Below are positions 1 through 64,000 of a stretch of 64,000 bases of DNA, piece by piece. This DNA is from an uncultured delta proteobacterium (GTDB taxonomy: Bacteria > Myxococcota_A > UBA9160 > SZUA-336). The position numbers and the translations under genes are program-made. A model generated the notes under the pieces. The model ran no database searches. It worked only from the letters and a program-made list of their open reading frames with translations, and was not told the DNA's origin. The stretch spans positions 1 through 64,000 of the forward strand of contig CAVPHD010000010.1 of assembly GCA_963704165.1 (NCBI GenBank), written 5' to 3'. The first letter of the stretch is position 1. Every line of letters begins with the position of its first letter.

Positions 1-1
1 C

Positions 2-745
2 GTCACGGGCGTGCTCGACTGGGAGGCGCGTTCTTCGGGCTTGCCGGTCTCGCAGATCGCCGACAACAAGGCGGACATGGCAGCGGAGATGCACGGCGCG
101 ATCGCGGTCCTGGCCGCGCTCGTGCGACGCGGAGCGAGCGGCCGTGGCGAGCGGCTCGAGGTGCCGCTCTTCGATGCGCTGCTCGCGACCTACAGCGAGA
201 CCGCCTACGCGCTCCTGCCCGAACCCGAGCCGCGGGAGGAGTCGCGCCTCTTCGACGCCGGCGCGAACGGTTTCGTCGTGATCGCGGGTACGCCGCAGAA
301 CGCCTGGATGCGATTTCGCACGCAGCTCTCCGCGCCCGACCCGCGCCGCCCGATGCCGACGTACCCACCAAGGCGCGCCTTCGACACGCCGCGATCGAGG
401 ACTGGATGCGCTCCAGCGAAGTCCGAGCGCGATCGAGGAGCAGGTCGAGCGACGCCGGGCTCTGCCGTCGGTCTCGTCGTGACGCTGCCCGACGCGCTGC
501 ACGGTCCGATCGCGCGCGAGCGAGGCCTGCTCGTCACCGTCGACGACGGCCGCGGCGGGGTCCGCGAGGTCGTTCGCGCACCTTGGTACTTCGATGGCGA
601 AACCTGCCCGATCCGCCGCCCGGCCCCGAAGCGCGGCCAGCACAACGCCGAGGTCCTTCGCGAGCTGCTCGATCTCGACACCGAGCGGATTCGCGAGCTC
701 GAACGCGCGGGTGTGCTCGTCTCTTCGCATGCGACGTCCCAGTAG
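2..745 (+). CDS. Class III (CaiB/BaiF) CoA-transferase, C-terminal part; 5'-truncated by the window edge, with probable internal indels
   Basis: IAD..A..HGAIAVLAALVRRGASGRGERLEVPLFD and the C-terminal PAPKRGQHNAEVLRELL..L.RAGV are typical of CoA-transferase family III. Confidence 0.8.
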   Translation, partial: VTGVLDWEARSSGLPVSQIADNKADMAAEMHGAIAVLAALVRRGASGRGERLEVPLFDALLATYSETAYALLPEPEPREESRLFDAGANGFVVIAGTPQNAWMRFRTQLSAPDPRRPMPTYPPRRAFDTPRSRTGCAPAKSERDRGAGRATPGSAVGLVVTLPDALHGPIARERGLLVTVDDGRGGVREVVRAPWYFDGETCPIRRPAPKRGQHNAEVLRELLDLDTERIRELERAGVLVSSHATSQ

Positions 746-746
746 A

Positions 747-769
747 CCTATCCCCCGGGAGGGGATAGG
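747..769. promoter_or_regulatory. CsoR/RcnR-type operator (perfect inverted repeat CCTATCCCC-N5-GGGGATAGG) lying across a putative sigma70 promoter
   Basis: 9-bp perfect IR with C/G tracts at 747-755 and 761-769, directly upstream of the repressor gene. Putative -35 TAGACC 743-748, 17-bp spacer, -10 TAGGCT 766-771. Confidence 0.75.
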
Positions 770-777
770 CTGCCCGC

Positions 778-1078
778 ATGGCCAACCCACGACGCAAGTC
801 GAAGCCCCCACCCCGCCACCGCTCCCACAAGGCGGTCGTCGACCGGCTGAAGCGCGCCGAGGGTCACGTCCGGAACGTCATCTCGATGATCGAGTCCGGC
901 CGCGAATGCGTCGACGTCGCGCAGCAGCTTCACGCGGTGATCCGCGCGCTCGAGAGCGCGAAGACCACGTTGATCCACGATCACGTCGATCACTGCCTCG
1001 AGGCGGCGGTCGGACCAAGGACGGCGCAGCGAGCGCGCGGTGATCGAGCAGTTCAAGTCGATCACGCGGTACCTGTAG
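778..1078 (+). CDS. CsoR/RcnR/NreA-family metal-sensing transcriptional repressor (one frameshift near 1030)
   Basis: RLKRAEGHVRNVISMIE..ECVDVAQQLHAV..LIHDHVDHCL. The NreA-like tail VIEQFKSITRYL* is in another frame and ends at TAG 1076-1078. Confidence 0.85.
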
Positions 1079-1086
1079 GAGCCCCG

Positions 1087-2645
1087 ATGCGCGGCCACGC
1101 CCACGATGGCGAGCACGGACACACGCACTTCGTCGCCGATCCCGTGGCGGTCTCGACCGCGCGCGGCATGCGCGCGATCGCGTGGTCCTTCGCGCTGCTC
1201 GCGCTGACCGCGCTCGTCCAGCTCGCGGTCGTCTTCTTCTCCGGCAGCGTGGCGCTGTTCGCCGATGCGATCCACAACGTGGGCGACGCCGCGACGGCGC
1301 TCCCGCTCTGGGTCGCGTTCAGCTTCGCCCGCCGCGCGCCGAGCGCGCGCTTCACGTTCGGACTCGGGCGGGTCGAGGACCTCGCCGGCGTCGCGATCGT
1401 GGGCGTGATCCTGTCGAGCGCGCTGCTCGGCGGGCTGGCAGGCGCTCGAGCGCCTGCAGAACCCGCAGCCGATCGCCCAGCTCGGCGCGGTCGCGGCGGC
1501 CGGAGCGATCGGCTTTCTCGGCAACGAAGCCGTCGCGCTGCTGCGCATCCGCGTCGGGCGCGCGATCCACAGCGCCGCCCTGGTCGCGGACGGCTACCAC
1601 GCGCGCAGCGACGCGCTCACGAGCCTCGCGGTGGTCGCGGGCGCGGCGGGCGTGTGGCTCGGCTTTCCCCAGGCCGACCCGCTCGCCGGGATCGGCATCA
1701 CGCTCCTGATCCTGGTGATCGTCTGGCACTCGGGCGCGCGGTCTTCACGCGTCTGCTCGACGGCGTCGATCCCGGGATCGTCGGACGAGATCCGCCACGT
1801 CGACGAGGCAGATCCCCGAGATCCGCTCGGTCTCGGCGACCGCGCGCGCTGGCTCGGCCACCGACTCGTCGCCGAGATCGATCTCGTGATCGATCCGGAG
1901 CTTTCGATCGAACGCGGCGAGGAGATCGCGGAACGCCTTCGCGAACACGTCGGCGCGCACGTGCCTGGACTCGGATCACTGCGGGTGACGTTTGCGGGAC
2001 ACGAGCCCAAGGTGCCCGAAGCTCGCGCGCCGCTGACGACGGGCCACACGATTCGCTGGGCGCGGTTCTACGACGTTCTCGTCGCGGCGCTGACGCTCGG
2101 ACGGGAAGGCGCGCTTCGCGAAGAGGCGCTCGACCTCGCGGAGATCGCCGAGGGCGAGACCGTTCTCGATGCGGGCTGCGGCACCGGCACCTTCGCGATC
2201 GCGGCGAAGCGGCGAGTCGGCCGCTCGGGGACCGTTCACGGGATCGACGCTTCGCAAGAGATGATCGCGCGCGCGCGAGAGAAGGCGGACGACGCGCAGG
2301 TCGAGGTTCACCTCGAGACCGCAGCGCTCGAGGCCCTGCCGTATCCCGACGCGCACTTCGACGTGGTGACGACGACGCTGGTGCTTCACCACCTTCCGGT
2401 GGAGCTGCGTCGGCGTTGCCTCTCCGAGCTCGCACCGCGTGCTCCGACCCGACGGACGATTGCTCGCGATCGACCTCGGCCGCACCGGTGCACGCGGCGA
2501 AACGCTGACGCCGATCGCCCTCCTCCATGCCACCGCGCACTTCGACGTCGCCGACACGCTTCCCGAACTGCGCGCGGCCGGCTTCGAATCCGTCGAAGCC
2601 GGCGCCACCCGCTTTCGCGGACTGGGCTTCGTGCGCGCGCGCTAG
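1087..2645 (+). CDS. Cation diffusion facilitator (CDF) transporter, apparently fused to a class I SAM-dependent methyltransferase (several frameshifts)
   Basis: His-rich N-terminus, SGSVALFADAIHN, GLGRVEDLAG, ADGYHARSD, ADP, dimerisation domain (RARWLGH..EIDL). Then, in frame, VLDAGCGTG, GIDAS, LPYPDAHFDVV, LHH and the C-terminal LRPDGRLL piece. Confidence 0.75.
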
Positions 2646-4667
2646 CGCGCCGACTCGAGCTCTTGCGAGCGATTCGCGTGCGATCCGCGCGTAGGCCGAT
2701 TCCGGTGGCTCGAGCCGGACCACCTCGGAGAAGACCGCGCGCGCCTCGTCGACCCGGCCGAGCATCGCGAGCGCGCTCCCGCGATTCAGGCGTGCGGTCG
2801 GGTGCGCGGGCGCGAGCACGAGTGCGCGCTCGAGGTGGACGAGCGCCTCCGCCGGCGCACCGGACTGCAAGAGCCCCGCGCCGAGATTCGCCTCGAAGCT
2901 CGCATCGTCGGGTCGCTCGGAGAGCGCGCTGCGGTAGTGCTCGATCGCTTCGGCGCTGCGCTGGCGCGCGACGAATGCGTTTCCGAGGTCGTTGTGCGCA
3001 TCGGCGTGCCGCGGGTCGAGCGCGAGCGCGCGCTCGTAGGCGGCCATCGCCTCGTCGAGGCGTCCGAGCGAGCTGAGCGCGAGCCCGCGACTCGACGTGC
3101 GCATCCGCGATGCTCCGGGTCGGCCGCGATCACAGCGTCACAGAGCGCGAGCGCGCGCGCCGGCTCGCCCGTCTCTCGCAGCGCGTCGGCGAGGCGCACG
3201 CGGGCTTGGGGGAAGTCCGGCCGCGACGCGACCGCGCGCTCGAGCTCGGGCAGAGCCTGTCGCGGGAAGCCGCGTTCGAGCAACTCGCTCCCGACGCTGA
3301 AGTGCGTCACCGCGATGTCCGACGTCGCAGCCAGCGGCCAGTTCACGAAGATCGCGACCGGAATCCCGACGGCGGCGAGCTCGAGACCCGAGCCTCCGTG
3401 CGCGCAGCGAGTCGACGAACGCCCAGACGCCCGAGGCAGCGAAGAGCATCAGCACCGGCACGAGCGTGAAGCGGTAACGCGCAAAGACGAAGAAGAGCGC
3501 CACGCTCGCGGCCAGGAGCAAGGCCCACGACCAGAGCACCCAGAGTCGGCGGACGTCGCTTCGCGTCGCGACGACGCCGATCGCCGCGAGCGGCGCGAGC
3601 ACGCCGAAGCCGAGGATCCACTGCAGCGCGCCCAGGAGGGGTGATTGCTCCGCGTACGCCCCGATGCCTTCGGTATCCGGGAGCTCGCGCGCGTTCCAGA
3701 CCATCGCCCACTTGCGCGCGAGCAGACGCCGACCACTCGCCCGGCCGCTCGCGCGCGAATGCGAGCGCGCGATTCGCGCCAGTAGTCCGAGACCTCTGCG
3801 GGCGACAGGCTGCGGCCACTGGCCTGCTCGGCCAGCGCGCGCGCATCGTCGCGCTCGAAACGCGCGCTGCCACGCCCCGGTCGGAGCGGCTCGTAGCGAC
3901 CGGACGCTCCCGGGTGATTTCCGATCCACAGGTTCGGACCGAGTTGCGACGTCGTGAGAAGAAGGCTCCCGCCGATCGCCTGATTGCGCAGACCCACGGG
4001 GAGCAGCGGCAGCGCGAGCCCGAGCACGAGCAGGCCGAGCGCCAGCACCCGGCGCGAGGCCGCGCGGGGCGGGCCGCTCGAGGCGACGAAGATCGCCGCG
4101 AGCGGAACGAGCACGAGCGCGTTCTCGCGCACGAGAGCCAGAAGCCCGAGCGCGACTCCCGAAGCGAATGCCGCAAGCGGGCGATCCCGGTCGACCAGCC
4201 GCGCAAACGTCGAGCAGGACGATCGAAGCGAAGAAGCCGTCGAGCGCGGCCTTCTGGATCAGCCCGTCGAAGTAGATCGCGGGCGGGTAGAGAGCGAGAC
4301 CGATGCCGGCGACGATTCCCGTCCGACGGTCGAAGAACGCGGCGCCCGCGGCGGCGAGCACCGCGCACGAGCACGACCCGAGTCCCGCCTGAACGAGCCG
4401 CACGGCCCATGGCCCGTCACCGAAGAACGTCGTCAGCATGCCGAGGAAGTACGGGTAGAGCGGCGCCTGGTAGAAGACCTCGCGGCCCAGCCAGTCTCCA
4501 GCTGCGAGCGAGCGCGCCCAGGCCAGGTACGCCACCGCGTCACCCACGGGGGTGGTGAAGAGCACCGAATCGTGCCAGCTCCACAGATACGCGAGCCGGA
4601 GGGCGAGCGCGAACGCGAAGATCCCCCCGTAGGGCGCGAGCGCGCGGAGACGACTCGAGATCGGCAT
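2642..4667 (-). CDS. GT-C (PMT/ArnT, GT39-like) membrane glycosyltransferase with C-terminal TPR repeats (multiple frameshifts; 3' end approximate)
   Basis: GDA..Y..WA, FYQAPLYPYFL, GPNLWIGN, FFV.ARYR motifs, followed by TPRs (AYERALALDPRHADAHNDLG). Pieces are ORFs 3138-4667, 3449-4132, 2786-3346 and 1698-3104. Confidence 0.75.
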
Positions 4668-4720
4668 GGCGCGCTCAGGATAAGCCGGAGGATTCGCTGT
4701 GCTACGCTCCGCGAACGGCC

Positions 4721-5758
4721 ATGAGCGAGCCTGCCCCCGCGACCGAATTGCCGCTGCTCAGCGACTTCCGCGATCGCCCGCTGCGCGATCTGCGCATCTC
4801 GGTCACCGACCGCTGCAATTTCCGCTGCCCGTACTGCATGCCGGCCGAGATCTTCGGCGACCGCTACGAGTTCCTGCCCAAGCCGGAGATCCTGCTCGTT
4901 CGAGGAGATCGAGCGGCTCACCCGCATCTTCATCGCGCTGGGCGTGCGCAAGCTGCGCATCACCGGCGGCGAGCCGCTGGTGCGCGCGCAGCTTCCCGAG
5001 CTGGTCCGACGGCTCGCGACGCTCGACGGCGCGGAGGATCTCGCGCTCACGACCAACGGCTATCTGCTCGAGGATCAGGCGGAGCCGCTCGGGAAGGCCG
5101 GTCTGCGCCGCGTGACCGTGAGCCTCGACAGCCTCGACGAGAAGATCTTCGCCCGAATGAACGGCGGGCTTGCCGCTCGACCGCGTGCTCGCGCGGGATC
5201 GAGGCGGCCGAGCGTGCCGGACTCGCGCCGATCAAGCTCAACTGCGTCGTGCAGCGCGGCGTGAACGAGGACTCGCTGGTCGATCTCGTGCGCCGGTTTC
5301 GCGGCACCGGTCACGTGGTCCGCTTCATCGAGTTCATGGACGTCGGCACGCTGAATCGCTGGGACCTGTCGCAGGTCGTTACCGCGGCCGAGATCCTCGA
5401 CCGGATCGCCGCCGAGTTCCCGCTCGTTCCGCTCGAGCCGAACTACCGCGGCGAGGTCGCGAAGCGCTATCGGTTCGCGGATGGAAGCGGCGAGATCGGA
5501 ATCGTCTCCTCGGTCACGCAGCCGTTCTGCGGCGACTGCACGCGCGCGCGACTCTCGGCCGACGGGCGGCTCGTCACGTGTCTGTTCGCCGCGAGCGGCA
5601 CGGACCTGAAGTCACCGCTGCGCGCGGGCGCGAGCGACGCCGATCTCGCGCAGATCATCGGGCGCGTGTGGGGTGGCCGAAGCGACCGCTACTCCGAGGA
5701 GCGCGCGGAGCCGACGCGCGGCCGCGCGAGGATCCAGATGTACCAGATCGGCGGCTGA
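4721..5758 (+). CDS. moaA: GTP 3',8-cyclase MoaA (compensating frameshifts about 4900-5200)
   Basis: [16 protein letters not shown] radical SAM motif, [24 protein letters not shown] and C-terminal IGG. Confidence 0.95.
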
Positions 5759-5768
5759 GCGCGCCGAG

Positions 5769-7130
5769 GTGGATTCGCGAGTTCTCGAGGTGGCGCGTGC
5801 GCTGGCGAAGGCGGGCGGTCGCGCGCTTCTCGTCGGCGGCTACGTGCGGGACCGGGCGCGTGGACTCGAGGCGCCCGAGCTCGACATGGAAATCTACGGC
5901 CTCGACCTGCCCGTGCTCGAGCGTCTGCTCGCACGCTTCGGTGAGGTGATCACGATCGGCCGCGCCTTCGGCGTGCTGCAGGTGAAGGGTCTTCCGGTGG
6001 ATTTCGCGCTGCCGCGGCTCGACTCGAAGACCGGCGCCGGCCACAAGGGCTTCGACGTGCGCTGCGATCCCGGGCTCGACTTCGCCACCGCCGCGCGAAG
6101 GCGTGACCTCACGATCAACAGCATGGGACTCGATCCGCTCACGGGCGAGCTGCTCGACCCGCACGGCGGCACGCGTGACCTCGAGCGAGGCGTGCTGCGT
6201 GCGACCGATCCCGCGCACTTCCCCGACGATCCGCTCCGCGGCCTGCGCGTGGCTCAGTTCGCCGCCCGCTTCGAGATGCATCCCGACGACGAGCTGCTGC
6301 GACTCTGCGCCGGACTCGACCTCGCCGAGCTGTCGGCCGAACGCGTGTTCGGGGAGTGGCGGAAGCTGCTGCTCAAGGGCGTGAAGCCGTCGCTCGGCAC
6401 CGAGATCCTGCGGGGCACCGGTCTCTTGCGGTTCTTCCCGGAGCTCGACGGGCTCGTCGGTGTGCCGCAGGACCCGGACTGGCACCCCGAGGGCGACTGC
6501 TGGGTGCACAACCAGATGGTCATCGACGAGGCCGCGACGCTCTGCGACGGCGGAGCCGACGACGAGGCGCTGATGTTCGGCGCGCTGCTTCACGACGTGG
6601 GTAAGCCGGCCACGACCGCGACCACCGACGGCCGCGTGCGTTCGCCGAACCACGACGTGCGCGGGGTCGAGATCGCCGCGGAGTTCCTCGCGCGCATGCG
6701 CGCCCCGAACGAGCTCGTCGTGCGCGTCGGCGCGCTGGTCGAGCATCACCTCGCACCCGCGCTCTTCGTGAAGAACTCCGCGAGCGCGAAGGGCTATCGC
6801 AGGCTCGCCCGCAAGCTCGGTGCGTCGTCGGTGACCGCCGAGCTGCTCGCACGCGTGGCGCGCGCCGACCACTTCGGGCGCACGACGGAAGAGGCGCTCC
6901 TGCGGGCCTTCCCTGCGGGCGACGAGTTCCTCGCGAAGATGCGCGAGCTCGAGATCGAGAAGTCCCCGCCACGCGACATCGTGCTCGGCCGACATCTGAT
7001 CGCGCGCGGCATGAACCCGGGCCGCGAGTTCGGGGCGATCCTCGAACGTTGCCGCGAGCTGCAGGACGAGACCGGCTGGACCGACCCCGAGCGGATCCTC
7101 ACGGCGGTGCTCGACGCGCCGCGAACCTAG
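5769..7130 (+). CDS. cca: Class II tRNA nucleotidyltransferase (CCA-adding type) with HD domain
   Basis: VGGYVRD, RRRDLTINS, DDPLR, ERVFGEW, HPEGD.W.H and LLHDVGK. GTG start at 5769. Confidence 0.88.
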   Translation: MDSRVLEVARALAKAGGRALLVGGYVRDRARGLEAPELDMEIYGLDLPVLERLLARFGEVITIGRAFGVLQVKGLPVDFALPRLDSKTGAGHKGFDVRCDPGLDFATAARRRDLTINSMGLDPLTGELLDPHGGTRDLERGVLRATDPAHFPDDPLRGLRVAQFAARFEMHPDDELLRLCAGLDLAELSAERVFGEWRKLLLKGVKPSLGTEILRGTGLLRFFPELDGLVGVPQDPDWHPEGDCWVHNQMVIDEAATLCDGGADDEALMFGALLHDVGKPATTATTDGRVRSPNHDVRGVEIAAEFLARMRAPNELVVRVGALVEHHLAPALFVKNSASAKGYRRLARKLGASSVTAELLARVARADHFGRTTEEALLRAFPAGDEFLAKMRELEIEKSPPRDIVLGRHLIARGMNPGREFGAILERCRELQDETGWTDPERILTAVLDAPRT

Positions 7131-7134
7131 CGCG

Positions 7135-9069
7135 CTAGATCCGTCCCTGGCTCTCGAGCAGGCGCACGAGGCGATCGACGCAGGCTTCCACGTCGAGCTC
7201 GTGCGTCGGCAGCACCAGATCGGGTGTGGTCGGCGCTTCGTAAGGGGCCGTGACGCCGGGGAAGAGCGGGATCTCGCCGGAATCGGCGCGCGCGTACATC
7301 CCGCCGGTCTCGCGCGTGCGGCAGACTTCGAGCGGTGCCGACAGGTGGACCTCGAGAAACTGCTCCGCGCCGATCGTCTCGCGAACGAGCTCGCGCACGC
7401 CCTCGCTCGGCGCGAGAAACGCGCAGATGCAGATCAGGCCGGATTGGTTCGCGACGCGCGCGAGCTCCGCGGCGCGTCGCAGGTTCTCCGAGCGCTCGAC
7501 CGAACTGAAGCCGAGGTCGCGGCTGATCCCGAGCCGCATGTTCTCGCCGTCGAGCACCATCACCATGCGACCCGCGTCGAAGAGCCGCCGCTCGAGCGCA
7601 TAGGCGAGGGTGGTCTTGCCCGCGCCCGTGAGGCCGGTGAGGAGCAGCGTCGTCGGCTTCTGCCCGAGTCGCTCCGCGCGCTCCTGGCTCGAGACCGGGC
7701 TCGTCTGCCGCCGCAGCAGGTCGCTCGCCGGCTCGGCCTCCCAGAACGAACGCCCGCGCTCCGGTCCCGACTGCCGCTGCAGGATCATGCCGGCGCCGAC
7801 GGTCCCGTTCGTGATGCGGTCGATCAGGATGAACGCACCGGTCGCGCGATTGCGCGCGTACGCGTCGAACGGGATCGCGCGCGCGAGCGAGATCTGGCAA
7901 CGGCCGACCTCGTTCAGCCGCAGCGACGTCGTCGGCTTCTGCTCGAGGGTGTTCACGTCCACGGCGTAGTGCAGCCGGGCGACCGATCCGCTCACCAGGC
8001 TGTGCGTGTGCTTGAAGAAGTACTGGCGATCGACGGCGAGCGGCTCCTCGGCCATCCACACGAGCATGGCCTCGAAGTCGCGCTCGATCCGCGGCAGGTT
8101 TCCCGGACGCACGAGCATGTCGCCACGCGACACGTCGATCTCGTCCTCGAGCGTGACGTTGATCGCCATCGGCGGCACCGCTTCGTCGAGATCGCCGTCG
8201 AAGGTCACGATCCGCTTCACACGGCTCGTCGTTCCGGCCGGCACGACGAGGATCTCGTCGCCCGGGTGAAGCGTTCCGGACGCGAGCGTTCCCGCGTAGC
8301 CGCGGAAATCCAGATTCGGCCGGCTCACGTATTGCACCGGGAAGCGCAGGTCTGCGAGATTCCGGTCCGCGCCCACACGCACGTTCTCGAGGTACGCGAG
8401 CAGCGGTCCGCCCTGCCACCACGGCATGTTCGCGCTCGGCTCGACGACGTTGTCGCCCTTGAGCGCCGAAATCGGCAGGAAGTGGATGTCGGGGATGTCG
8501 AGGCGTGCGGCGAACGTCTCGTAGTCGGCGCGGATCCGCTCGAAGACCTCGGCCGAGAACTCGACCAGGTCCATCTTGTTCACCGCCACGACGACGTGGC
8601 GCAGGCCGAGGAGCGCGACGATGAAGCTGTGCCGGCGGGTCTGCTGCAGCACGCCCTTTCGCGCGTCGATCAGGATCACCGCCAGATCGCAGTTCGAGGC
8701 GCCGGTCGCCATGTTCCGCGTGTACTGCTCGTGGCCCGGACAGTCCGCGATGATGAACTTGCGCTTCTCGGTCGAGAAGTACCGGTACGCCACGTCGATC
8801 GTGATGCCCTGCTCGCGCTCGGCCTTGAGCCCGTCCATCAGCAGCGCCAGATCGATCTCGCCGCCGGTCGTGCCCTCCTTCTTGGAGTCGCGCGCGACCG
8901 CAGCCAGCTGATCTTCGTACACGAGCTTGGTGTCGTGCAGGAGTCGGCCGATCAGCGTGCTCTTGCCGTCGTCGACGCTGCCACAGGTGAGCAGGCGCAG
9001 CAGCTCCTTTCTCTCGTGGCGGTCGAGGTAGGCCTCGACCTCGCCGGGCGCGAGGGAGCGGTCGAACAT
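7135..9069 (-). CDS. cysN: Sulfate adenylyltransferase subunit 1 fused to an APS-kinase(-like) domain (CysNC/NodQ type)
   Basis: CGSVDDGKSTLIGRLL, EREQGITIDVAY, DCPGHEQYTRNM and NKMD. C-terminal TGLTGAGKTT..LDGENMR..R.ENLRR. Confidence 0.95.
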   Translation of the reverse strand: MFDRSLAPGEVEAYLDRHERKELLRLLTCGSVDDGKSTLIGRLLHDTKLVYEDQLAAVARDSKKEGTTGGEIDLALLMDGLKAEREQGITIDVAYRYFSTEKRKFIIADCPGHEQYTRNMATGASNCDLAVILIDARKGVLQQTRRHSFIVALLGLRHVVVAVNKMDLVEFSAEVFERIRADYETFAARLDIPDIHFLPISALKGDNVVEPSANMPWWQGGPLLAYLENVRVGADRNLADLRFPVQYVSRPNLDFRGYAGTLASGTLHPGDEILVVPAGTTSRVKRIVTFDGDLDEAVPPMAINVTLEDEIDVSRGDMLVRPGNLPRIERDFEAMLVWMAEEPLAVDRQYFFKHTHSLVSGSVARLHYAVDVNTLEQKPTTSLRLNEVGRCQISLARAIPFDAYARNRATGAFILIDRITNGTVGAGMILQRQSGPERGRSFWEAEPASDLLRRQTSPVSSQERAERLGQKPTTLLLTGLTGAGKTTLAYALERRLFDAGRMVMVLDGENMRLGISRDLGFSSVERSENLRRAAELARVANQSGLICICAFLAPSEGVRELVRETIGAEQFLEVHLSAPLEVCRTRETGGMYARADSGEIPLFPGVTAPYEAPTTPDLVLPTHELDVEACVDRLVRLLESQGRI

Positions 9070-9072
9070 CGG

Positions 9073-9981
9073 TTAGAAGTACCCCTCGCGCTTCTTGCGC
9101 TCCATCGAGGCCTCCTCGTCGTGGTCGATCATGCGGCCCTGCCGCTCCGAGACACGCGCGAGCAGCATCTCTCCGATCACGTCGGTCAGCGTCGCGGCGT
9201 CGGATTCGATCGCGCCCGAGAGCGGGTAGCAGCCGAGGGTGCGGAACCGCACCGTGCGCGTGACCGGCATCTCGCCGGGAAGCAACCGAAAGCGCTCGTC
9301 GTCGACCATGATGATGTTTCCGTCGCGCAGGACGGTCGGGCGCGGCGCCGCGAGGTAGAGCGGCACGACGGGGATCTGCTCCCGGTGGATGTAGAGCCAG
9401 GTGTCGAGCTCGGTCCAGTTCGAGAGCGGGAAGACCCGGATCGACTCACCTTTGTGTACCCGGCCGTTGTACAGGTTCCAGAGCTCCGGTCGCTGGTTCT
9501 TCGGGTCCCACTGATGGTTGCGATCACGGAACGAGTAGACGCGCTCCTTCGCGCGGGACTTCTCCTCGTCGCGGCGGGCGCCGCCGAAGGCGGCGTCGAA
9601 GCCCCACTTCTCGAGCGCCTGAATCAGCGCGTGGGTCTTCATGATGGTCGTGTACACGTTCGAGCCGTAGTCGAACGGGTTCACGCCCTTCGCCTTCGCT
9701 TCCTCGTTCGTGTGGACCAGCAGCTCGAAGCCGTTCTCGCGGCAGTAGCGCTCGCGGAACTCGTACATCGCACGGAACTTCCAGGTCGTGTCGACGTGCA
9801 GAAGCGGGAACGGCACCCGCCCGGGGTGGAACGCCTTGCGCGCCAGGTGCGCGAGCACCGTGGAGTCCTTCCCGATCGAATACAGCATCACGGGATTGCG
9901 GAACTCGGCCGCAACCTCGCGGATGATGTGGATCGACTCCGCTTCGAGGGCCTGGAGGTGACTCAGCGTGGGTGTGGGCAT
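9073..9981 (-). CDS. cysD: Sulfate adenylyltransferase subunit 2
   Basis: [40 protein letters not shown] and [10 protein letters not shown]. Confidence 0.97.
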
Positions 9982-10024
9982 GGGCCAAGCGCCCGGCAGG
10001 CCAGCGCGGCCGAGCCAAAGGGGA

Positions 10025-10100
10025 TGGAGCACGAGACCGGACTCGAACCGGCGACAACCACGTTGGCAACGTGGAGCTCTACCAACTGAGCTACTCGTGC
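10025..10100 (-). tRNA. tRNA-Gly (anticodon GCC) with encoded CCA
   Basis: Reverse complement GCACGAG-TAGCTCAGTTGGTAGAGC-T-CCACG-TTGCCAA-CGTGG..GGTTCGAGTCC..CTCGTGC-TCCA gives a 76-nt cloverleaf. It follows pgsA, as in many proteobacteria. Confidence 0.97.
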
Positions 10101-10137
10101 TCGAGAGCCGACTGTATGCGCCGGCGGCTCCCGACCG

Positions 10138-10743
10138 TCAAGGGCGGGGGTGCCGCCGGACGTACAGGGCGAAGTATTCGTATCCGGACCAGACCGTGAT
10201 GCCCGTGGCGATGATCAGCAAGACCAGGCCGAGCTCCTGTACCGGCAGCCCGATCAGCGGGAAGTGCACGAGCAGCGCGGTGAGCGCGGCGATCTGGAAG
10301 CCCGTCTTCCACTTCCCGAGCGGGGACGCGCCCATCAGGATGCCATCGGCGCTCATCATGGCACGCAGGGCCGTCACGGCGAACTCGCGGCCGAGGATCG
10401 CGATCACGAGCGGCAGCGCCCAGCTCGGGATCCGCCCGACGGCGACCAGCATGACGAACGCGGTCATGACCAGGAACTTGTCCGCGAGCGGGTCGAGCAG
10501 CTTTCCGATTCGGCTCTCGGTGCCGTGACGACGCGCCAGGTACCCGTCGAGCAGATCGGTCAGCGAGATGGCGAGGAATCCGAACCCGATGATCATGCTC
10601 CAGCTCGGCCCCTCGAACCAAGGCAGCAGGAGCAGAAGTGGCGTCAGCCCGATCCGCAGCAGCGTGATCGTGTTCGGCAGGTTCCAGAAGTTCTCGCTCA
10701 CGTCTCCGACCGCGCGCGGCGCGCTATCTGCGGAAGTCAGCAT
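10138..10743 (-). CDS. pgsA: CDP-diacylglycerol--glycerol-3-phosphate 3-phosphatidyltransferase (true start may be GTG near 10701)
   Basis: NLPNTITLLRI, TDLLDGYLAR..GKLLDPLADK and GKWKT..Q. Confidence 0.93.
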   Translation of the reverse strand: MLTSADSAPRAVGDVSENFWNLPNTITLLRIGLTPLLLLLPWFEGPSWSMIIGFGFLAISLTDLLDGYLARRHGTESRIGKLLDPLADKFLVMTAFVMLVAVGRIPSWALPLVIAILGREFAVTALRAMMSADGILMGASPLGKWKTGFQIAALTALLVHFPLIGLPVQELGLVLLIIATGITVWSGYEYFALYVRRHPRP

Positions 10744-11350
10744 GGTACTTCTTGTACAGGCGCAGCACCCGCTCGACGTAGGTCCGGGTCTCGTCGTACG
10801 GCGGCACGCCCCCGTGACGCGTCACCGCCTCGGGACCGGCGTTGTACGCGGCAACAGCGAGTGGAAGTTGGCCGGGAAAGCGTTCGATCATCTTGCCCAA
10901 GTAGCGCGTCCCCCCGTCGATGTTCTGCCACGGGTCGAGCGCGTCTGCCACCCCGAGGTCACGCGCGGTCCCCGGCATGAGCTGCATCAGCCCCTGCGCG
11001 CCTTTGCGCGAAACGGCATACGGATCGAAGCCGGATTCGGCGGCGATCACCGCCTTCACCAGCGCCGGCGACACGCCGTGCTGGCGCGAGGCCCGCTGGA
11101 TGGCCGGGTCGTAGGCGAGCGCCCGCCGGCCCGGGGCCCGCGGCGAATACGAGGCCGCGCGGAGCGCGTAATCGCTCTTGGGCTGGTAGCGGGAGAAGCC
11201 CTCGTGCGAAGGAGTATCCGAGAAGTAGGTGCGACCGTATTCGTCCTTGTAGACGAAGATCTGCGCATCGGCTGCGCGCGCGAGCGCGAGGGTGAGCACG
11301 GCGGCCAGAAGCCAGCCCAGTGCAGACGCGCGCATCGCGGCTCGATACAT
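10724..11350 (-). CDS. Soluble lytic transglycosylase with signal peptide and DUF4124-like N-terminus
   Basis: AVIAAES, AVSRKGAQGLMQLMP, NIDGGTRYL, AAYNAG and ETRTYV. IFVYKDEYGRTYFSDTP follows the signal peptide. Confidence 0.92.
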   Translation of the reverse strand: MYRAAMRASALGWLLAAVLTLALARAADAQIFVYKDEYGRTYFSDTPSHEGFSRYQPKSDYALRAASYSPRAPGRRALAYDPAIQRASRQHGVSPALVKAVIAAESGFDPYAVSRKGAQGLMQLMPGTARDLGVADALDPWQNIDGGTRYLGKMIERFPGQLPLAVAAYNAGPEAVTRHGGVPPYDETRTYVERVLRLYKKYHADFRR

Positions 11351-11466
11351 TCTCGCCCCCGAAGCCTCCCGTGTGACGCGAGGTTCGCTCCCCGTCCATC
11401 GGCCTGAGGCCTGGCGCGGTGTAGCGGCGCTGGCCCTGCGGGAGGGCCGAGGTCTAGACTGCCCGC

Positions 11467-13062
11467 GTGGCGCGAGAGACCGACTTCCTCGTGATCGGCA
11501 GCGGAATCGCGGGTCTCTCCTTCGCGTTGCGCGCAGCCGAGTTCGGATCCGTGACGGTGGTGACGAAAAAGGGCACCGCCGAATCGGCAACGAACTACGC
11601 GCAGGGCGGAATCGCGGCCGTCCTGGCGAACGAGGACTCGTTCGCGGACCACGTCCGCGACACGCTGGTCGCGGGCGCGGGTCTCTGCCGGGAGGAGGCG
11701 GTGCGGTTCGTCGTCGAGCAAGGGCCCGACGCGGTGCGGAGCCTGATGGACCTCGGCGTTCGATTCGACGCGAGCACGGAAGGGCCCGGCTTCGACCTCG
11801 GCCGCGAGGGCGGGCACTCGCGGAGGCGCGTGCTCCACGCCGCCGACTTCACCGGGCAGGAGATCGAACGCGTGCTCGTCGAGCGCTGCGAGGCGAATCC
11901 CCGAATCGAGGTGCTGGCGAATCGGATCAGCATCGATCTCGTGACGACCCGAAAACTCGGCGTGCCGGGGCGGCCGCGCATCTGCGGCGCCTACGTGATG
12001 GACGAGGAGTCGGGCCGCGTCGAGCGCTTCCGCGCGCGCATCGTTCTGCTCGCGACCGGCGGCTGCGGAAAGACCTACCTGTACACGAGCAATCCCGACA
12101 TCGCCTCGGGCGACGGCATCGCCATGGCATTCCGAGCGGGGGCGACGATCGCGAACATGGAGTTCATCCAGTTCCATCCGACCTGCCTGTTTCACCCCGA
12201 GGCGCGCTCGTTCCTGATCAGCGAGGCGGTGCGCGGCGAGGGGGCGGTGCTGCGCAACAGGAACGGAGAGGCGTTCATGCCGCGCTACGACGCGCGGGCC
12301 GACCTCGCGCCACGTGACGTGGTCGCGCGCTCGATCGATTTCGAGCTGAAGCGCTCCGGCGACGACTGCGTCTTCCTCGACTGCACCGCACTCGATCCCG
12401 CTTTCCTGCGCTCGCGTTTCCCGAACATCTTCGAGCGATGCTTGCAGTATGGCTTCGACCTGACGAAGCAGCCGATCCCGGTCGTTCCCGCGGCGCACTA
12501 CGCCTGCGGGGGCGTGCGCACGGATCTCCACGGCGAGACGGACATCGAGAACCTGTTCGCCGCGGGCGAAGTCGCATCGACCGGGCTGCACGGGGCAAAT
12601 CGCCTGGCGTCGAACTCGCTGCTCGAGGGCGTGGTCTTCGCGCGCGCCGCGGCCGAGGCGTCCATCGCGCGACTGGGGAACTCGACCGACCTGCCCCCCG
12701 CCTTCCCCGCCTGGGATCCGGGCCGTGCGGTCGATCCGACCGAGGAAGTGCTCGTCAACGCGAACTGGGACGAGATCCGCCGGCTGATGTGGAACTACGT
12801 CGGCATCGTGCGCAGCGACAAGCGACTCGACCGCGCGCACCGCCGGATCGAGAACCTGCGGCGGGAGATCCGCGAGTACTACTGGAACTTCGTGCTGACG
12901 CCCGGGCTGGTGGAGCTCCGCAATCTCGCGCTCGTCGCGGAGCTGATCATCCGCTCCGCCTCGGCGCGCAAGGAGAGCCGCGGTCTCCACTACACCGTCG
13001 ACCATCCCGACCTCGCCGGCGAAGCGAGAGACACGCTCCTCCGCGCGCCACTCGAGCCCTGA
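11467..13062 (+). CDS. nadB: L-aspartate oxidase
   Basis: IGSGIAGL, YAQGGIA, EGGHS.RR.LH, FIQFHPT, SEAVRGEG, HY.CGG, GLHGANRLASNSLLE and ESRGLHY. Confidence 0.95.
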   Translation: MARETDFLVIGSGIAGLSFALRAAEFGSVTVVTKKGTAESATNYAQGGIAAVLANEDSFADHVRDTLVAGAGLCREEAVRFVVEQGPDAVRSLMDLGVRFDASTEGPGFDLGREGGHSRRRVLHAADFTGQEIERVLVERCEANPRIEVLANRISIDLVTTRKLGVPGRPRICGAYVMDEESGRVERFRARIVLLATGGCGKTYLYTSNPDIASGDGIAMAFRAGATIANMEFIQFHPTCLFHPEARSFLISEAVRGEGAVLRNRNGEAFMPRYDARADLAPRDVVARSIDFELKRSGDDCVFLDCTALDPAFLRSRFPNIFERCLQYGFDLTKQPIPVVPAAHYACGGVRTDLHGETDIENLFAAGEVASTGLHGANRLASNSLLEGVVFARAAAEASIARLGNSTDLPPAFPAWDPGRAVDPTEEVLVNANWDEIRRLMWNYVGIVRSDKRLDRAHRRIENLRREIREYYWNFVLTPGLVELRNLALVAELIIRSASARKESRGLHYTVDHPDLAGEARDTLLRAPLEP

Positions 13063-13080
13063 GTTCAGGCGGGCTCGCCG

Positions 13081-13845
13081 TCAGACGCCGCCGGTGACCG
13101 CCGTGTTGATCACGGTTCCGCCCAGACCGAGGATCTGCTGCAGCGGGAAGAAGACCAGCTGCAGCGCGTAGCCGATTCGCGCGGAGAGATTCGGTGGCAC
13201 GTAGACGATGTCGCCGGGCTGGAGCATGAAATTGGTCTGTCCGTAACCCGCCTCGGTGATCGCGGAGAAATAGATCGAGTAGGTCAGCTCGCCCTCGGAC
13301 GATGGGCGAACCAGCCGGGCGCCGTCGAGCGATGCCATGCGCGTGGGACCACCGGCGCTGGCCAGCGCGTGCACGGCGGTCACGTCGCCGAGAATCGGAT
13401 AGGCCCCCGGTCGGTTGACCTCGCCGAAGATGTAGAAGGTGCGGCTGTTCGAGGTCCGGAGCATCACGGTGACGTCGGGCTGGACGATGTACTCCTTCAG
13501 CCGCGTCGTGATCTCGGAGCGGATCTCCTCGATCGTCTTTCCGCGCGCCTCGACGTCGCCGATCAGATCGAGGGAGAAACGGCCATCGGGACGAACCGCG
13601 AGCTCGCGCTCGATCAACGGCTCCGGGCGCACCGTGATCACCAGCACGTCGGGCGGCGCCACGCGGTACTCCGCCGCGAGCGACGGCAGCCCCGGATTCC
13701 CCGCCGACGTGATGCAGCCGAGCGCCGAGGCACAGATCGCCGAGGCGACCACGAAGCGGAACCAGGCGGAAACTTGGCTTTTCACGGCAAACACCCCCTC
13801 GTCGCGTTGTTTCATCGCCCGCGAAGCGGGCCTCTCAGCTCGCAC
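13081..13845 (-). CDS. Polysaccharide export lipoprotein (Wza/OPX family); true start may be about 30-60 nt downstream
   Basis: Lipobox ALGC, EY.VAPPDVL.I, VRPDGRFS, GEVNRPG and LQPGDIVYVP. Confidence 0.9.
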   Translation of the reverse strand: MRAERPASRAMKQRDEGVFAVKSQVSAWFRFVVASAICASALGCITSAGNPGLPSLAAEYRVAPPDVLVITVRPEPLIERELAVRPDGRFSLDLIGDVEARGKTIEEIRSEITTRLKEYIVQPDVTVMLRTSNSRTFYIFGEVNRPGAYPILGDVTAVHALASAGGPTRMASLDGARLVRPSSEGELTYSIYFSAITEAGYGQTNFMLQPGDIVYVPPNLSARIGYALQLVFFPLQQILGLGGTVINTAVTGGV

Positions 13846-14875
13846 CGCGTCCGGAGATGACCGCCGGAACCGTCGCGAGCAGGATTTGCAGATCGAGAAG
13901 CAGCGACCAGCGCTCCACGTACTCGATGTCGAGCTTCACCCAGTCCTCGAACTCGATCTGATTGCGGCCCGAGACCTGCCACAGGCAGGTGATTCCCGGT
14001 CGCATGCTCAGCCGTCCCCTGTGATCGAGCTCGTACCGCTCCACCTCGCCCGGTACCGGAGGCCGCGGACCGACCAGGCTCATGTGTCCGGCGAGGACGT
14101 TCACGAGCTGGGGCAGCTCGTCGATCGAGTACTTGCGCAGGATCCGTCCGACGCGCGTGACGCGCGGGTCGTTCTCGATCTTGAAGACCGGGCCCGATTT
14201 CTCGTTGAGCTCGGAGAGCTCGCTCTTCCGGCTCTCGGCATCGGTGACCATCGTGCGGAACTTCAGGAACGGGAAGATGCGCCCATACCGGCCACACCGC
14301 CGCTGAACGAAGAAGACCGGACCGCGAGAGTCGACCTTGATCGCGAGAGCGGTCGCGAACAGGATCGGAGCGGCGAGAAGCAGAACCGCGAGGGATCCGA
14401 TCAGATCGACGGCGCGCTTGGCCGCGAGCTGCCAGCGTGAACGGTGCCCGTGCACCGAGAACGAGAACGCGGGGACGTCACCGATCCGTGTCACGACGAC
14501 GTGGGCCGCTCGCGTCTCGAACAGGTCGGCGGGAATCGTCAGGTCGATGCCGAGGGTTTCACAGAGGCCGATCGCGTTCGCGACCGAGTCCTGGCTCAGG
14601 AACCGGCGCGGCAGGCCATAGACGACCCAGCCCACGCCCTCGCTCGCCGCCACCTCGCCGAGCCGATCGAGCGCGCCGAGATAGCTCGCGCCCAGACTCG
14701 CCCGGTCGGCCTCCGACGGTTGATCGTCGAGGAAACCGACGACCCTCCGGACGCCGCCTCGCTCGTCCTCGATCGCCTTCGCGAGCCTGCGGGCGCGCCG
14801 GCCCGTCCCGAGCACGAGCGCACGGCTCCGGCTCTGCCGTCCGGTTCCAGAGGAGCGCTCGATCGGGTCGGTCAT
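13835..14875 (-). CDS. Undecaprenyl-phosphate glycosylphosphotransferase (WcaJ/WbaP-like priming sugar transferase)
   Basis: KRAVDL, DS.GPVFF.Q.R.G, KFRTM, DPRVTRVG..LRKYSIDELPQL.NV..G.MSLVGPRP and PGITCLWQVSGRN. Confidence 0.95.
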   Translation of the reverse strand: MTDPIERSSGTGRQSRSRALVLGTGRRARRLAKAIEDERGGVRRVVGFLDDQPSEADRASLGASYLGALDRLGEVAASEGVGWVVYGLPRRFLSQDSVANAIGLCETLGIDLTIPADLFETRAAHVVVTRIGDVPAFSFSVHGHRSRWQLAAKRAVDLIGSLAVLLLAAPILFATALAIKVDSRGPVFFVQRRCGRYGRIFPFLKFRTMVTDAESRKSELSELNEKSGPVFKIENDPRVTRVGRILRKYSIDELPQLVNVLAGHMSLVGPRPPVPGEVERYELDHRGRLSMRPGITCLWQVSGRNQIEFEDWVKLDIEYVERWSLLLDLQILLATVPAVISGRGAS

Positions 14876-14890
14876 TTTCCGCGCTCCCGT

Positions 14891-17126
14891 TCAGCTTCCC
14901 GGCGTGGCGGCGGAATCGTCGCTCTGCTCCGGATGCGTGTAGGGCGAATACATGTAGTTCGGATAGTGCAGGCTGCTCCGGGGATCGACCTGATTGAAGA
15001 CGATTCCGAGCACGCGAGCCCCGGCGCGGCGCAGGTCCTCGCGAATCCTGCGCAGCGCGTGTCGGTCGACGCTCCCCGGTTTGTGCACGAGCAGCGTTCC
15101 GTCCGCGTCCGCGGCGAGCAGAAGCGCGTCGGGCACCGCAAGCAGAACCGCGGAGTCGATCATGATCAGGTCGTACTCGTCCCGGAGATCGGAGACGAGC
15201 TGCGCGAAGGACGACGATCCCAGAAGCTCCGAGGGGTTTTCCGGAACGGCGCCCGCGGGAATGAAGTCGAATTCCGTCCGCTCGGGCCGGACCACCGCAT
15301 CCTCGACGCGCGCCTTGCCTTGCAGGATCTCGGACAAGCCGGGGGACGCGGTTCGCCGCAGCACGCGATGGACGCGCGGCCGGCGCATGTCCGCGTCGAC
15401 GAGGACCACGCGGCGTCCCATCCGGCCGAAGGCTCCCGCGAGATTCACGCAGGTCGTCGTCTTCCCCTCGCCCGCGATCGCGCTCGTCACGAGCAGGACT
15501 TGAAGCTTGGCGGCCCTCATCGCGAACAAGAGAGAGGTGCGCACGTTGCGGTAGCTCTCGCCCGCCGCCGAACCGGGCGCATCGACGGCCTGCCTCTCCG
15601 GCGGCGCCTTGCGGCCTTCGACTCGCGGCACCATCCCGAGCGAGGTCGTGCCGAGCAGCGCCGCGATCGCCAGCGGATCGCGCAGGCGCCGATCGATGAC
15701 CTCGAGCGCGAACGCCAAGCCGAAGCCGAGCCCGAGGGCGAGCACCCAGCCCGCGATCAGGTACTTCTTGCGATTCGGCCCCGCTGGCATCGAGGGCGCG
15801 ATCGCGTAGTCGAGCACGTCCGCGCCCACCTCCTTGGTCGCCGCGGTGAGCAGCGTCTCGTTCCGGCGCGTCATCAGCACCTCGAGAATCTGCTTGTCGA
15901 TCGCGAGCTCGTTGGCCAGCCGACGGTAGCGACCCACGGCCTCCGCCTTCGGCCCCATGGGCATCGACGCCAGGAGATCCACGCGCGACTTCTCCAGCAC
16001 GTTCACGCGCGCGAGCTGTTGCGATTCCTCGGAGAGCAGGCGCTGGTACTCCGTCTCCTCGCCGGGCGTGAGCATTCGCGGCGGGCGACTCGCGACCGAG
16101 CCGAGACGCGAGGACAGGTTCGCGACGACTCCCTCGAGCCGGCGCACCTCCGGATGCGTGGGCGTGAAGCGGAGCCGTGCCGACTCCAGCTCTCCGGTTG
16201 CGAGCTCGTACTGCTCGCGGATCGCGGAAACTCCCGAATCGGCGCCCGCGTCACCCGTCGACGCCGAAGCATGTGGACTGAGCGTCGCGAGCCGCGTCCG
16301 CGCCGACATCAGGTTCACGCGCGCGGCCTGCAGCTCGATCTCGATCTGATCGAGCCCTGAACTCTGCGGCTGATTTCGGCTCTCCTCGAGGACGGCAAGG
16401 GACAGGTTGTTCGTCGATACGATCTCGCTCAGCGCCTGTTCCTTCCGCGCCGCCTGCTCGCGCAGCTCGTACACCTGCTGGTTCAGCCAGGCGACCGCCC
16501 GGCGGGAGGCCTCCTCGCGCTGATCCCCCACGTACTTCACGTACGCGTCGGCGACGGCATTGGCGAGGAACGTCGCGCCGCCGCCGCTTGCCGCCGGCCG
16601 CGGTGATGCGGAGGTAGTTCCCACCACCCGTGAGGCTGACGTCGAGAATCGAGCGCAGCACATTGACGCGCGCCGCTCGATCCTGATCCGCGGTGAGCGG
16701 TACGCTCGCTCCCCCGATCACGGATTTCGCCGCGTCGAGGAAGCTCTTCGGCGCTTCACCACCCGAGGGAAGCTGGTCGACGACTCGTCCGAGCACCGCG
16801 TCGGAGAGAACGAGCGTGATCAGCGCGTCTTCGCTGTTCGACGCGGCCATCCAGCCAGGACTCCGACCATCGCCCGCGCCACCCGGCATGACGTCGGCGC
16901 CGAACTCCATGACCTTCGGCGGGGTCCGGATCACGACCGTGGACGTCGCTTCGTAATAGGACGAGAGCAGGAACGGGACGACGCTCGCTGGAAGCAGAAG
17001 CGGAACGGTGACGAGCAGGATGACGATCCTGCGGCGGCGCAGGAAATCGAGGATCACGCGCGGGTCGAGATCGTTCGCCGAGCCATCGTCTACGAAGCCG
17101 TCGCGTTCGCTTGATTCCGGTCTCAT
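14891..17126 (-). CDS. Wzc-type polysaccharide co-polymerase / BY tyrosine kinase (frameshift near 16580-16600)
   Basis: N-terminal Wzz TM and YEATS, coiled coil, second TM, ESYRNVRTSL, GEGKTT, DADMRRP and a C-terminal Tyr cluster (HYPNYMYSPY). Confidence 0.9.
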
Positions 17127-17182
17127 CCAGTCCCCTTCCGCTGTCTCTCGCCGAGGTCGGATGGTCGAGCCGCGCCCAGAGT

Positions 17183-17198
17183 AGCAATGCCCGTGCCC
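17183..17198 (-). promoter_or_regulatory. Putative sigma54 (-24/-12) promoter of the wzc-transferase-wza operon
   Basis: Minus strand reads GGGCAC-GGGCA-TTGCT with exact GG-N10-GC spacing, about 57 nt upstream of the ATG at 17126. Confidence 0.55.
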
Positions 17199-17348
17199 CG
17201 CCGGAATGCGGCCGACACCGGAACGTGCGCGCTCGGAGGGAAGTGCACCTCCACATTAGACACCCGCGGCGGCCGTCCTCCACAATCCGCCGCCAGCCAC
17301 CGATCTCTGGGCTAACCTGCGGCCCGCGCAAGACCGCACCGGAGACGG

Positions 17349-18209
17349 GTGATGAACACGACGGGTGGGTCCGACGCGAGCCTCGAGGGGCCAACACCAG
17401 CCTCCGGCCATGCGTTGCGTGTGATCTGCCTGATGGCGAGCCTCGCCGCCGCCTGGCCCGCACTTCACCTGCTCTCCTACATCTGGCAGAGCTCCGACTA
17501 TCTCGCGCACGGCTATCTGATTCCGGTCACGTCGATCGGGCTGCTCTGGCTGCGCCGCGCGCGGATTCGCGAGGATCTCGCCACCGCGACCTCCCCGGCA
17601 CTCGGGCCTGCGGTCGTGCTGGCCGCCGCGCTCTTCCACTCCGGCGCCCTGCTCGCGGAAGCGGGAACGTTCGCGGGCATCGGCATCGTCGCGACGATCG
17701 CTGCGACCGCCTACGCGGTCGGGGGCCAGAGGCTCCTGCGCACGCTCGCGCTGCCGGTCGGATTCCTGCTCTTGATGGTCCCGCCGCCGGGATTCCTGCA
17801 GGACCGGCTTCTCTTCGGCCTGAAGGAGATCGTGATCCGAGTTTCGGTCGGGCTCCTGCAGGCGTTCGGATACTCGATCGCTGCGACCGGCAACCGGATC
17901 TTCGTGCCCGGCCACGAGCTCTTCGTCGCGAATGCCTGCAGCGGCCTGACGTCGATCGTCACGCTGATGCCTCTGGGTGTCGTCGTCGCCTACTTCCTCT
18001 CGCACGGCACGTGGCGGCGGTTGCTGATCGTCGCGAGCATCGTGCCGATCGCGGTTCTCGGGAACATGCTGCGCGTGGTGCTCACGGTCGTTCTCGTCTC
18101 CGCCGGCGGCATGGAGTACGCGGAAGGACTGGTCCACGAGAGCTTCGGCGTCGCCACGTTCGCCGGCGGCACGATCGTCCTCGTCGGCCTCGCGAGACTC
18201 CTCCGTTGA
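17349..18209 (+). CDS. Exosortase (EpsH family)
   Basis: Multi-TM protein with HGYLIP, catalytic-type V.NACSG, N.LR and H(ESFG). Confidence 0.9.
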   Translation: MMNTTGGSDASLEGPTPASGHALRVICLMASLAAAWPALHLLSYIWQSSDYLAHGYLIPVTSIGLLWLRRARIREDLATATSPALGPAVVLAAALFHSGALLAEAGTFAGIGIVATIAATAYAVGGQRLLRTLALPVGFLLLMVPPPGFLQDRLLFGLKEIVIRVSVGLLQAFGYSIAATGNRIFVPGHELFVANACSGLTSIVTLMPLGVVVAYFLSHGTWRRLLIVASIVPIAVLGNMLRVVLTVVLVSAGGMEYAEGLVHESFGVATFAGGTIVLVGLARLLR

Positions 18210-18868
18210 CGACGCTGCGGCTCGTGCTCGTCCTCGCGTTCGTCTCGCTGCCGCTCCTGGCCGAGCGCGTGGTGGATCTGCGAGCCCGATCGACGCACGT
18301 CTTCGACGCGAACGCCCTGCCCGATCGAATCGCTGCGTACCGGCAGATCCGCGACGAAAAGCTCGGCGGCGAGATCGTCTCGATGCTCGAACCCGAGTCG
18401 TACACGATGCGGCTGTACGGAGACGACCAGGACTCGTTCGTCTGGCTCTACTTCGCGATCTACTCGGGATCGGACTCGACCGGCGCACACGACCCGGCCG
18501 TCTGCTACCCGGCTCAGGGTTGGGACACGAGCGCGCCGACGGAGCTGGAGCTCGAGACCGCCGATGGCGAGCGAATGGCGGTGAAGACGATCGCCGCGAC
18601 GCTCGGAGGCCGGGAGGAGCGGGTCCTGTACTGGTTCCAGCCGGCATCGCGTTGGCCGACCACGACTCCGCGCGAGCAGATCCTGCGCATGATCGACGGA
18701 CTCGCCGGTCGCTCGCAATACGGCTTCGTACGGCTCTCGATGCAGGTCGAGCGACCCGGCGACGCCGCACGGCGCGCGGCGGATGCGAAGCTCAGCGCCA
18801 TCGCGATCGAACTCGGACCCGCCTTGAGGCGAGCGGTCACGGGCGAAATCGAATCGACGCTCCCCTGA
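18206..18868 (+). CDS. EpsI-family exosortase-associated protein
   Basis: TTG start overlaps the exosortase stop. Motifs HDPAVCYPAQGW, VLYWFQ and FVRLS. Confidence 0.88.
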   Translation: MTTLRLVLVLAFVSLPLLAERVVDLRARSTHVFDANALPDRIAAYRQIRDEKLGGEIVSMLEPESYTMRLYGDDQDSFVWLYFAIYSGSDSTGAHDPAVCYPAQGWDTSAPTELELETADGERMAVKTIAATLGGREERVLYWFQPASRWPTTTPREQILRMIDGLAGRSQYGFVRLSMQVERPGDAARRAADAKLSAIAIELGPALRRAVTGEIESTLP

Positions 18869-19033
18869 CGAGCGACGCTGCGATCCACCGCGTTTGCCCT
18901 GCTCTGGCCCACGGTGCAAGATGATGCGCACGCAGTCCGTGCGCACCTCGCCCCAAAACCGGCCGCAGTCGCTGGACCGGAGTCTCGGTTCCGCCCGAGC
19001 GCACGCGCTCGCGCGCCGAACGAATCCGATGTT

Positions 19034-19049
19034 CGGCAGCGGAGTTGCA
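19034..19049 (+). promoter_or_regulatory. Putative sigma54 promoter of the NRPS-PKS operon
   Basis: CGGCAG-CGGAG-TTGCA with GG-N10-GC spacing, in the intergenic region before the ATG at 19153. Confidence 0.45.
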
Positions 19050-19152
19050 TGGCATCTGGCCGTTCCAGAGAGGACCGGGACGGCGCACGAGTTCAAGGCT
19101 GACCGGACCGGAAACGAATAGTGATGCGGAATCACCAACGAGCGGAGTTGGA

Positions 19153-23888
<4,736 letters not shown>

Positions 23889-23892
<4 letters not shown>

Positions 23893-26800
23893 GCGAGTCC
23901 GAGGACGGCCCGACCGGCACCGAGATCGCGATCGTCGGCATCTCGTGCCGGTTCCCCGGTGCGCGCGACGCGAGCGAGCTCTGGGCGAACCTGCGCTCGG
24001 GGGTCGAGTCGATCGTGCGTTACGACGACGACGCGCTGCTCGCGGCGGGCGTCGATCCCGCGCTGCTCTCGAATCCGAACTACGTGAAGGCCGGCGGACA
24101 ACTCCCCGACGTCGACGGCTTCGACGCGGGCTTCTTCGGCTTCGGACCGAAGGACGCCGCGATCACCGACCCGCAGCACCGCCACATGCTCGAGTGCGCC
24201 TGGGAGGCGCTCGAGAACGCCGGCCACCCGCCGTCGCGTTTCGACGGCGCGATCGGCGTCTTCGTCGGCTGTGGCATGAACGGGTACTTCATCTACAACC
24301 TGCTGCGGAACCCGGACATCGTGGCATCGACGGGCACCTTCCTGCTCCGTCACACCGGGAACGACCGCGACTTCCTGCCGACGACCGTCTCCTACAAGCT
24401 GAACCTGACGGGCCCCTCGGTCGCGATCCAGACCGCCTGCTCGACGTCGCTCGTCGCGATCCACGTCGCCTGCCAGAGCCTGCTCGCGCGCGAGTGCGAC
24501 CTCGCGCTCGCGGGCGGCGTCACGATCGTGATCCCGCCCGGCCGCGGCTACATGTACAACGAGAACGAGCCGCTCTCGCCCGACGGCCACTGCCGCGCGT
24601 TCGACGCGCGCGGCGCGGGCACGGTGCTGACGAGCGGGATCGGCGTCGTCGCGCTGCGCCGGCTCGAGGACGCGCTCGAGGACGGCGACCCGATCCACGC
24701 GGTGATCCGCGGCTCCGCGATCAACAACGACGGCTCGCGCAAGATCGGCTACCTCGCTCCGTCCGTCGACGGACAGGCCGCCGTCGTCGCCGAGGCGCTC
24801 GCCGTCGCCGACGTCTCGGCCGACGAGATCTCCTACGTCGAGACCCACGGCACGGGCACGAACGTCGGCGACCCGATCGAGATCAGCGCGCTCACGCAGG
24901 CCTTCCGGCAGACGACCGACCGCAGCGGCTACTGCGCGATCGGCTCGAACAAGCCCAACGTCGGGCACACCGACACCGCGGCCGGCGTCGCGAGCCTGAT
25001 CAAGGTCGTGCAGGCGCTCAGGCACGGCGAGCTTCCGCCGAGCCTGCACTACGAACGGCCGAACCCGACCATCGATTTCGAATCCTCGCCCTTCTTCGTG
25101 AATGCGGCGCTTCGCGAGTGGAAGGTCGCCAGCGGCAAGCGCCGGGCCGGGATCTCGTCGCTCGGAGTCGGTGGCACGAACGCCCACGTGATCGTCGAGG
25201 AAGCGCCGCTGCGAGTCTCGGCGGCCGCCAGGCGCAGCTTCGAGATCCTGCCGCTCTCGGCGAAGACCGCGACGTCGCTCGACGCATCGGCTGCGAAGCT
25301 CGCGGGCTTCCTGCGCGCGAATCCCGAACCGCCTCTCGCGGACGTCGCGCACACGCTTCAGCTCGGCCGGGACTCCTTCGAGCACCGGCGCGTTCTCGTC
25401 GCGCGCAGCCACGGCGAGGCCGCGGATCTGCTCGAGATCGCCGACACGAAGCGCGTCTTCGGCGCGCGCGCGAAGGGCTCGGCGCCATCGGTGGTCTTCA
25501 TGTTCCCCGGCGGCGGCGCGCAGTATCCGAACATGGGCCTCGGACTCTACGAGGGCGAGCCCGTCTATCGCGCGGCCATGGACGAGGCGTTCGCGGCCGC
25601 GCGACGGATTCTGGACTTCGATCTTCGCGCCCTCGTCTACCCGGGAGCGAACCGCACGGAGGGGCTCGACGCGAAGCTCGCGCGGCCGACGGCGTGCCTG
25701 CCCGCGATCCTCGCCACCGAGTACGCGCTCGCCAAGCTCTGGCTGTCGTGGGGTGTCGAGCCCGTGGCGCTCACCGGTCACAGCATGGGGGAGTACACCG
25801 CGGCGTGTCTGTCGGGCGTGATCTCGCTCGAGGACGCGCTGCGCATCGTCTCGGTCCGCGGACGCCTGGTCGATTCGCTCTCGACGTCGGGACGCATGCT
25901 CTCGGTGCCGCTGCCCGAGGCCGAGCTTCGGGCGCTGCTGCCCGCCGACCTCGACCTCGGCGTCGTGAACGGCCCCTCGCTGTGCGTGGTCTGCGGCGAG
26001 ACCGCGGCCATCGAACGCTTCGACGCCGAGCTTCGCGCGCGCGACGTCCAATGCCAGATGCTTCGCGTCCCCGCCGCGGGTCACTGCCGGTTGCTCGATC
26101 CGATCCTCGACGAGTTCCGAAGCTGTCTCGGTTCGGTGTCGTTCTCGGCGCCGCGGATTCCGTACGTCTCGAACCTGACGGGAACCTGGGTGGTCCCGGA
26201 AGACGCGCGCGATCCGGCGTACTGGCTGCGCCACTTCCGCGAGCCCGTGCGCTTCTCGCAGGGTCTCGCGACGCTGCTCGAGGATCCGAATCGCGTGCTC
26301 CTGGAAGTCGGTCCGGGCCAGACGCTCGCCTCACTCGCACGCCAGCAGTCGAAACCGGCGCGCGCCGCGTTCGGCTCGCTCCGCCATCCCGACGACACGG
26401 TTCCCGACGAGATCTTCGTCGCGACCAGCTTCGGACGTCTCTGGACGAGCGGCGTGGACGTGGATTGGAGCGCGCGCCGCGGCGACGAATCCCGCCTTCG
26501 CGTCGCGCTGCCGACCTACGCCTGGGAACACCAGCGCTACTGGATCGATCCGGCGAAGGAGACGACCGCTTCGAGCCCGGCCGACGCGGAGCTCTCGCGT
26601 CTTGAATCGGTGTCGAACTGGTTCACCGAGCGTGTGTTCCGTCCGGAGCCGCTCGCCTCGACGCCCGACGGGGAACCGCTCTCCTGGCTCGTCTTCGCGG
26701 ACCCCGCCGGCCTGGGCGCCGCGGTCTGCGTGGAGCTCGAGAAACGGGGCCACAGCGTCACCGTCGTCCGCGAGGGCGACGCGTTCTACCGCCTGAGCGA

Positions 26801-29800
26801 GCGCGAGTACGCGCTCGCCCCCGAGGCCGGTGTCGATGGCTACGTCGAGCTGGTTCGCGATCTCGACGCGAACGGCCGACTCCCGGATCGAATCGCGCAC
26901 CTCTGGCTCGTCACCGCGGACGAGACTGCTCGCCCCGGCTCGAACTTCTTCAACCGCAACCAGGAGCGCGGGTTCTACAGCCTGCTCCACCTGGCCCAGG
27001 CGCTCGGCGGCGAAGACGTGAAGCACCCGATGCACGTGGCGGTCGTCTCCAACGGCATGCAGCGCGTCGGGAACGAGGCGCTTCGCTACCCGGAGAAGGC
27101 GACGGTGCTCGGGCCGGTCGGCGTGATCGCGCAGGAGCTTCCCGAGCTCACGCTCCAGAGCATCGACCTCGCGGCTCCCGAGCTCGGTTCCCGCGCCCGA
27201 AGCCGCGACGCGCTCGACCTCGGCGGAGACCTCGTCGCCAAGCTCCTCGCCGACATGTCTCCACGGAATGCGGATCGGCGCATCGCGTACCGAGGCGGGC
27301 AACGCTTCGTCCAGCGCTTCGAGACCCTCGCGTCACCGGCCAGCGCACCCACTTCGTCGACGCTGCGCGAGCGCGGAACGTACCTGATCACCGGTGGCCT
27401 CGGGGGGCTCGGGATGCTGCTCGCCGGGCATCTCGCGCAAACCGTGAAGGCGAAGCTCGTGCTCGTCGGGCGCACGCGGATGCCGAGCCGTCCCGAGTGG
27501 AAGAGCTGGCTTTCGAGCCACGGCTCGACCGATGCCACGAGTCAGACGCTGCGCAAGCTGCTCGAGCTCGAGTCCCTCGGTGCGGAGCTCCTGATCGAGA
27601 GCGGCGACGTCGCCGACATCGTGCGAATGCGCGAGATCGTCGCGCTCGCGCGCGAGCGATTCGGCGAGATCCACGGCGTCTTCCACGTCGCGGGCGCGAT
27701 CGACGATGCACCGATCCAGGCGAAGACCCAGGCGTCGATCGAAGCGGTCTTCAGCCCGAAGGTCCACGGCACGCTCGTGCTCGACGCGCTCTTGCCGGAC
27801 GTCGAGCTCTTCGCGCTGTTCTCGTCGAACTCGAGCGTGCTCGGCGCGGCCGGTCAGATCGACTACGCCGCCGCGAGCGCCTTCGTCGATGCGTTCGCGG
27901 AGAGCCGGGCTTCGCGAAAGCGCCCGCGGACGCTCGCGATCGGTTGGGGCGTATGGCGCGACGTGGGACTGGCCGTGAGGTCGTACGAGCGCCTCGGAGG
28001 CGGCACGCCGAGCGGACGGCCCGCCACCCATCCGCTGCTCGGGCGGCGCATCTCCGACGCGTCCGACCGCGTGGCGTTCTCGACCGTCTTCAAGGGACCC
28101 GAGCACTGGCTCCTCGACGATCACCGCACCCGGGCCGGCGACGCGCTGATTCCCGGCACCGGCTACCTGGAAATCGCGCGGGGCGCGTTCGCCGAGCTCG
28201 AGAACGCGACTTCGGTCGAGCTGCGCAGCGTGTTCTTCGTCGCGCCGTGCGTGGTCGGCGCGGACGAGGACGTCGAGCTGCGCACGATCCTGCGGCGCGG
28301 GGCCGAAGGATGCGAGGTCGAGATCGAGAGCCGAAAAGTCGGCGGAATCGAGTGGCAGCTTCACGCCCAGGCGGAAGCCCGTGTCTGCGACGAGCCCGCG
28401 CCCGAACCGCTTCGGCCGGCCGAGATCGCCGGACGCATGGGCGCGCCGCAGATCGCGCGCGCGGGGGAGTCGCTCGACACGCTCCACGCGCGGCACCTGC
28501 GCTTCGGTCCGCGCTGGAGCGTTCTGCGCAAGATGTGCTTCGGCGCGAACGAAGCGCTCGCGGAGCTCGAGCTGCCCGACGCGTTCAAGTCCGACCTCGG
28601 CAGCTATGGCCTGCACCCCGCCCTGCTCGATCTCGCCACCGGCTTCGCCACCCCGCTGATCGAGGGCTACACGGGAGCGGAGCTGTACGCACCGATGTCC
28701 TACGAGCGCGTGCGCGTCTTCGCGGCGATGCCGCAGCGAATCGTCAGCCACGTGCGCGGCGCGCAGTCGAATCAGGTCGGCAAGGAAGTCGCGATCTTCG
28801 ACGTCACGATCGCCGACGAGACGGGACGCGTGATCGCGGAGGTCGAGCGATTCGCGATCCGCAAGCTCGCCGTCGACGCGGTGCTCGGTCGCGCCCCATC
28901 GTCCGCGAAATCGCCCGTGTCCGCGCGTGGCTCCGACGCCCACACCGAATCCGGTCATCGGACGGAGGCCGAACGGCTCTTCCGCAGGACCTACGAGCTC
29001 GGAATCCGCCCGAGCGAGGGCATGGAGGCGCTCGATCGATTGCTCGCGGCCCCCCCGCACCCGCACGTCTTCGTCTCGTCGCTCGACCTGCCCGCGCTCG
29101 TCGAGCGGTTTCGAAGCGCGCCGAAGGCCTCCGACGCGCCGGCCACCAGCTTCGCGCGGCCGCAGCTCGAGACCAGCTACGTCGCTCCGCGCGACGAGAT
29201 CGAGCGCACGCTCGCCGGCTTCTGGCAGGAGCTCCTCGGCGTCGATCAGGTCGGCATCGCCGACGACTTCTTCGAGCTCGGAGGTCACTCGCTGATCGCG
29301 GTGCGGCTCTTCGCCAAGATCAAGAAGACCTGGAACGCCGAGTACGCGATCTCGGTGCTCTTCGAAGCGCCGACGATCGAGAAGTGCGCGCAGCTCGTGC
29401 GCGAGGATCTCGGCATCGAGCTCGGCAGCGAGCAGCCGGACGCGCGCAAGAAGGAACGCCGTTCCCGCCTTCTGGTGCCGCTGCAGATCGGTTCGAAGGA
29501 TCGGCCGCCGTTCTTCCTGGTCGCGGGCATGTTCGGAAACGTCTTGAACCTGCGACACGTCGCGCAGCATCTCGGCTCCGACCAGACGGTCTACGCGATC
29601 CAGGCGAAGGGGCTGCTCGGCGACGACGAGCCGCACCGCCGCTTCCCGGACATGGCGCGCGACTACCTGGAAGAGGTGCGCGCGGTGCAGCCCGACGGTC
29701 CCTACTACATCGGCGGTTTCTCGGGCGGCGGTCTCACCGCCTTCGAAATGGCCGTGCAGCTTCTCGCCCAGGAGCAGGAGGTCGGAGTTCTCGTCCTGCT

Positions 29801-30317
29801 CGACAGCCTGCCGGCCGAAGAAGTTCCCCTGGGCGCGGCGCGGAAGCTTCGCATCCACGCCCAGCACATGGCGCGCGAGGGCATCGCCTATCCGCTCGCG
29901 TGGCTGCGCAAACGCGTGCGCTGGGAGCTCGACAAGCGCGCCTCGCAGAACGCCGCGCCGGCTCGCGATCTCTCGCCCGCGGAGTTCCGCTCCGCCGAGA
30001 TCGAGAAGGCGTTTCTCGAGGCGCTCGCGCACTACCGGACGCCGGTCTATCCGGGACGCGTGCAGCTGTTCCGGCCGACGCACGACGACTGGTTCGCGCT
30101 CGGCGGCGGACTCGTGATGAATCCCCACAACCGCGGCCAGATCGCGAACCACGAGAACCGGTTCGGCCCGCACGTGCTCGGTGGAATCGAAGTCCACGTG
30201 GTCTCCGGCGATCACGACGCGATGGTGCTCGAGCCCCACGTGCGAAGCCTCGCGTCGAAGCTCCGTGCCTGCCTGGACGACGCGATCCAGGCGAAGTCGG
30301 GCCCATGTCCGTCGTGA
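23889..30317 (+). CDS. Single-module type I PKS, KS-AT-KR-DH-ACP-TE (intact, 2142 aa)
   Basis: [26 protein letters not shown] and [33 protein letters not shown]...IP..HPALLD. ACP GGHSL. TE GFSGG..GDH. Confidence 0.95.
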
Positions 30318-31000
30318 CCGGCGACCTGCGGCCCGCAACGCCGCCCGCTGCACCCGATCCGCGTCGGCTGTTTCCGCGCGGTGTCTCGGTGCTCTCGAGC
30401 CCGGTGCTCGACACGCTCGACGGGCTGCACCCGTCCGAACGCGCGTGCGTGGACCGCGCCGTGGCGAAGCGCCAGCACGAGTTCGCGACCGGCCGGCTGC
30501 TCGCGCGCCGCCTGCTCGCGCGACTCGGAGCTCCCGACTTCGCGCTGCTCGCCGGTTCAGATCGCGCGCCGATCTGGCCGCCGGGCGTGATCGGGTCGAT
30601 CTCGCACTCGCACGGTCTGTGCGTGGTCGTGGTCTCGCCGCGCGGCGCGCTCGCCGGACTCGGAGTCGACGTCGAGGAAGCCGGGGCCGTGCATCCGGAG
30701 CTCTGGCGACGCGTGCTGCGACCCGAGGAAGAGAGCTGGTTGCGCTCACGGCCGTTCGCGGAGCAGCGCCGACTCGCCGCGGTCTTCTTCAGCGCGAAGG
30801 AAGCGCTCTACAAGGCGCAGTATCCGATCACGCGCGCGCGACTCGGCTTCCACGACGTCTCGCTCGAGCTCGAAACTTCGAACGGGACGTTCCGCGCGCG
30901 CGTGCCCGGCTTCACGCGCCCCCTCGCGGGATCGTTCGCGATCGACGACCCGTGGGTCCTGACCGGGCTCGCGCTCGCCGCCGTGGACGTGCCCGCGTGA
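30305..31000 (+). CDS. 4'-phosphopantetheinyl transferase (EntD/Sfp type)
   Basis: KRQHEF..GR, P.WP.G.IGSISHS, GLGVDVE and FSAKEALYKA. Confidence 0.93.
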   Translation: MSVVTGDLRPATPPAAPDPRRLFPRGVSVLSSPVLDTLDGLHPSERACVDRAVAKRQHEFATGRLLARRLLARLGAPDFALLAGSDRAPIWPPGVIGSISHSHGLCVVVVSPRGALAGLGVDVEEAGAVHPELWRRVLRPEEESWLRSRPFAEQRRLAAVFFSAKEALYKAQYPITRARLGFHDVSLELETSNGTFRARVPGFTRPLAGSFAIDDPWVLTGLALAAVDVPA

Positions 31001-31974
31001 AGCTCCTCGTCGTCGTGATCAACTACCGCACGCCGGACCTGACGCTGCGCGCGGTCGAAGCGGCGCTGCGCGAGCTCGAAGGCATTCCGGAGAGCGCCAT
31101 CGCGTTGGTCGAGAACGACTCGCGCGACGGCTCGTACGAGCGATTCACGGAGGAGATCGCGTCGCGCGGTTGGAGCAAGCGCGTCCGGCTCTCGAAGTCC
31201 GCGTACAACGGCGGCTTCTCGTACGGAGTGAATCAGGGCGTGCGGCCGTCGCTCGAGTCGGGGGATCCGGCCGAGTACTTCTACCTTCTGAACTCCGACG
31301 CCGCGCCGCTTCCGGGCGCGATCCGCGAGCTCCTGGGGTTTCTCGAGCACCATCCCGAGATCGGCATCGCCGGCAGCCAGATCTTCGGCACCGACGGCAC
31401 GCTGCACGAGACCGCGTTCCGCTTCCACAATCTGGTGTCGGAGTTCACGGCTCCGATCAAGGGCATTCCCGGACTCGCGCGCTGGACGGACCCGCACATG
31501 GTCGCGATGCCGATTCCGACGGTGGCGACGCGCGTCGACTGGTTGGCCGGCGCGAGCATGATGATCCGCCGCGAGGTCTTCGAATCTGCCGGGCTCTTCG
31601 ACGAGCGGTACTTCCTGTACTACGAGGAGACCGACTTCTGCCTTCGCGCACACGAGCGCGGCTTCTCGACCTGGTACGTGCCCGAGAGCCGTGTCGAGCA
31701 CGTCGGCGCCGCATCGACCGGATGGAAGGACTTCGACAAGCCGCGCACTCCGCACTGGTTCCGAGGCCGGCGCTATTACTGGCTGAAGAACCGCGGACGC
31801 GCGGCGCTCTGGGCCTCGAACCTGCTCTGGATCGCGGGACATCTGATCGGACGCGCGAAGGCCCGGTTGCTCGGCCGCGCCTACCCCAAGCCGCCGCGGC
31901 TTCTCCGCGACTTCCTTCGTCACAACCTCGGCTTCGCGAAGATCGGCCCCGCGCGGCCTCCCGTTCAGAGCTGA
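30997..31974 (+). CDS. Glycosyltransferase family 2
   Basis: VVINY, VENDSRDGS, NGGFSYGVN, LLNSD, GAS, FDERYFLYYEETDFC and H.GAAS. Confidence 0.93.
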   Translation: MKLLVVVINYRTPDLTLRAVEAALRELEGIPESAIALVENDSRDGSYERFTEEIASRGWSKRVRLSKSAYNGGFSYGVNQGVRPSLESGDPAEYFYLLNSDAAPLPGAIRELLGFLEHHPEIGIAGSQIFGTDGTLHETAFRFHNLVSEFTAPIKGIPGLARWTDPHMVAMPIPTVATRVDWLAGASMMIRREVFESAGLFDERYFLYYEETDFCLRAHERGFSTWYVPESRVEHVGAASTGWKDFDKPRTPHWFRGRRYYWLKNRGRAALWASNLLWIAGHLIGRAKARLLGRAYPKPPRLLRDFLRHNLGFAKIGPARPPVQS

Positions 31975-32969
31975 TCGAGCGCGCCCTCGATCGGCGCGCG
32001 CAGACGCCGGGCGGCCTCCACGTGGCCGGAGCGGTTCCAGTGCCCATCGATGCGGTAGTAGAGATCCGGACGCGCGGACTTGTCGGGCATTGCGACGAAC
32101 GCGGCCCCGCTCTCGCGCGCGACCTGGCCGACGCTCGACGCGACCTCCGGCAAAGCGTCGGCGCAGAGGACGACGACCGGCCAACCTCGATCGCGAGCCG
32201 TCGCGATCAGCTCCGCGAGCAGCCGCAGCGTCAGGCGCTCTCGCTCCGCATCGGACGCCGGCATCGAGGCCGCCGTCGCGGGATCCGGCGATCGCCGTGA
32301 GCGCGCGATCTGCATCACGGCCGCAAAGACGTGCGAGTGCGAGAGCCCCGGAATCCGGTCGACCACGGGCTGGATCCGGCGCAAGAGCGAACGCGGCACG
32401 GGCACGGGCGCCTCGACGAGCTCACCGTCGGCCCCGAGGCGGAAGAAGCCGTCGCGGAGATCGTCGCCGAAGTCGTTCGCGCTCGACTGGTAGACGAGAA
32501 CGGTCGGGAGTCCGGCCTCGTCCGCGTACCCGCGAACGAGGCGAAGCGCCCGACCCGTTCCGGTGTTGCCCACGCCCTCGTTCAGGACCCGCACGTCTCG
32601 GCCCCCGGCGCGGAGCTGCGCCGCGATCAGCCGCGCGAACTCCTCGCCGTCGTCGACGCCGTAGCCCTCGGTGAACGAGTCGCCGACGAAGACGACGCGC
32701 GACTTCGCCGCGAGCTCGCTCGGCGTCGGCTCCGGACCGCGCTGGCCGCGCGAGTTCGTCGACAGATGCATCGTGAATTCGGGCGTCCAGCGCGTCGCCC
32801 TGAGGTCGACCTTGTGGCGCGAGCCGAGGATCGGATCGTAGAGGCTGAACGACGGGCCGATCTCGCGCACCGGAACCAGCCACCGCGCCCCGATCTCGAA
32901 GAGCGCGAGCGCCACGAGCGTCGCCAGCGCGAGCGAAACCAGCCGCACGCGTCGGCCCGCCTCGCTCAT
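31965..32969 (-). CDS. Membrane-anchored SGNH/GDSL-family protein (AlgJ/AlgX-like acyltransferase or esterase)
   Basis: N-terminal TM, NSRGQRG, GDSFTEG, N.GV, ND..D and DGHWN. Confidence 0.85.
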   Translation of the reverse strand: MSEAGRRVRLVSLALATLVALALFEIGARWLVPVREIGPSFSLYDPILGSRHKVDLRATRWTPEFTMHLSTNSRGQRGPEPTPSELAAKSRVVFVGDSFTEGYGVDDGEEFARLIAAQLRAGGRDVRVLNEGVGNTGTGRALRLVRGYADEAGLPTVLVYQSSANDFGDDLRDGFFRLGADGELVEAPVPVPRSLLRRIQPVVDRIPGLSHSHVFAAVMQIARSRRSPDPATAASMPASDAERERLTLRLLAELIATARDRGWPVVVLCADALPEVASSVGQVARESGAAFVAMPDKSARPDLYYRIDGHWNRSGHVEAARRLRAPIEGALDQL

Positions 32970-32987
32970 GTCAACCCTCGGTCCGCA

Positions 32988-34238
32988 TCAGCGGGGCAGC
33001 GTGCGGAGCCCTTGCGCGGGTGCGTTGATCAGCACCGCCATGTTTCCCGGCGGGTGTCGGTTCTCGTACATGACCTGGTGGATCTGCGCGATGTCGCGGA
33101 ACTCCGCGCAGAGCGACAGGCACGGGTCGATCCGGCCGGAATCGACCATGCGGTTCAGCTCGGCGCACTCGCCCGTGCTCGCGAAGTGCGAGCCCTGCAG
33201 GCGCTTCGAGCGCATCCACAGAAAGCGCAGGTCGATGTCGCCGTTGTACCCCGACGTGCCGCCGCAGATCACCACCATGCCGCCGTTGTCGCACATGAAC
33301 ATGGAGGTCGGCAGTGTCGCCTTGCCGGAGTGCTCGAAGACGATCCGCGGGCTGCGCCGCTCGCCGAGAACCTCCCAGAACTTCTTCCCGAACGCGCGCA
33401 CGCCCTTGTTCCACTTCGCGTAGGCCTCGGAATCATCGAAGTCGGGAAGCCGTCCCCAGTGATCGAATTCCGTCCGGTCGATCACGCCCTTCGCTCCGAG
33501 CTGCAGACAGAAGTCGAACTTCGACGGGTCCGAGACCACCGCGATCGGAATCCCACCGCGCTCTCGCGTGACCTGGATCGCGAGCGAGCCGAGTCCCCCG
33601 GCTCCGCCCCAGATCAGCACGGGATCGCCCGGCCGCACGACGTTCGGATGCCAGTGCGTGAGCTGACGGTAGGCCGTCGCACCCGAGACCATGTAGCAGG
33701 ATGCCTGCTCCCAGGTCAGGCGTTCCGGCTTCGGGAAGCACATGTACTCGTCGACGGCCGAGAACTGCGCGAACCCGCCCCAGTTGTCCTCGTAGCCCCA
33801 GACGGACGTCGTCGACGACATGATCGGATCCGCGCCGCCGCGGATGTCGGGCGCGCTCTCGTCCCAACGGCACGACGAGATGACGACCGGATCGCCGACC
33901 TCGAGCCCCTTCACGCGGCTGCCGACGGCCCAGACGATTCCAGATCCCTCGGAGCCACCGATGTGGAAATTCTCCGGCTCGCCTCGCTTCTGTCGGATCG
34001 CGATCATGTCGACCGGTCGCGCCATCGCCGCCCAGATGTTGTTGTAGTTCACACCGCAGGCCATCATGTGCACGAGGACCTGATGGTCCTTCGGCTTCGG
34101 GACGGGGACTTCCTCGATCACGAACGCCTTGTTCGGCGGGCCGTAGCGCTCCGGGCGGATCAGGGCCGCGTACATCCGCTCCGGAACCACGCCGAGCGGG
34201 GGCACCTCGCCGATCTCGTAGATGGACTTCTTCGTCAC
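32988..34238 (-). CDS. ccr: Crotonyl-CoA carboxylase/reductase
   Basis: GVNYNNIW, HIGGS, WGYE, WGGAGGLGS, VFEHSG, CGGTSG and KRLQGSHF. GTG start at 34238. Confidence 0.92.
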   Translation of the reverse strand: MTKKSIYEIGEVPPLGVVPERMYAALIRPERYGPPNKAFVIEEVPVPKPKDHQVLVHMMACGVNYNNIWAAMARPVDMIAIRQKRGEPENFHIGGSEGSGIVWAVGSRVKGLEVGDPVVISSCRWDESAPDIRGGADPIMSSTTSVWGYEDNWGGFAQFSAVDEYMCFPKPERLTWEQASCYMVSGATAYRQLTHWHPNVVRPGDPVLIWGGAGGLGSLAIQVTRERGGIPIAVVSDPSKFDFCLQLGAKGVIDRTEFDHWGRLPDFDDSEAYAKWNKGVRAFGKKFWEVLGERRSPRIVFEHSGKATLPTSMFMCDNGGMVVICGGTSGYNGDIDLRFLWMRSKRLQGSHFASTGECAELNRMVDSGRIDPCLSLCAEFRDIAQIHQVMYENRHPPGNMAVLINAPAQGLRTLPR

Positions 34239-34371
34239 GCGGCTTTCCTCTCCCTCTGACCGCGCGAGGCGATCCACCCGAGTCTAGGCGGCAAATCCGG
34301 CATCTGCCTGCGCACCTCCGCTCTCATCGGCGGATCGGCGCGCGACGCTTGATCGCCACACCCGAACGAGC

Positions 34372-35184
34372 TCAAACACGGCGGAGCAGATCGACCAGGT
34401 CGCGCCCGCGCAGGATCCGGTCGCGGCGGGGCACGATTCCGAAGCGCAGCTTCCGAACGATCCGGTACTCGAACGGCGGATTCGGGCAGAACGTCGGAAC
34501 GAGTTCCGCGGCCGTGAGGTCGAGCGCCAGAGCCTCGGTCGCCCGCGACGTGATCAGCGCGCAGGCGTCGGTACGGCTCATCGACTCCGCTTGCGTGACT
34601 CCGATCGAGCGCTTCACACACGCACGAACGATTCCGGGCACGAGCGCCCGAGCCTCGTCGCAGGCGAGGTCGTCTCCCGAGATGAACAGTGTCGGTAGAC
34701 CCAGCGCCCACGCGTGAAGCGCGCGCGTGCCGAACTCGCCGATCTCGATTCCGTTCAGCAGGTGACGACGGACGCGCCGGCTCGAGTAGGTGTGCGCGAG
34801 GTTCCCGCCCGACCCTTCCATCGCGTGCTGCCCGACGAAGGCGAGCGCGTCGGCGGGAGGTGTGGCCGCTCGCGCGTGGTCGAGAAGGCCGGCGAATCCG
34901 CGCGGGTCGTCGTGGCGGAACTTCGAGACGCGCGCGTCGATGCCGTCGAGGTCGGCCCCTCCGTACCCGTGTCCGTCCCAGACGCTGATCGCGGGCGCAT
35001 CGATCCGCGCGCGTTGCGCTGCGTCGAGCACCCCTCGGATGAACGCGTTGACGTCCTCGGTCAGGTACGCCCGAGCGCGCTCGAGCTCGGGACCCGGGAT
35101 TCGCGTCTGCGACCAGTCACGGACGCCCGCCACTCCCTCGATGTCGGTGACGACGAAGAGATGCCGTGTCCGTCGTGCGTTCAT
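34372..35184 (-). CDS. M55-family (DppA-like) D-aminopeptidase
   Basis: TDIEGVAG, DGHG, FVGQH, LAHT, IGEF and SGDD..C.EA metal-ligand motifs. Confidence 0.85.
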   Translation of the reverse strand: MNARRTRHLFVVTDIEGVAGVRDWSQTRIPGPELERARAYLTEDVNAFIRGVLDAAQRARIDAPAISVWDGHGYGGADLDGIDARVSKFRHDDPRGFAGLLDHARAATPPADALAFVGQHAMEGSGGNLAHTYSSRRVRRHLLNGIEIGEFGTRALHAWALGLPTLFISGDDLACDEARALVPGIVRACVKRSIGVTQAESMSRTDACALITSRATEALALDLTAAELVPTFCPNPPFEYRIVRKLRFGIVPRRDRILRGRDLVDLLRRV

Positions 35185-36563
35185 CCCGACGGCGACGGCG
35201 CGCGGGGATCGATCTCGGACACGATCCACGGCGTCTTTCCGTTCGCCGAAACCGGCAGCGCCGCGACCTGCTCGACGTCGACTTGCACCTCGGCGCCCAT
35301 CGCGTCGCGAACCGCCCGCTCGATCCGGCTCCGCGCGGCCGCATCGATCGTCTGGCTCGAGCGGAGCTCGATGCGCAGCCGGTCGATGCGGGTCTGGACC
35401 ACGCGGAACTGATGGACCTCCGGGAGCTCGTCGAAGAGGTGCGTGAAGAACAGCGCATGAATCACGCGACCGCTCGGCGTCCGGATCGTGTCGTGCGCGC
35501 GACCGCTCACCGACGCGAGCAACGGCATCGGGCGGCCGCAGTCGCAGGGTTCCTCCGACGGAACGACCAGGTCTCCGACCGAATAGCGCACGAGCGGGGA
35601 GACGTACGAGTTCAGATTGGTGACGACGAGGTTCGCCTGCTCCCCGGGACGAGCCGCGCGGCCTTCGCACAGGAACTCGAAGACCATGGTCTCGTGCGAG
35701 AGGTGCAGTCCCCCGCTCGGACATTCGAATGCGATCACGCCGAGCTCTCCGCAGCCGTACTCGCAGATCGTCGGGCAACCGAGGACCCGCTCGATCAGAC
35801 GCCGCTGTGCCGCGGTCATGCCCTCGCCGGTGTAGATCGCACCGCGCACGCCGAGTCGCGTGCCGTCGAGGCCCTGCTTCTCGAGCCCCTCGCAGAAACG
35901 GAACAGGCCCGACGAGATCGCGCGGAGCACGCGCGGCCGAAAGCGGCGCAGGCGCCGATAGGCGCGCGCAATCGCGGCATCGTCGAGGGTGTAGACGTCG
36001 ATCAGCACGATGTTCTTGAGCCGGTAGGACCAGCGGCGCCGAAGCGCCGCGAGCGCGCCCTGGAGAGCGCCGGTCACGTCGCGCACGCCGCTCCAGATCA
36101 TCGCCTCACGGACACCGAACTCGAACCCCCACCAGCGTCGGCCGCGCGCGAGCGTCGCAAAGGTGTTCGACGCGATCGACTCCCGGTCGAGCCGGAATGC
36201 GAACGGCTCGCCGGTCGCTCCGCTCGTGACCCAGTCGTCCCAGGATCCGGCGCCACGCTCGTCGAGGAAATCCGAGTACGAGCTTCGCAGCGTGCTCTTG
36301 TCCACCACCGGCAATCCCGCGAGATCCTCCACCCCGTTCACGCGCTCCGGATCGAGTCCGATCCGCGCGAACTCGCGGCGATAGAACGGCACGTTCCGTC
36401 CGCAGTGACCGAGCAGCTCGCGGAGGCGCGTGCGCCGGTACGCCTCGACTTCGTCGGGCGTCGCCGCCTCGAGCCGCTCGAGCGTCTCGAGTGCCGGCCG
36501 ATAGTCCCAGCCGCGCGCGCGCTGGATCAGGTCGGCGTAGAACTTGGCGAAACGTTCGTACAT
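35181..36563 (-). CDS. Phenylacetate-CoA-ligase-like (PaaK/CapK) adenylate-forming enzyme
   Basis: VPFYR, LPVVDK, TSGATGEP, EYGCGE, RYSVGD, C.CGR and GK at the C-terminus. Confidence 0.88.
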   Translation of the reverse strand: MYERFAKFYADLIQRARGWDYRPALETLERLEAATPDEVEAYRRTRLRELLGHCGRNVPFYRREFARIGLDPERVNGVEDLAGLPVVDKSTLRSSYSDFLDERGAGSWDDWVTSGATGEPFAFRLDRESIASNTFATLARGRRWWGFEFGVREAMIWSGVRDVTGALQGALAALRRRWSYRLKNIVLIDVYTLDDAAIARAYRRLRRFRPRVLRAISSGLFRFCEGLEKQGLDGTRLGVRGAIYTGEGMTAAQRRLIERVLGCPTICEYGCGELGVIAFECPSGGLHLSHETMVFEFLCEGRAARPGEQANLVVTNLNSYVSPLVRYSVGDLVVPSEEPCDCGRPMPLLASVSGRAHDTIRTPSGRVIHALFFTHLFDELPEVHQFRVVQTRIDRLRIELRSSQTIDAAARSRIERAVRDAMGAEVQVDVEQVAALPVSANGKTPWIVSEIDPRAPSPSG

Positions 36564-36579
36564 GTCTCGAGTCCAGGGA

Positions 36580-37801
36580 TCACGCGCCGTGCGCGCGGCC
36601 CACCACCGAGGCGAAGAGCTTGGCGAGCTTCTCCGCCTCGCGGCGCGCGTCGTGGGCGAGCTGGACCCGCGCACGACCCGCCTGGCCCAGCTCGAGAAGC
36701 CGTTCGGGCGGTGCATCGAGCGCCTCCCGCATCGCACCCACCAGCGCGTCGACGCTTCCCGACGTCACCAGCCAGCCGGTCTCGCCGCTCTCGACGAGCT
36801 CGGGAATTCCCGCGATCTGCGTCGCGATCGCCGGGCGCGCGAGCGCGAACGCCTCCATGATCACGACGGGCAGTCCCTCGCCGAAGCTCGGCAGAACCAG
36901 TCCGCGCGAATCGAGCAGCTCGTCACGGACGTCCTCGCCGGATTTCCAGCCGAGGAAGCGGACGGTCTCGCCGAGCTGGCGCTCGCGAACCATGTCTTCG
37001 AACAAGCCGCGGAGCTCGCCATCGCCGATCAGGCGCACCTCGAAGCAGTGTCCCTCGGCCACGAGCCGCGCGCACGCCTCGACCAGGATCGCGTGCCCCT
37101 TCGAACGGCCGAGCCGGCCGACGCAGACCAGGCGCTTCGCCTCGGGGGGTGTCGCGACCGGGGCGTCGAGGAATTGCTCGTCGACACCGCAGCGGATCAC
37201 GTGGATCTTCTGCCAGTGCTCGGGATGGGACCAGCGGTAGGTCTGGCTGCGCGCGAAGTCGGTGATCGCGGCGACGAAGCTCGCCCGCGCGACCTTTTCG
37301 CCGAGGCTGATCTCCTGCGGACTGTCGAACTCGCCCGGCCCGTGGACGGTGAAGCTGAACGTGAGATCTCCGAGGGCGGCCGCGATCATCGCGACCATCG
37401 TCGCGTTCGTCCCGAAGTGCGCATGCACGTGCGAGACGCCCTGCGCGCTCCATGCTGCGCCAGAGCGCGCAGGCCTCGGCGAAGTACCCGAAGTGGCGCA
37501 CGAGACCTCGATGGGAACCCACCCCCCAACGAGTCGCCTGCCAGAGCGCAGACAGGAATCGCCGCGGCCGGGCCAGCAGCATCGCCACGACGTGCACGAG
37601 CAGGCCCGCGACGCCGCGCTCGAGGAGCGCCTCCGTGAGCTCGAGCTCGCGCCGGTCGGCGGGATCGGGAAGCGGCTCGCGCGCGGGCCGGATCGCCAGT
37701 CGGTGCACGCGGACGCCCGCGCGTTCGAGCCCAGCGATCTCGCGCCGGATGAACGTGTGCGTCGTCAGCGGATATTGGTTCGAGAGGTATGCGACTTTCA
37801 T
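36580..37801 (-). CDS. Glycosyltransferase family 4 (WcaL-like), frameshift near 37440
   Basis: YP..THTFIRREI, HAHF, TVHGPGEF, VGRL..KG and EGLPVVIMEA. Confidence 0.9.
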
Positions 37802-37898
37802 GTCATTTCCGGCCCACGGCCAACGTCGTCCGCGCCTGCCGCGCTTCTCATCGGCAGACGAGACCCCCAGACGAGAGCCTAGCGGAGCACCGGGAAGG

Positions 37899-38912
37899 TC
37901 AGGCCTTGTACTCGATCAGATCCGTACGGCGACCGTACACGTAACGGTTGAGCCCGAAGCGGATCACGCCCAGAAACTCGGCGAATTTTCCGATCACGCA
38001 CGCGGACGCGTAGAGCGACGCCGTCGATCCATCGTAGCCGCGCCGCAACGTCACCGCGCGTGCGCGCAGCCAGGGCCCGAGATACGCGAAGGCGGGCAAG
38101 ATCGCCCATCCCGGAGCGAGCGATCCCAGCGCGAGCGAGAGAGCTGCGGGGCCGATCGACCACGCGACGATCGACGCCAGCGGCCGGACCGCGAGCCCTT
38201 GACCACCGCCGCCATGCATCGAGGCGAGCTCCGCGTACGCGTGTCCGGAGCGCTCGCTTCGGCGCCAGAACTGCGCGAACCGCAACATCGCGGCGTCGTG
38301 CAGCGTCATCTCGCGGTCGATCCTCGCGATCCGATGGCCGCTTTTTCGGATCCGGTGGCAGAGTTCGGGCTCTTCGCCGGCGATCAGCCTCGGATCGAAT
38401 CCGCCCACGCTGCGCAGGACGTCGGCGCGCATCATCGCGTCGCCGCCGCAGCTGCGTGCTTCGCCGATCGGCGTGTCCCATTCGAGGTCGATGATCCGGT
38501 TGTAGCGGCTCGCGTTCGGAAACCGCTCACGGCGCCGGCCGCAGACGACCGAGACTTCGGGACTTCGGTCGAGGAACTCCGTCGCCGTCTCGAGCCAGCC
38601 GGGCTGGACTTCGCAGTCCCCGTCCACGAACTGCACGTAGCGAAGCTCGGGAACGAGGTCGAAGAGCCGATCGAAGCCGGCGTTGCGCGCGCGCGCCGCG
38701 GTGAACGGAATCGAGGTGTCGAGCCCGACGACCTCGGCGCCCGCCTCGCGCGCGGCTTCGACGCTCGCGTCCGTCGAGCCGCTGTCGACATAGACGATTC
38801 GGACGCGAGCGAGTCGCAGGGATGCGAGACAGCGAACCAGGCGCTGTCCTTCGTTGCGTCCGATCACCACCGCGCCGAGCGTGCCCGACGGCGATCGCCC
38901 CGGAGCTTCCAT
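37899..38912 (-). CDS. Glycosyltransferase family 2 with C-terminal TM segments
   Basis: VVIGRNEG, YVDSGSTD, AARARNAG, FVDGD and GEEPEL. Confidence 0.92.
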   Translation of the reverse strand: MEAPGRSPSGTLGAVVIGRNEGQRLVRCLASLRLARVRIVYVDSGSTDASVEAAREAGAEVVGLDTSIPFTAARARNAGFDRLFDLVPELRYVQFVDGDCEVQPGWLETATEFLDRSPEVSVVCGRRRERFPNASRYNRIIDLEWDTPIGEARSCGGDAMMRADVLRSVGGFDPRLIAGEEPELCHRIRKSGHRIARIDREMTLHDAAMLRFAQFWRRSERSGHAYAELASMHGGGGQGLAVRPLASIVAWSIGPAALSLALGSLAPGWAILPAFAYLGPWLRARAVTLRRGYDGSTASLYASACVIGKFAEFLGVIRFGLNRYVYGRRTDLIEYKA

Positions 38913-39093
38913 GCAGCGTTGCGTCACGAGCCCACCCGATCCCGAATCCATGGACGACACCGCGCCGACCCTCGCGGAGAGTATCGGTCACGCCCCGCGA
39001 TTGCCGCAGGGCCGCGCCGTCCCGACCGGGCTCTCGTCGCGTCGGACTCTACGTGGCACACTCCGCCCGGCATTCCGGGAAGTCGGGGGGTAC

Positions 39094-40215
39094 GTGGCGA
39101 TCGAGGTCGTTCCTTACACTGAAGAGTGGATACCCGCGGTCGCCGCTTTCAACCGGCGGATGGCCGCGGCGGGGATGCACTGGACCTGGTACGCGACGCC
39201 CGTCGATCGCTGGCTGCCCACGCGCGGCGACGCGCGAACCTGGCGTGAGCACTACCTGGCGGTCGAGGACGGCACGGACGTCCGCGGTGGGTACGCGCTG
39301 AAGCCGCACGAGTGGTGGATTCGCGGCTCGACGCAGCTCGTGACCGACTGGCAGGGGCCGATCACCGAGGGCGTGTACAGCCGCAGGTACAACACGCTCG
39401 GGCTGCGGCTTCTGCGCGAGATGCTGCGGCAGTATCCGTTGCTCTACAGCTGGGGGCACGGCGGGCTCGAGCAGCCGATGCTGGTGATGCTCGAGAAGCT
39501 CGGCTGGCTGATCCACCGGACACCGTTCTGCCTGCGCGTGCTTCGGCCGTTCCGATTCCTGCGGCGAAACGCGTTCCTCAGGGACTCGCCCGCGCGCCGG
39601 CTCGCGCTCGATCTCGCGGCGTTCTCGGGCGCGGGGAGCATCGGCCTGCGCGCGCTTCACTTCGCGCAGCTCGCGCGGAACCGGCGAAGCGAGGTGGCCC
39701 GAGCCGCGGAGTTCGAGCGGTTCGGAAGCTGGGCGGACGAGCTCTGGATGCGCGTCCGAGACCGGTACACGGCCGTCGCGCTTCGCGACTCCGCGACGAT
39801 GAACCACCTCCTGCCCCACGGCGGTTGGCCCGATGCGCGAAAGCTGCGCATCACGCGCGGCGCGGAGACGCTCGGCTGGGCGGTCGTCATGGACACCGCG
39901 ATGGAGGACGACCGGCGCTTCGGCCGCTTGCGCGTGGGCTCGATCGTCGATGCGCTCGCGCTGCCCTCGGACGCCGAAGCCGTCGTCGGTGCCGCATACC
40001 GCGATCTGCGCGCTCGCGGCGTGGACATCGTGATCTCGAACCAGGCGCACCCCGCCTGGGTTTCGGGATTCGCCGCACACGGATTCGCGATTCTCGAGAA
40101 TCGCCGCGCCTTCGCCGCATCTCCCGAGCTCCAGCGCGTGCTGTCTCCATTCGAGGAGACGCGCCTCGGGCTGCACCTCACGAACATGGACGGCCACGGG
40201 CCGATGCGCCTCTGA
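39094..40215 (+). CDS. Hypothetical protein, probable tandem GNAT/FemAB-like acyltransferase fold
   Basis: Long ORF from a GTG start with typical GC3 coding pattern. The beta-strand/helix pattern (YSRRYNTLGLRLL..LEKLGW) resembles GNAT. Fold assigned by eye only. Confidence 0.5.
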   Translation: MAIEVVPYTEEWIPAVAAFNRRMAAAGMHWTWYATPVDRWLPTRGDARTWREHYLAVEDGTDVRGGYALKPHEWWIRGSTQLVTDWQGPITEGVYSRRYNTLGLRLLREMLRQYPLLYSWGHGGLEQPMLVMLEKLGWLIHRTPFCLRVLRPFRFLRRNAFLRDSPARRLALDLAAFSGAGSIGLRALHFAQLARNRRSEVARAAEFERFGSWADELWMRVRDRYTAVALRDSATMNHLLPHGGWPDARKLRITRGAETLGWAVVMDTAMEDDRRFGRLRVGSIVDALALPSDAEAVVGAAYRDLRARGVDIVISNQAHPAWVSGFAAHGFAILENRRAFAASPELQRVLSPFEETRLGLHLTNMDGHGPMRL

Positions 40216-40361
40216 TGCGCGTTCCCTGCCGGTCACTGGCCGGCGGCCCTGCCGGGACTCAAGTGGCGTCCGAACCCCCTCGATGAGGAAGCCGGGTTCA
40301 GCACCGGCCCCGGATGGGCTATTGTGGAGCCCGTTCGGGCGTTCTCGTCCCCCACGAATCC

Positions 40362-40377
40362 CGGAACACGCATTGCA
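40362..40377 (+). promoter_or_regulatory. Putative sigma54 promoter of the diiron oxygenase-ACP-SGNH operon
   Basis: CGGAAC-ACGCA-TTGCA with GG-N10-GC spacing, about 45 nt upstream of the ATG at 40422. Confidence 0.45.
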
Positions 40378-40421
40378 TGCTCCCCCGCACGCGAGGGAAG
40401 CACCCACCGATGAGGGACACC

Positions 40422-41282
40422 ATGGAAACCGCGACTGAACTCGCCGTTCGCCTCTCCAAGGCGAGCCGAAAGAAGTTCTACAACGTCTATACCGCCTTCG
40501 ACTGGCCCGAGTCCCTGGACGACTCGCGCTGGTGCATGCCGCCGGAGCTGATCTCCCTGTATGGGACGCCCGCCTGGGAGAAGCTCGACGACGCGCAGCG
40601 GCACCGGCTCTCGCTCCACGAGATGGCGAACCTCTTCAGCCTGACCGGCCAGGGCGAGGGCCCGCTGGTGCAGGGTCTGATCAGCCAGATGTACCCCCAC
40701 AACGACGCCGACATCACCGGCTACCTGCACCACTTCCTCGACGAAGAGAACAAGCACATGGTGATGTTCGCGGAGTTCTGCCAGCGCTACATCGGCAAGG
40801 TCTACCTGTACAAGAAGCTCGCCCTGCCCCGGGAGTACGAGAAGGGTGAAGAGGACGTGGGCTTCTTCATCAAGGCGCTGACCGTCGAGGAGATCGGCGA
40901 CTACTACAACGTTCTGGCCGGCAAGGACGAGCGTGTGCACCCGATCGTGCGCGACGTGAACAACCTGCACCACAGCGACGAGGCGCGGCACATCGTCTTC
41001 GGCCGCGAGGTGCTGCGAAGCACGTTCGCGGAGCACTCGCCGAAGTGGTCGAAGGAGACGCTCGAAGGCGTGCGCGAGTGGATCGCGAACTACCTGCGCT
41101 CCTCCTGGGCGGACTTCTACAATCCGTCGGTCTACCGCGACGCCGGCGTTCCCGACGGATACGCCGCGCGCGAGTTCGCGCTCGGCTCCGAAGTCTGCCG
41201 TGAGCACCGAAAGCGCGCGTCGGAGAAGCTGGTCTCGTTCCTCCTCGAGGCCGGCATTCTCGAGGTCGAGCCCGTCCTCTGA
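40422..41282 (+). CDS. AurF-family ferritin-like diiron oxygenase (N-oxygenase-like)
   Basis: PELISLYGTPAWEKL, GE, DEENKH, EEIGD and H.SDEARH form a diiron ligand set. Confidence 0.85.
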   Translation: METATELAVRLSKASRKKFYNVYTAFDWPESLDDSRWCMPPELISLYGTPAWEKLDDAQRHRLSLHEMANLFSLTGQGEGPLVQGLISQMYPHNDADITGYLHHFLDEENKHMVMFAEFCQRYIGKVYLYKKLALPREYEKGEEDVGFFIKALTVEEIGDYYNVLAGKDERVHPIVRDVNNLHHSDEARHIVFGREVLRSTFAEHSPKWSKETLEGVREWIANYLRSSWADFYNPSVYRDAGVPDGYAAREFALGSEVCREHRKRASEKLVSFLLEAGILEVEPVL

Positions 41283-41536
41283 TGCTCGAGTCCGAAGTTC
41301 GCGAGCAGCTCCGCGCCTGGATCCTCCGGCGTTCGCAGTCCAAGGCGACGACCGAGCTCAAGGACGACACGCCGATCCTCGAATCCGGCCTGTTGTCCTC
41401 GCTCGACGTCGTCGAGCTGATCCTCTTCATCGAGAACCTGAAGGGCGCCGAGGTCGACGTCGACGACATCGAGCCGGAAGTCCTGACGAACGTGAACACG
41501 ATCTACGAGGGATTCTTCCGCGGGGAAGCCGCGTAG
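41282..41536 (+). CDS. Stand-alone acyl/aminoacyl carrier protein (DltC-like)
   Basis: 84-aa acidic protein, DDTPILESGLLSSLDVVELILFIE, translationally coupled to the oxygenase (TGATG). Confidence 0.85.
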   Translation: MLESEVREQLRAWILRRSQSKATTELKDDTPILESGLLSSLDVVELILFIENLKGAEVDVDDIEPEVLTNVNTIYEGFFRGEAA

Positions 41537-41564
41537 CGTCTCGAGCGCGGCGGGGAGCGATGTC

Positions 41565-42626
41565 GTGAGCTTGCGATCGACCCTCCGATCCGCGCTGGTT
41601 CGGTCCGCCGCCGTCGGTCTCGGACTCGGCATCGGCCTGGTCGCGGCGGAGCTCGCGCTGCGCATCGTCGCGCCGCAGGAGAAATCCTGGCTCGACATCT
41701 ATCGCGTCGATCCGGTGCTGCCCCTCGTCTCGCTCGCCCCGAACGTCTCGACGACGGTCGAGACCGGCGAGAGCCGCTGGCACGTCCAGACGGACGCGGG
41801 CGGCCATCGCGTCGGCCGCGCGGGGCCCGCGGATCCCTCGGGCCGGTCGCTGCTCGTGCTCGGTGACTCGTTCGCGTTCGGGCACGGCGTCGACTTCGAG
41901 GAATCGTTTCCGGCGCTGGTCACCCAAGAGCTCGACGGTGGATTCCGACTCGTCAACACGGGCGTGCCGGGATTCGGTCCGGTCCAGTACCGCCAGATCC
42001 TCGAGTCGATGCTCGAATCGGGCGAGCGCCCGTCGGCGATCCTGCTGAGTCTCTATCTCGGCAACGACTTCCTCGACTGCATCTGGAACAAGCGCGTGCA
42101 GGTCGTCGACGGAACCATGGTCGAGGAGTCGGGTCGGCTTCGGACCTGGCTGAAATTCAACCTCCACGCGTACCGCCTGGCGAGCAAGGTCTATCAGCGC
42201 GCGCTCGCATGGAGCCGACCGGGCCGGAACCCCGAAGAAGCGCTCTTCGATCCCGAGGCCTGGCGAAGCGGCGATCCCGCGCGGGCGTTCGAGATCTTCA
42301 GGACGGAGCTCGCCCGGATCGGCGAGCTCGCGCGCGCAGCCGGAGTTCCGATTCTCGCGGTGGTGATTCCGAAGGAGACGTCGCTCTTGCACGCCTCGGC
42401 ACCCGCGAACGCGGAGCTCGACTACGGTCTGCCGCTCGCGAAGGCCACGCAGGCGCTCGACGCCTCGGACATTCCGTACGTCGATCTGACCGAGGCGCTG
42501 CGAATGCTCGGCGCCCGCGAGGCGTACTTCGCGCGCGACGGCCATCTGACGCGGCCCGGCAACCGCGAAGCCGCCGCCGAGATCGTCCGCGCCCTGAGCG
42601 CGCTGCTCGCCGCGCCGGCGAGCTAG
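41565..42626 (+). CDS. Membrane-anchored SGNH/AlgX-like protein
   Basis: N-terminal TM, LGDSFAFG, NTGVPGFG, YLGND and DGHL. Confidence 0.85.
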   Translation: MSLRSTLRSALVRSAAVGLGLGIGLVAAELALRIVAPQEKSWLDIYRVDPVLPLVSLAPNVSTTVETGESRWHVQTDAGGHRVGRAGPADPSGRSLLVLGDSFAFGHGVDFEESFPALVTQELDGGFRLVNTGVPGFGPVQYRQILESMLESGERPSAILLSLYLGNDFLDCIWNKRVQVVDGTMVEESGRLRTWLKFNLHAYRLASKVYQRALAWSRPGRNPEEALFDPEAWRSGDPARAFEIFRTELARIGELARAAGVPILAVVIPKETSLLHASAPANAELDYGLPLAKATQALDASDIPYVDLTEALRMLGAREAYFARDGHLTRPGNREAAAEIVRALSALLAAPAS

Positions 42627-43804
42627 AAGAGCTGCCGCTCGAGCTCGCTCGCGATCGTCCGCGCGATGACTCGCGCTCCGTTCTCGTTGAAGTGGATCCC
42701 GTCGTAGTAGAGATCCTCGCGCTCTCCGAGCAGCGCGGGGAGGTCGATGAACGCGACCTTCTCGCGGCTCGCGACCTCGCGCATCCGGTCGTTGAACTTC
42801 GCGAGCAGCGAGAGCATGTCGTCGGGGCTGAGATAGGACGTGCCGCCGTCCATCGCGCCCATCCAGAGCTTGTCGAGATCCGCGTCCTTCGAGAAACGGC
42901 TCTGGATCAGCTGGGCCACGAAGACGGGCTCGGTATTCGCGCGCCGCGCGGCCGCGATGAAACGCTCGAGATTCGCACCGTACGCGTCGAGCGCGAGCGG
43001 CAGGGTCTCGAGCTTCGCGTTCGGAACCTGCTTCTTCTCGATCGCCGCGCGCTTGGCGCGTTGGTCCTCCATCCAGCGGAGTTCCGCGTCCTGCTCGATC
43101 CGCCCTTCCTCGCGTTGCCTCGCGATCAGCAGCGACTTCACCCTGCTCTTCAGCGCGCTCGCGCGCTTCCACGTTTCGAGGCGCTTGTACCAGGGCCAGT
43201 GATCCGGTGTGTACCGACTCACTCGAAATGCCTCACCGAGCCGCCCTTCCCAATGACTCGGGTCGTCCAGGTACTTCGGATCGAAGCTCTCCGCGTAGAG
43301 CCAGGCTCCCATGTCGTTCAGGCCGGAATAGAGCAGCACGTAGTCGAGGTCCGGGATCTCCGGAAGCAGGTAGAGCGCGTGCATCAGATGGTGCTGGCTG
43401 TTGTGCCCGTCGATCGCGGCATTGCCGACCCAGTACGCCTTGGGATCGTTCGCGTCCTCGTCGAGGTAGCGCATCAGCAGCGCGGGCCAGGTCTCGGCGT
43501 CGTCGAGCACCGTGCAGGCGGTCGTGCTCCCACCCACCGTCAGGATTCGCACCCGCTCGCCGTCCGGCTCCGGCCCGCGCGTGCCGAAGCTGTTCGTCGA
43601 GAAGTAGGAGACACCGGAGACCCCCGGAGTGATCGCCTCCGATGGGTGGAAGACCTCGAGCGCGTTGCGGTGGTAGGGATAGAAGCTCTGGGGGTCCCGC
43701 AGCCACCGGAGGGCGCCCTCGAGAGCCACGAAGCAGAGCAGGCTCGAGACGACGAGCAGGGCCAGCGACAGAAGACCGGAAGCGAGTCGCGACCGCCCGG
43801 TCAC
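42623..43804 (-). CDS. Membrane-anchored SGNH/GDSL-family protein
   Basis: GTG start overlaps the upstream stop. TM, NSFGTRG, GGSTT, GLND and YDGIHFN. Confidence 0.85.
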   Translation of the reverse strand: MTGRSRLASGLLSLALLVVSSLLCFVALEGALRWLRDPQSFYPYHRNALEVFHPSEAITPGVSGVSYFSTNSFGTRGPEPDGERVRILTVGGSTTACTVLDDAETWPALLMRYLDEDANDPKAYWVGNAAIDGHNSQHHLMHALYLLPEIPDLDYVLLYSGLNDMGAWLYAESFDPKYLDDPSHWEGRLGEAFRVSRYTPDHWPWYKRLETWKRASALKSRVKSLLIARQREEGRIEQDAELRWMEDQRAKRAAIEKKQVPNAKLETLPLALDAYGANLERFIAAARRANTEPVFVAQLIQSRFSKDADLDKLWMGAMDGGTSYLSPDDMLSLLAKFNDRMREVASREKVAFIDLPALLGEREDLYYDGIHFNENGARVIARTIASELERQLF

Positions 43805-45426
43805 GAAGAGGACTCCGACGCGAGCGTCGCGAGCAGCGCGCCGCGATCGATCTTTCCGTTCGCGTTCAGCGGGAACACCGAGACGAGGCGTAGCTCGCGG
43901 GGCACCATGTAGCTCGGCAGCCGGGCCTTCAGCCGTTCGAGGATCGGATCGAGGTCGAGTTCGTCGGCGCCGAGAAATGCGACCACGCCGTCGGCGCCGC
44001 CGGCGTTTCGCGGCCAACCGACCGCGATCGCCGCATCGATTCCCGCCTCTTCGCGCAAGGCGGCCTCGATCTCGCCGAGCTCGACGCGATAGCCCTGGAT
44101 CTTGATCTGGTTGTCGATGCGCCCGAGGTAGACGAGCGGCTCGTCGCGATTCGGACGTCGCACGCGATCGCCGGTGCGGTAGAAGACCCGGTCACGGCCC
44201 GGAGGAACGACGAAGGCGGCCCGCGTGCGCTCGGCATCGTGCCAGTAGCCGAGCGAGAGCTGGGGGCCGGTCATGAGCAGCTCGCCGATCTCGCCCGGCG
44301 CGACCTCGACCTGCGACTCGTCGGCGACGAGCACCTCCATCTCCGGAAACGGCGCTCCGATCGGTACCACGCCCTGCTCGCACTCTCCGGGCGAGCGATC
44401 GGCGTCCCAGCGGTAGAGCGTGCACGCGATCGTCAGCTCGGTCGGTCCGTACAGGTTCTCGACGATCGAATTCGGCGCGGCACCGGCCCAGGCACGCGCG
44501 ACCTCGATCGGCAGCGCCTCGCCGCAGAAGAGGCTCACGCGCAGGTTCGGGAACGCGTCGGGCTTCAGCTTGCGGAGCTTGGCGAGCAGCATCCCCGTGG
44601 ACGGCACCGAGAACCAGATCGTGAGCCGCGATTCGTTGATGAACGATGCCGGCACGAGCTTCGTCTTCTGCGACGGAACGCAGACGCACGCGCCGCGTTG
44701 CCACGCGACGAAAATGTCGAAGGCCGAGAGGTCGAAGGTCAGGTCGAACATCTGCGAGAACCGATCGCTCTCGCGAACTCCGTACCGCTCCACCATCGCG
44801 TCCACCACGTGACCGACGTTGGCTTGCGACACCATCACGCCCTTGGGGTCGCCCGTGCTACCCGACGTGAAGAGCAGGTAGGCGAGCGCATCCGCGGACA
44901 CGGCCCGCGGCACGAAGGCCGGGAGCGCGTCGTCCGAACGGACGATCTCGAAGCGGTGCATCGGCCAGCGCGCGCGGAGCTCGGCCGCGGGCGACGCCGC
45001 AGGCAGGACGAGCACGAGCGGCCGTGACACGTTCGCGAGCACCGCCTCGAGCTCGCTCATGGCGTTCCCATCGACGATCACGTCGCGGCAGCCGGAGCGC
45101 TCGAGCATCCGCGCGCTGCGTTCGGCGGGAAAGGCGGGATTGAGCGGCACGTAGCCGTGCCCGCGAAGCAGCGCGGCCAGGATGCCGGCGAAGGCCAGCT
45201 CCGATCGGTGCCCGAAGACGGCGGTCAGCGGCGGATCGGAGCTCGCGGAGATCTCCTCGAGCATCCCGGCCAGGTTCGACGCCGTGCGGTACAGGCCCGC
45301 GTAGCTGAGCTCTCGCCCGTCGATCTCGAGCGCGGGCCGCTCACCGTGGCGCTCGAACGCGTCCACGAACCTCGATGCCAGGCCGCGCATCACGACACCG
45401 GCGCCGACGACGGCCTTTCGCGCCAC
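43801..45426 (-). CDS. Stand-alone amino acid adenylation enzyme, DltA (D-alanine--carrier protein ligase)-like; start may be the ATG at 45390
   Basis: FTSGSTGDPKG, FDLS, WFSVPS, SLFCGE, NLYGPTE, YRTGD, QIKIQGYRVELGEIE and NANGKIDR. No T domain. Confidence 0.9.
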   Translation of the reverse strand: MARKAVVGAGVVMRGLASRFVDAFERHGERPALEIDGRELSYAGLYRTASNLAGMLEEISASSDPPLTAVFGHRSELAFAGILAALLRGHGYVPLNPAFPAERSARMLERSGCRDVIVDGNAMSELEAVLANVSRPLVLVLPAASPAAELRARWPMHRFEIVRSDDALPAFVPRAVSADALAYLLFTSGSTGDPKGVMVSQANVGHVVDAMVERYGVRESDRFSQMFDLTFDLSAFDIFVAWQRGACVCVPSQKTKLVPASFINESRLTIWFSVPSTGMLLAKLRKLKPDAFPNLRVSLFCGEALPIEVARAWAGAAPNSIVENLYGPTELTIACTLYRWDADRSPGECEQGVVPIGAPFPEMEVLVADESQVEVAPGEIGELLMTGPQLSLGYWHDAERTRAAFVVPPGRDRVFYRTGDRVRRPNRDEPLVYLGRIDNQIKIQGYRVELGEIEAALREEAGIDAAIAVGWPRNAGGADGVVAFLGADELDLDPILERLKARLPSYMVPRELRLVSVFPLNANGKIDRGALLATLASESSS

Positions 45427-45601
45427 GATCGATCCCGAATCCCGTCACGCTCGATCATTTTCTCTCCCGAACCCTCGTGCGCGGGCGCACGTTCATGTAC
45501 CCGATCTGCGGTACATCGACCACAGCGGGTGCGCGCGAAAGACGATGGTAGGATCGTCAGCCATTCCGGAGTGAAGGCCGAGCGAGAGGCGGGCGATCGC
45601 G

Positions 45602-47207
45602 GTGAACTTCGACTCACTCCAGTACCTGCTCTTCCTGCCGGCGGTCTACACGCTGTATCGGCTGCTGCCGCACCTCGGGCAGAACCGCATGTTGCTCGTC
45701 GCCAGCTACTTCTTCTACGGCTGCTGGGACGTCCGATTCCTGTCGCTGATCATGCTCTCGACGGCGTTCGACTACGCGAGCGCCCTGATGATCGATCGCG
45801 GCGCGCTCGAGCGCCGGCAGGGATTCGCGGCCGCGGCCTGGGCCGTGCTGGGGATGGTCGTCTTCGTGGCGATCGACTGGCCGCAGGTCTTCGCTCCCGA
45901 TTCCACCGGCAGCGTTCTGACGCGCACCGGCGTTCTCGCGTCGCTGGCCGTCGCTTCGGTCTGCGTCGTCGCCGCCGCGGGCTACGGGCGTTTCACGGCG
46001 CTTCCCGAGCGAACCCGGCGCCGCGCTGCGCTCGTGGCGAGCCTCGTCGTGGACCTCGGCGTGCTCGGGTTCTTCAAGTACTTCAACTTCTTCGTCGGAA
46101 GCCTCGAGGAGCTTTTCCGGGACTTCGGCGTTTCGGCCGCGCACTGGCATCTCGACGTGGTGCTCCCGGTCGGGATCTCGTTCTACACGTTCCAGACGAT
46201 GAGCTACACGATCGACGTCTATCGCGGTCGCCTCCGCGCCACCGACAGCCTCCTCGACTTCGCGCTCTTCGTGTCCTTCTTTCCGCAGCTCGTGGCGGGC
46301 CCGATCGAGCGCGCCACGCATCTCCTGCCCGCGCTCGTCGGCACGCGACGCGTGCGCCTCGATTCCGTCGACGCGCGGCCTCTACCTGATCCTGCTCGGG
46401 CTCTTCAAGAAGGTCGCGATCGCGAACGGCGTGGCCCAGTCGGTCGACTCGATCTACAACTCGACGCATGCCGCCAGCGCCGGCGACGTCGCGCTCGCCA
46501 CGGCGCTCTTCGCGATCCAGATCTACTGCGACTTCTCCGGCTACACCGACATCGCGCGCGGCAGCGCGAAGCTCCTCGGCATCGATCTGATCGAGAACTT
46601 CCGGCAGCCGTACTTCTCGACCAACCCGAGCGAGTTCTGGCGGCGCTGGCACATCAGCCTCTCGACCTGGCTGCGCGACTACCTCTACATCCCGCTCGGC
46701 GGAAACCGCGGCGGCGGCGTCGCGACCTACCGCAACCTGATGCTGACGATGCTGCTCGGCGGGCTCTGGCACGGCGCCGCCTGGAACTTCGTCCTCTGGG
46801 GCGCGTTTCACGGCGGAATTCTCTGCGTCCATCGGCTCGCGAGCGGCGGGCGCGTGGCGGCGCGCGGCAGCTGGCACTACCCGAAGATGCTCCTCTTCTT
46901 TGCCCTCACCTGCTACGGCTGGCTGCTCTTCCGCGCGAACTCGTTCGAGCAGATCGCGTCGTTCACGCAGACGCTCGTGACCGGCGCGAATGCGTTATCG
47001 CTCTCGATCCACCCTCCGACGTTCGCGGCGTTGATCGGCCTGCCCGTCCTGTTCCTGCTCGAAGCCTTCGAGTACGCACGCGGCGACCATCTCCACTACC
47101 GCGGCCTTCCGCCGTGGGCGAGAGGCGCGCTCTACGCGGCGTTGATCTTCGTGATCCTCCTCGGCACCAGCAATGAACCCACCCAATTCATCTACTTCCA
47201 GTTCTGA
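45602..47207 (+). CDS. MBOAT-family O-acyltransferase (AlgI/PatA/DltB-like), frameshift near 46375
   Basis: ASYFFYG.W, FFKY.NF, LPVGISFYTFQ, FFPQLVAGPI.R, DFSGYTD, FWRRWHISLS and GLWHGA.W. Ends FIYFQF. Confidence 0.93.
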
Positions 47208-48327
47208 GCCCGCGTTCCGCGCGCAGCTTCGCGACCTGGTCTCGGTCGTCGCGTGGAGCCTCGCGTGGCTTCTGGCGATCGACGTCGGTCTCGGCCTCTG
47301 GCTCGGGGATCCACCGCGTGGACCCGCACGAGTCGAAGGCCAGCTGCAGCGCTACTTCGAGTACGGACGCTCCACCGAGGGCAAGATCCGCGCGATGATC
47401 GGCGCTTCGGACGATCTCACGCATCCGCTCGCCCTCTCGGGCTGGATCGAGCCGCCGAAGGATCAGCCCCGCACCCCGCCGGAGGGCAGCGAGCGACTCG
47501 TCGCGGTGTACGGCATGTCGTTCAGCGCCAATGCCGCGCTGGCGATGCACGAGCAGGATCCGACGCTCGCGGTGCGGAACGCCGGCGGACCCGGCGCCAC
47601 CCTCGCCCACTCCTACGCGATGTACCTGCGCGACCGAAGCGAGCACGACGCGAGCGTGATCGTGCTCGCCGTGCTCGCGTCGAGCTTTCCGAGCCTCTCG
47701 ACGCTCACGCACGCGACCTGGAACTTCGAAGCGCCGTCGCCGCACTTCTACCCGAGGTTCACGCTCGACGACGGCGCGCTGGCCTCGATCTCGGCGCCGA
47801 TCGACTCACTCGACGATCTCCGTGGCGCGCTCGCGGACTCCGAACGTTTCGACGAGCTCGTGCACGTGCTCGAGCGAGACGACGTGTTCTACGACCCGCT
47901 CGTCTTCCGGGAATCACGGCTCGACGGCTCCGTGATCGCGCGAACGATCCGCCGCGCATGGGGGCAACGCGCGAAGCGTGCGACGATCGGCCGCTTCCAC
48001 GACGCGCACGGCTTCACCAACGACCTCGACGCGGTCGAGATCGCGCGTGCGATCGTGCGCGAGTTCGTCACTCGGGTCCGCGCCGACGCGAAGCTCCCCG
48101 TCCTGCTCCTGATCCACGACCAGGGCTACGCCGACCATCTCTTCCTGGCCCTTCGCCCGGTGATCGGGGAAACCGGCGTGGACTTCGTCAGCACCCACGA
48201 GATCGCGCCTGCGATGGACGGTTCGAACTTCGTCCGCGACGGGCATTTCACGCACGCGAACGATCTCCGAATCGGGAAGGCGCTCGGCGACGTGATCCAC
48301 CGGGCGTCGCCACTTCCGCCTCGCTAG
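47173..48327 (+). CDS. MBOAT-associated membrane-anchored SGNH-like protein (DltD/AlgJ analogue)
   Basis: Overlaps the MBOAT 3' end. N-terminal TM, VAVYGMSFS and C-terminal DGHFT..N. Confidence 0.65.
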   Translation: MNPPNSSTSSSEPAFRAQLRDLVSVVAWSLAWLLAIDVGLGLWLGDPPRGPARVEGQLQRYFEYGRSTEGKIRAMIGASDDLTHPLALSGWIEPPKDQPRTPPEGSERLVAVYGMSFSANAALAMHEQDPTLAVRNAGGPGATLAHSYAMYLRDRSEHDASVIVLAVLASSFPSLSTLTHATWNFEAPSPHFYPRFTLDDGALASISAPIDSLDDLRGALADSERFDELVHVLERDDVFYDPLVFRESRLDGSVIARTIRRAWGQRAKRATIGRFHDAHGFTNDLDAVEIARAIVREFVTRVRADAKLPVLLLIHDQGYADHLFLALRPVIGETGVDFVSTHEIAPAMDGSNFVRDGHFTHANDLRIGKALGDVIHRASPLPPR

Positions 48328-48427
48328 CCGCCGTCACGTCCTGCGGCGATATCAGTGACCGCGACCCGAATTCGAGTGCAGTGCACTTCGTGCGCAGAAT
48401 CCTCGAGCGAACGTCGATACCGACGCC

Positions 48428-50392
48428 ATGAAGCAGAGGCTTCGAGTACTCCTCGGTGCCGCGCGAGGGCTCTGGCCGAGCCGCGCCGACTTCGGCTCCG
48501 CCGCATCGTCCGGCGTCGAGTCGCTGCTTCTCGACGGTGCGAAACGCATGGGCATCGTCCTCTTCGTCGCGATCACGATCGTCGACACGCTGGCCGTGGC
48601 CTCGGGCCTGGCGGACCTCCACGCGACGCTGCTCTACGACGGACTGACGCTTCTCGGTGTCGCCGTCGCCGGCGCGTCCACCCGGATCGCGAAACACTTT
48701 CCCGAGCTCCCGCTCTTCGCGATGGCGACCGTGCTCAACATCTCGTTGATCTTCGGAGTTGCGACTCTGAACGCCGGCCACCACGAGGTCGGCCTGCTCT
48801 GCGTGGCGGTGCCCATCGGCGTCGCCGCGTTCGCGCCGCTCCATCCGCTGCTGATGATCGCGCTCGGGATCGAAGTGGTCGCGTTGCTGCCGTTCGCCGA
48901 ACGAATCGCGCCGCCCGGCTGGTCGCTCGATTCGCCGATCGTCGCCGCGCTCGCGATCGCGATCGCCGGGATGGGCGCATCGGCGTCACGCAGTCAACGC
49001 GCGGTCTGGGCGCGCTTTGGCGACGCACACGAACGCGCGCTCCAATCGACGCGGACGAAGTCCGAGTTCCTGGCCAACATGAGCCACGAGATCCGGTCGC
49101 CGATGACCGCGATCCTGGGATTCGCCGACGAGCTCGAGCGGAAGATCGCGGTCCTGCACGCCGACGCCGAGACGCTCGAGGCGCTGCACACGATCCAGCG
49201 CAACGGCGCTCACCTTCTCGATCTGATCAACCGGATCCTCGACCTGTCGAAGGTCGAGGCGGGCAAGCTCCCCGTGCTCTCCGCGCCGTGTTCGCCGGCT
49301 TCGATCGTGCGCGAAGTCGTGCAGCTTCTCGGGCCGCAGGCGCGCACCAAGGGAGTTCGTCTCGAGACACGCTGCGACGGGCCGATCCCGGGTGCGATCG
49401 CGAGCGACGCGAGCCGTCTGCGCCAGATCCTGACCAATCTGATCCAGAATGCGATCAAGTTCACCGACAGCGGCGAGATCCGCGTGGTGTCGCGACTCGT
49501 CGCAAATGGTTCCGCATCCGAGCCGTGGCTCGAGATCTCGGTCGAGGACACCGGTATCGGCATCGCGACCGAGGATCGGCACGCGATCTTCGAGCCGTTC
49601 ACGCAGCTCCACGATGCATCGGTGCACGCGCAGCCCGGCACCGGGCTCGGTCTCTCGCTCTCGCGTCGTCTCGCGCGGCTGCTCGGCGGCGATCTCGTGC
49701 TGGCGAGCGAGATCGGTCGCGGCAGTCGGTTCACGGTTCGTGTACCCGCAACTCCGATCGCCGAGTTCGAGTCCGCGGGACCGGACTGCAGCGCTCTGGA
49801 ACCGAAACCCGACGTGCGCGTGAGCGGTCGCATCCTGATCGCCGAGGACGGCGTGGACAATCGGCGTCTGCTTCGGGCGATGCTGGCCAGCGCCGGGCTC
49901 GAGGTCGAGCTGGTCGAGAATGGCGAGCAGGCGTGTCAGCGAGCCAGCGAGGCTCAGCGACTCGATCGACCCTTCGATGTGTTGTTGATGGATATTCAAA
50001 TGCCGATCCTCGACGGCTATGCCGCAACGCGTCGCCTGCGAGCCGAGGGTTATCCCGGTGCGATCATCGCGCTCACGGCCCGTGCGATGGTCGGTGATCG
50101 CGAACGCTGCCTCGAAGCGGGCTTCGATGACTACGCGAGCAAGCCGATCGTCCGCTCCGACCTGATCGCGCGGATCTCCGGATCGATCGCGAAGTCGCGG
50201 GGCGTAATCCCCAGCCGACTGAGCCGGACCGATTTCCAGACTGAGAAGCTCGGAAATCCCAGGATCGATGCGCGTATCCACGTCGTCGGCCTGATAGGAT
50301 TGTGTCCGTGCGAGGTGACGGGGAACTTCGCGGCAGCTCGAAGAAGTCCCAGAAGAAGAAGGGACCCTCACGCGGCCAACGGTTCACGCTGA
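48428..50392 (+). CDS. Membrane-bound hybrid sensor histidine kinase (TM - HisKA - HATPase - REC); last ~60 codons doubtful
   Basis: EFLANMSHEIRSPM, NAIKFT, DTGIG and GTGLGL. REC domain AED..DIQMP..T..KP. Confidence 0.92.
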   Translation: MKQRLRVLLGAARGLWPSRADFGSAASSGVESLLLDGAKRMGIVLFVAITIVDTLAVASGLADLHATLLYDGLTLLGVAVAGASTRIAKHFPELPLFAMATVLNISLIFGVATLNAGHHEVGLLCVAVPIGVAAFAPLHPLLMIALGIEVVALLPFAERIAPPGWSLDSPIVAALAIAIAGMGASASRSQRAVWARFGDAHERALQSTRTKSEFLANMSHEIRSPMTAILGFADELERKIAVLHADAETLEALHTIQRNGAHLLDLINRILDLSKVEAGKLPVLSAPCSPASIVREVVQLLGPQARTKGVRLETRCDGPIPGAIASDASRLRQILTNLIQNAIKFTDSGEIRVVSRLVANGSASEPWLEISVEDTGIGIATEDRHAIFEPFTQLHDASVHAQPGTGLGLSLSRRLARLLGGDLVLASEIGRGSRFTVRVPATPIAEFESAGPDCSALEPKPDVRVSGRILIAEDGVDNRRLLRAMLASAGLEVELVENGEQACQRASEAQRLDRPFDVLLMDIQMPILDGYAATRRLRAEGYPGAIIALTARAMVGDRERCLEAGFDDYASKPIVRSDLIARISGSIAKSRGVIPSRLSRTDFQTEKLGNPRIDARIHVVGLIGLCPCEVTGNFAAARRSPRRRRDPHAANGSR

Positions 50393-53300
50393 ACCGGCCG
50401 ATTCGCTTCGGCGACTTCGTGCTCGATGCAGCGGCCGGTGAGCTTCGCCGCGAGGGAAGACCCGTGGCGATCGCGCAGAAGCCTTTCGCGATGCTCTGCC
50501 ATCTGGTCGCGAATTCGAATCGTCCCGTCCCCAAGGCGGAGCTCTTCAAGAAGATCTGGCCGAAGGTCGTCGTCAGCGATGCCGCGCTCGATAGCGCGCT
50601 CAAAGATCTTCGCCGTGCGCTCGGAGACGAGGCGGCACACCCCCGGTTCGTGCGCACGGTGCGCGGCCGCGGCATCCGCTTCATCGCAGAGGTCCGCTAC
50701 GGCCCCGGCCCGCGAAAGCGATCGGCGGACGACACGTCGACGGCTGCCGCGCCCGCAACCGCGACCGTCGAGTCGTCGCGCTTCGTCGACCGCGTGCGGG
50801 AGCTTCGCGCGCTGATTCGCTCCGCCGAGGCCGCCGCGCGCGGCCAACCCAGCGTGATCGTGATCGAGGGTGCAGCCGGCGTGGGCAAGACCCGACTCGT
50901 CGAAGAGCTACTTCGCGATCCGGCCAGCGCCGACTTCTCGATCGGACGGGGAAGCTGCCATCCGGATGAGCGCGAACCCTACCACCCGTTCGGCGAGGCC
51001 TTCCGCGATCGACTCCGGCCGGGCGAGACCGAGAGCGGACGACCCGGCGCGGCCGAGGTCGAGTTCCACCGGCTTCTCGATCCGAGCCGCGGCGAACCGC
51101 ACATCGACCCGAGCGAGTGCGCGGACAGCCGCCGCGAACAGTCGGAACTCTACGGTGCGATCTGGCACGTCGTCGCGCGGCTCTCGCGTTCGCACCCGAC
51201 GCTGATCGTGACTCGAGGATCTGCACTACGCGAGCGCGTCGACACTCGACCTGCTCCTCAGCCTGGCGATCGACGTCGCCGACGTGCACGGACCCGATGG
51301 CGTACCGCTCCTGATCCTCGCGACCACGCAACCCGCGAAGCCCGGTACGCGCCTCGACGTGACGCTGCGCAGACTCGAGAAGCAGCGCAGCTACAGCTCG
51401 ATCCGGATCCGAGGTCTGGGCCTGCGCTCGACGCGGGAGTTCGTCGCGGGGATCGCGGGCGCTCGCCCGACCGAGCCGGTCGCGAGGGCGTTTCGCGACG
51501 CCACCGCGGGAAACCCATACCTGTTGACCATGGTGATGCGCCAGTACGGCGAGTCGATCGCCGTGACCGCCGGAATCGATCGCGGCGCTGCGCACCCCGA
51601 TCGTCCATCGGCTCGAGGCTCTCGACGCCGAGTGCCGCCGCATCCTCACGGTGGCGGCGTTCTGCGGCCAGGACTTCGGCCTGATCACGATCAGCGCCGT
51701 CAGCGGGGCGATCTCCGCGAAGACCGCGGCCGCCATCGAAGCCGGCCGTGGCGCTCGGGCTCGTGGTCGGCGGACCGCGGAGATTCCACTTCGAACACGA
51801 TCTCGTGAGGGAGGCGCTGCGCGACGCGACACCCGAAGGCGAGCGCGGCGAAGATCCACCTCGAGCTCGCGAGAGTGCTCGAGGAGCTTCACGGCGGTAC
51901 GTCGAGCGAGCACGCGATCGAGATCGCGCGGCATCTGCTGCTCGCGGGTCCGCACGTCGATCCGTCGCGGCTCGTGCACTTCAGCCCGTCGCGCCGGCGA
52001 CCAGTCCTTCGCGGTCTGCGCCTGGCGGGAGGCGGCGGAATTCTATGAGGCGGCTCTCGGTGCGGAGTCGAAGCTCTCGGGGTCGGAGCGCGCGGATCTT
52101 CACCTGCGGGCGGGGCTCGCGAGGAGCCATGACCTCCAGACCCGGCAGGCGGTCGATCACTTCACGAGTGCCGCGCGCGGTTGTTCAAGTCCGCGGGAGA
52201 TGACTCGGGATTCACCTGGGCGCTGCTCAACGAGACCCATGCGCGCAATTCGCTGACGCCGATCAGGTCTCGCGCGGCCGGCGACCTGCAGCGAACTCGT
52301 GGATCTCTACGCAAAGCTCGGTGAAGGCGAGCCGGGGTTGCGCGGCCGTCTGCTCGCGAGCCTGGCGGCGGCCGCGCGGGCCCTGAGCAGCGACGAACGC
52401 TCCGAGGACTTCGCCGAGCAGGCGCTTGCACTCGGACGCGCGACCGACGACGACGTCGTCTGCTTCCTGGCCTGCGAGCAGCTCGCGCTCACCCGGCACG
52501 CGCGGCTGCGGCTGCGCGACTCGCTCGCCGGCTGGCTCGACGCCGCCGCGTACGCGCGCAGGTCCCGCGACCCGTGGCTGCAGTCGGTCCCCGGTCCGAT
52601 GATCACGCTCGCGCTGCTGCAGCTCGGTCGCTTCAGCGAGGCGCGGACCGCCGCGCGCGAGGCGGAAAAGCTGGCTCGAAACGCGCGAAACCGCGCCTCC
52701 CTCGCGCTGGTCCTGGCTCTACAAGGAGCGCTCGAGCTGGCGAGCGGAGACCTCGACGGCGCAGACGAGCGAATCCGCGAGTCGCACTACACCTCCGAGT
52801 TCTCGCGCGATACCTGGGGCCGGATCGTCACCGACGTCGTCCGATCCTGCAGCGCCTGCCACCGCGGCCGCTGGAACGATGCCGAGGCCGCGGTGTCGGA
52901 GCTCGCGAGCGGAGGTCACGCCTATGGCGAGGGCGGAAAGCTCGGGCCGCTTCCGGTCGCGTCGATGCGCCAGCTCTTGCTCGCGTATCGCGCCCCCGAC
53001 GAGGTCGACCGCGACGAGTTCGCCGCTCTGGTGAGCCGTGCGCTGGCGGAGGGGGTGCGAGGCCAGCAACTGACCGCCCTCTCGAGGCTCTCGGAAGTCG
53101 CGGTCCTTCTCGGATCTCCCGAGCAGAGCCGGGCGCTCGAGAGCCAGCTCGAGGTCGCGCACGCGCAGGGATTCGTCTTCATTGGCGCGAGCGCCGTGCT
53201 TCTGCCGCGGCTGCTCGCGGGCACGGCATCACTCGATGGCCGGCTGGACCAGGCCGAGACCTACTTCGTCGAGGCGCTCCAGAAGGCGCGACTGGCGGGC

Positions 53301-53498
53301 GCCCGGATCGAGCTCGCCTTCACGCTGATCGATCGCGCGGGAATGCGCCTGCGCCACCGGGGGGCCGCCGCACGAGATCTCGAGCAGGCGCGCACGGACG
53401 TCGCCGAAGCCGCTTCGATCGCGCGCGACCTCGGGCTCGACCAGATCGAGCGCACGGCGAAGGAACTCGCTCGCGGGCTCGCCGTCCGCGTCCGTTAG
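50302..53498 (+). CDS. Winged-helix (OmpR/CadC-type) - STAND/AAA ATPase - TPR transcriptional regulator (several frameshifts 51210-52250; start uncertain)
   Basis: RFGDFVLD..ELF..IW..LRRALGD..VRTVRGRG.RF, FVDR..EL, GAAGVGKTRL, EDLH, T.GNP, F.HDL.RE, then an all-helical C-terminus. Confidence 0.82.
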
Positions 53499-53598
53499 CT
53501 TCGGCGCAATCCCCGGAAAATCCCCAACTCGAAGCTCTCAGTGATCGTACTGTGGTGAGTGGAATCGAGACCCATCGGTTTCAGGGAGGGGAAGGGAA

Positions 53599-53919
53599 AT
53601 GAAGGATCCGATCTCGCAGTACTGTCTGCGGATGCCGCGGCCGGCGTACGACGACGCGCTCGATGTCGCGCTGGTTTTCGGCCTCAGCATGAACCAGTTC
53701 CTCGTCGGCGCGGTTCGACACTACGTACAGACCCAGCTCGAGCAGGAGTCCATCCACACGGCGGTGTCGAAGGTGCGCGAAGCCCGCAAGGCCGGTCTCG
53801 CGCACGGCTTGGTTGCGCAGCTCGCGGGCGGAACGGACACCCGCATCGGCTCGGGCACGCGCCGGAAGCGCGGCGTCTCCGCTTCACCCGAGCCCGACGA
53901 GGCGTCGAAACGCGCGTAG
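53599..53919 (+). CDS. Arc/HicB-like ribbon-helix-helix DNA-binding protein, paralogue 1
   Basis: QYCLRMP-helix-GLSMNQFL pattern matches the Arc RHH signature. Purine-rich RBS upstream. Confidence 0.7.
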   Translation: MKDPISQYCLRMPRPAYDDALDVALVFGLSMNQFLVGAVRHYVQTQLEQESIHTAVSKVREARKAGLAHGLVAQLAGGTDTRIGSGTRRKRGVSASPEPDEASKRA

Positions 53920-53928
53920 ACGGCGATC

Positions 53929-53996
53929 TGATATCAACCGATCATTTCGTTCATCGACTCATTCGTGAGTTTCTGAGACGTGATTGACTGATATCA
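53929..53996. repeat. Two TGATATCA palindromes 60 bp apart, with ACTCA-TTCG-TGAGT between them, in an AT-rich spacer
   Basis: TGATATCA at 53929-53936 and 53989-53996. Inverted repeat at 53957-53970. Confidence 0.7.
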
Positions 53997-54073
53997 TGTA
54001 ACTCACTGCCGTACATCACTTTTTCGTCTCGACCGCTCATGCTTTCTGCGCGCCGGCCGATCCAGAAGCAGAG

Positions 54074-54337
54074 ATGAGAAAGCACTCGGCAGACTTCACA
54101 GGCCGGCTACCCGCGGACCTCTACCGCGATGCGGTCGATCTCGCGCTCGTGTTCAACCAGAGCCTGAGCGAGTACCTCGCGAGCGCGATCAACGCCTACG
54201 TCGATGCGCAGCTCACGCGGAACGTCGTGCAAACCGCGGTGACGAAGGTCCGCGAAGCCCGCGGAGACGCCGGACCCGCGGACCGCAAGCCGCGCGCCAC
54301 GTCTGCGCGCGTGGCCGGACGGAGCGACAAGGGATGA
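54074..54337 (+). CDS. Ribbon-helix-helix protein, paralogue 2
   Basis: DFTGRLP..Y.DA.D.ALVF..SLSEYL..AI..YV..QL..TAV.KVREAR, alignable with the flanking paralogues. Confidence 0.7.
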   Translation: MRKHSADFTGRLPADLYRDAVDLALVFNQSLSEYLASAINAYVDAQLTRNVVQTAVTKVREARGDAGPADRKPRATSARVAGRSDKG

Positions 54338-54363
54338 AAGCTTCCAAGGGGAGGGGAAAGAAG

Positions 54364-54621
54364 GTGAAACAGGACAACGTTCAGTACTGCCTGCGCATGA
54401 CGCGGGCCGCCTATGACGATGCACTCGACGTCGCGCTGGTCTTCGACTTGAGCTTGAACCAGTTCTTCCTCGGAGCGATCCGGAGCTATGTCGACTTCCA
54501 GCTCCGCCAGGATGCGACGAAGACGGCCGTCGCGAAGATCCGCGAGGCGAGAAGCGAGGGACTCGCGAGTGGCGGGGCGGATGTCTTCCTCGATGAGCCG
54601 AGGGACCCCGTCTCGAGCTAG
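54364..54621 (+). CDS. Ribbon-helix-helix protein, paralogue 3 (GTG start at 54364, or ATG at 54334)
   Basis: QYCLRM.R.AYDDALDVALVF.LSLNQF. Shares the AGGGAGGGGAA leader of paralogue 1. Confidence 0.7.
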   Translation: MKQDNVQYCLRMTRAAYDDALDVALVFDLSLNQFFLGAIRSYVDFQLRQDATKTAVAKIREARSEGLASGGADVFLDEPRDPVSS

Positions 54622-54648
54622 GCGGGCGCGGCGCCCGCCGAGATCCGG

Positions 54649-55029
54649 TCAGAAGCGAACGCCCGACGTCGCCGCGCGCGGCTCGGCGCTTCGCTCGCTC
54701 TGAATCAGACCGAGCTTCACGAAGACCCGCAGAAACGGATCGGGATCGGCAAATCGGAGCGCGCAGCCATCGGGTGTGGTGCGCACGTACTTCGCGAGCA
54801 TCGAGGCCGGCTGGTTGCCCGGAAACCAGGGCAGCTCGATCCGCACCAGCGTCCCCGGAGTGACCGAGGACCCAGCGACCTCGAGTCGAACGCCGCTGTT
54901 CGAGATGTCCACGATCCAGGCATCGAGCGCGCTATCTCCGATCCGCGCGACGACCTGGATCCGCGCCACGTATCGAGTCGCGACCCGCGGATTCGAGAAT
55001 CCGCCCAGGGTGAAGTCGTCGTTATCCAT
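54649..55029 (-). CDS. Single-domain PilZ protein (c-di-GMP receptor)
   Basis: RxxxR (RVATR) and DxSxxG (DISNSG) motifs followed by a beta-barrel pattern. Confidence 0.8.
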   Translation of the reverse strand: MDNDDFTLGGFSNPRVATRYVARIQVVARIGDSALDAWIVDISNSGVRLEVAGSSVTPGTLVRIELPWFPGNQPASMLAKYVRTTPDGCALRFADPDPFLRVFVKLGLIQSERSAEPRAATSGVRF

Positions 55030-55176
55030 CGCCACCCGCTTCGGCTTCGCGATGGAGTTCTTGAGATTCGAGGCGCATCGCTCACCCTGATCCACCTCAG
55101 TGATCTCACTCCGTCATTCGACAGCGCCTCGCTCACTGTCATCAAGCCGTCGCTCCGCTGCACCGAACCACACGGC

Positions 55177-55515
55177 ATGAACTCGACAGAGGCGGCAGAG
55201 CAGATCGCGAGAGCTCTGAAAACTCGGACCGGAATCACCTACAGCGTGACGGCCGGCCGCGGCACGATGCGCTCGTGGCTGATCATCGACATCGCGGTGG
55301 AGCGGAGATCCCTACCGACGGCAATGGCGGAGCGTGAAGCTCTCGCGCGCTACCTCGGCTTCCCGCGCTGGGACGGAACGATTCTCGTGAAGGGAACCGA
55401 AGATGCACGGCGCGAACACCTTGCGCGAGCTCTCGGCGTCGAGCGATCGGCACCGGACGACTCACTCGCGTCGCTTCTGATGCCGCTCGCCGACGACCCA
55501 GGTCGCGCCACCTGA
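55177..55515 (+). CDS. Hypothetical protein (112 aa)
   Basis: ATG-initiated ORF filling the gap between two AT-richer spacers. No family securely recognised. Confidence 0.55.
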   Translation: MNSTEAAEQIARALKTRTGITYSVTAGRGTMRSWLIIDIAVERRSLPTAMAEREALARYLGFPRWDGTILVKGTEDARREHLARALGVERSAPDDSLASLLMPLADDPGRAT

Positions 55516-55620
55516 TCGGCTTCGCACTCCGTCACTTCATGCAGTGATATCTCTGAGAGTGACTCATCTCAAGTACGCGGGTGCAGGGCCGATCTAGTTC
55601 GCGGAACGCCTGGTTCGGCG

Positions 55621-57279
55621 TTGGCGAGGGGCGCTGTGTCCACGAAGCTCGGACAACTCCTGATCAACGAAGGGGCGATCACCCCGGATCAGCTCGAGCT
55701 CGCACTGGCGGAGCAGAAGCGGGTCGGCGCCAAGCTCGGCACGATCCTCGTCGACCTCGGGCTCGTGAGCGACGACACGATCTCGCGCTCGCTTGCGACG
55801 CAGAACGGTGTCGAGCACGTCGATCTGCTTCGCGAGCGGCCGACGCCCGACGTGCTCGAGCTGGTCTCCCAGCAGCTCGCGAGCGAATGCGAGGTGCTGC
55901 CGCTCCGGGTCGAGCAGTCCGCCCTCGTGCTCGCGATGGCGAACCCGACCGACATCATCGCGATCGACCGCGTCCAGCGCGCCTCGGGCCTCTTCGTTCG
56001 CGCGGTCTCGGCCCCGCGAGGCCGGATTCGCCGCGCGATCGCCTCGTTCTACCGCGGCGGAATGGACGAGGAGCTCGAGGCCGCGATCGAGAACGCCGCC
56101 CGCTCGGTCGGAGGTGAGACCACGAGCGAAGCCGGGGTGATCGCGCTGGTCGAGCGCATTCTGACCTCGGCCATCGCCGAAGAGGCGACCGACGTCCACC
56201 TCGAGCCCGACGAGAAGGTGCTCCGCGTGCGCCTGCGCGTGAACGGCGAGCTGCGGCGCGGGGCGACCCTGCCCGCGATCCTGATGTCGGCCGTCGTCGC
56301 GCGCATCAAGGTGATGGCCGAGCTCGACATCACCGAGACGCGGCTTCCCCAGGACGGCAAGATCCGCTTCGAGGCGGACGGCAAGAAGATCGAGCTTCGC
56401 GTTTCGACCTTTCCGTCGGTTCTCGGCGAGTCCGTGGTGCTGCGCATCCTGGATCCGTCGCGCGCCAATCGCACACTCGAGTCGCTCGGCCTCTCGAAGC
56501 GCGAGGTCGACGTTCTCGAACGCGCGGCCGCGCGGCCCAACGGCCTGGTGCTCGTCACCGGTCCGACGGGATCGGGCAAGACCACGACGCTGTACGGCCT
56601 TCTCCGCGCGGTGAGCACGAGCGAACGCAAGACGATCACGCTCGAGGATCCGGTCGAGTACCAGATGCCGCTCGTCACGCAGTGCCAGATCAACGAACGG
56701 GCGGGGCTCACGTTCGTGACCGGACTGCGCTCGATCCTGCGCCACGACCCCGACGTGATCCTCGTCGGCGAGATGCGCGACGCGGAGACGGCCTCGATCG
56801 CCGTCCGAGCCGCGCTGACCGGTCACCTCGTGCTCTCGACGCTGCACACCAACGACGCCATCCGGTCGCTCGCGCGGCTCCGCGATCTGGGGCTGCCGTC
56901 GTACCTGACGGCGAGCTGCCTCCTGGTCGTCGTCGCGCAACGGCTGGTTCGGCTGCTCTGTCCGGACTGCCGCTTCGCCTGCGAACCGACCGAGTCCGAG
57001 TGCGCCGCGCTCGGACTCTCGCCCACCGACACGCTCTACCGTTCGAAGGGCTGCGATCAGTGCCGGGGTGCGGGCTCGCGTGGACGCGGCGCGCTCTTCG
57101 AGGTGCTCGAAGTCACGTCACCCATCGCACGACTGATCAGCGCGGATGCGAGCAGCGACGAGATCGTCGCGGCCGCGCGTGCGTCCGGATTCGAATCGCT
57201 TCGGGAAGCCGCGCTTCGGCGCGCCCGAGGCGGAGAGATCTCCCCCGAGGAAGTCGGGCGAGTCACGTCGGGGGACTGA
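55621..57279 (+). CDS. GspE/PilB/MshE assembly ATPase with N-terminal MshEN domain (start may be GTG at 55636)
   Basis: Tandem KLG..L...G......L...L..Q, RLPQDG, GPTGSGKTTTLY, TLEDPVE, LRHDPDVILVGEMRD, TGHLVLSTLH and two CxxC. Confidence 0.95.
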   Translation: MARGAVSTKLGQLLINEGAITPDQLELALAEQKRVGAKLGTILVDLGLVSDDTISRSLATQNGVEHVDLLRERPTPDVLELVSQQLASECEVLPLRVEQSALVLAMANPTDIIAIDRVQRASGLFVRAVSAPRGRIRRAIASFYRGGMDEELEAAIENAARSVGGETTSEAGVIALVERILTSAIAEEATDVHLEPDEKVLRVRLRVNGELRRGATLPAILMSAVVARIKVMAELDITETRLPQDGKIRFEADGKKIELRVSTFPSVLGESVVLRILDPSRANRTLESLGLSKREVDVLERAAARPNGLVLVTGPTGSGKTTTLYGLLRAVSTSERKTITLEDPVEYQMPLVTQCQINERAGLTFVTGLRSILRHDPDVILVGEMRDAETASIAVRAALTGHLVLSTLHTNDAIRSLARLRDLGLPSYLTASCLLVVVAQRLVRLLCPDCRFACEPTESECAALGLSPTDTLYRSKGCDQCRGAGSRGRGALFEVLEVTSPIARLISADASSDEIVAAARASGFESLREAALRRARGGEISPEEVGRVTSGD

Positions 57280-57283
57280 GGGG

Positions 57284-58468
57284 GTGCAGCGCTTCAGCTT
57301 CTCCGCGGTGGATGCGGCCGGCGCGCGCCGCACGGGTGTGCTGGTCGCGAGCGACGATCACGAGATCGACCGGACGCTCTCGAACCGCGGCCTGGTGCTC
57401 ATCCGCGCGAGGGCGCTGCGCGGAACGCGCCGCGTGTCGGGCCGCGTGATCAGCGATTTCTTCTACCACCTCGGCGTGCTCGTCGGGGCCGGCGTCCCGA
57501 TCGCGAGGGGCCTGCACGACCTGCACGAGGACGAGGCGAATCCGATGTCCGTCGAGATCGCCGAGATCGCACGGCGCGTCGAGACTGGGGCGACGCTCTC
57601 CGACGCCCTCGCTCAGCAGCCGAAGCTCTTCTCCCCGCTGATGCTCGCGGTCGTCCGCGCCGGGGAACAGACGGGAAAGCTCGACGTGGTGCTTCGCAAC
57701 CTGGTCGCGTACCTCGAGTGGCGAGAGGAGCTCGGCCGGCAGGTGCGATCCGCGATGGTGTACCCGGCGATCGTCGGCGTCGGCGTGATCGGGCTCTGCG
57801 CGCTGCTCGCGCTCTTCGTCCTGCCGCGATTCGTCGGCATCTTCCTGGAGCTTCGCGTCGAGATCCCCCTGCCCTTGCGCGTGATCGTCTGGACCCAGGA
57901 AGCGGTCTTCGCGTACTGGTTCTGGATCCTGCTCGTGATCCTGTCGCTCGGGTCGGCGCTCATCGTCTGGCAGCGCACCGAGCACGGTCGCCGCGTCCGC
58001 GACCGAACGGCGCTCCGGATTCCGCTCGTCCGCACGCTCGTGGTCGGGCTCGACATGTCGCGGCTCTGCCACAACCTGGGCCTGCTCTACGCGGCCGGCC
58101 TGCCGATCCTCGACGCGCTCTCGATCACCGCCGACATCGTGCAGAACCGCGTGATCCGCGACGTGATTTCGAACGCGCGCGAGAAGGTGACCCGCGGCTC
58201 CGGGCTGGTCGACGCGCTGCGCGCCCCGGGCGTGATGCCGCCAATGGTGCTGCGCATGCTCGGCGTCGGCGAATCGACGGGCGACATCGACGCCTCTCTC
58301 GGGCGCGCCGCGGTCTTCTACGAGCGCGAAGTCCCGGCCGTGATCGATCGCACGATCGCGCTCTTCAACGCCGCCGTGATCTTCGCGCTCGGCGCGGTGC
58401 TGCTGACGATCATCCTCTCCTTCTTCGCGCCGCTCTACGAGGCGATGGGGAACCTCAATGCCGGCTGA
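57284..58468 (+). CDS. GspF/PilC/MshG inner-membrane platform protein
   Basis: L..AGVPI, G.TLSDAL, GEQTGKLD, AMVYP, GESTGD.D and P.Y. Confidence 0.92.
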   Translation: MQRFSFSAVDAAGARRTGVLVASDDHEIDRTLSNRGLVLIRARALRGTRRVSGRVISDFFYHLGVLVGAGVPIARGLHDLHEDEANPMSVEIAEIARRVETGATLSDALAQQPKLFSPLMLAVVRAGEQTGKLDVVLRNLVAYLEWREELGRQVRSAMVYPAIVGVGVIGLCALLALFVLPRFVGIFLELRVEIPLPLRVIVWTQEAVFAYWFWILLVILSLGSALIVWQRTEHGRRVRDRTALRIPLVRTLVVGLDMSRLCHNLGLLYAAGLPILDALSITADIVQNRVIRDVISNAREKVTRGSGLVDALRAPGVMPPMVLRMLGVGESTGDIDASLGRAAVFYEREVPAVIDRTIALFNAAVIFALGAVLLTIILSFFAPLYEAMGNLNAG

Positions 58469-59219
58469 TCGCTCGCAGGCGGGCTTCTCGCTGATCGAGA
58501 TCATCGTCGCCGTGGCGATCCTCGCGATTCTCGCGGGAGCGACCGCGCCGCTCGTGGTGCGGAACATGACGGCCGCGCGGCGAGACGAGACGACCGTCCG
58601 GCTGCGCCGGCTCGTGGACGGAATGGTCGGCGATCCCGGCGCGGGACGCTTCGGCTACCTCGGCGACATGGGCAATCTGCCGCCGACGCTCACCGACCTC
58701 TGGGTCCGGGGCACGCAGCCGGCATTCGCGATCTCGGCCTGGGGATACGGCGCCGGCTGGGCCGGTCCGTACGTGCAGCAGACGCAGCCGCTCGCCGACC
58801 TGACGCAGGACGCGTGGGGCGTCGCGCTGCAGTACGTCGCGGGAACCGCGCGCGTCACGAGCGCGGGCGAGGATCACCTCTTCGGCACCGCCGACGACCT
58901 GATCTATCCCGCGGCGGCGCCGCCGACCACGGGTGGGCTGACGCTCACGGTGCTCGGCATTCCGAACACGAATCCGGCGGCGACGGTCGTGCTCGGCTCG
59001 GCCGAGGCGAGCCCGCTGATCGCGCTCACCGCGAACGGCACGCTCTCGACTTCGGCCCTCGCCGGCGTCGGACCGTTCTTCAGCGCGACACCCGTCCCGA
59101 TCGGCGTGCACGCTCTGACCGTGACGGGGATCGGAACCTATGCCGGCGCCTCGGCGACCTCGGTTCTCACGATCCACGCCGGAAACAACGCATCAACCGT
59201 CACCCTGGTGCAGCCGTGA
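58458..59219 (+). CDS. Type IV pilin/pseudopilin (GspG-like core with a beta-rich C-terminal extension)
   Basis: Class III signal G/FSLIE plus hydrophobic helix. D.G..P..L..L, WAGPY, DAWG and SAG.D..GTADD. Confidence 0.88.
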   Translation: MPADRSQAGFSLIEIIVAVAILAILAGATAPLVVRNMTAARRDETTVRLRRLVDGMVGDPGAGRFGYLGDMGNLPPTLTDLWVRGTQPAFAISAWGYGAGWAGPYVQQTQPLADLTQDAWGVALQYVAGTARVTSAGEDHLFGTADDLIYPAAAPPTTGGLTLTVLGIPNTNPAATVVLGSAEASPLIALTANGTLSTSALAGVGPFFSATPVPIGVHALTVTGIGTYAGASATSVLTIHAGNNASTVTLVQP

Positions 59220-60703
59220 AGCTACCTCGGGTCCTCTCGAGCGTTCTCTCGCGGCTCCCCGTTCGAACCGCGATGCATGCGATCGACACCCGGTTCGCGT
59301 GGGCGCGCGAATCCGACCTGCCGGGTGTCTCGTCGCTGCTCGGATTCGGCGTCGACGGCAGCGTCGAGCAGGCGTCCGGGCGCGTCGACGGCGTCCTACA
59401 CGTCCCCGAGATCCGGATTGCGCGGCTCGACCTTCCCGGCGTGCGATCCCGCGAGGCGCGGCAGATCGCCGCGCGCCGTCGAGCGGATCTGCTCGACGAC
59501 GAATCGGAGTCACTGCACGTCTCGAGCTTGATCCGAGCGACGCCCACGGGAAGCGTGCTCTGGCTCGTCTCGGGTCCGAAAGATGTCTGCCGCGAGCTGG
59601 ACGCGGAGATGGCGGCGCGCGGGATCCGAGCGGACCGACTTCTTCCGCTGAGTCTCGCTCTCGGCGGACTCGCACGACTGCTTCCGCCGGCCATGGACGA
59701 CGGACTCACGGCGATCCTCTGGATCGAGTCGGAGTGGAGTCACTGCGTCGTCGCCGATGCCCAGGGTTGGCGCTTCGATCGCCAGATCCCCCTCAAGCTC
59801 GGATTCGAGCTGCCACCCGAGGAGGCCCCGGCGAACGCCGTCGCCTGGCAGGAAGAGGATCACCAGTTCGTCGAGCACGTCACCGTCGAGCTCGATCGCA
59901 CCTTCACCTACGTCGAGCGACACCTGGCACTGGGCAAGGTCTCGCGCATCTGCGTCTGCGGCCCGCTCGCGGGTCTCGAATCGCTCGAGCACGCGCTGAT
60001 CGCGAATCAGAGCCTGGAAGTCATGCGCGTCGGCGGTCGCTCGCTCGACGCGCTGGGTACCGCGCCGCATCCCGCGGCGGCCGGAGCGCTCGGAGCCGTG
60101 GCCCTCGGAGGCTCGGCCTCGGACGCCTCGCTTCTGCCGAGGGAACTCGCCGCACCGCGGCACGCCGCGCGCGCGCGCCGCCGTCTCCTCGGTCTTGCGA
60201 TCGCGTCGTCCCTGCTCGCGCTGCTCGCGCTCGCGTACGCGGTCTGGGGTGCGGCCGTGATCTCGGCCGCGGCCGAGCGGGTGCATGCGGAGGCGAGGCG
60301 CTGGGACAGCGAGCGCGAAGGCCTCGCCCGACTCGCGGCGGAGCGCGAACGCGCGCAGCGGGTGTTCGACGCCGCTTCGACGCTCGCGCGCCCGGAACCT
60401 CCCTGGTCGGCGCTGCTCGTCGTGCTCGGCGGTTTGATGCCGGAGCATCTCTTCGTCGAGCGACTCGCCATCGTGCCCGAGAACGGCGGCTGGGGGATGG
60501 AGATCTGGCTCGACTCCGAGGGCTTGCGCGAATCGGAAGCGGCGGAGGCCGCGGAGAAGCTGCGGGGTCGGCTCTCCACGCTGTCGCTCTTCCGCGTCGT
60601 CGGACTCGAGATCGAGCAGCCGGCGGGGGCTGCTTCAGAAATGCGCTTTCGGATCGACGCGTGGGTCGCGCCGGTCGGCGAGGGAGCGCCCGATGACGAG
60701 TAG
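59216..60703 (+). CDS. Alignment-complex protein, PilM+PilN fused / GspL/MshI-like
   Basis: Cytoplasmic domain with ELDRTF.Y, SLLP before a single TM, coiled coil and WS.LL..L...P. Operon position supports the call. Confidence 0.65.
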   Translation: MKLPRVLSSVLSRLPVRTAMHAIDTRFAWARESDLPGVSSLLGFGVDGSVEQASGRVDGVLHVPEIRIARLDLPGVRSREARQIAARRRADLLDDESESLHVSSLIRATPTGSVLWLVSGPKDVCRELDAEMAARGIRADRLLPLSLALGGLARLLPPAMDDGLTAILWIESEWSHCVVADAQGWRFDRQIPLKLGFELPPEEAPANAVAWQEEDHQFVEHVTVELDRTFTYVERHLALGKVSRICVCGPLAGLESLEHALIANQSLEVMRVGGRSLDALGTAPHPAAAGALGAVALGGSASDASLLPRELAAPRHAARARRRLLGLAIASSLLALLALAYAVWGAAVISAAAERVHAEARRWDSEREGLARLAAERERAQRVFDAASTLARPEPPWSALLVVLGGLMPEHLFVERLAIVPENGGWGMEIWLDSEGLRESEAAEAAEKLRGRLSTLSLFRVVGLEIEQPAGAASEMRFRIDAWVAPVGEGAPDDE

Positions 60704-61298
60704 GCGTCCGGTGTTTCTCGACGGAACCAACGCGGGGCTCCTGGCCGTGATCGTGGCGGTGCCGCTTCTCGCGATGGTCCTCACGGCGGGTCCGATCCGA
60801 AGATTCGCGCAGCGCGCGATCGAGTCGCAGGAGCGCCAGAGCGTCGAGATCTCACGCCTCGTCGAGAAGAAGCGCGCACTCACCCCGGTCGAGCCGAGCG
60901 AGCGCGAGCGCGTGGACGCGACGCTCGCGAGCTTCGAGGCCAACGTCGCTTCCCTCGGCGAGGAGCCAGACACGCAACTCGTGCACGAGCTGTCGGCCCT
61001 GATCGAGTCGTCGGGTGCCCGCGACGTCCGCGTGCAGCTCTCGCCCCCCGTTCCTGATCAAGAACCGCGGTCGCCGATCGTCGTCGCCTCACTCGCGGGC
61101 GACCGTTCGGTCTCGCTCGTCCCGAACCCGGCTCGCATCGCGATGCGCAGCGATTTCGATGGACTCCGCGCCGTGCTCGACCGGATGGCGGCACCCGGTC
61201 ATTCGATCCAGATCGACTCCGCGGTCTTCGTGCGCGAAGGCGAGAGCATCCGCGCCGAGTTCGACGTCACGTACTGGAGCCGGGAGAGCGTGCCATGA
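60693..61298 (+). CDS. PilO/GspM/MshJ-like protein
   Basis: N-terminal TM, coiled coil and a ferredoxin-like C-terminus (F..L...L..M). Operon position supports the call. Confidence 0.6.
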   Translation: MTSRRPVFLDGTNAGLLAVIVAVPLLAMVLTAGPIRRFAQRAIESQERQSVEISRLVEKKRALTPVEPSERERVDATLASFEANVASLGEEPDTQLVHELSALIESSGARDVRVQLSPPVPDQEPRSPIVVASLAGDRSVSLVPNPARIAMRSDFDGLRAVLDRMAAPGHSIQIDSAVFVREGESIRAEFDVTYWSRESVP

Positions 61299-61834
61299 GA
61301 CGCCGCATCGTCGCCCCGCTGCTCGTCGCCGCTGCGCTCGCGATCGGCGTCCAGAACTGGCTCTTCTTCTACGGAGGAAGCGCGAGCACCCCGATCGCGG
61401 CGACGGACGAGGAGATCGCGGCCGCCGAGAGCGGCGACGACGCCCTCGCTTCCGAACAGGCGTCCGCGGCGATCGTGCGGCCGCCTCCGATTCTCGGCGC
61501 GCCCGCATTGGCCACGCTGCTCGTGACCTTCGACGGGCTTCGCTCGCCGTTCCTGCCCAAGGGCATCGGAAGCTCGGAGGGCCACGGAATTCCGAGCCTG
61601 ACGGGGCTCTTGATCGGCGCGGAGCGTCGGATCGCCTGGCTCGGAAGTCACGCCCGGAGCGAGGGCGAGCTCTACCAGGGATTCAAGGTCGCGCGCGTCG
61701 AGCCCGCGCGCGTCGTACTCGAGCGAGACGGTCGCCGCTTCTCGCTCTGGCTCGACGCCCCCGACGCGTCCGACGCGTCCGACGCCACCGATCTCGATCG
61801 AATGCCCGGCCTCGAGGAGGAAAAGACACCATGA
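61295..61834 (+). CDS. PilP/GspC/MshK-like protein
   Basis: N-terminal TM, RSPF and LTGLL.G...A..........G..V..VEP..VVL. Immediately precedes the secretin. Confidence 0.6.
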   Translation: MRRRIVAPLLVAAALAIGVQNWLFFYGGSASTPIAATDEEIAAAESGDDALASEQASAAIVRPPPILGAPALATLLVTFDGLRSPFLPKGIGSSEGHGIPSLTGLLIGAERRIAWLGSHARSEGELYQGFKVARVEPARVVLERDGRRFSLWLDAPDASDASDATDLDRMPGLEEEKTP

Positions 61835-63573
61835 GAGTCCTGCCACTCTGTCTCGCCGGGCTGGTCACGCTCAGCATCGGCTGCGCGACCCTGCCGGGCG
61901 CGCCCCCGACACCGGAAAGCGACGGAGACGCCGGGTCCCCACCGGCTTCCGAGCCCGCGCCGGATCTGGCCCCCCGGATGCTCTCGGTACCCGACGAGCG
62001 GCCGCGCGACCCGATCGTGCGGCTGATGTCCGAGGGGCGTTACACCCTGAACGTTCAGAACGCCGATCTGGTTGGCGTCCTTCTCGGCCTCACCCACGAT
62101 CTTCCGATCAACGTCGTCGTCGATCCCGGGATCACCGGCACGGTCGATGCCGACCTGAAGAACGTCTCGCTGCTCGACCTGCTCGACCAGCTCGTCGTCG
62201 CGCGCGGCTATCAGTACCGGATCGAGGGTCGGACGGTCCGCGTCCTTCGGACCGATCGAACCACCCGGACCTGGCAGATCGACTACCCGAGCACGCGGCA
62301 GATCGGCGCGTCGCAGTTCAGCATCAGCGGCGCGGTCGCGCAGTCCATCTCCGACTCGAGCTCCTCTTCGTCGGAGGGCTCGAGCAGCGGTGGCGGCAGC
62401 TCCCAGGACACCAGCACCTCCGCGATCTCGACCGAGCTCGCGCTCGACTTCTGGAGCGAGATCGAACGCGGCGTGCGCCAGCTCGTCGACGGCAGCGACG
62501 GCTCGGCGGCGCCCGCCGACACGGATGCGAGCGCCACGCCGTCCGGCTCCATCGCGGGCTCGGGAGGCCGGAGCGTGCTCGTCTCGCGCCAGGCGGGAAT
62601 CCTGATCGTGACGGCGCCCGAGGCGATTCTCGAGCAGGTCGATCGCTATCTCTCGCTGGCCTCGCGAAGCATCGGCCGGCAGGTCTTGATCGACGCGCGC
62701 ATCATCGAGGTGACGCTCGGGGACGAGCTCGACCTCGGTGTCGACATCGAGTACTCGCCGAGCCTCGATTCGACCGATGGTCTGCACCCGATCGGCACGA
62801 TCGTGCGGGCGATCACCGGCGGACTCACCCGCGACAACGCCATCGGGGCTTCCGATCTCGCGCCGGTTCTGACCAGCGGTGGCTTCAGCTTCGGGATCGC
62901 CACCGACACCGTCGGCGTGATGATCAGTGCCCTCGCCCGGCAGAGCGACGTGCGCGTCGTCTCCACGCCGCGGATCGCGACCCTGAACAACCACAAGGCG
63001 ATCGTGAAAGTCGTGCGGAACGAGGTGTACTTCATCGCCGAGACGGAAGTCTCGGTGATCGCGAACGTCGGGCAGTCCGCCGTGACCACGTTCACGCCGA
63101 GCATCACTCCCGTCGGCGTGACGCTCGACGTGACTCCTCAGATCTCCGACGACCGCGACGTCACCCTGCACGTCCACCCGAGCGTCTCCGAGATCGTCGA
63201 GGTCCGCGAACAGCCGCAAGTCGAGGGGCAGACGGCCACCGGAAGTCTTCCCGTCGTCAATCTGCGCGAAACCGATTCGGTCGTTCGCGTCCGTGACGGA
63301 GAGACGCTCGTGATCGGCGGGCTGATCCAGACGCGCGACCTCGACATCGAGAAGAAGATCCCCCTGCTAGGCGACATCCCGTGGCTGGGGCAGCTCTTCC
63401 GTCAGTCGGACGTCACCGAAACCCGCTCCGAGCTCGTCATCTTCCTCACCCCGACCGTTCTCGACGCGCCGACGGTCCGCCGCGTCGATCGGGACAGCGA
63501 GGCGCGTCTCCAGGCGCTCGACGACACCCGAATCGAACGACGCGTGATCGAGTCGCGTTGGTGGAGAAAATGA
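61831..63573 (+). CDS. Secretin, MshL/GspD-like lipoprotein
   Basis: Lipobox SIGC, STN-like domain, Ser/Gly-rich N2 region with FWSEI, QVLIDARIIEV, P.I.TLNN and KIPLLGDIP.LG.LF..SELVIFLTP. Confidence 0.92.
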   Translation: MRVLPLCLAGLVTLSIGCATLPGAPPTPESDGDAGSPPASEPAPDLAPRMLSVPDERPRDPIVRLMSEGRYTLNVQNADLVGVLLGLTHDLPINVVVDPGITGTVDADLKNVSLLDLLDQLVVARGYQYRIEGRTVRVLRTDRTTRTWQIDYPSTRQIGASQFSISGAVAQSISDSSSSSSEGSSSGGGSSQDTSTSAISTELALDFWSEIERGVRQLVDGSDGSAAPADTDASATPSGSIAGSGGRSVLVSRQAGILIVTAPEAILEQVDRYLSLASRSIGRQVLIDARIIEVTLGDELDLGVDIEYSPSLDSTDGLHPIGTIVRAITGGLTRDNAIGASDLAPVLTSGGFSFGIATDTVGVMISALARQSDVRVVSTPRIATLNNHKAIVKVVRNEVYFIAETEVSVIANVGQSAVTTFTPSITPVGVTLDVTPQISDDRDVTLHVHPSVSEIVEVREQPQVEGQTATGSLPVVNLRETDSVVRVRDGETLVIGGLIQTRDLDIEKKIPLLGDIPWLGQLFRQSDVTETRSELVIFLTPTVLDAPTVRRVDRDSEARLQALDDTRIERRVIESRWWRK

Positions 63574-64000
63574 TGCTGCGGACTGCGAATCTCACGGTCT
63601 GTCTCGGGGCGCTCTCGCTGGCGCTCCTCGTTCCCGGGGCCGCCTTCCCAGGCTCCGGATCGCTCGATGACTACGAGCGCAGCGCCGGCGCCTTCGCCGA
63701 CGGCCTGGCCCTGGCCGAGCGCGGGCTCGACGACGACGCTTCGAGCGCGTACGAGGAGGCGATCCGGCTCGACGCGGGATTCGTCGAGGCGATGGTCAAC
63801 CTCGCGCGAGTCCGGCTGCAGCAGGGCGAGACGAGGCAGGCCCGTGAGCTGCTCGACCGAGCGCTGCGGCTCGCCCCCGCCTATCCATCGGTTCACACGG
63901 TTCGCGGGCTCGAGGCTCGCGCGCGCGGAGATCTCAACGAGTCCATGCGCGCGTTCTCCCGCGCCCGCTCGCTCGATCCCGAGAACTCGGAGATCCTCTC
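63570..64000 (+). CDS. Exported TPR protein (3'-truncated by the window; not in the ORF track)
   Basis: My translation: MMLRTANLTVCLGALSLALLVPGAA..AYEEAIRLDAGFVEAMVNLARV..LLDRALRLAP..FSRARSLDPEN. The start overlaps the secretin stop. Confidence 0.75.
   Translation, partial: MMLRTANLTVCLGALSLALLVPGAAFPGSGSLDDYERSAGAFADGLALAERGLDDDASSAYEEAIRLDAGFVEAMVNLARVRLQQGETRQARELLDRALRLAPAYPSVHTVRGLEARARGDLNESMRAFSRARSLDPENSEIL

Follow-up and report, generated by a model that had tools for sequence, protein, structure and literature searches.

The conserved unit of this locus is a cassette composed of a tandem GNAT transferase, an AurF-fold diiron enzyme, a carrier protein and a stand-alone adenylation enzyme, together with a polysaccharide deacetylase, and the surface-polysaccharide loci that contain it come from at least three bacterial phyla. 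Judging from the sequences, we regard as evenly balanced the proposal that N-oxidation of carrier-bound glycine yields an oxime or nitro acyl group, and that the GNAT then passes this group to an amino sugar, freed of its acetyl group, in an exopolysaccharide of the exosortase type. The broader claim, that exopolysaccharides in at least three phyla are decorated with N-nitroacetyl or N-hydroxyiminoacetyl groups installed by a new carrier-protein-dependent family of tandem GNATs, falls a little short of even. The original prediction of a carrier-bound small amino acid N-oxidised for a surface polymer is supported by the ligase pocket, the ligand set of the diiron enzyme, its nearest relatives and the neighbouring exopolysaccharide genes.

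In the window, the whole stretch of 64,000 nucleotides analysed here, the GNAT gene (39094..40215, plus strand, GTG start assigned from homologues) precedes the diiron gene (40422..41282, plus; PF11583, E 1.6e-47), whose stop shares one base (41282) with the start of the ORF encoding a stand-alone carrier of 84 aa (41282..41536, plus), in which Ser40 is the likely phosphopantetheine site. The SGNH gene predicted after the carrier is indeed found (41565..42626, plus; PF16822, 2.4e-07); it encodes an accessory AlgX-like protein with a hydrophobic N-terminus, and its family, found in 6 of 64 cassette loci, is not conserved with the cassette. The stand-alone amino-acid adenylation enzyme (43801..45390, alternative start 45426, minus; TIGR01733) converges on these genes as described, with a second, previously unmentioned accessory SGNH gene in between (GDSL-2; 42623..43804, minus; PF13472, 1.9e-14). 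This gene is coupled behind the ligase, overlapping its stop, and is present in the same-genus genome G007, with no tblastn match in 80 diiron loci. Divergent from the ligase, in the predicted orientation, are a PatA/AlgI-type MBOAT gene (45602..47207, plus; PF03062) and its SGNH-like partner (47173..48327, plus, start uncertain), which has a DGHF motif at its end and was recognised by alignment, without a Pfam match. The MBOAT gene is frameshifted, with one extra base near 46362 relative to the intact copy in G007. The genes originally bordered as one system are real, but the GNAT was left outside it and the linkage to the MBOAT is not conserved.

The surroundings are those of an exopolysaccharide locus. 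Pfam matches at 13081..18868 correspond to a Wza-like export protein, a priming sugar transferase, a Wzc-like ATPase, the EpsH exosortase and EpsI (DUF3485), and those at 36580..38870 (minus, divergent from the GNAT) to a frameshifted GT4 and a GT2 glycosyltransferase, the family of this GT2 recurring in 26 of the 64 cassette loci. A 4'-phosphopantetheinyl transferase of the same locus (30389..31000, plus; PF17837, 1.4e-26, and PF01648) could be the enzyme that primes the carrier. The exopolysaccharide locus, including a flippase, extends past the window on contig C10, where a cassette-type CE4 deacetylase gene adjoins WecG (74409-75251), 29 kb from the ligase. No promoter or terminator was detected in a scan for these elements.

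Of 101 class-level relatives, 14 have the diiron subfamily, and precisely these 14 also have a close GNAT; in a phylum set of 401 genomes, overlapping the 101, each was found in 14 genomes with 13 shared, the related genomes in these counts not being independent. The distribution is patchy within genera, with the cassette in 5 of the 12 genomes of the window's genus. In the 64 cassette loci, the gene immediately downstream of the diiron gene encodes the carrier in 54, and the one immediately upstream encodes the GNAT in 43. Cluster counts are minimum values, since the codon-model gene caller that defined the gene clusters may miss short or frameshifted genes. The linkage of diiron enzyme, carrier and ligase is far beyond chance, and the GNAT, present in 51 of the 80 diiron loci, is the most tightly linked partner gene in the cassette. 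Among 19 genomes without a GNAT at the diiron locus, 11 carry one elsewhere; in G055, the carrier adjoins the GNAT 28 kb away from the diiron gene, and in G405 a GNAT is present and the diiron gene was undetected. A deacetylase of the CE4 or DUF2334 type is linked in all 14 cassette genomes. The CE4 orthologue occurs in nine genomes, all within the 14, and DUF2334 in six of the 14 and in one genome without the cassette (G026); by locus, CE4 was found in 28, DUF2334 in 13 and both in none of the 64. Exopolysaccharide genes were found in 57 of the 64 cassette loci, the other seven showing none, and asparagine-synthase-like genes lie near 16.

The coupling of the diiron gene to a carrier gene agrees with the original prediction, but the carrier is hardly DltC-like, scoring a weak 21 bits against DltC cut-offs of 52 and 68. 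Its Ser40 is invariant in 15 of 15 aligned sequences, and in a set of 11 proteins the carrier-family profile picks up carriers from five plasmid cassettes of the nitronate type, with E values between 1e-7 and 4e-16. Likewise, the ligase passes TIGR01733 (325 bits, cut-off 317) but remains below the DltA cut-offs (250 versus 560 for TIGR01734, 260 versus 476 for PRK04813). Its pocket code, earlier read by eye as D-L-F-F-L-C-L-I-A-K, was recovered unchanged; it is identical in 40 of 52 cassette ligases, and eight others have DLHFLCLIAK. The top PDB matches of the pocket region (6akd, 8k4r and 4oxi) place it in the neighbourhood of AlmE, IdnL7 and VinM; the L236/C301 gate is common to the ligase and AlmE, and the C/A/T of IdnL7 is not shared. 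The Cys of DltA is indeed present, as had been pointed out, but it also occurs in the glycine-specific AlmE and therefore gives no pointer to D-Ala; an assignment to D-Ala from this Cys by itself was rejected. AlmE itself weakly activates D-Ala besides glycine, according to passages of PMC11253843. This AlmE-like pocket makes glycine the likely substrate, such codes being predictive rather than proof. In a first step, suggested by the pocket, the ligase would thus adenylate glycine and load it onto the phosphopantetheinylated carrier.

The diiron enzyme has a complete AurF-type ligand set (E79, E109, H112, E156 or E157, H183, E187 and H190), with roles assigned by spacing rather than in a metal-bound model, and all seven ligands, including the seventh His, are invariant in 80 of 80 relatives. 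Six carboxylate/His ligands plus a seventh His are a feature of N-oxygenases in the part of PMC12154687 that deals with them. CmlI and AurF are the top fold matches of the model, at about 16% identity; phmmer, started from the diiron sequence, returned neither AurF nor CmlI, and a profile gave E 1.3. The nearest annotated relatives, 33-37% identical, are encoded next to carriers, glycine-type ligases and a nitronate monooxygenase or SAM methyltransferase. A quick tree groups these plasmid nitronate-type enzymes with the window's diiron family, though weakly supported (SH-aLRT 82, on long branches). In six of six plasmid enzymes the first Glu ligand is replaced by Ile, so that their chemistry may not transfer to the window's family. 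Searches by tblastn with three nitronate monooxygenases and two O-methyltransferases gave no match in the 80 loci; genome G000 contains unlinked monooxygenase homologues elsewhere. In the second step, as fold, ligands and relatives suggest, the carrier-bound amine would be oxidised by the diiron enzyme and O2, with a reductase from elsewhere, none being encoded in the cassette, to give a hydroxyimino- (oxime) or a nitro/nitronate-acetyl thioester. We slightly favour the oxime, since this is where the glycine oxygenases acting in akazaoxime and althiomycin biosynthesis stop without subsequent O-methylation.

No sequence match to the GNAT was found in Pfam, NCBIfam, PDB or plasmids, and the unannotated family comprises at least 587 proteins. 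Its AF2 model (pLDDT 93) is of the N-myristoyltransferase (NMT)/Eis-like type, with Eis, NMT and tandem GNATs as the top matches by Foldseek and VIA (Z 18); the fold is silent on the donor, and solved relatives mostly use acyl-CoA. A sister GNAT (38%) is found in an operon of flavin monooxygenase, ligase, carrier and GNAT (L134), where no diiron or MBOAT match was found within the 18 kb fetched. In the third step, suggested by co-occurrence, the CE4 or DUF2334 deacetylase would remove the acetyl group of an N-acetylhexosamine, within a nucleotide-sugar or lipid-linked repeat unit, and so unmask its amine. Finally, before Wzx/Wzy export, the cytoplasmic tandem GNAT would take the oxidised acyl group off the carrier and join it to this amine as an amide. 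Attachment to the sugar is likely to proceed via the GNAT rather than the neighbouring MBOAT.

An unlikely alternative, though one that retains some weight, is that plain glycine is what the GNAT transfers, with oxidation of the glycyl-sugar by the diiron enzyme following later, or that a glyoxylyl aldehyde, formed by decay of the oxidised group, can cross-link the polymer. Passages of PMC7468200 provide a precedent for plain glycine transfer by VimA, in 15 of the 80 diiron loci the diiron gene is an orphan that has neither carrier, ligase nor GNAT beside it, and the ligand set differs from that of the carrier-dependent plasmid enzymes. However, the translational coupling of diiron and carrier genes argues against it, as does the position of the diiron gene beside the carrier in L079 and G121 despite a changed ligase type and an absent GNAT; the lack of nitronate monooxygenase homologues in the 80 loci also speaks against this scenario. 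It is rather improbable that the carrier-bound unit undergoes a reaction other than N-oxidation at the diiron enzyme (C-hydroxylation, desaturation or CylC-like halogenation), the product being moved by the GNAT. Ferritin-like diiron enzymes are chemically diverse in the account given in parts of PMC12154687, the identity to AurF is low, and a flavin monooxygenase takes the place of the diiron enzyme in L134. Against this stand the invariant seventh His and AurF ligands, the little carbon that glycine offers for desaturation, and a ligase of the amino-acid rather than the fatty-acid type, the comparison with CylC being one of gene context.

Two other acceptors were considered, each very unlikely. 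The oxidised glycyl-carrier might serve as starter for the formyltransferase-A-LLM NRPS and the PKS of the same locus, as in althiomycin and akazaoxime. This NRPS accompanies the cassette in 11 of its 14 genomes, the diiron and ligase genes lie between PKS and NRPS in L073, and known glycine oxygenases feed NRPS starters; yet the NRPS was not found in the other three cassette genomes, among them the single-contig G068, it is present in six genomes without the cassette, and it opens with its own formyltransferase-A loading module. The NRPS/PKS as an obligatory acceptor was rejected on the three cassette genomes in which this NRPS was not found. The GNAT might also act on a protein N-terminus, a lipid or a small molecule of the locus, such as the anchor sugar or cargo of the exosortase system. 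This would fit its best structural matches, N-myristoyltransferase and Eis, the EpsH and EpsI genes of the window locus, and the speculation in sections of PMC7468200 on amino-acid-modified linker sugars in PEP-CTERM systems. However, the sugar deacetylase co-occurs completely with the cassette, none of 94 GNAT members matches the TIGR03019 profile at E 0.1, and exopolysaccharide genes are found in all but the seven cassette loci mentioned above. The amine of a polysaccharide sugar remains our preferred acceptor.

The MBOAT and its SGNH partner form a module of the PatA/AlgI type that mostly occurs without the cassette. The C-terminal half of the MBOAT scores 95 bits against DltB (cut-off 375), and the protein carries the shuttle motif FxYxxF (FIYFQF) fused at its own C-terminus, the type seen in acyl-CoA-using PatA/AlgI MBOATs in the relevant passages of PMC12148441. 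Its family occurs in 57 of the 101 genomes and near 6 of the 80 diiron loci. Reciprocally, it adjoins the SGNH-like partner in 73 of 80 metagenomic partner-centred loci, and the cassette is found in one of these 80, or one of the 32 of at least 10 kb, 48 being shorter than 10 kb and exopolysaccharide loci being able to exceed the flank. Of the 14 cassette genomes, 10 gave no close SGNH partner. The linkage of ligase, carrier and MBOAT, on which the original prediction had staked a Dlt-like, MBOAT-exported pathway, is thus not conserved, and Dlt/MBOAT export as the main route was rejected on the forward and reciprocal counts. It is highly improbable that the oxidised aminoacyl group passes from the carrier to the MBOAT, as with DltB, the SGNH protein then forming an O-ester on the polymer outside the membrane; these counts, the acyl-CoA dependence of the fused shuttle type in PatA and the missed DltB cut-off speak against it. 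In its favour, ligase and MBOAT are divergent in the window genome and G007, four further loci (L002, L020, L063 and L076; Myxococcota, beta- and gamma-proteobacteria) have this MBOAT-SGNH type no more than 10 kb from the diiron gene, and the four closest SGNH copies in the 101 genomes, two of which built the profile, are all in cassette genomes. The pair is likely a separate module that O-acetylates the same polymer independently.

With PatAB and AlgIJ O-acetyltransferases, the pair at 45602-48327 has in common the C-terminal FxYxxF and an adjacent SGNH-like gene, but its MBOAT belongs to a subtype of about 535 aa and its SGNH partner is unnamed. The Gram-positive DltABCDX system resembles the window genome in its side-by-side ligase, carrier, MBOAT and SGNH genes and the common pocket Cys, whereas all family cut-offs are missed, the MBOAT has its own shuttle motif instead of DltX, and it travels without ligase and carrier; adjacency of ligase, carrier and MBOAT is insufficient for calling a locus Dlt-like. 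AlmE/AlmF/AlmG, which places glycine on lipid A in Vibrio cholerae, combines a stand-alone L236/C301 ligase with a free carrier, and six of nine aligned pocket positions are identical, but it has no oxygenase and its target is lipid A, AlmG being a lipid acyltransferase.

Carrier-bound glycine N-oxygenation reportedly occurs in enteromycin carboxamide, akazaoxime/A-76356 and althiomycin (He and Ryan 2021). The plasmid nitronate-type loci, which we take to be related to that system, match it by annotation. They encode the closest annotated relatives of the diiron enzyme along with homologous carriers, and the Azospirillum ligase has a pocket identical to that of the window's ligase. These systems, like the cassette, use a ligase, a carrier and an AurF-fold diiron enzyme on glycine, whereas in the cassette the GNAT, deacetylase and exopolysaccharide genes replace the NRPS/PKS acceptor. 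Alb2/AlmD of the althiomycin pathway are treated in parts of PMC3445576, and the work of He and Ryan is cited in passages of PMC9967187 and PMC12154687. In the literature searched, no glycan substituent with an N-O bond turned up. If true, the proposal would place an ionisable, metal-binding, reactive N-O group, possibly a latent cross-linking aldehyde, on a cell-surface glycan, possibly give microbial polymers a natural chemical handle, and name a function for the GNAT family and a DUF2334 subgroup. On the acceptor side, VimE (a CE4 deacetylase) and VimA (a GNAT) of the Wbp/Vim pathway in Porphyromonas gingivalis and Tannerella forsythia place Gly or Ser on a sugar amine (PMC7468200). This pathway and the cassette have in common a CE4 deacetylase, a tandem GNAT fold and nearby asparagine-synthase-like genes; no carrier, ligase or oxygenase appears in the source's passages on Vim, and the window GNAT, compared via the TIGR03019 profile, does not match. 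The cassette would then join the carrier-bound glycine N-oxygenation of antibiotic pathways with the sugar aminoacylation of deacetylase-GNAT systems.

All genes listed in the original prediction, including the diiron ORF (40422-41282), the carrier coupled to it, an SGNH gene and the divergent MBOAT-SGNH pair (45602-48327), were present in the window, and two others had been omitted: a second SGNH gene (42623-43804) and the gene directly upstream of the diiron gene (39094-40215, + strand), a putative tandem GNAT. The proposed membership in a Dlt-like pathway was not borne out, all Dlt models failing by a wide margin.

The diiron enzyme had 269 relatives in GTDB, and the neighborhoods of the 80 best were analyzed. 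By tblastn, the carrier was found in 62 of these 80 loci, ligase-like matches, some of them distant NRPS paralogues, in 62, and the upstream GNAT gene in 51. After gene calling, 64 loci had a carrier or the upstream gene and are termed cassette loci; because these two genes define the set, their counts within it are partly circular. The others were 15 orphan diiron paralogues and one locus (L073) whose partners lie 28 kb off. Exopolysaccharide genes were observed in 57 cassette loci, a CE4 deacetylase in 28 and DUF2334 in 13, never both together. Where a cassette locus extended for 8 kb or more on both sides (41 loci), the upstream gene was present in 35 and a deacetylase in 30. Record titles assign the loci to Myxococcota, Pseudomonadota and Planctomycetota; at least one locus titled "Spirochaetaceae" (L060) comes from the window's class, at the same place as genome G082. 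A cassette-type diiron enzyme (WP_257825639.1) is also present in a cultured bacterium, Rhizobacter sp. J219.

Several other arrangements were observed. A 2OG-Fe(II) oxygenase (c13 cluster, e.g., L068:7760-8587) occurred in 14 of the 64 cassette loci, often adjoining the GNAT gene. Eleven of the 15 orphan paralogues (L003, L006-L009, L013, L025, L027, L029, L032, L041), from Sphaerotilaceae and kin, are divergent from a stand-alone luciferase-like monooxygenase; their genomes often contain the cassette as well, the orphan being a second copy. L066, L075, L080 and L141 form a subtype with an FAD monooxygenase, in which the ligase on which the diiron-carrier pair converges is a different one, its pocket reading D-N-F-F-I-A-M-V-D-K. 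A second carrier cassette (tRNA-synthetase-like ligase, DUF1839, acyl-CoA dehydrogenase, carrier) lies next to the first at the right ends of L015, L022, L026, L028 and L033, and L015 additionally has a carrier-FkbH-short MBOAT set.

At the genome scale, profiles of 101 genomes, the source genome included, showed a close diiron enzyme in 14. These 14 were also the genomes with a close GNAT, a distant one occurring in G092. CE4 orthologues were found in nine genomes, all among these 14, plus one weak match. DUF2334 was present in six of the 14 and also in G026, with one further weak match; thus, all 14 cassette genomes encode CE4 or DUF2334. In 401 genomes of the phylum, a set overlapping the 101 and in which four to six candidates were scored per genome, GNAT and diiron enzyme each occurred in 14, of which 13 were shared. 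The exceptions were G405, with the GNAT gene on a 5.9-kb contig and no diiron gene found, and G121, with a diiron-carrier-tRNA-synthetase-like ligase set. The distribution of both genes is patchy within genera, and kin genomes are not independent in these counts.

No Pfam or NCBIfam family matched the 94 members of the GNAT family, and the ESM Atlas indicated GNAT clusters at low shares. The AF2 model (pLDDT 93) matched tandem GNATs, namely Eis-like proteins and N-myristoyltransferase (Z 18, rmsd 4.7, 303 aligned), and a DGHGP stretch at the C-terminus is invariant. A sister GNAT (38%), whose clade gave 165 matches, lies in an operon with a luciferase-like flavin monooxygenase, an adenylation enzyme and a carrier (L134:7061-11196, contig C41 of G092). 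It links the GNAT family with carriers in a setting that does not depend on the diiron enzyme. This operon has the same logic as the cassette with a different oxygenase.

The ligase pocket, D-L-F-F-L-C-L-I-A-K, was exactly as previously read by eye. Its best PDB matches were 6akd (IdnL7), 8k4r (VinM) and 4oxi (AlmE), with DltA ranking far behind, and 6/9 aligned pocket positions are identical to AlmE and 6/9 to IdnL7. According to the review PMC11253843, L248/C316 form the glycine gate of AlmE and C217/A285/T318 the L-amino-acid signature of IdnL7; the L/C gate is present in the window ligase, whereas the C/A/T signature is not. In DltA, smaller neighbors (Ala, Thr) let D-Ala in (same source), whereas an inferred position mapping places Phe and Phe there in the window ligase. 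The code was identical in 40 of 52 cassette ligases, and eight had His at the third place, as in AlmE. Glycine is the best substrate call from these residues, and the ligase would quite probably load it on the carrier.

The top folds for the diiron model were CmlI and AurF (~16% identity). All seven ligand positions are invariant in 80/80 relatives, including an extra His described as characteristic of N-oxygenases in PMC12154687. It is likely that carrier-bound glycine is N-oxidized by this enzyme, giving an oxime or nitro product. Six of the strongest among 24 matching plasmid records were examined (L111-L116). A ligase gene lay near the diiron gene in all six (annotated, or read from sequence in two), with a carrier in five, a nitronate monooxygenase in three and a SAM methyltransferase in two. 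Such a gene content fits the chemistry of glycine nitronates, which PMC9967187 describes second-hand, and the oxime formed from glycine in althiomycin (PMC3445576). Three observations speak against this reading: Ile replaces the first Glu ligand of AurF in all six, which may mark a distinct metal site, a quick tree joins them to the cassette family with an SH-aLRT of only 82, and neither downstream enzyme was found in the 80 diiron loci. A diiron-carrier pair without GNAT, with a tRNA-synthetase-like ligase replacing the A domain (L079; L248:9786-11775), bridges to the nitronate-type cassettes and keeps the first Glu (seen in L079).

Export of the oxidized aminoacyl group by the MBOAT, as originally proposed, is very unlikely. 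By tblastn, the MBOAT was found in 6/80 diiron loci and its SGNH partner in 4/80; gene calling gave six MBOATs in the 64 cassette loci, two of other types (L015, L054), and six in the 41 with long flanks. Reciprocally, a search with the SGNH partner gave 141 metagenomic loci. In the 80 best, the MBOAT adjoined it in 73 and the other neighbors were ordinary exopolysaccharide genes; diiron, carrier and GNAT genes occurred in one (L148, the G007-like contig), and likewise in one when the count was limited to the 32 loci spanning 10 kb or more. A close SGNH partner is present in 4/14 cassette genomes, with more distant copies in three non-cassette genomes, and the MBOAT family in 57/101. The MBOAT ends in FIYFQF; in PatA, this fused type of shuttle acetylates itself with acetyl-CoA, and its pathways are said to have no carrier protein (PMC12148441). 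In favor of export, the same pair is found near the cassette in four further loci from distant groups, and the reciprocal set contains many short loci. Relative to the intact copy in G007, a genome of the same genus with the same gene order, the MBOAT gene of the window carries an additional base near 46362, which may be an assembly error.

The region belongs to a large exosortase-type exopolysaccharide locus encoding a Wza-like export protein, a priming transferase, a Wzc-like ATPase, EpsH, EpsI, an NRPS, a PKS, a PPTase and glycosyltransferases, and continuing beyond the window (C10:1-64000 of a 3.87-Mb assembly, 84% complete; class-level relatives titled Myxococcota) with a flippase, WecG and a CE4 deacetylase. 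Frameshifted genes are common, as seen for GT4, NRPS and MBOAT. Within the locus, a frameshifted formyltransferase-A-LLM-carrier NRPS and a KS-AT-KR-DH PKS (19183-30317) are followed by the PPTase and, at 32988-34238, by a gene resembling crotonyl-CoA reductase; the NRPS is present in 17/101 genomes, 11 of them cassette genomes. At 34372-36563, an M55 D-aminopeptidase-like gene is accompanied by one of 460 aa that matched no Pfam family and by eye resembles CoA-ligase-like capsule proteins, and three small tandem paralogous ORFs (87-106 aa) of no known family lie at 53599-54621.

Transfer of the acyl group by the GNAT to a deacetylated sugar amine is a likely last step, and the whole model of glycine loading, N-oxidation on the carrier and transfer, whose odds are correlated, has about an even chance of being correct. 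A literature search, in a collection without most subscription papers, returned no paper combining even four of MBOAT, adenylation, carrier, SGNH and AurF, and none on AurF, diiron and acyl carrier protein in exopolysaccharide. Among the matches listed, none for nitronate, enteromycin, diiron and carrier concerned glycans, nothing relevant appeared for exopolysaccharide with nitroacetyl or oxime, and none for AurF with polysaccharide, glycosyltransferase, GNAT or carrier contained AurF. Each half of the model has precedent, VimE/VimA being that for a deacetylase and a GNAT acting on a sugar amine (PMC7468200); the joining of the two halves appears undescribed, as do the GNAT family and the substituent that is predicted.
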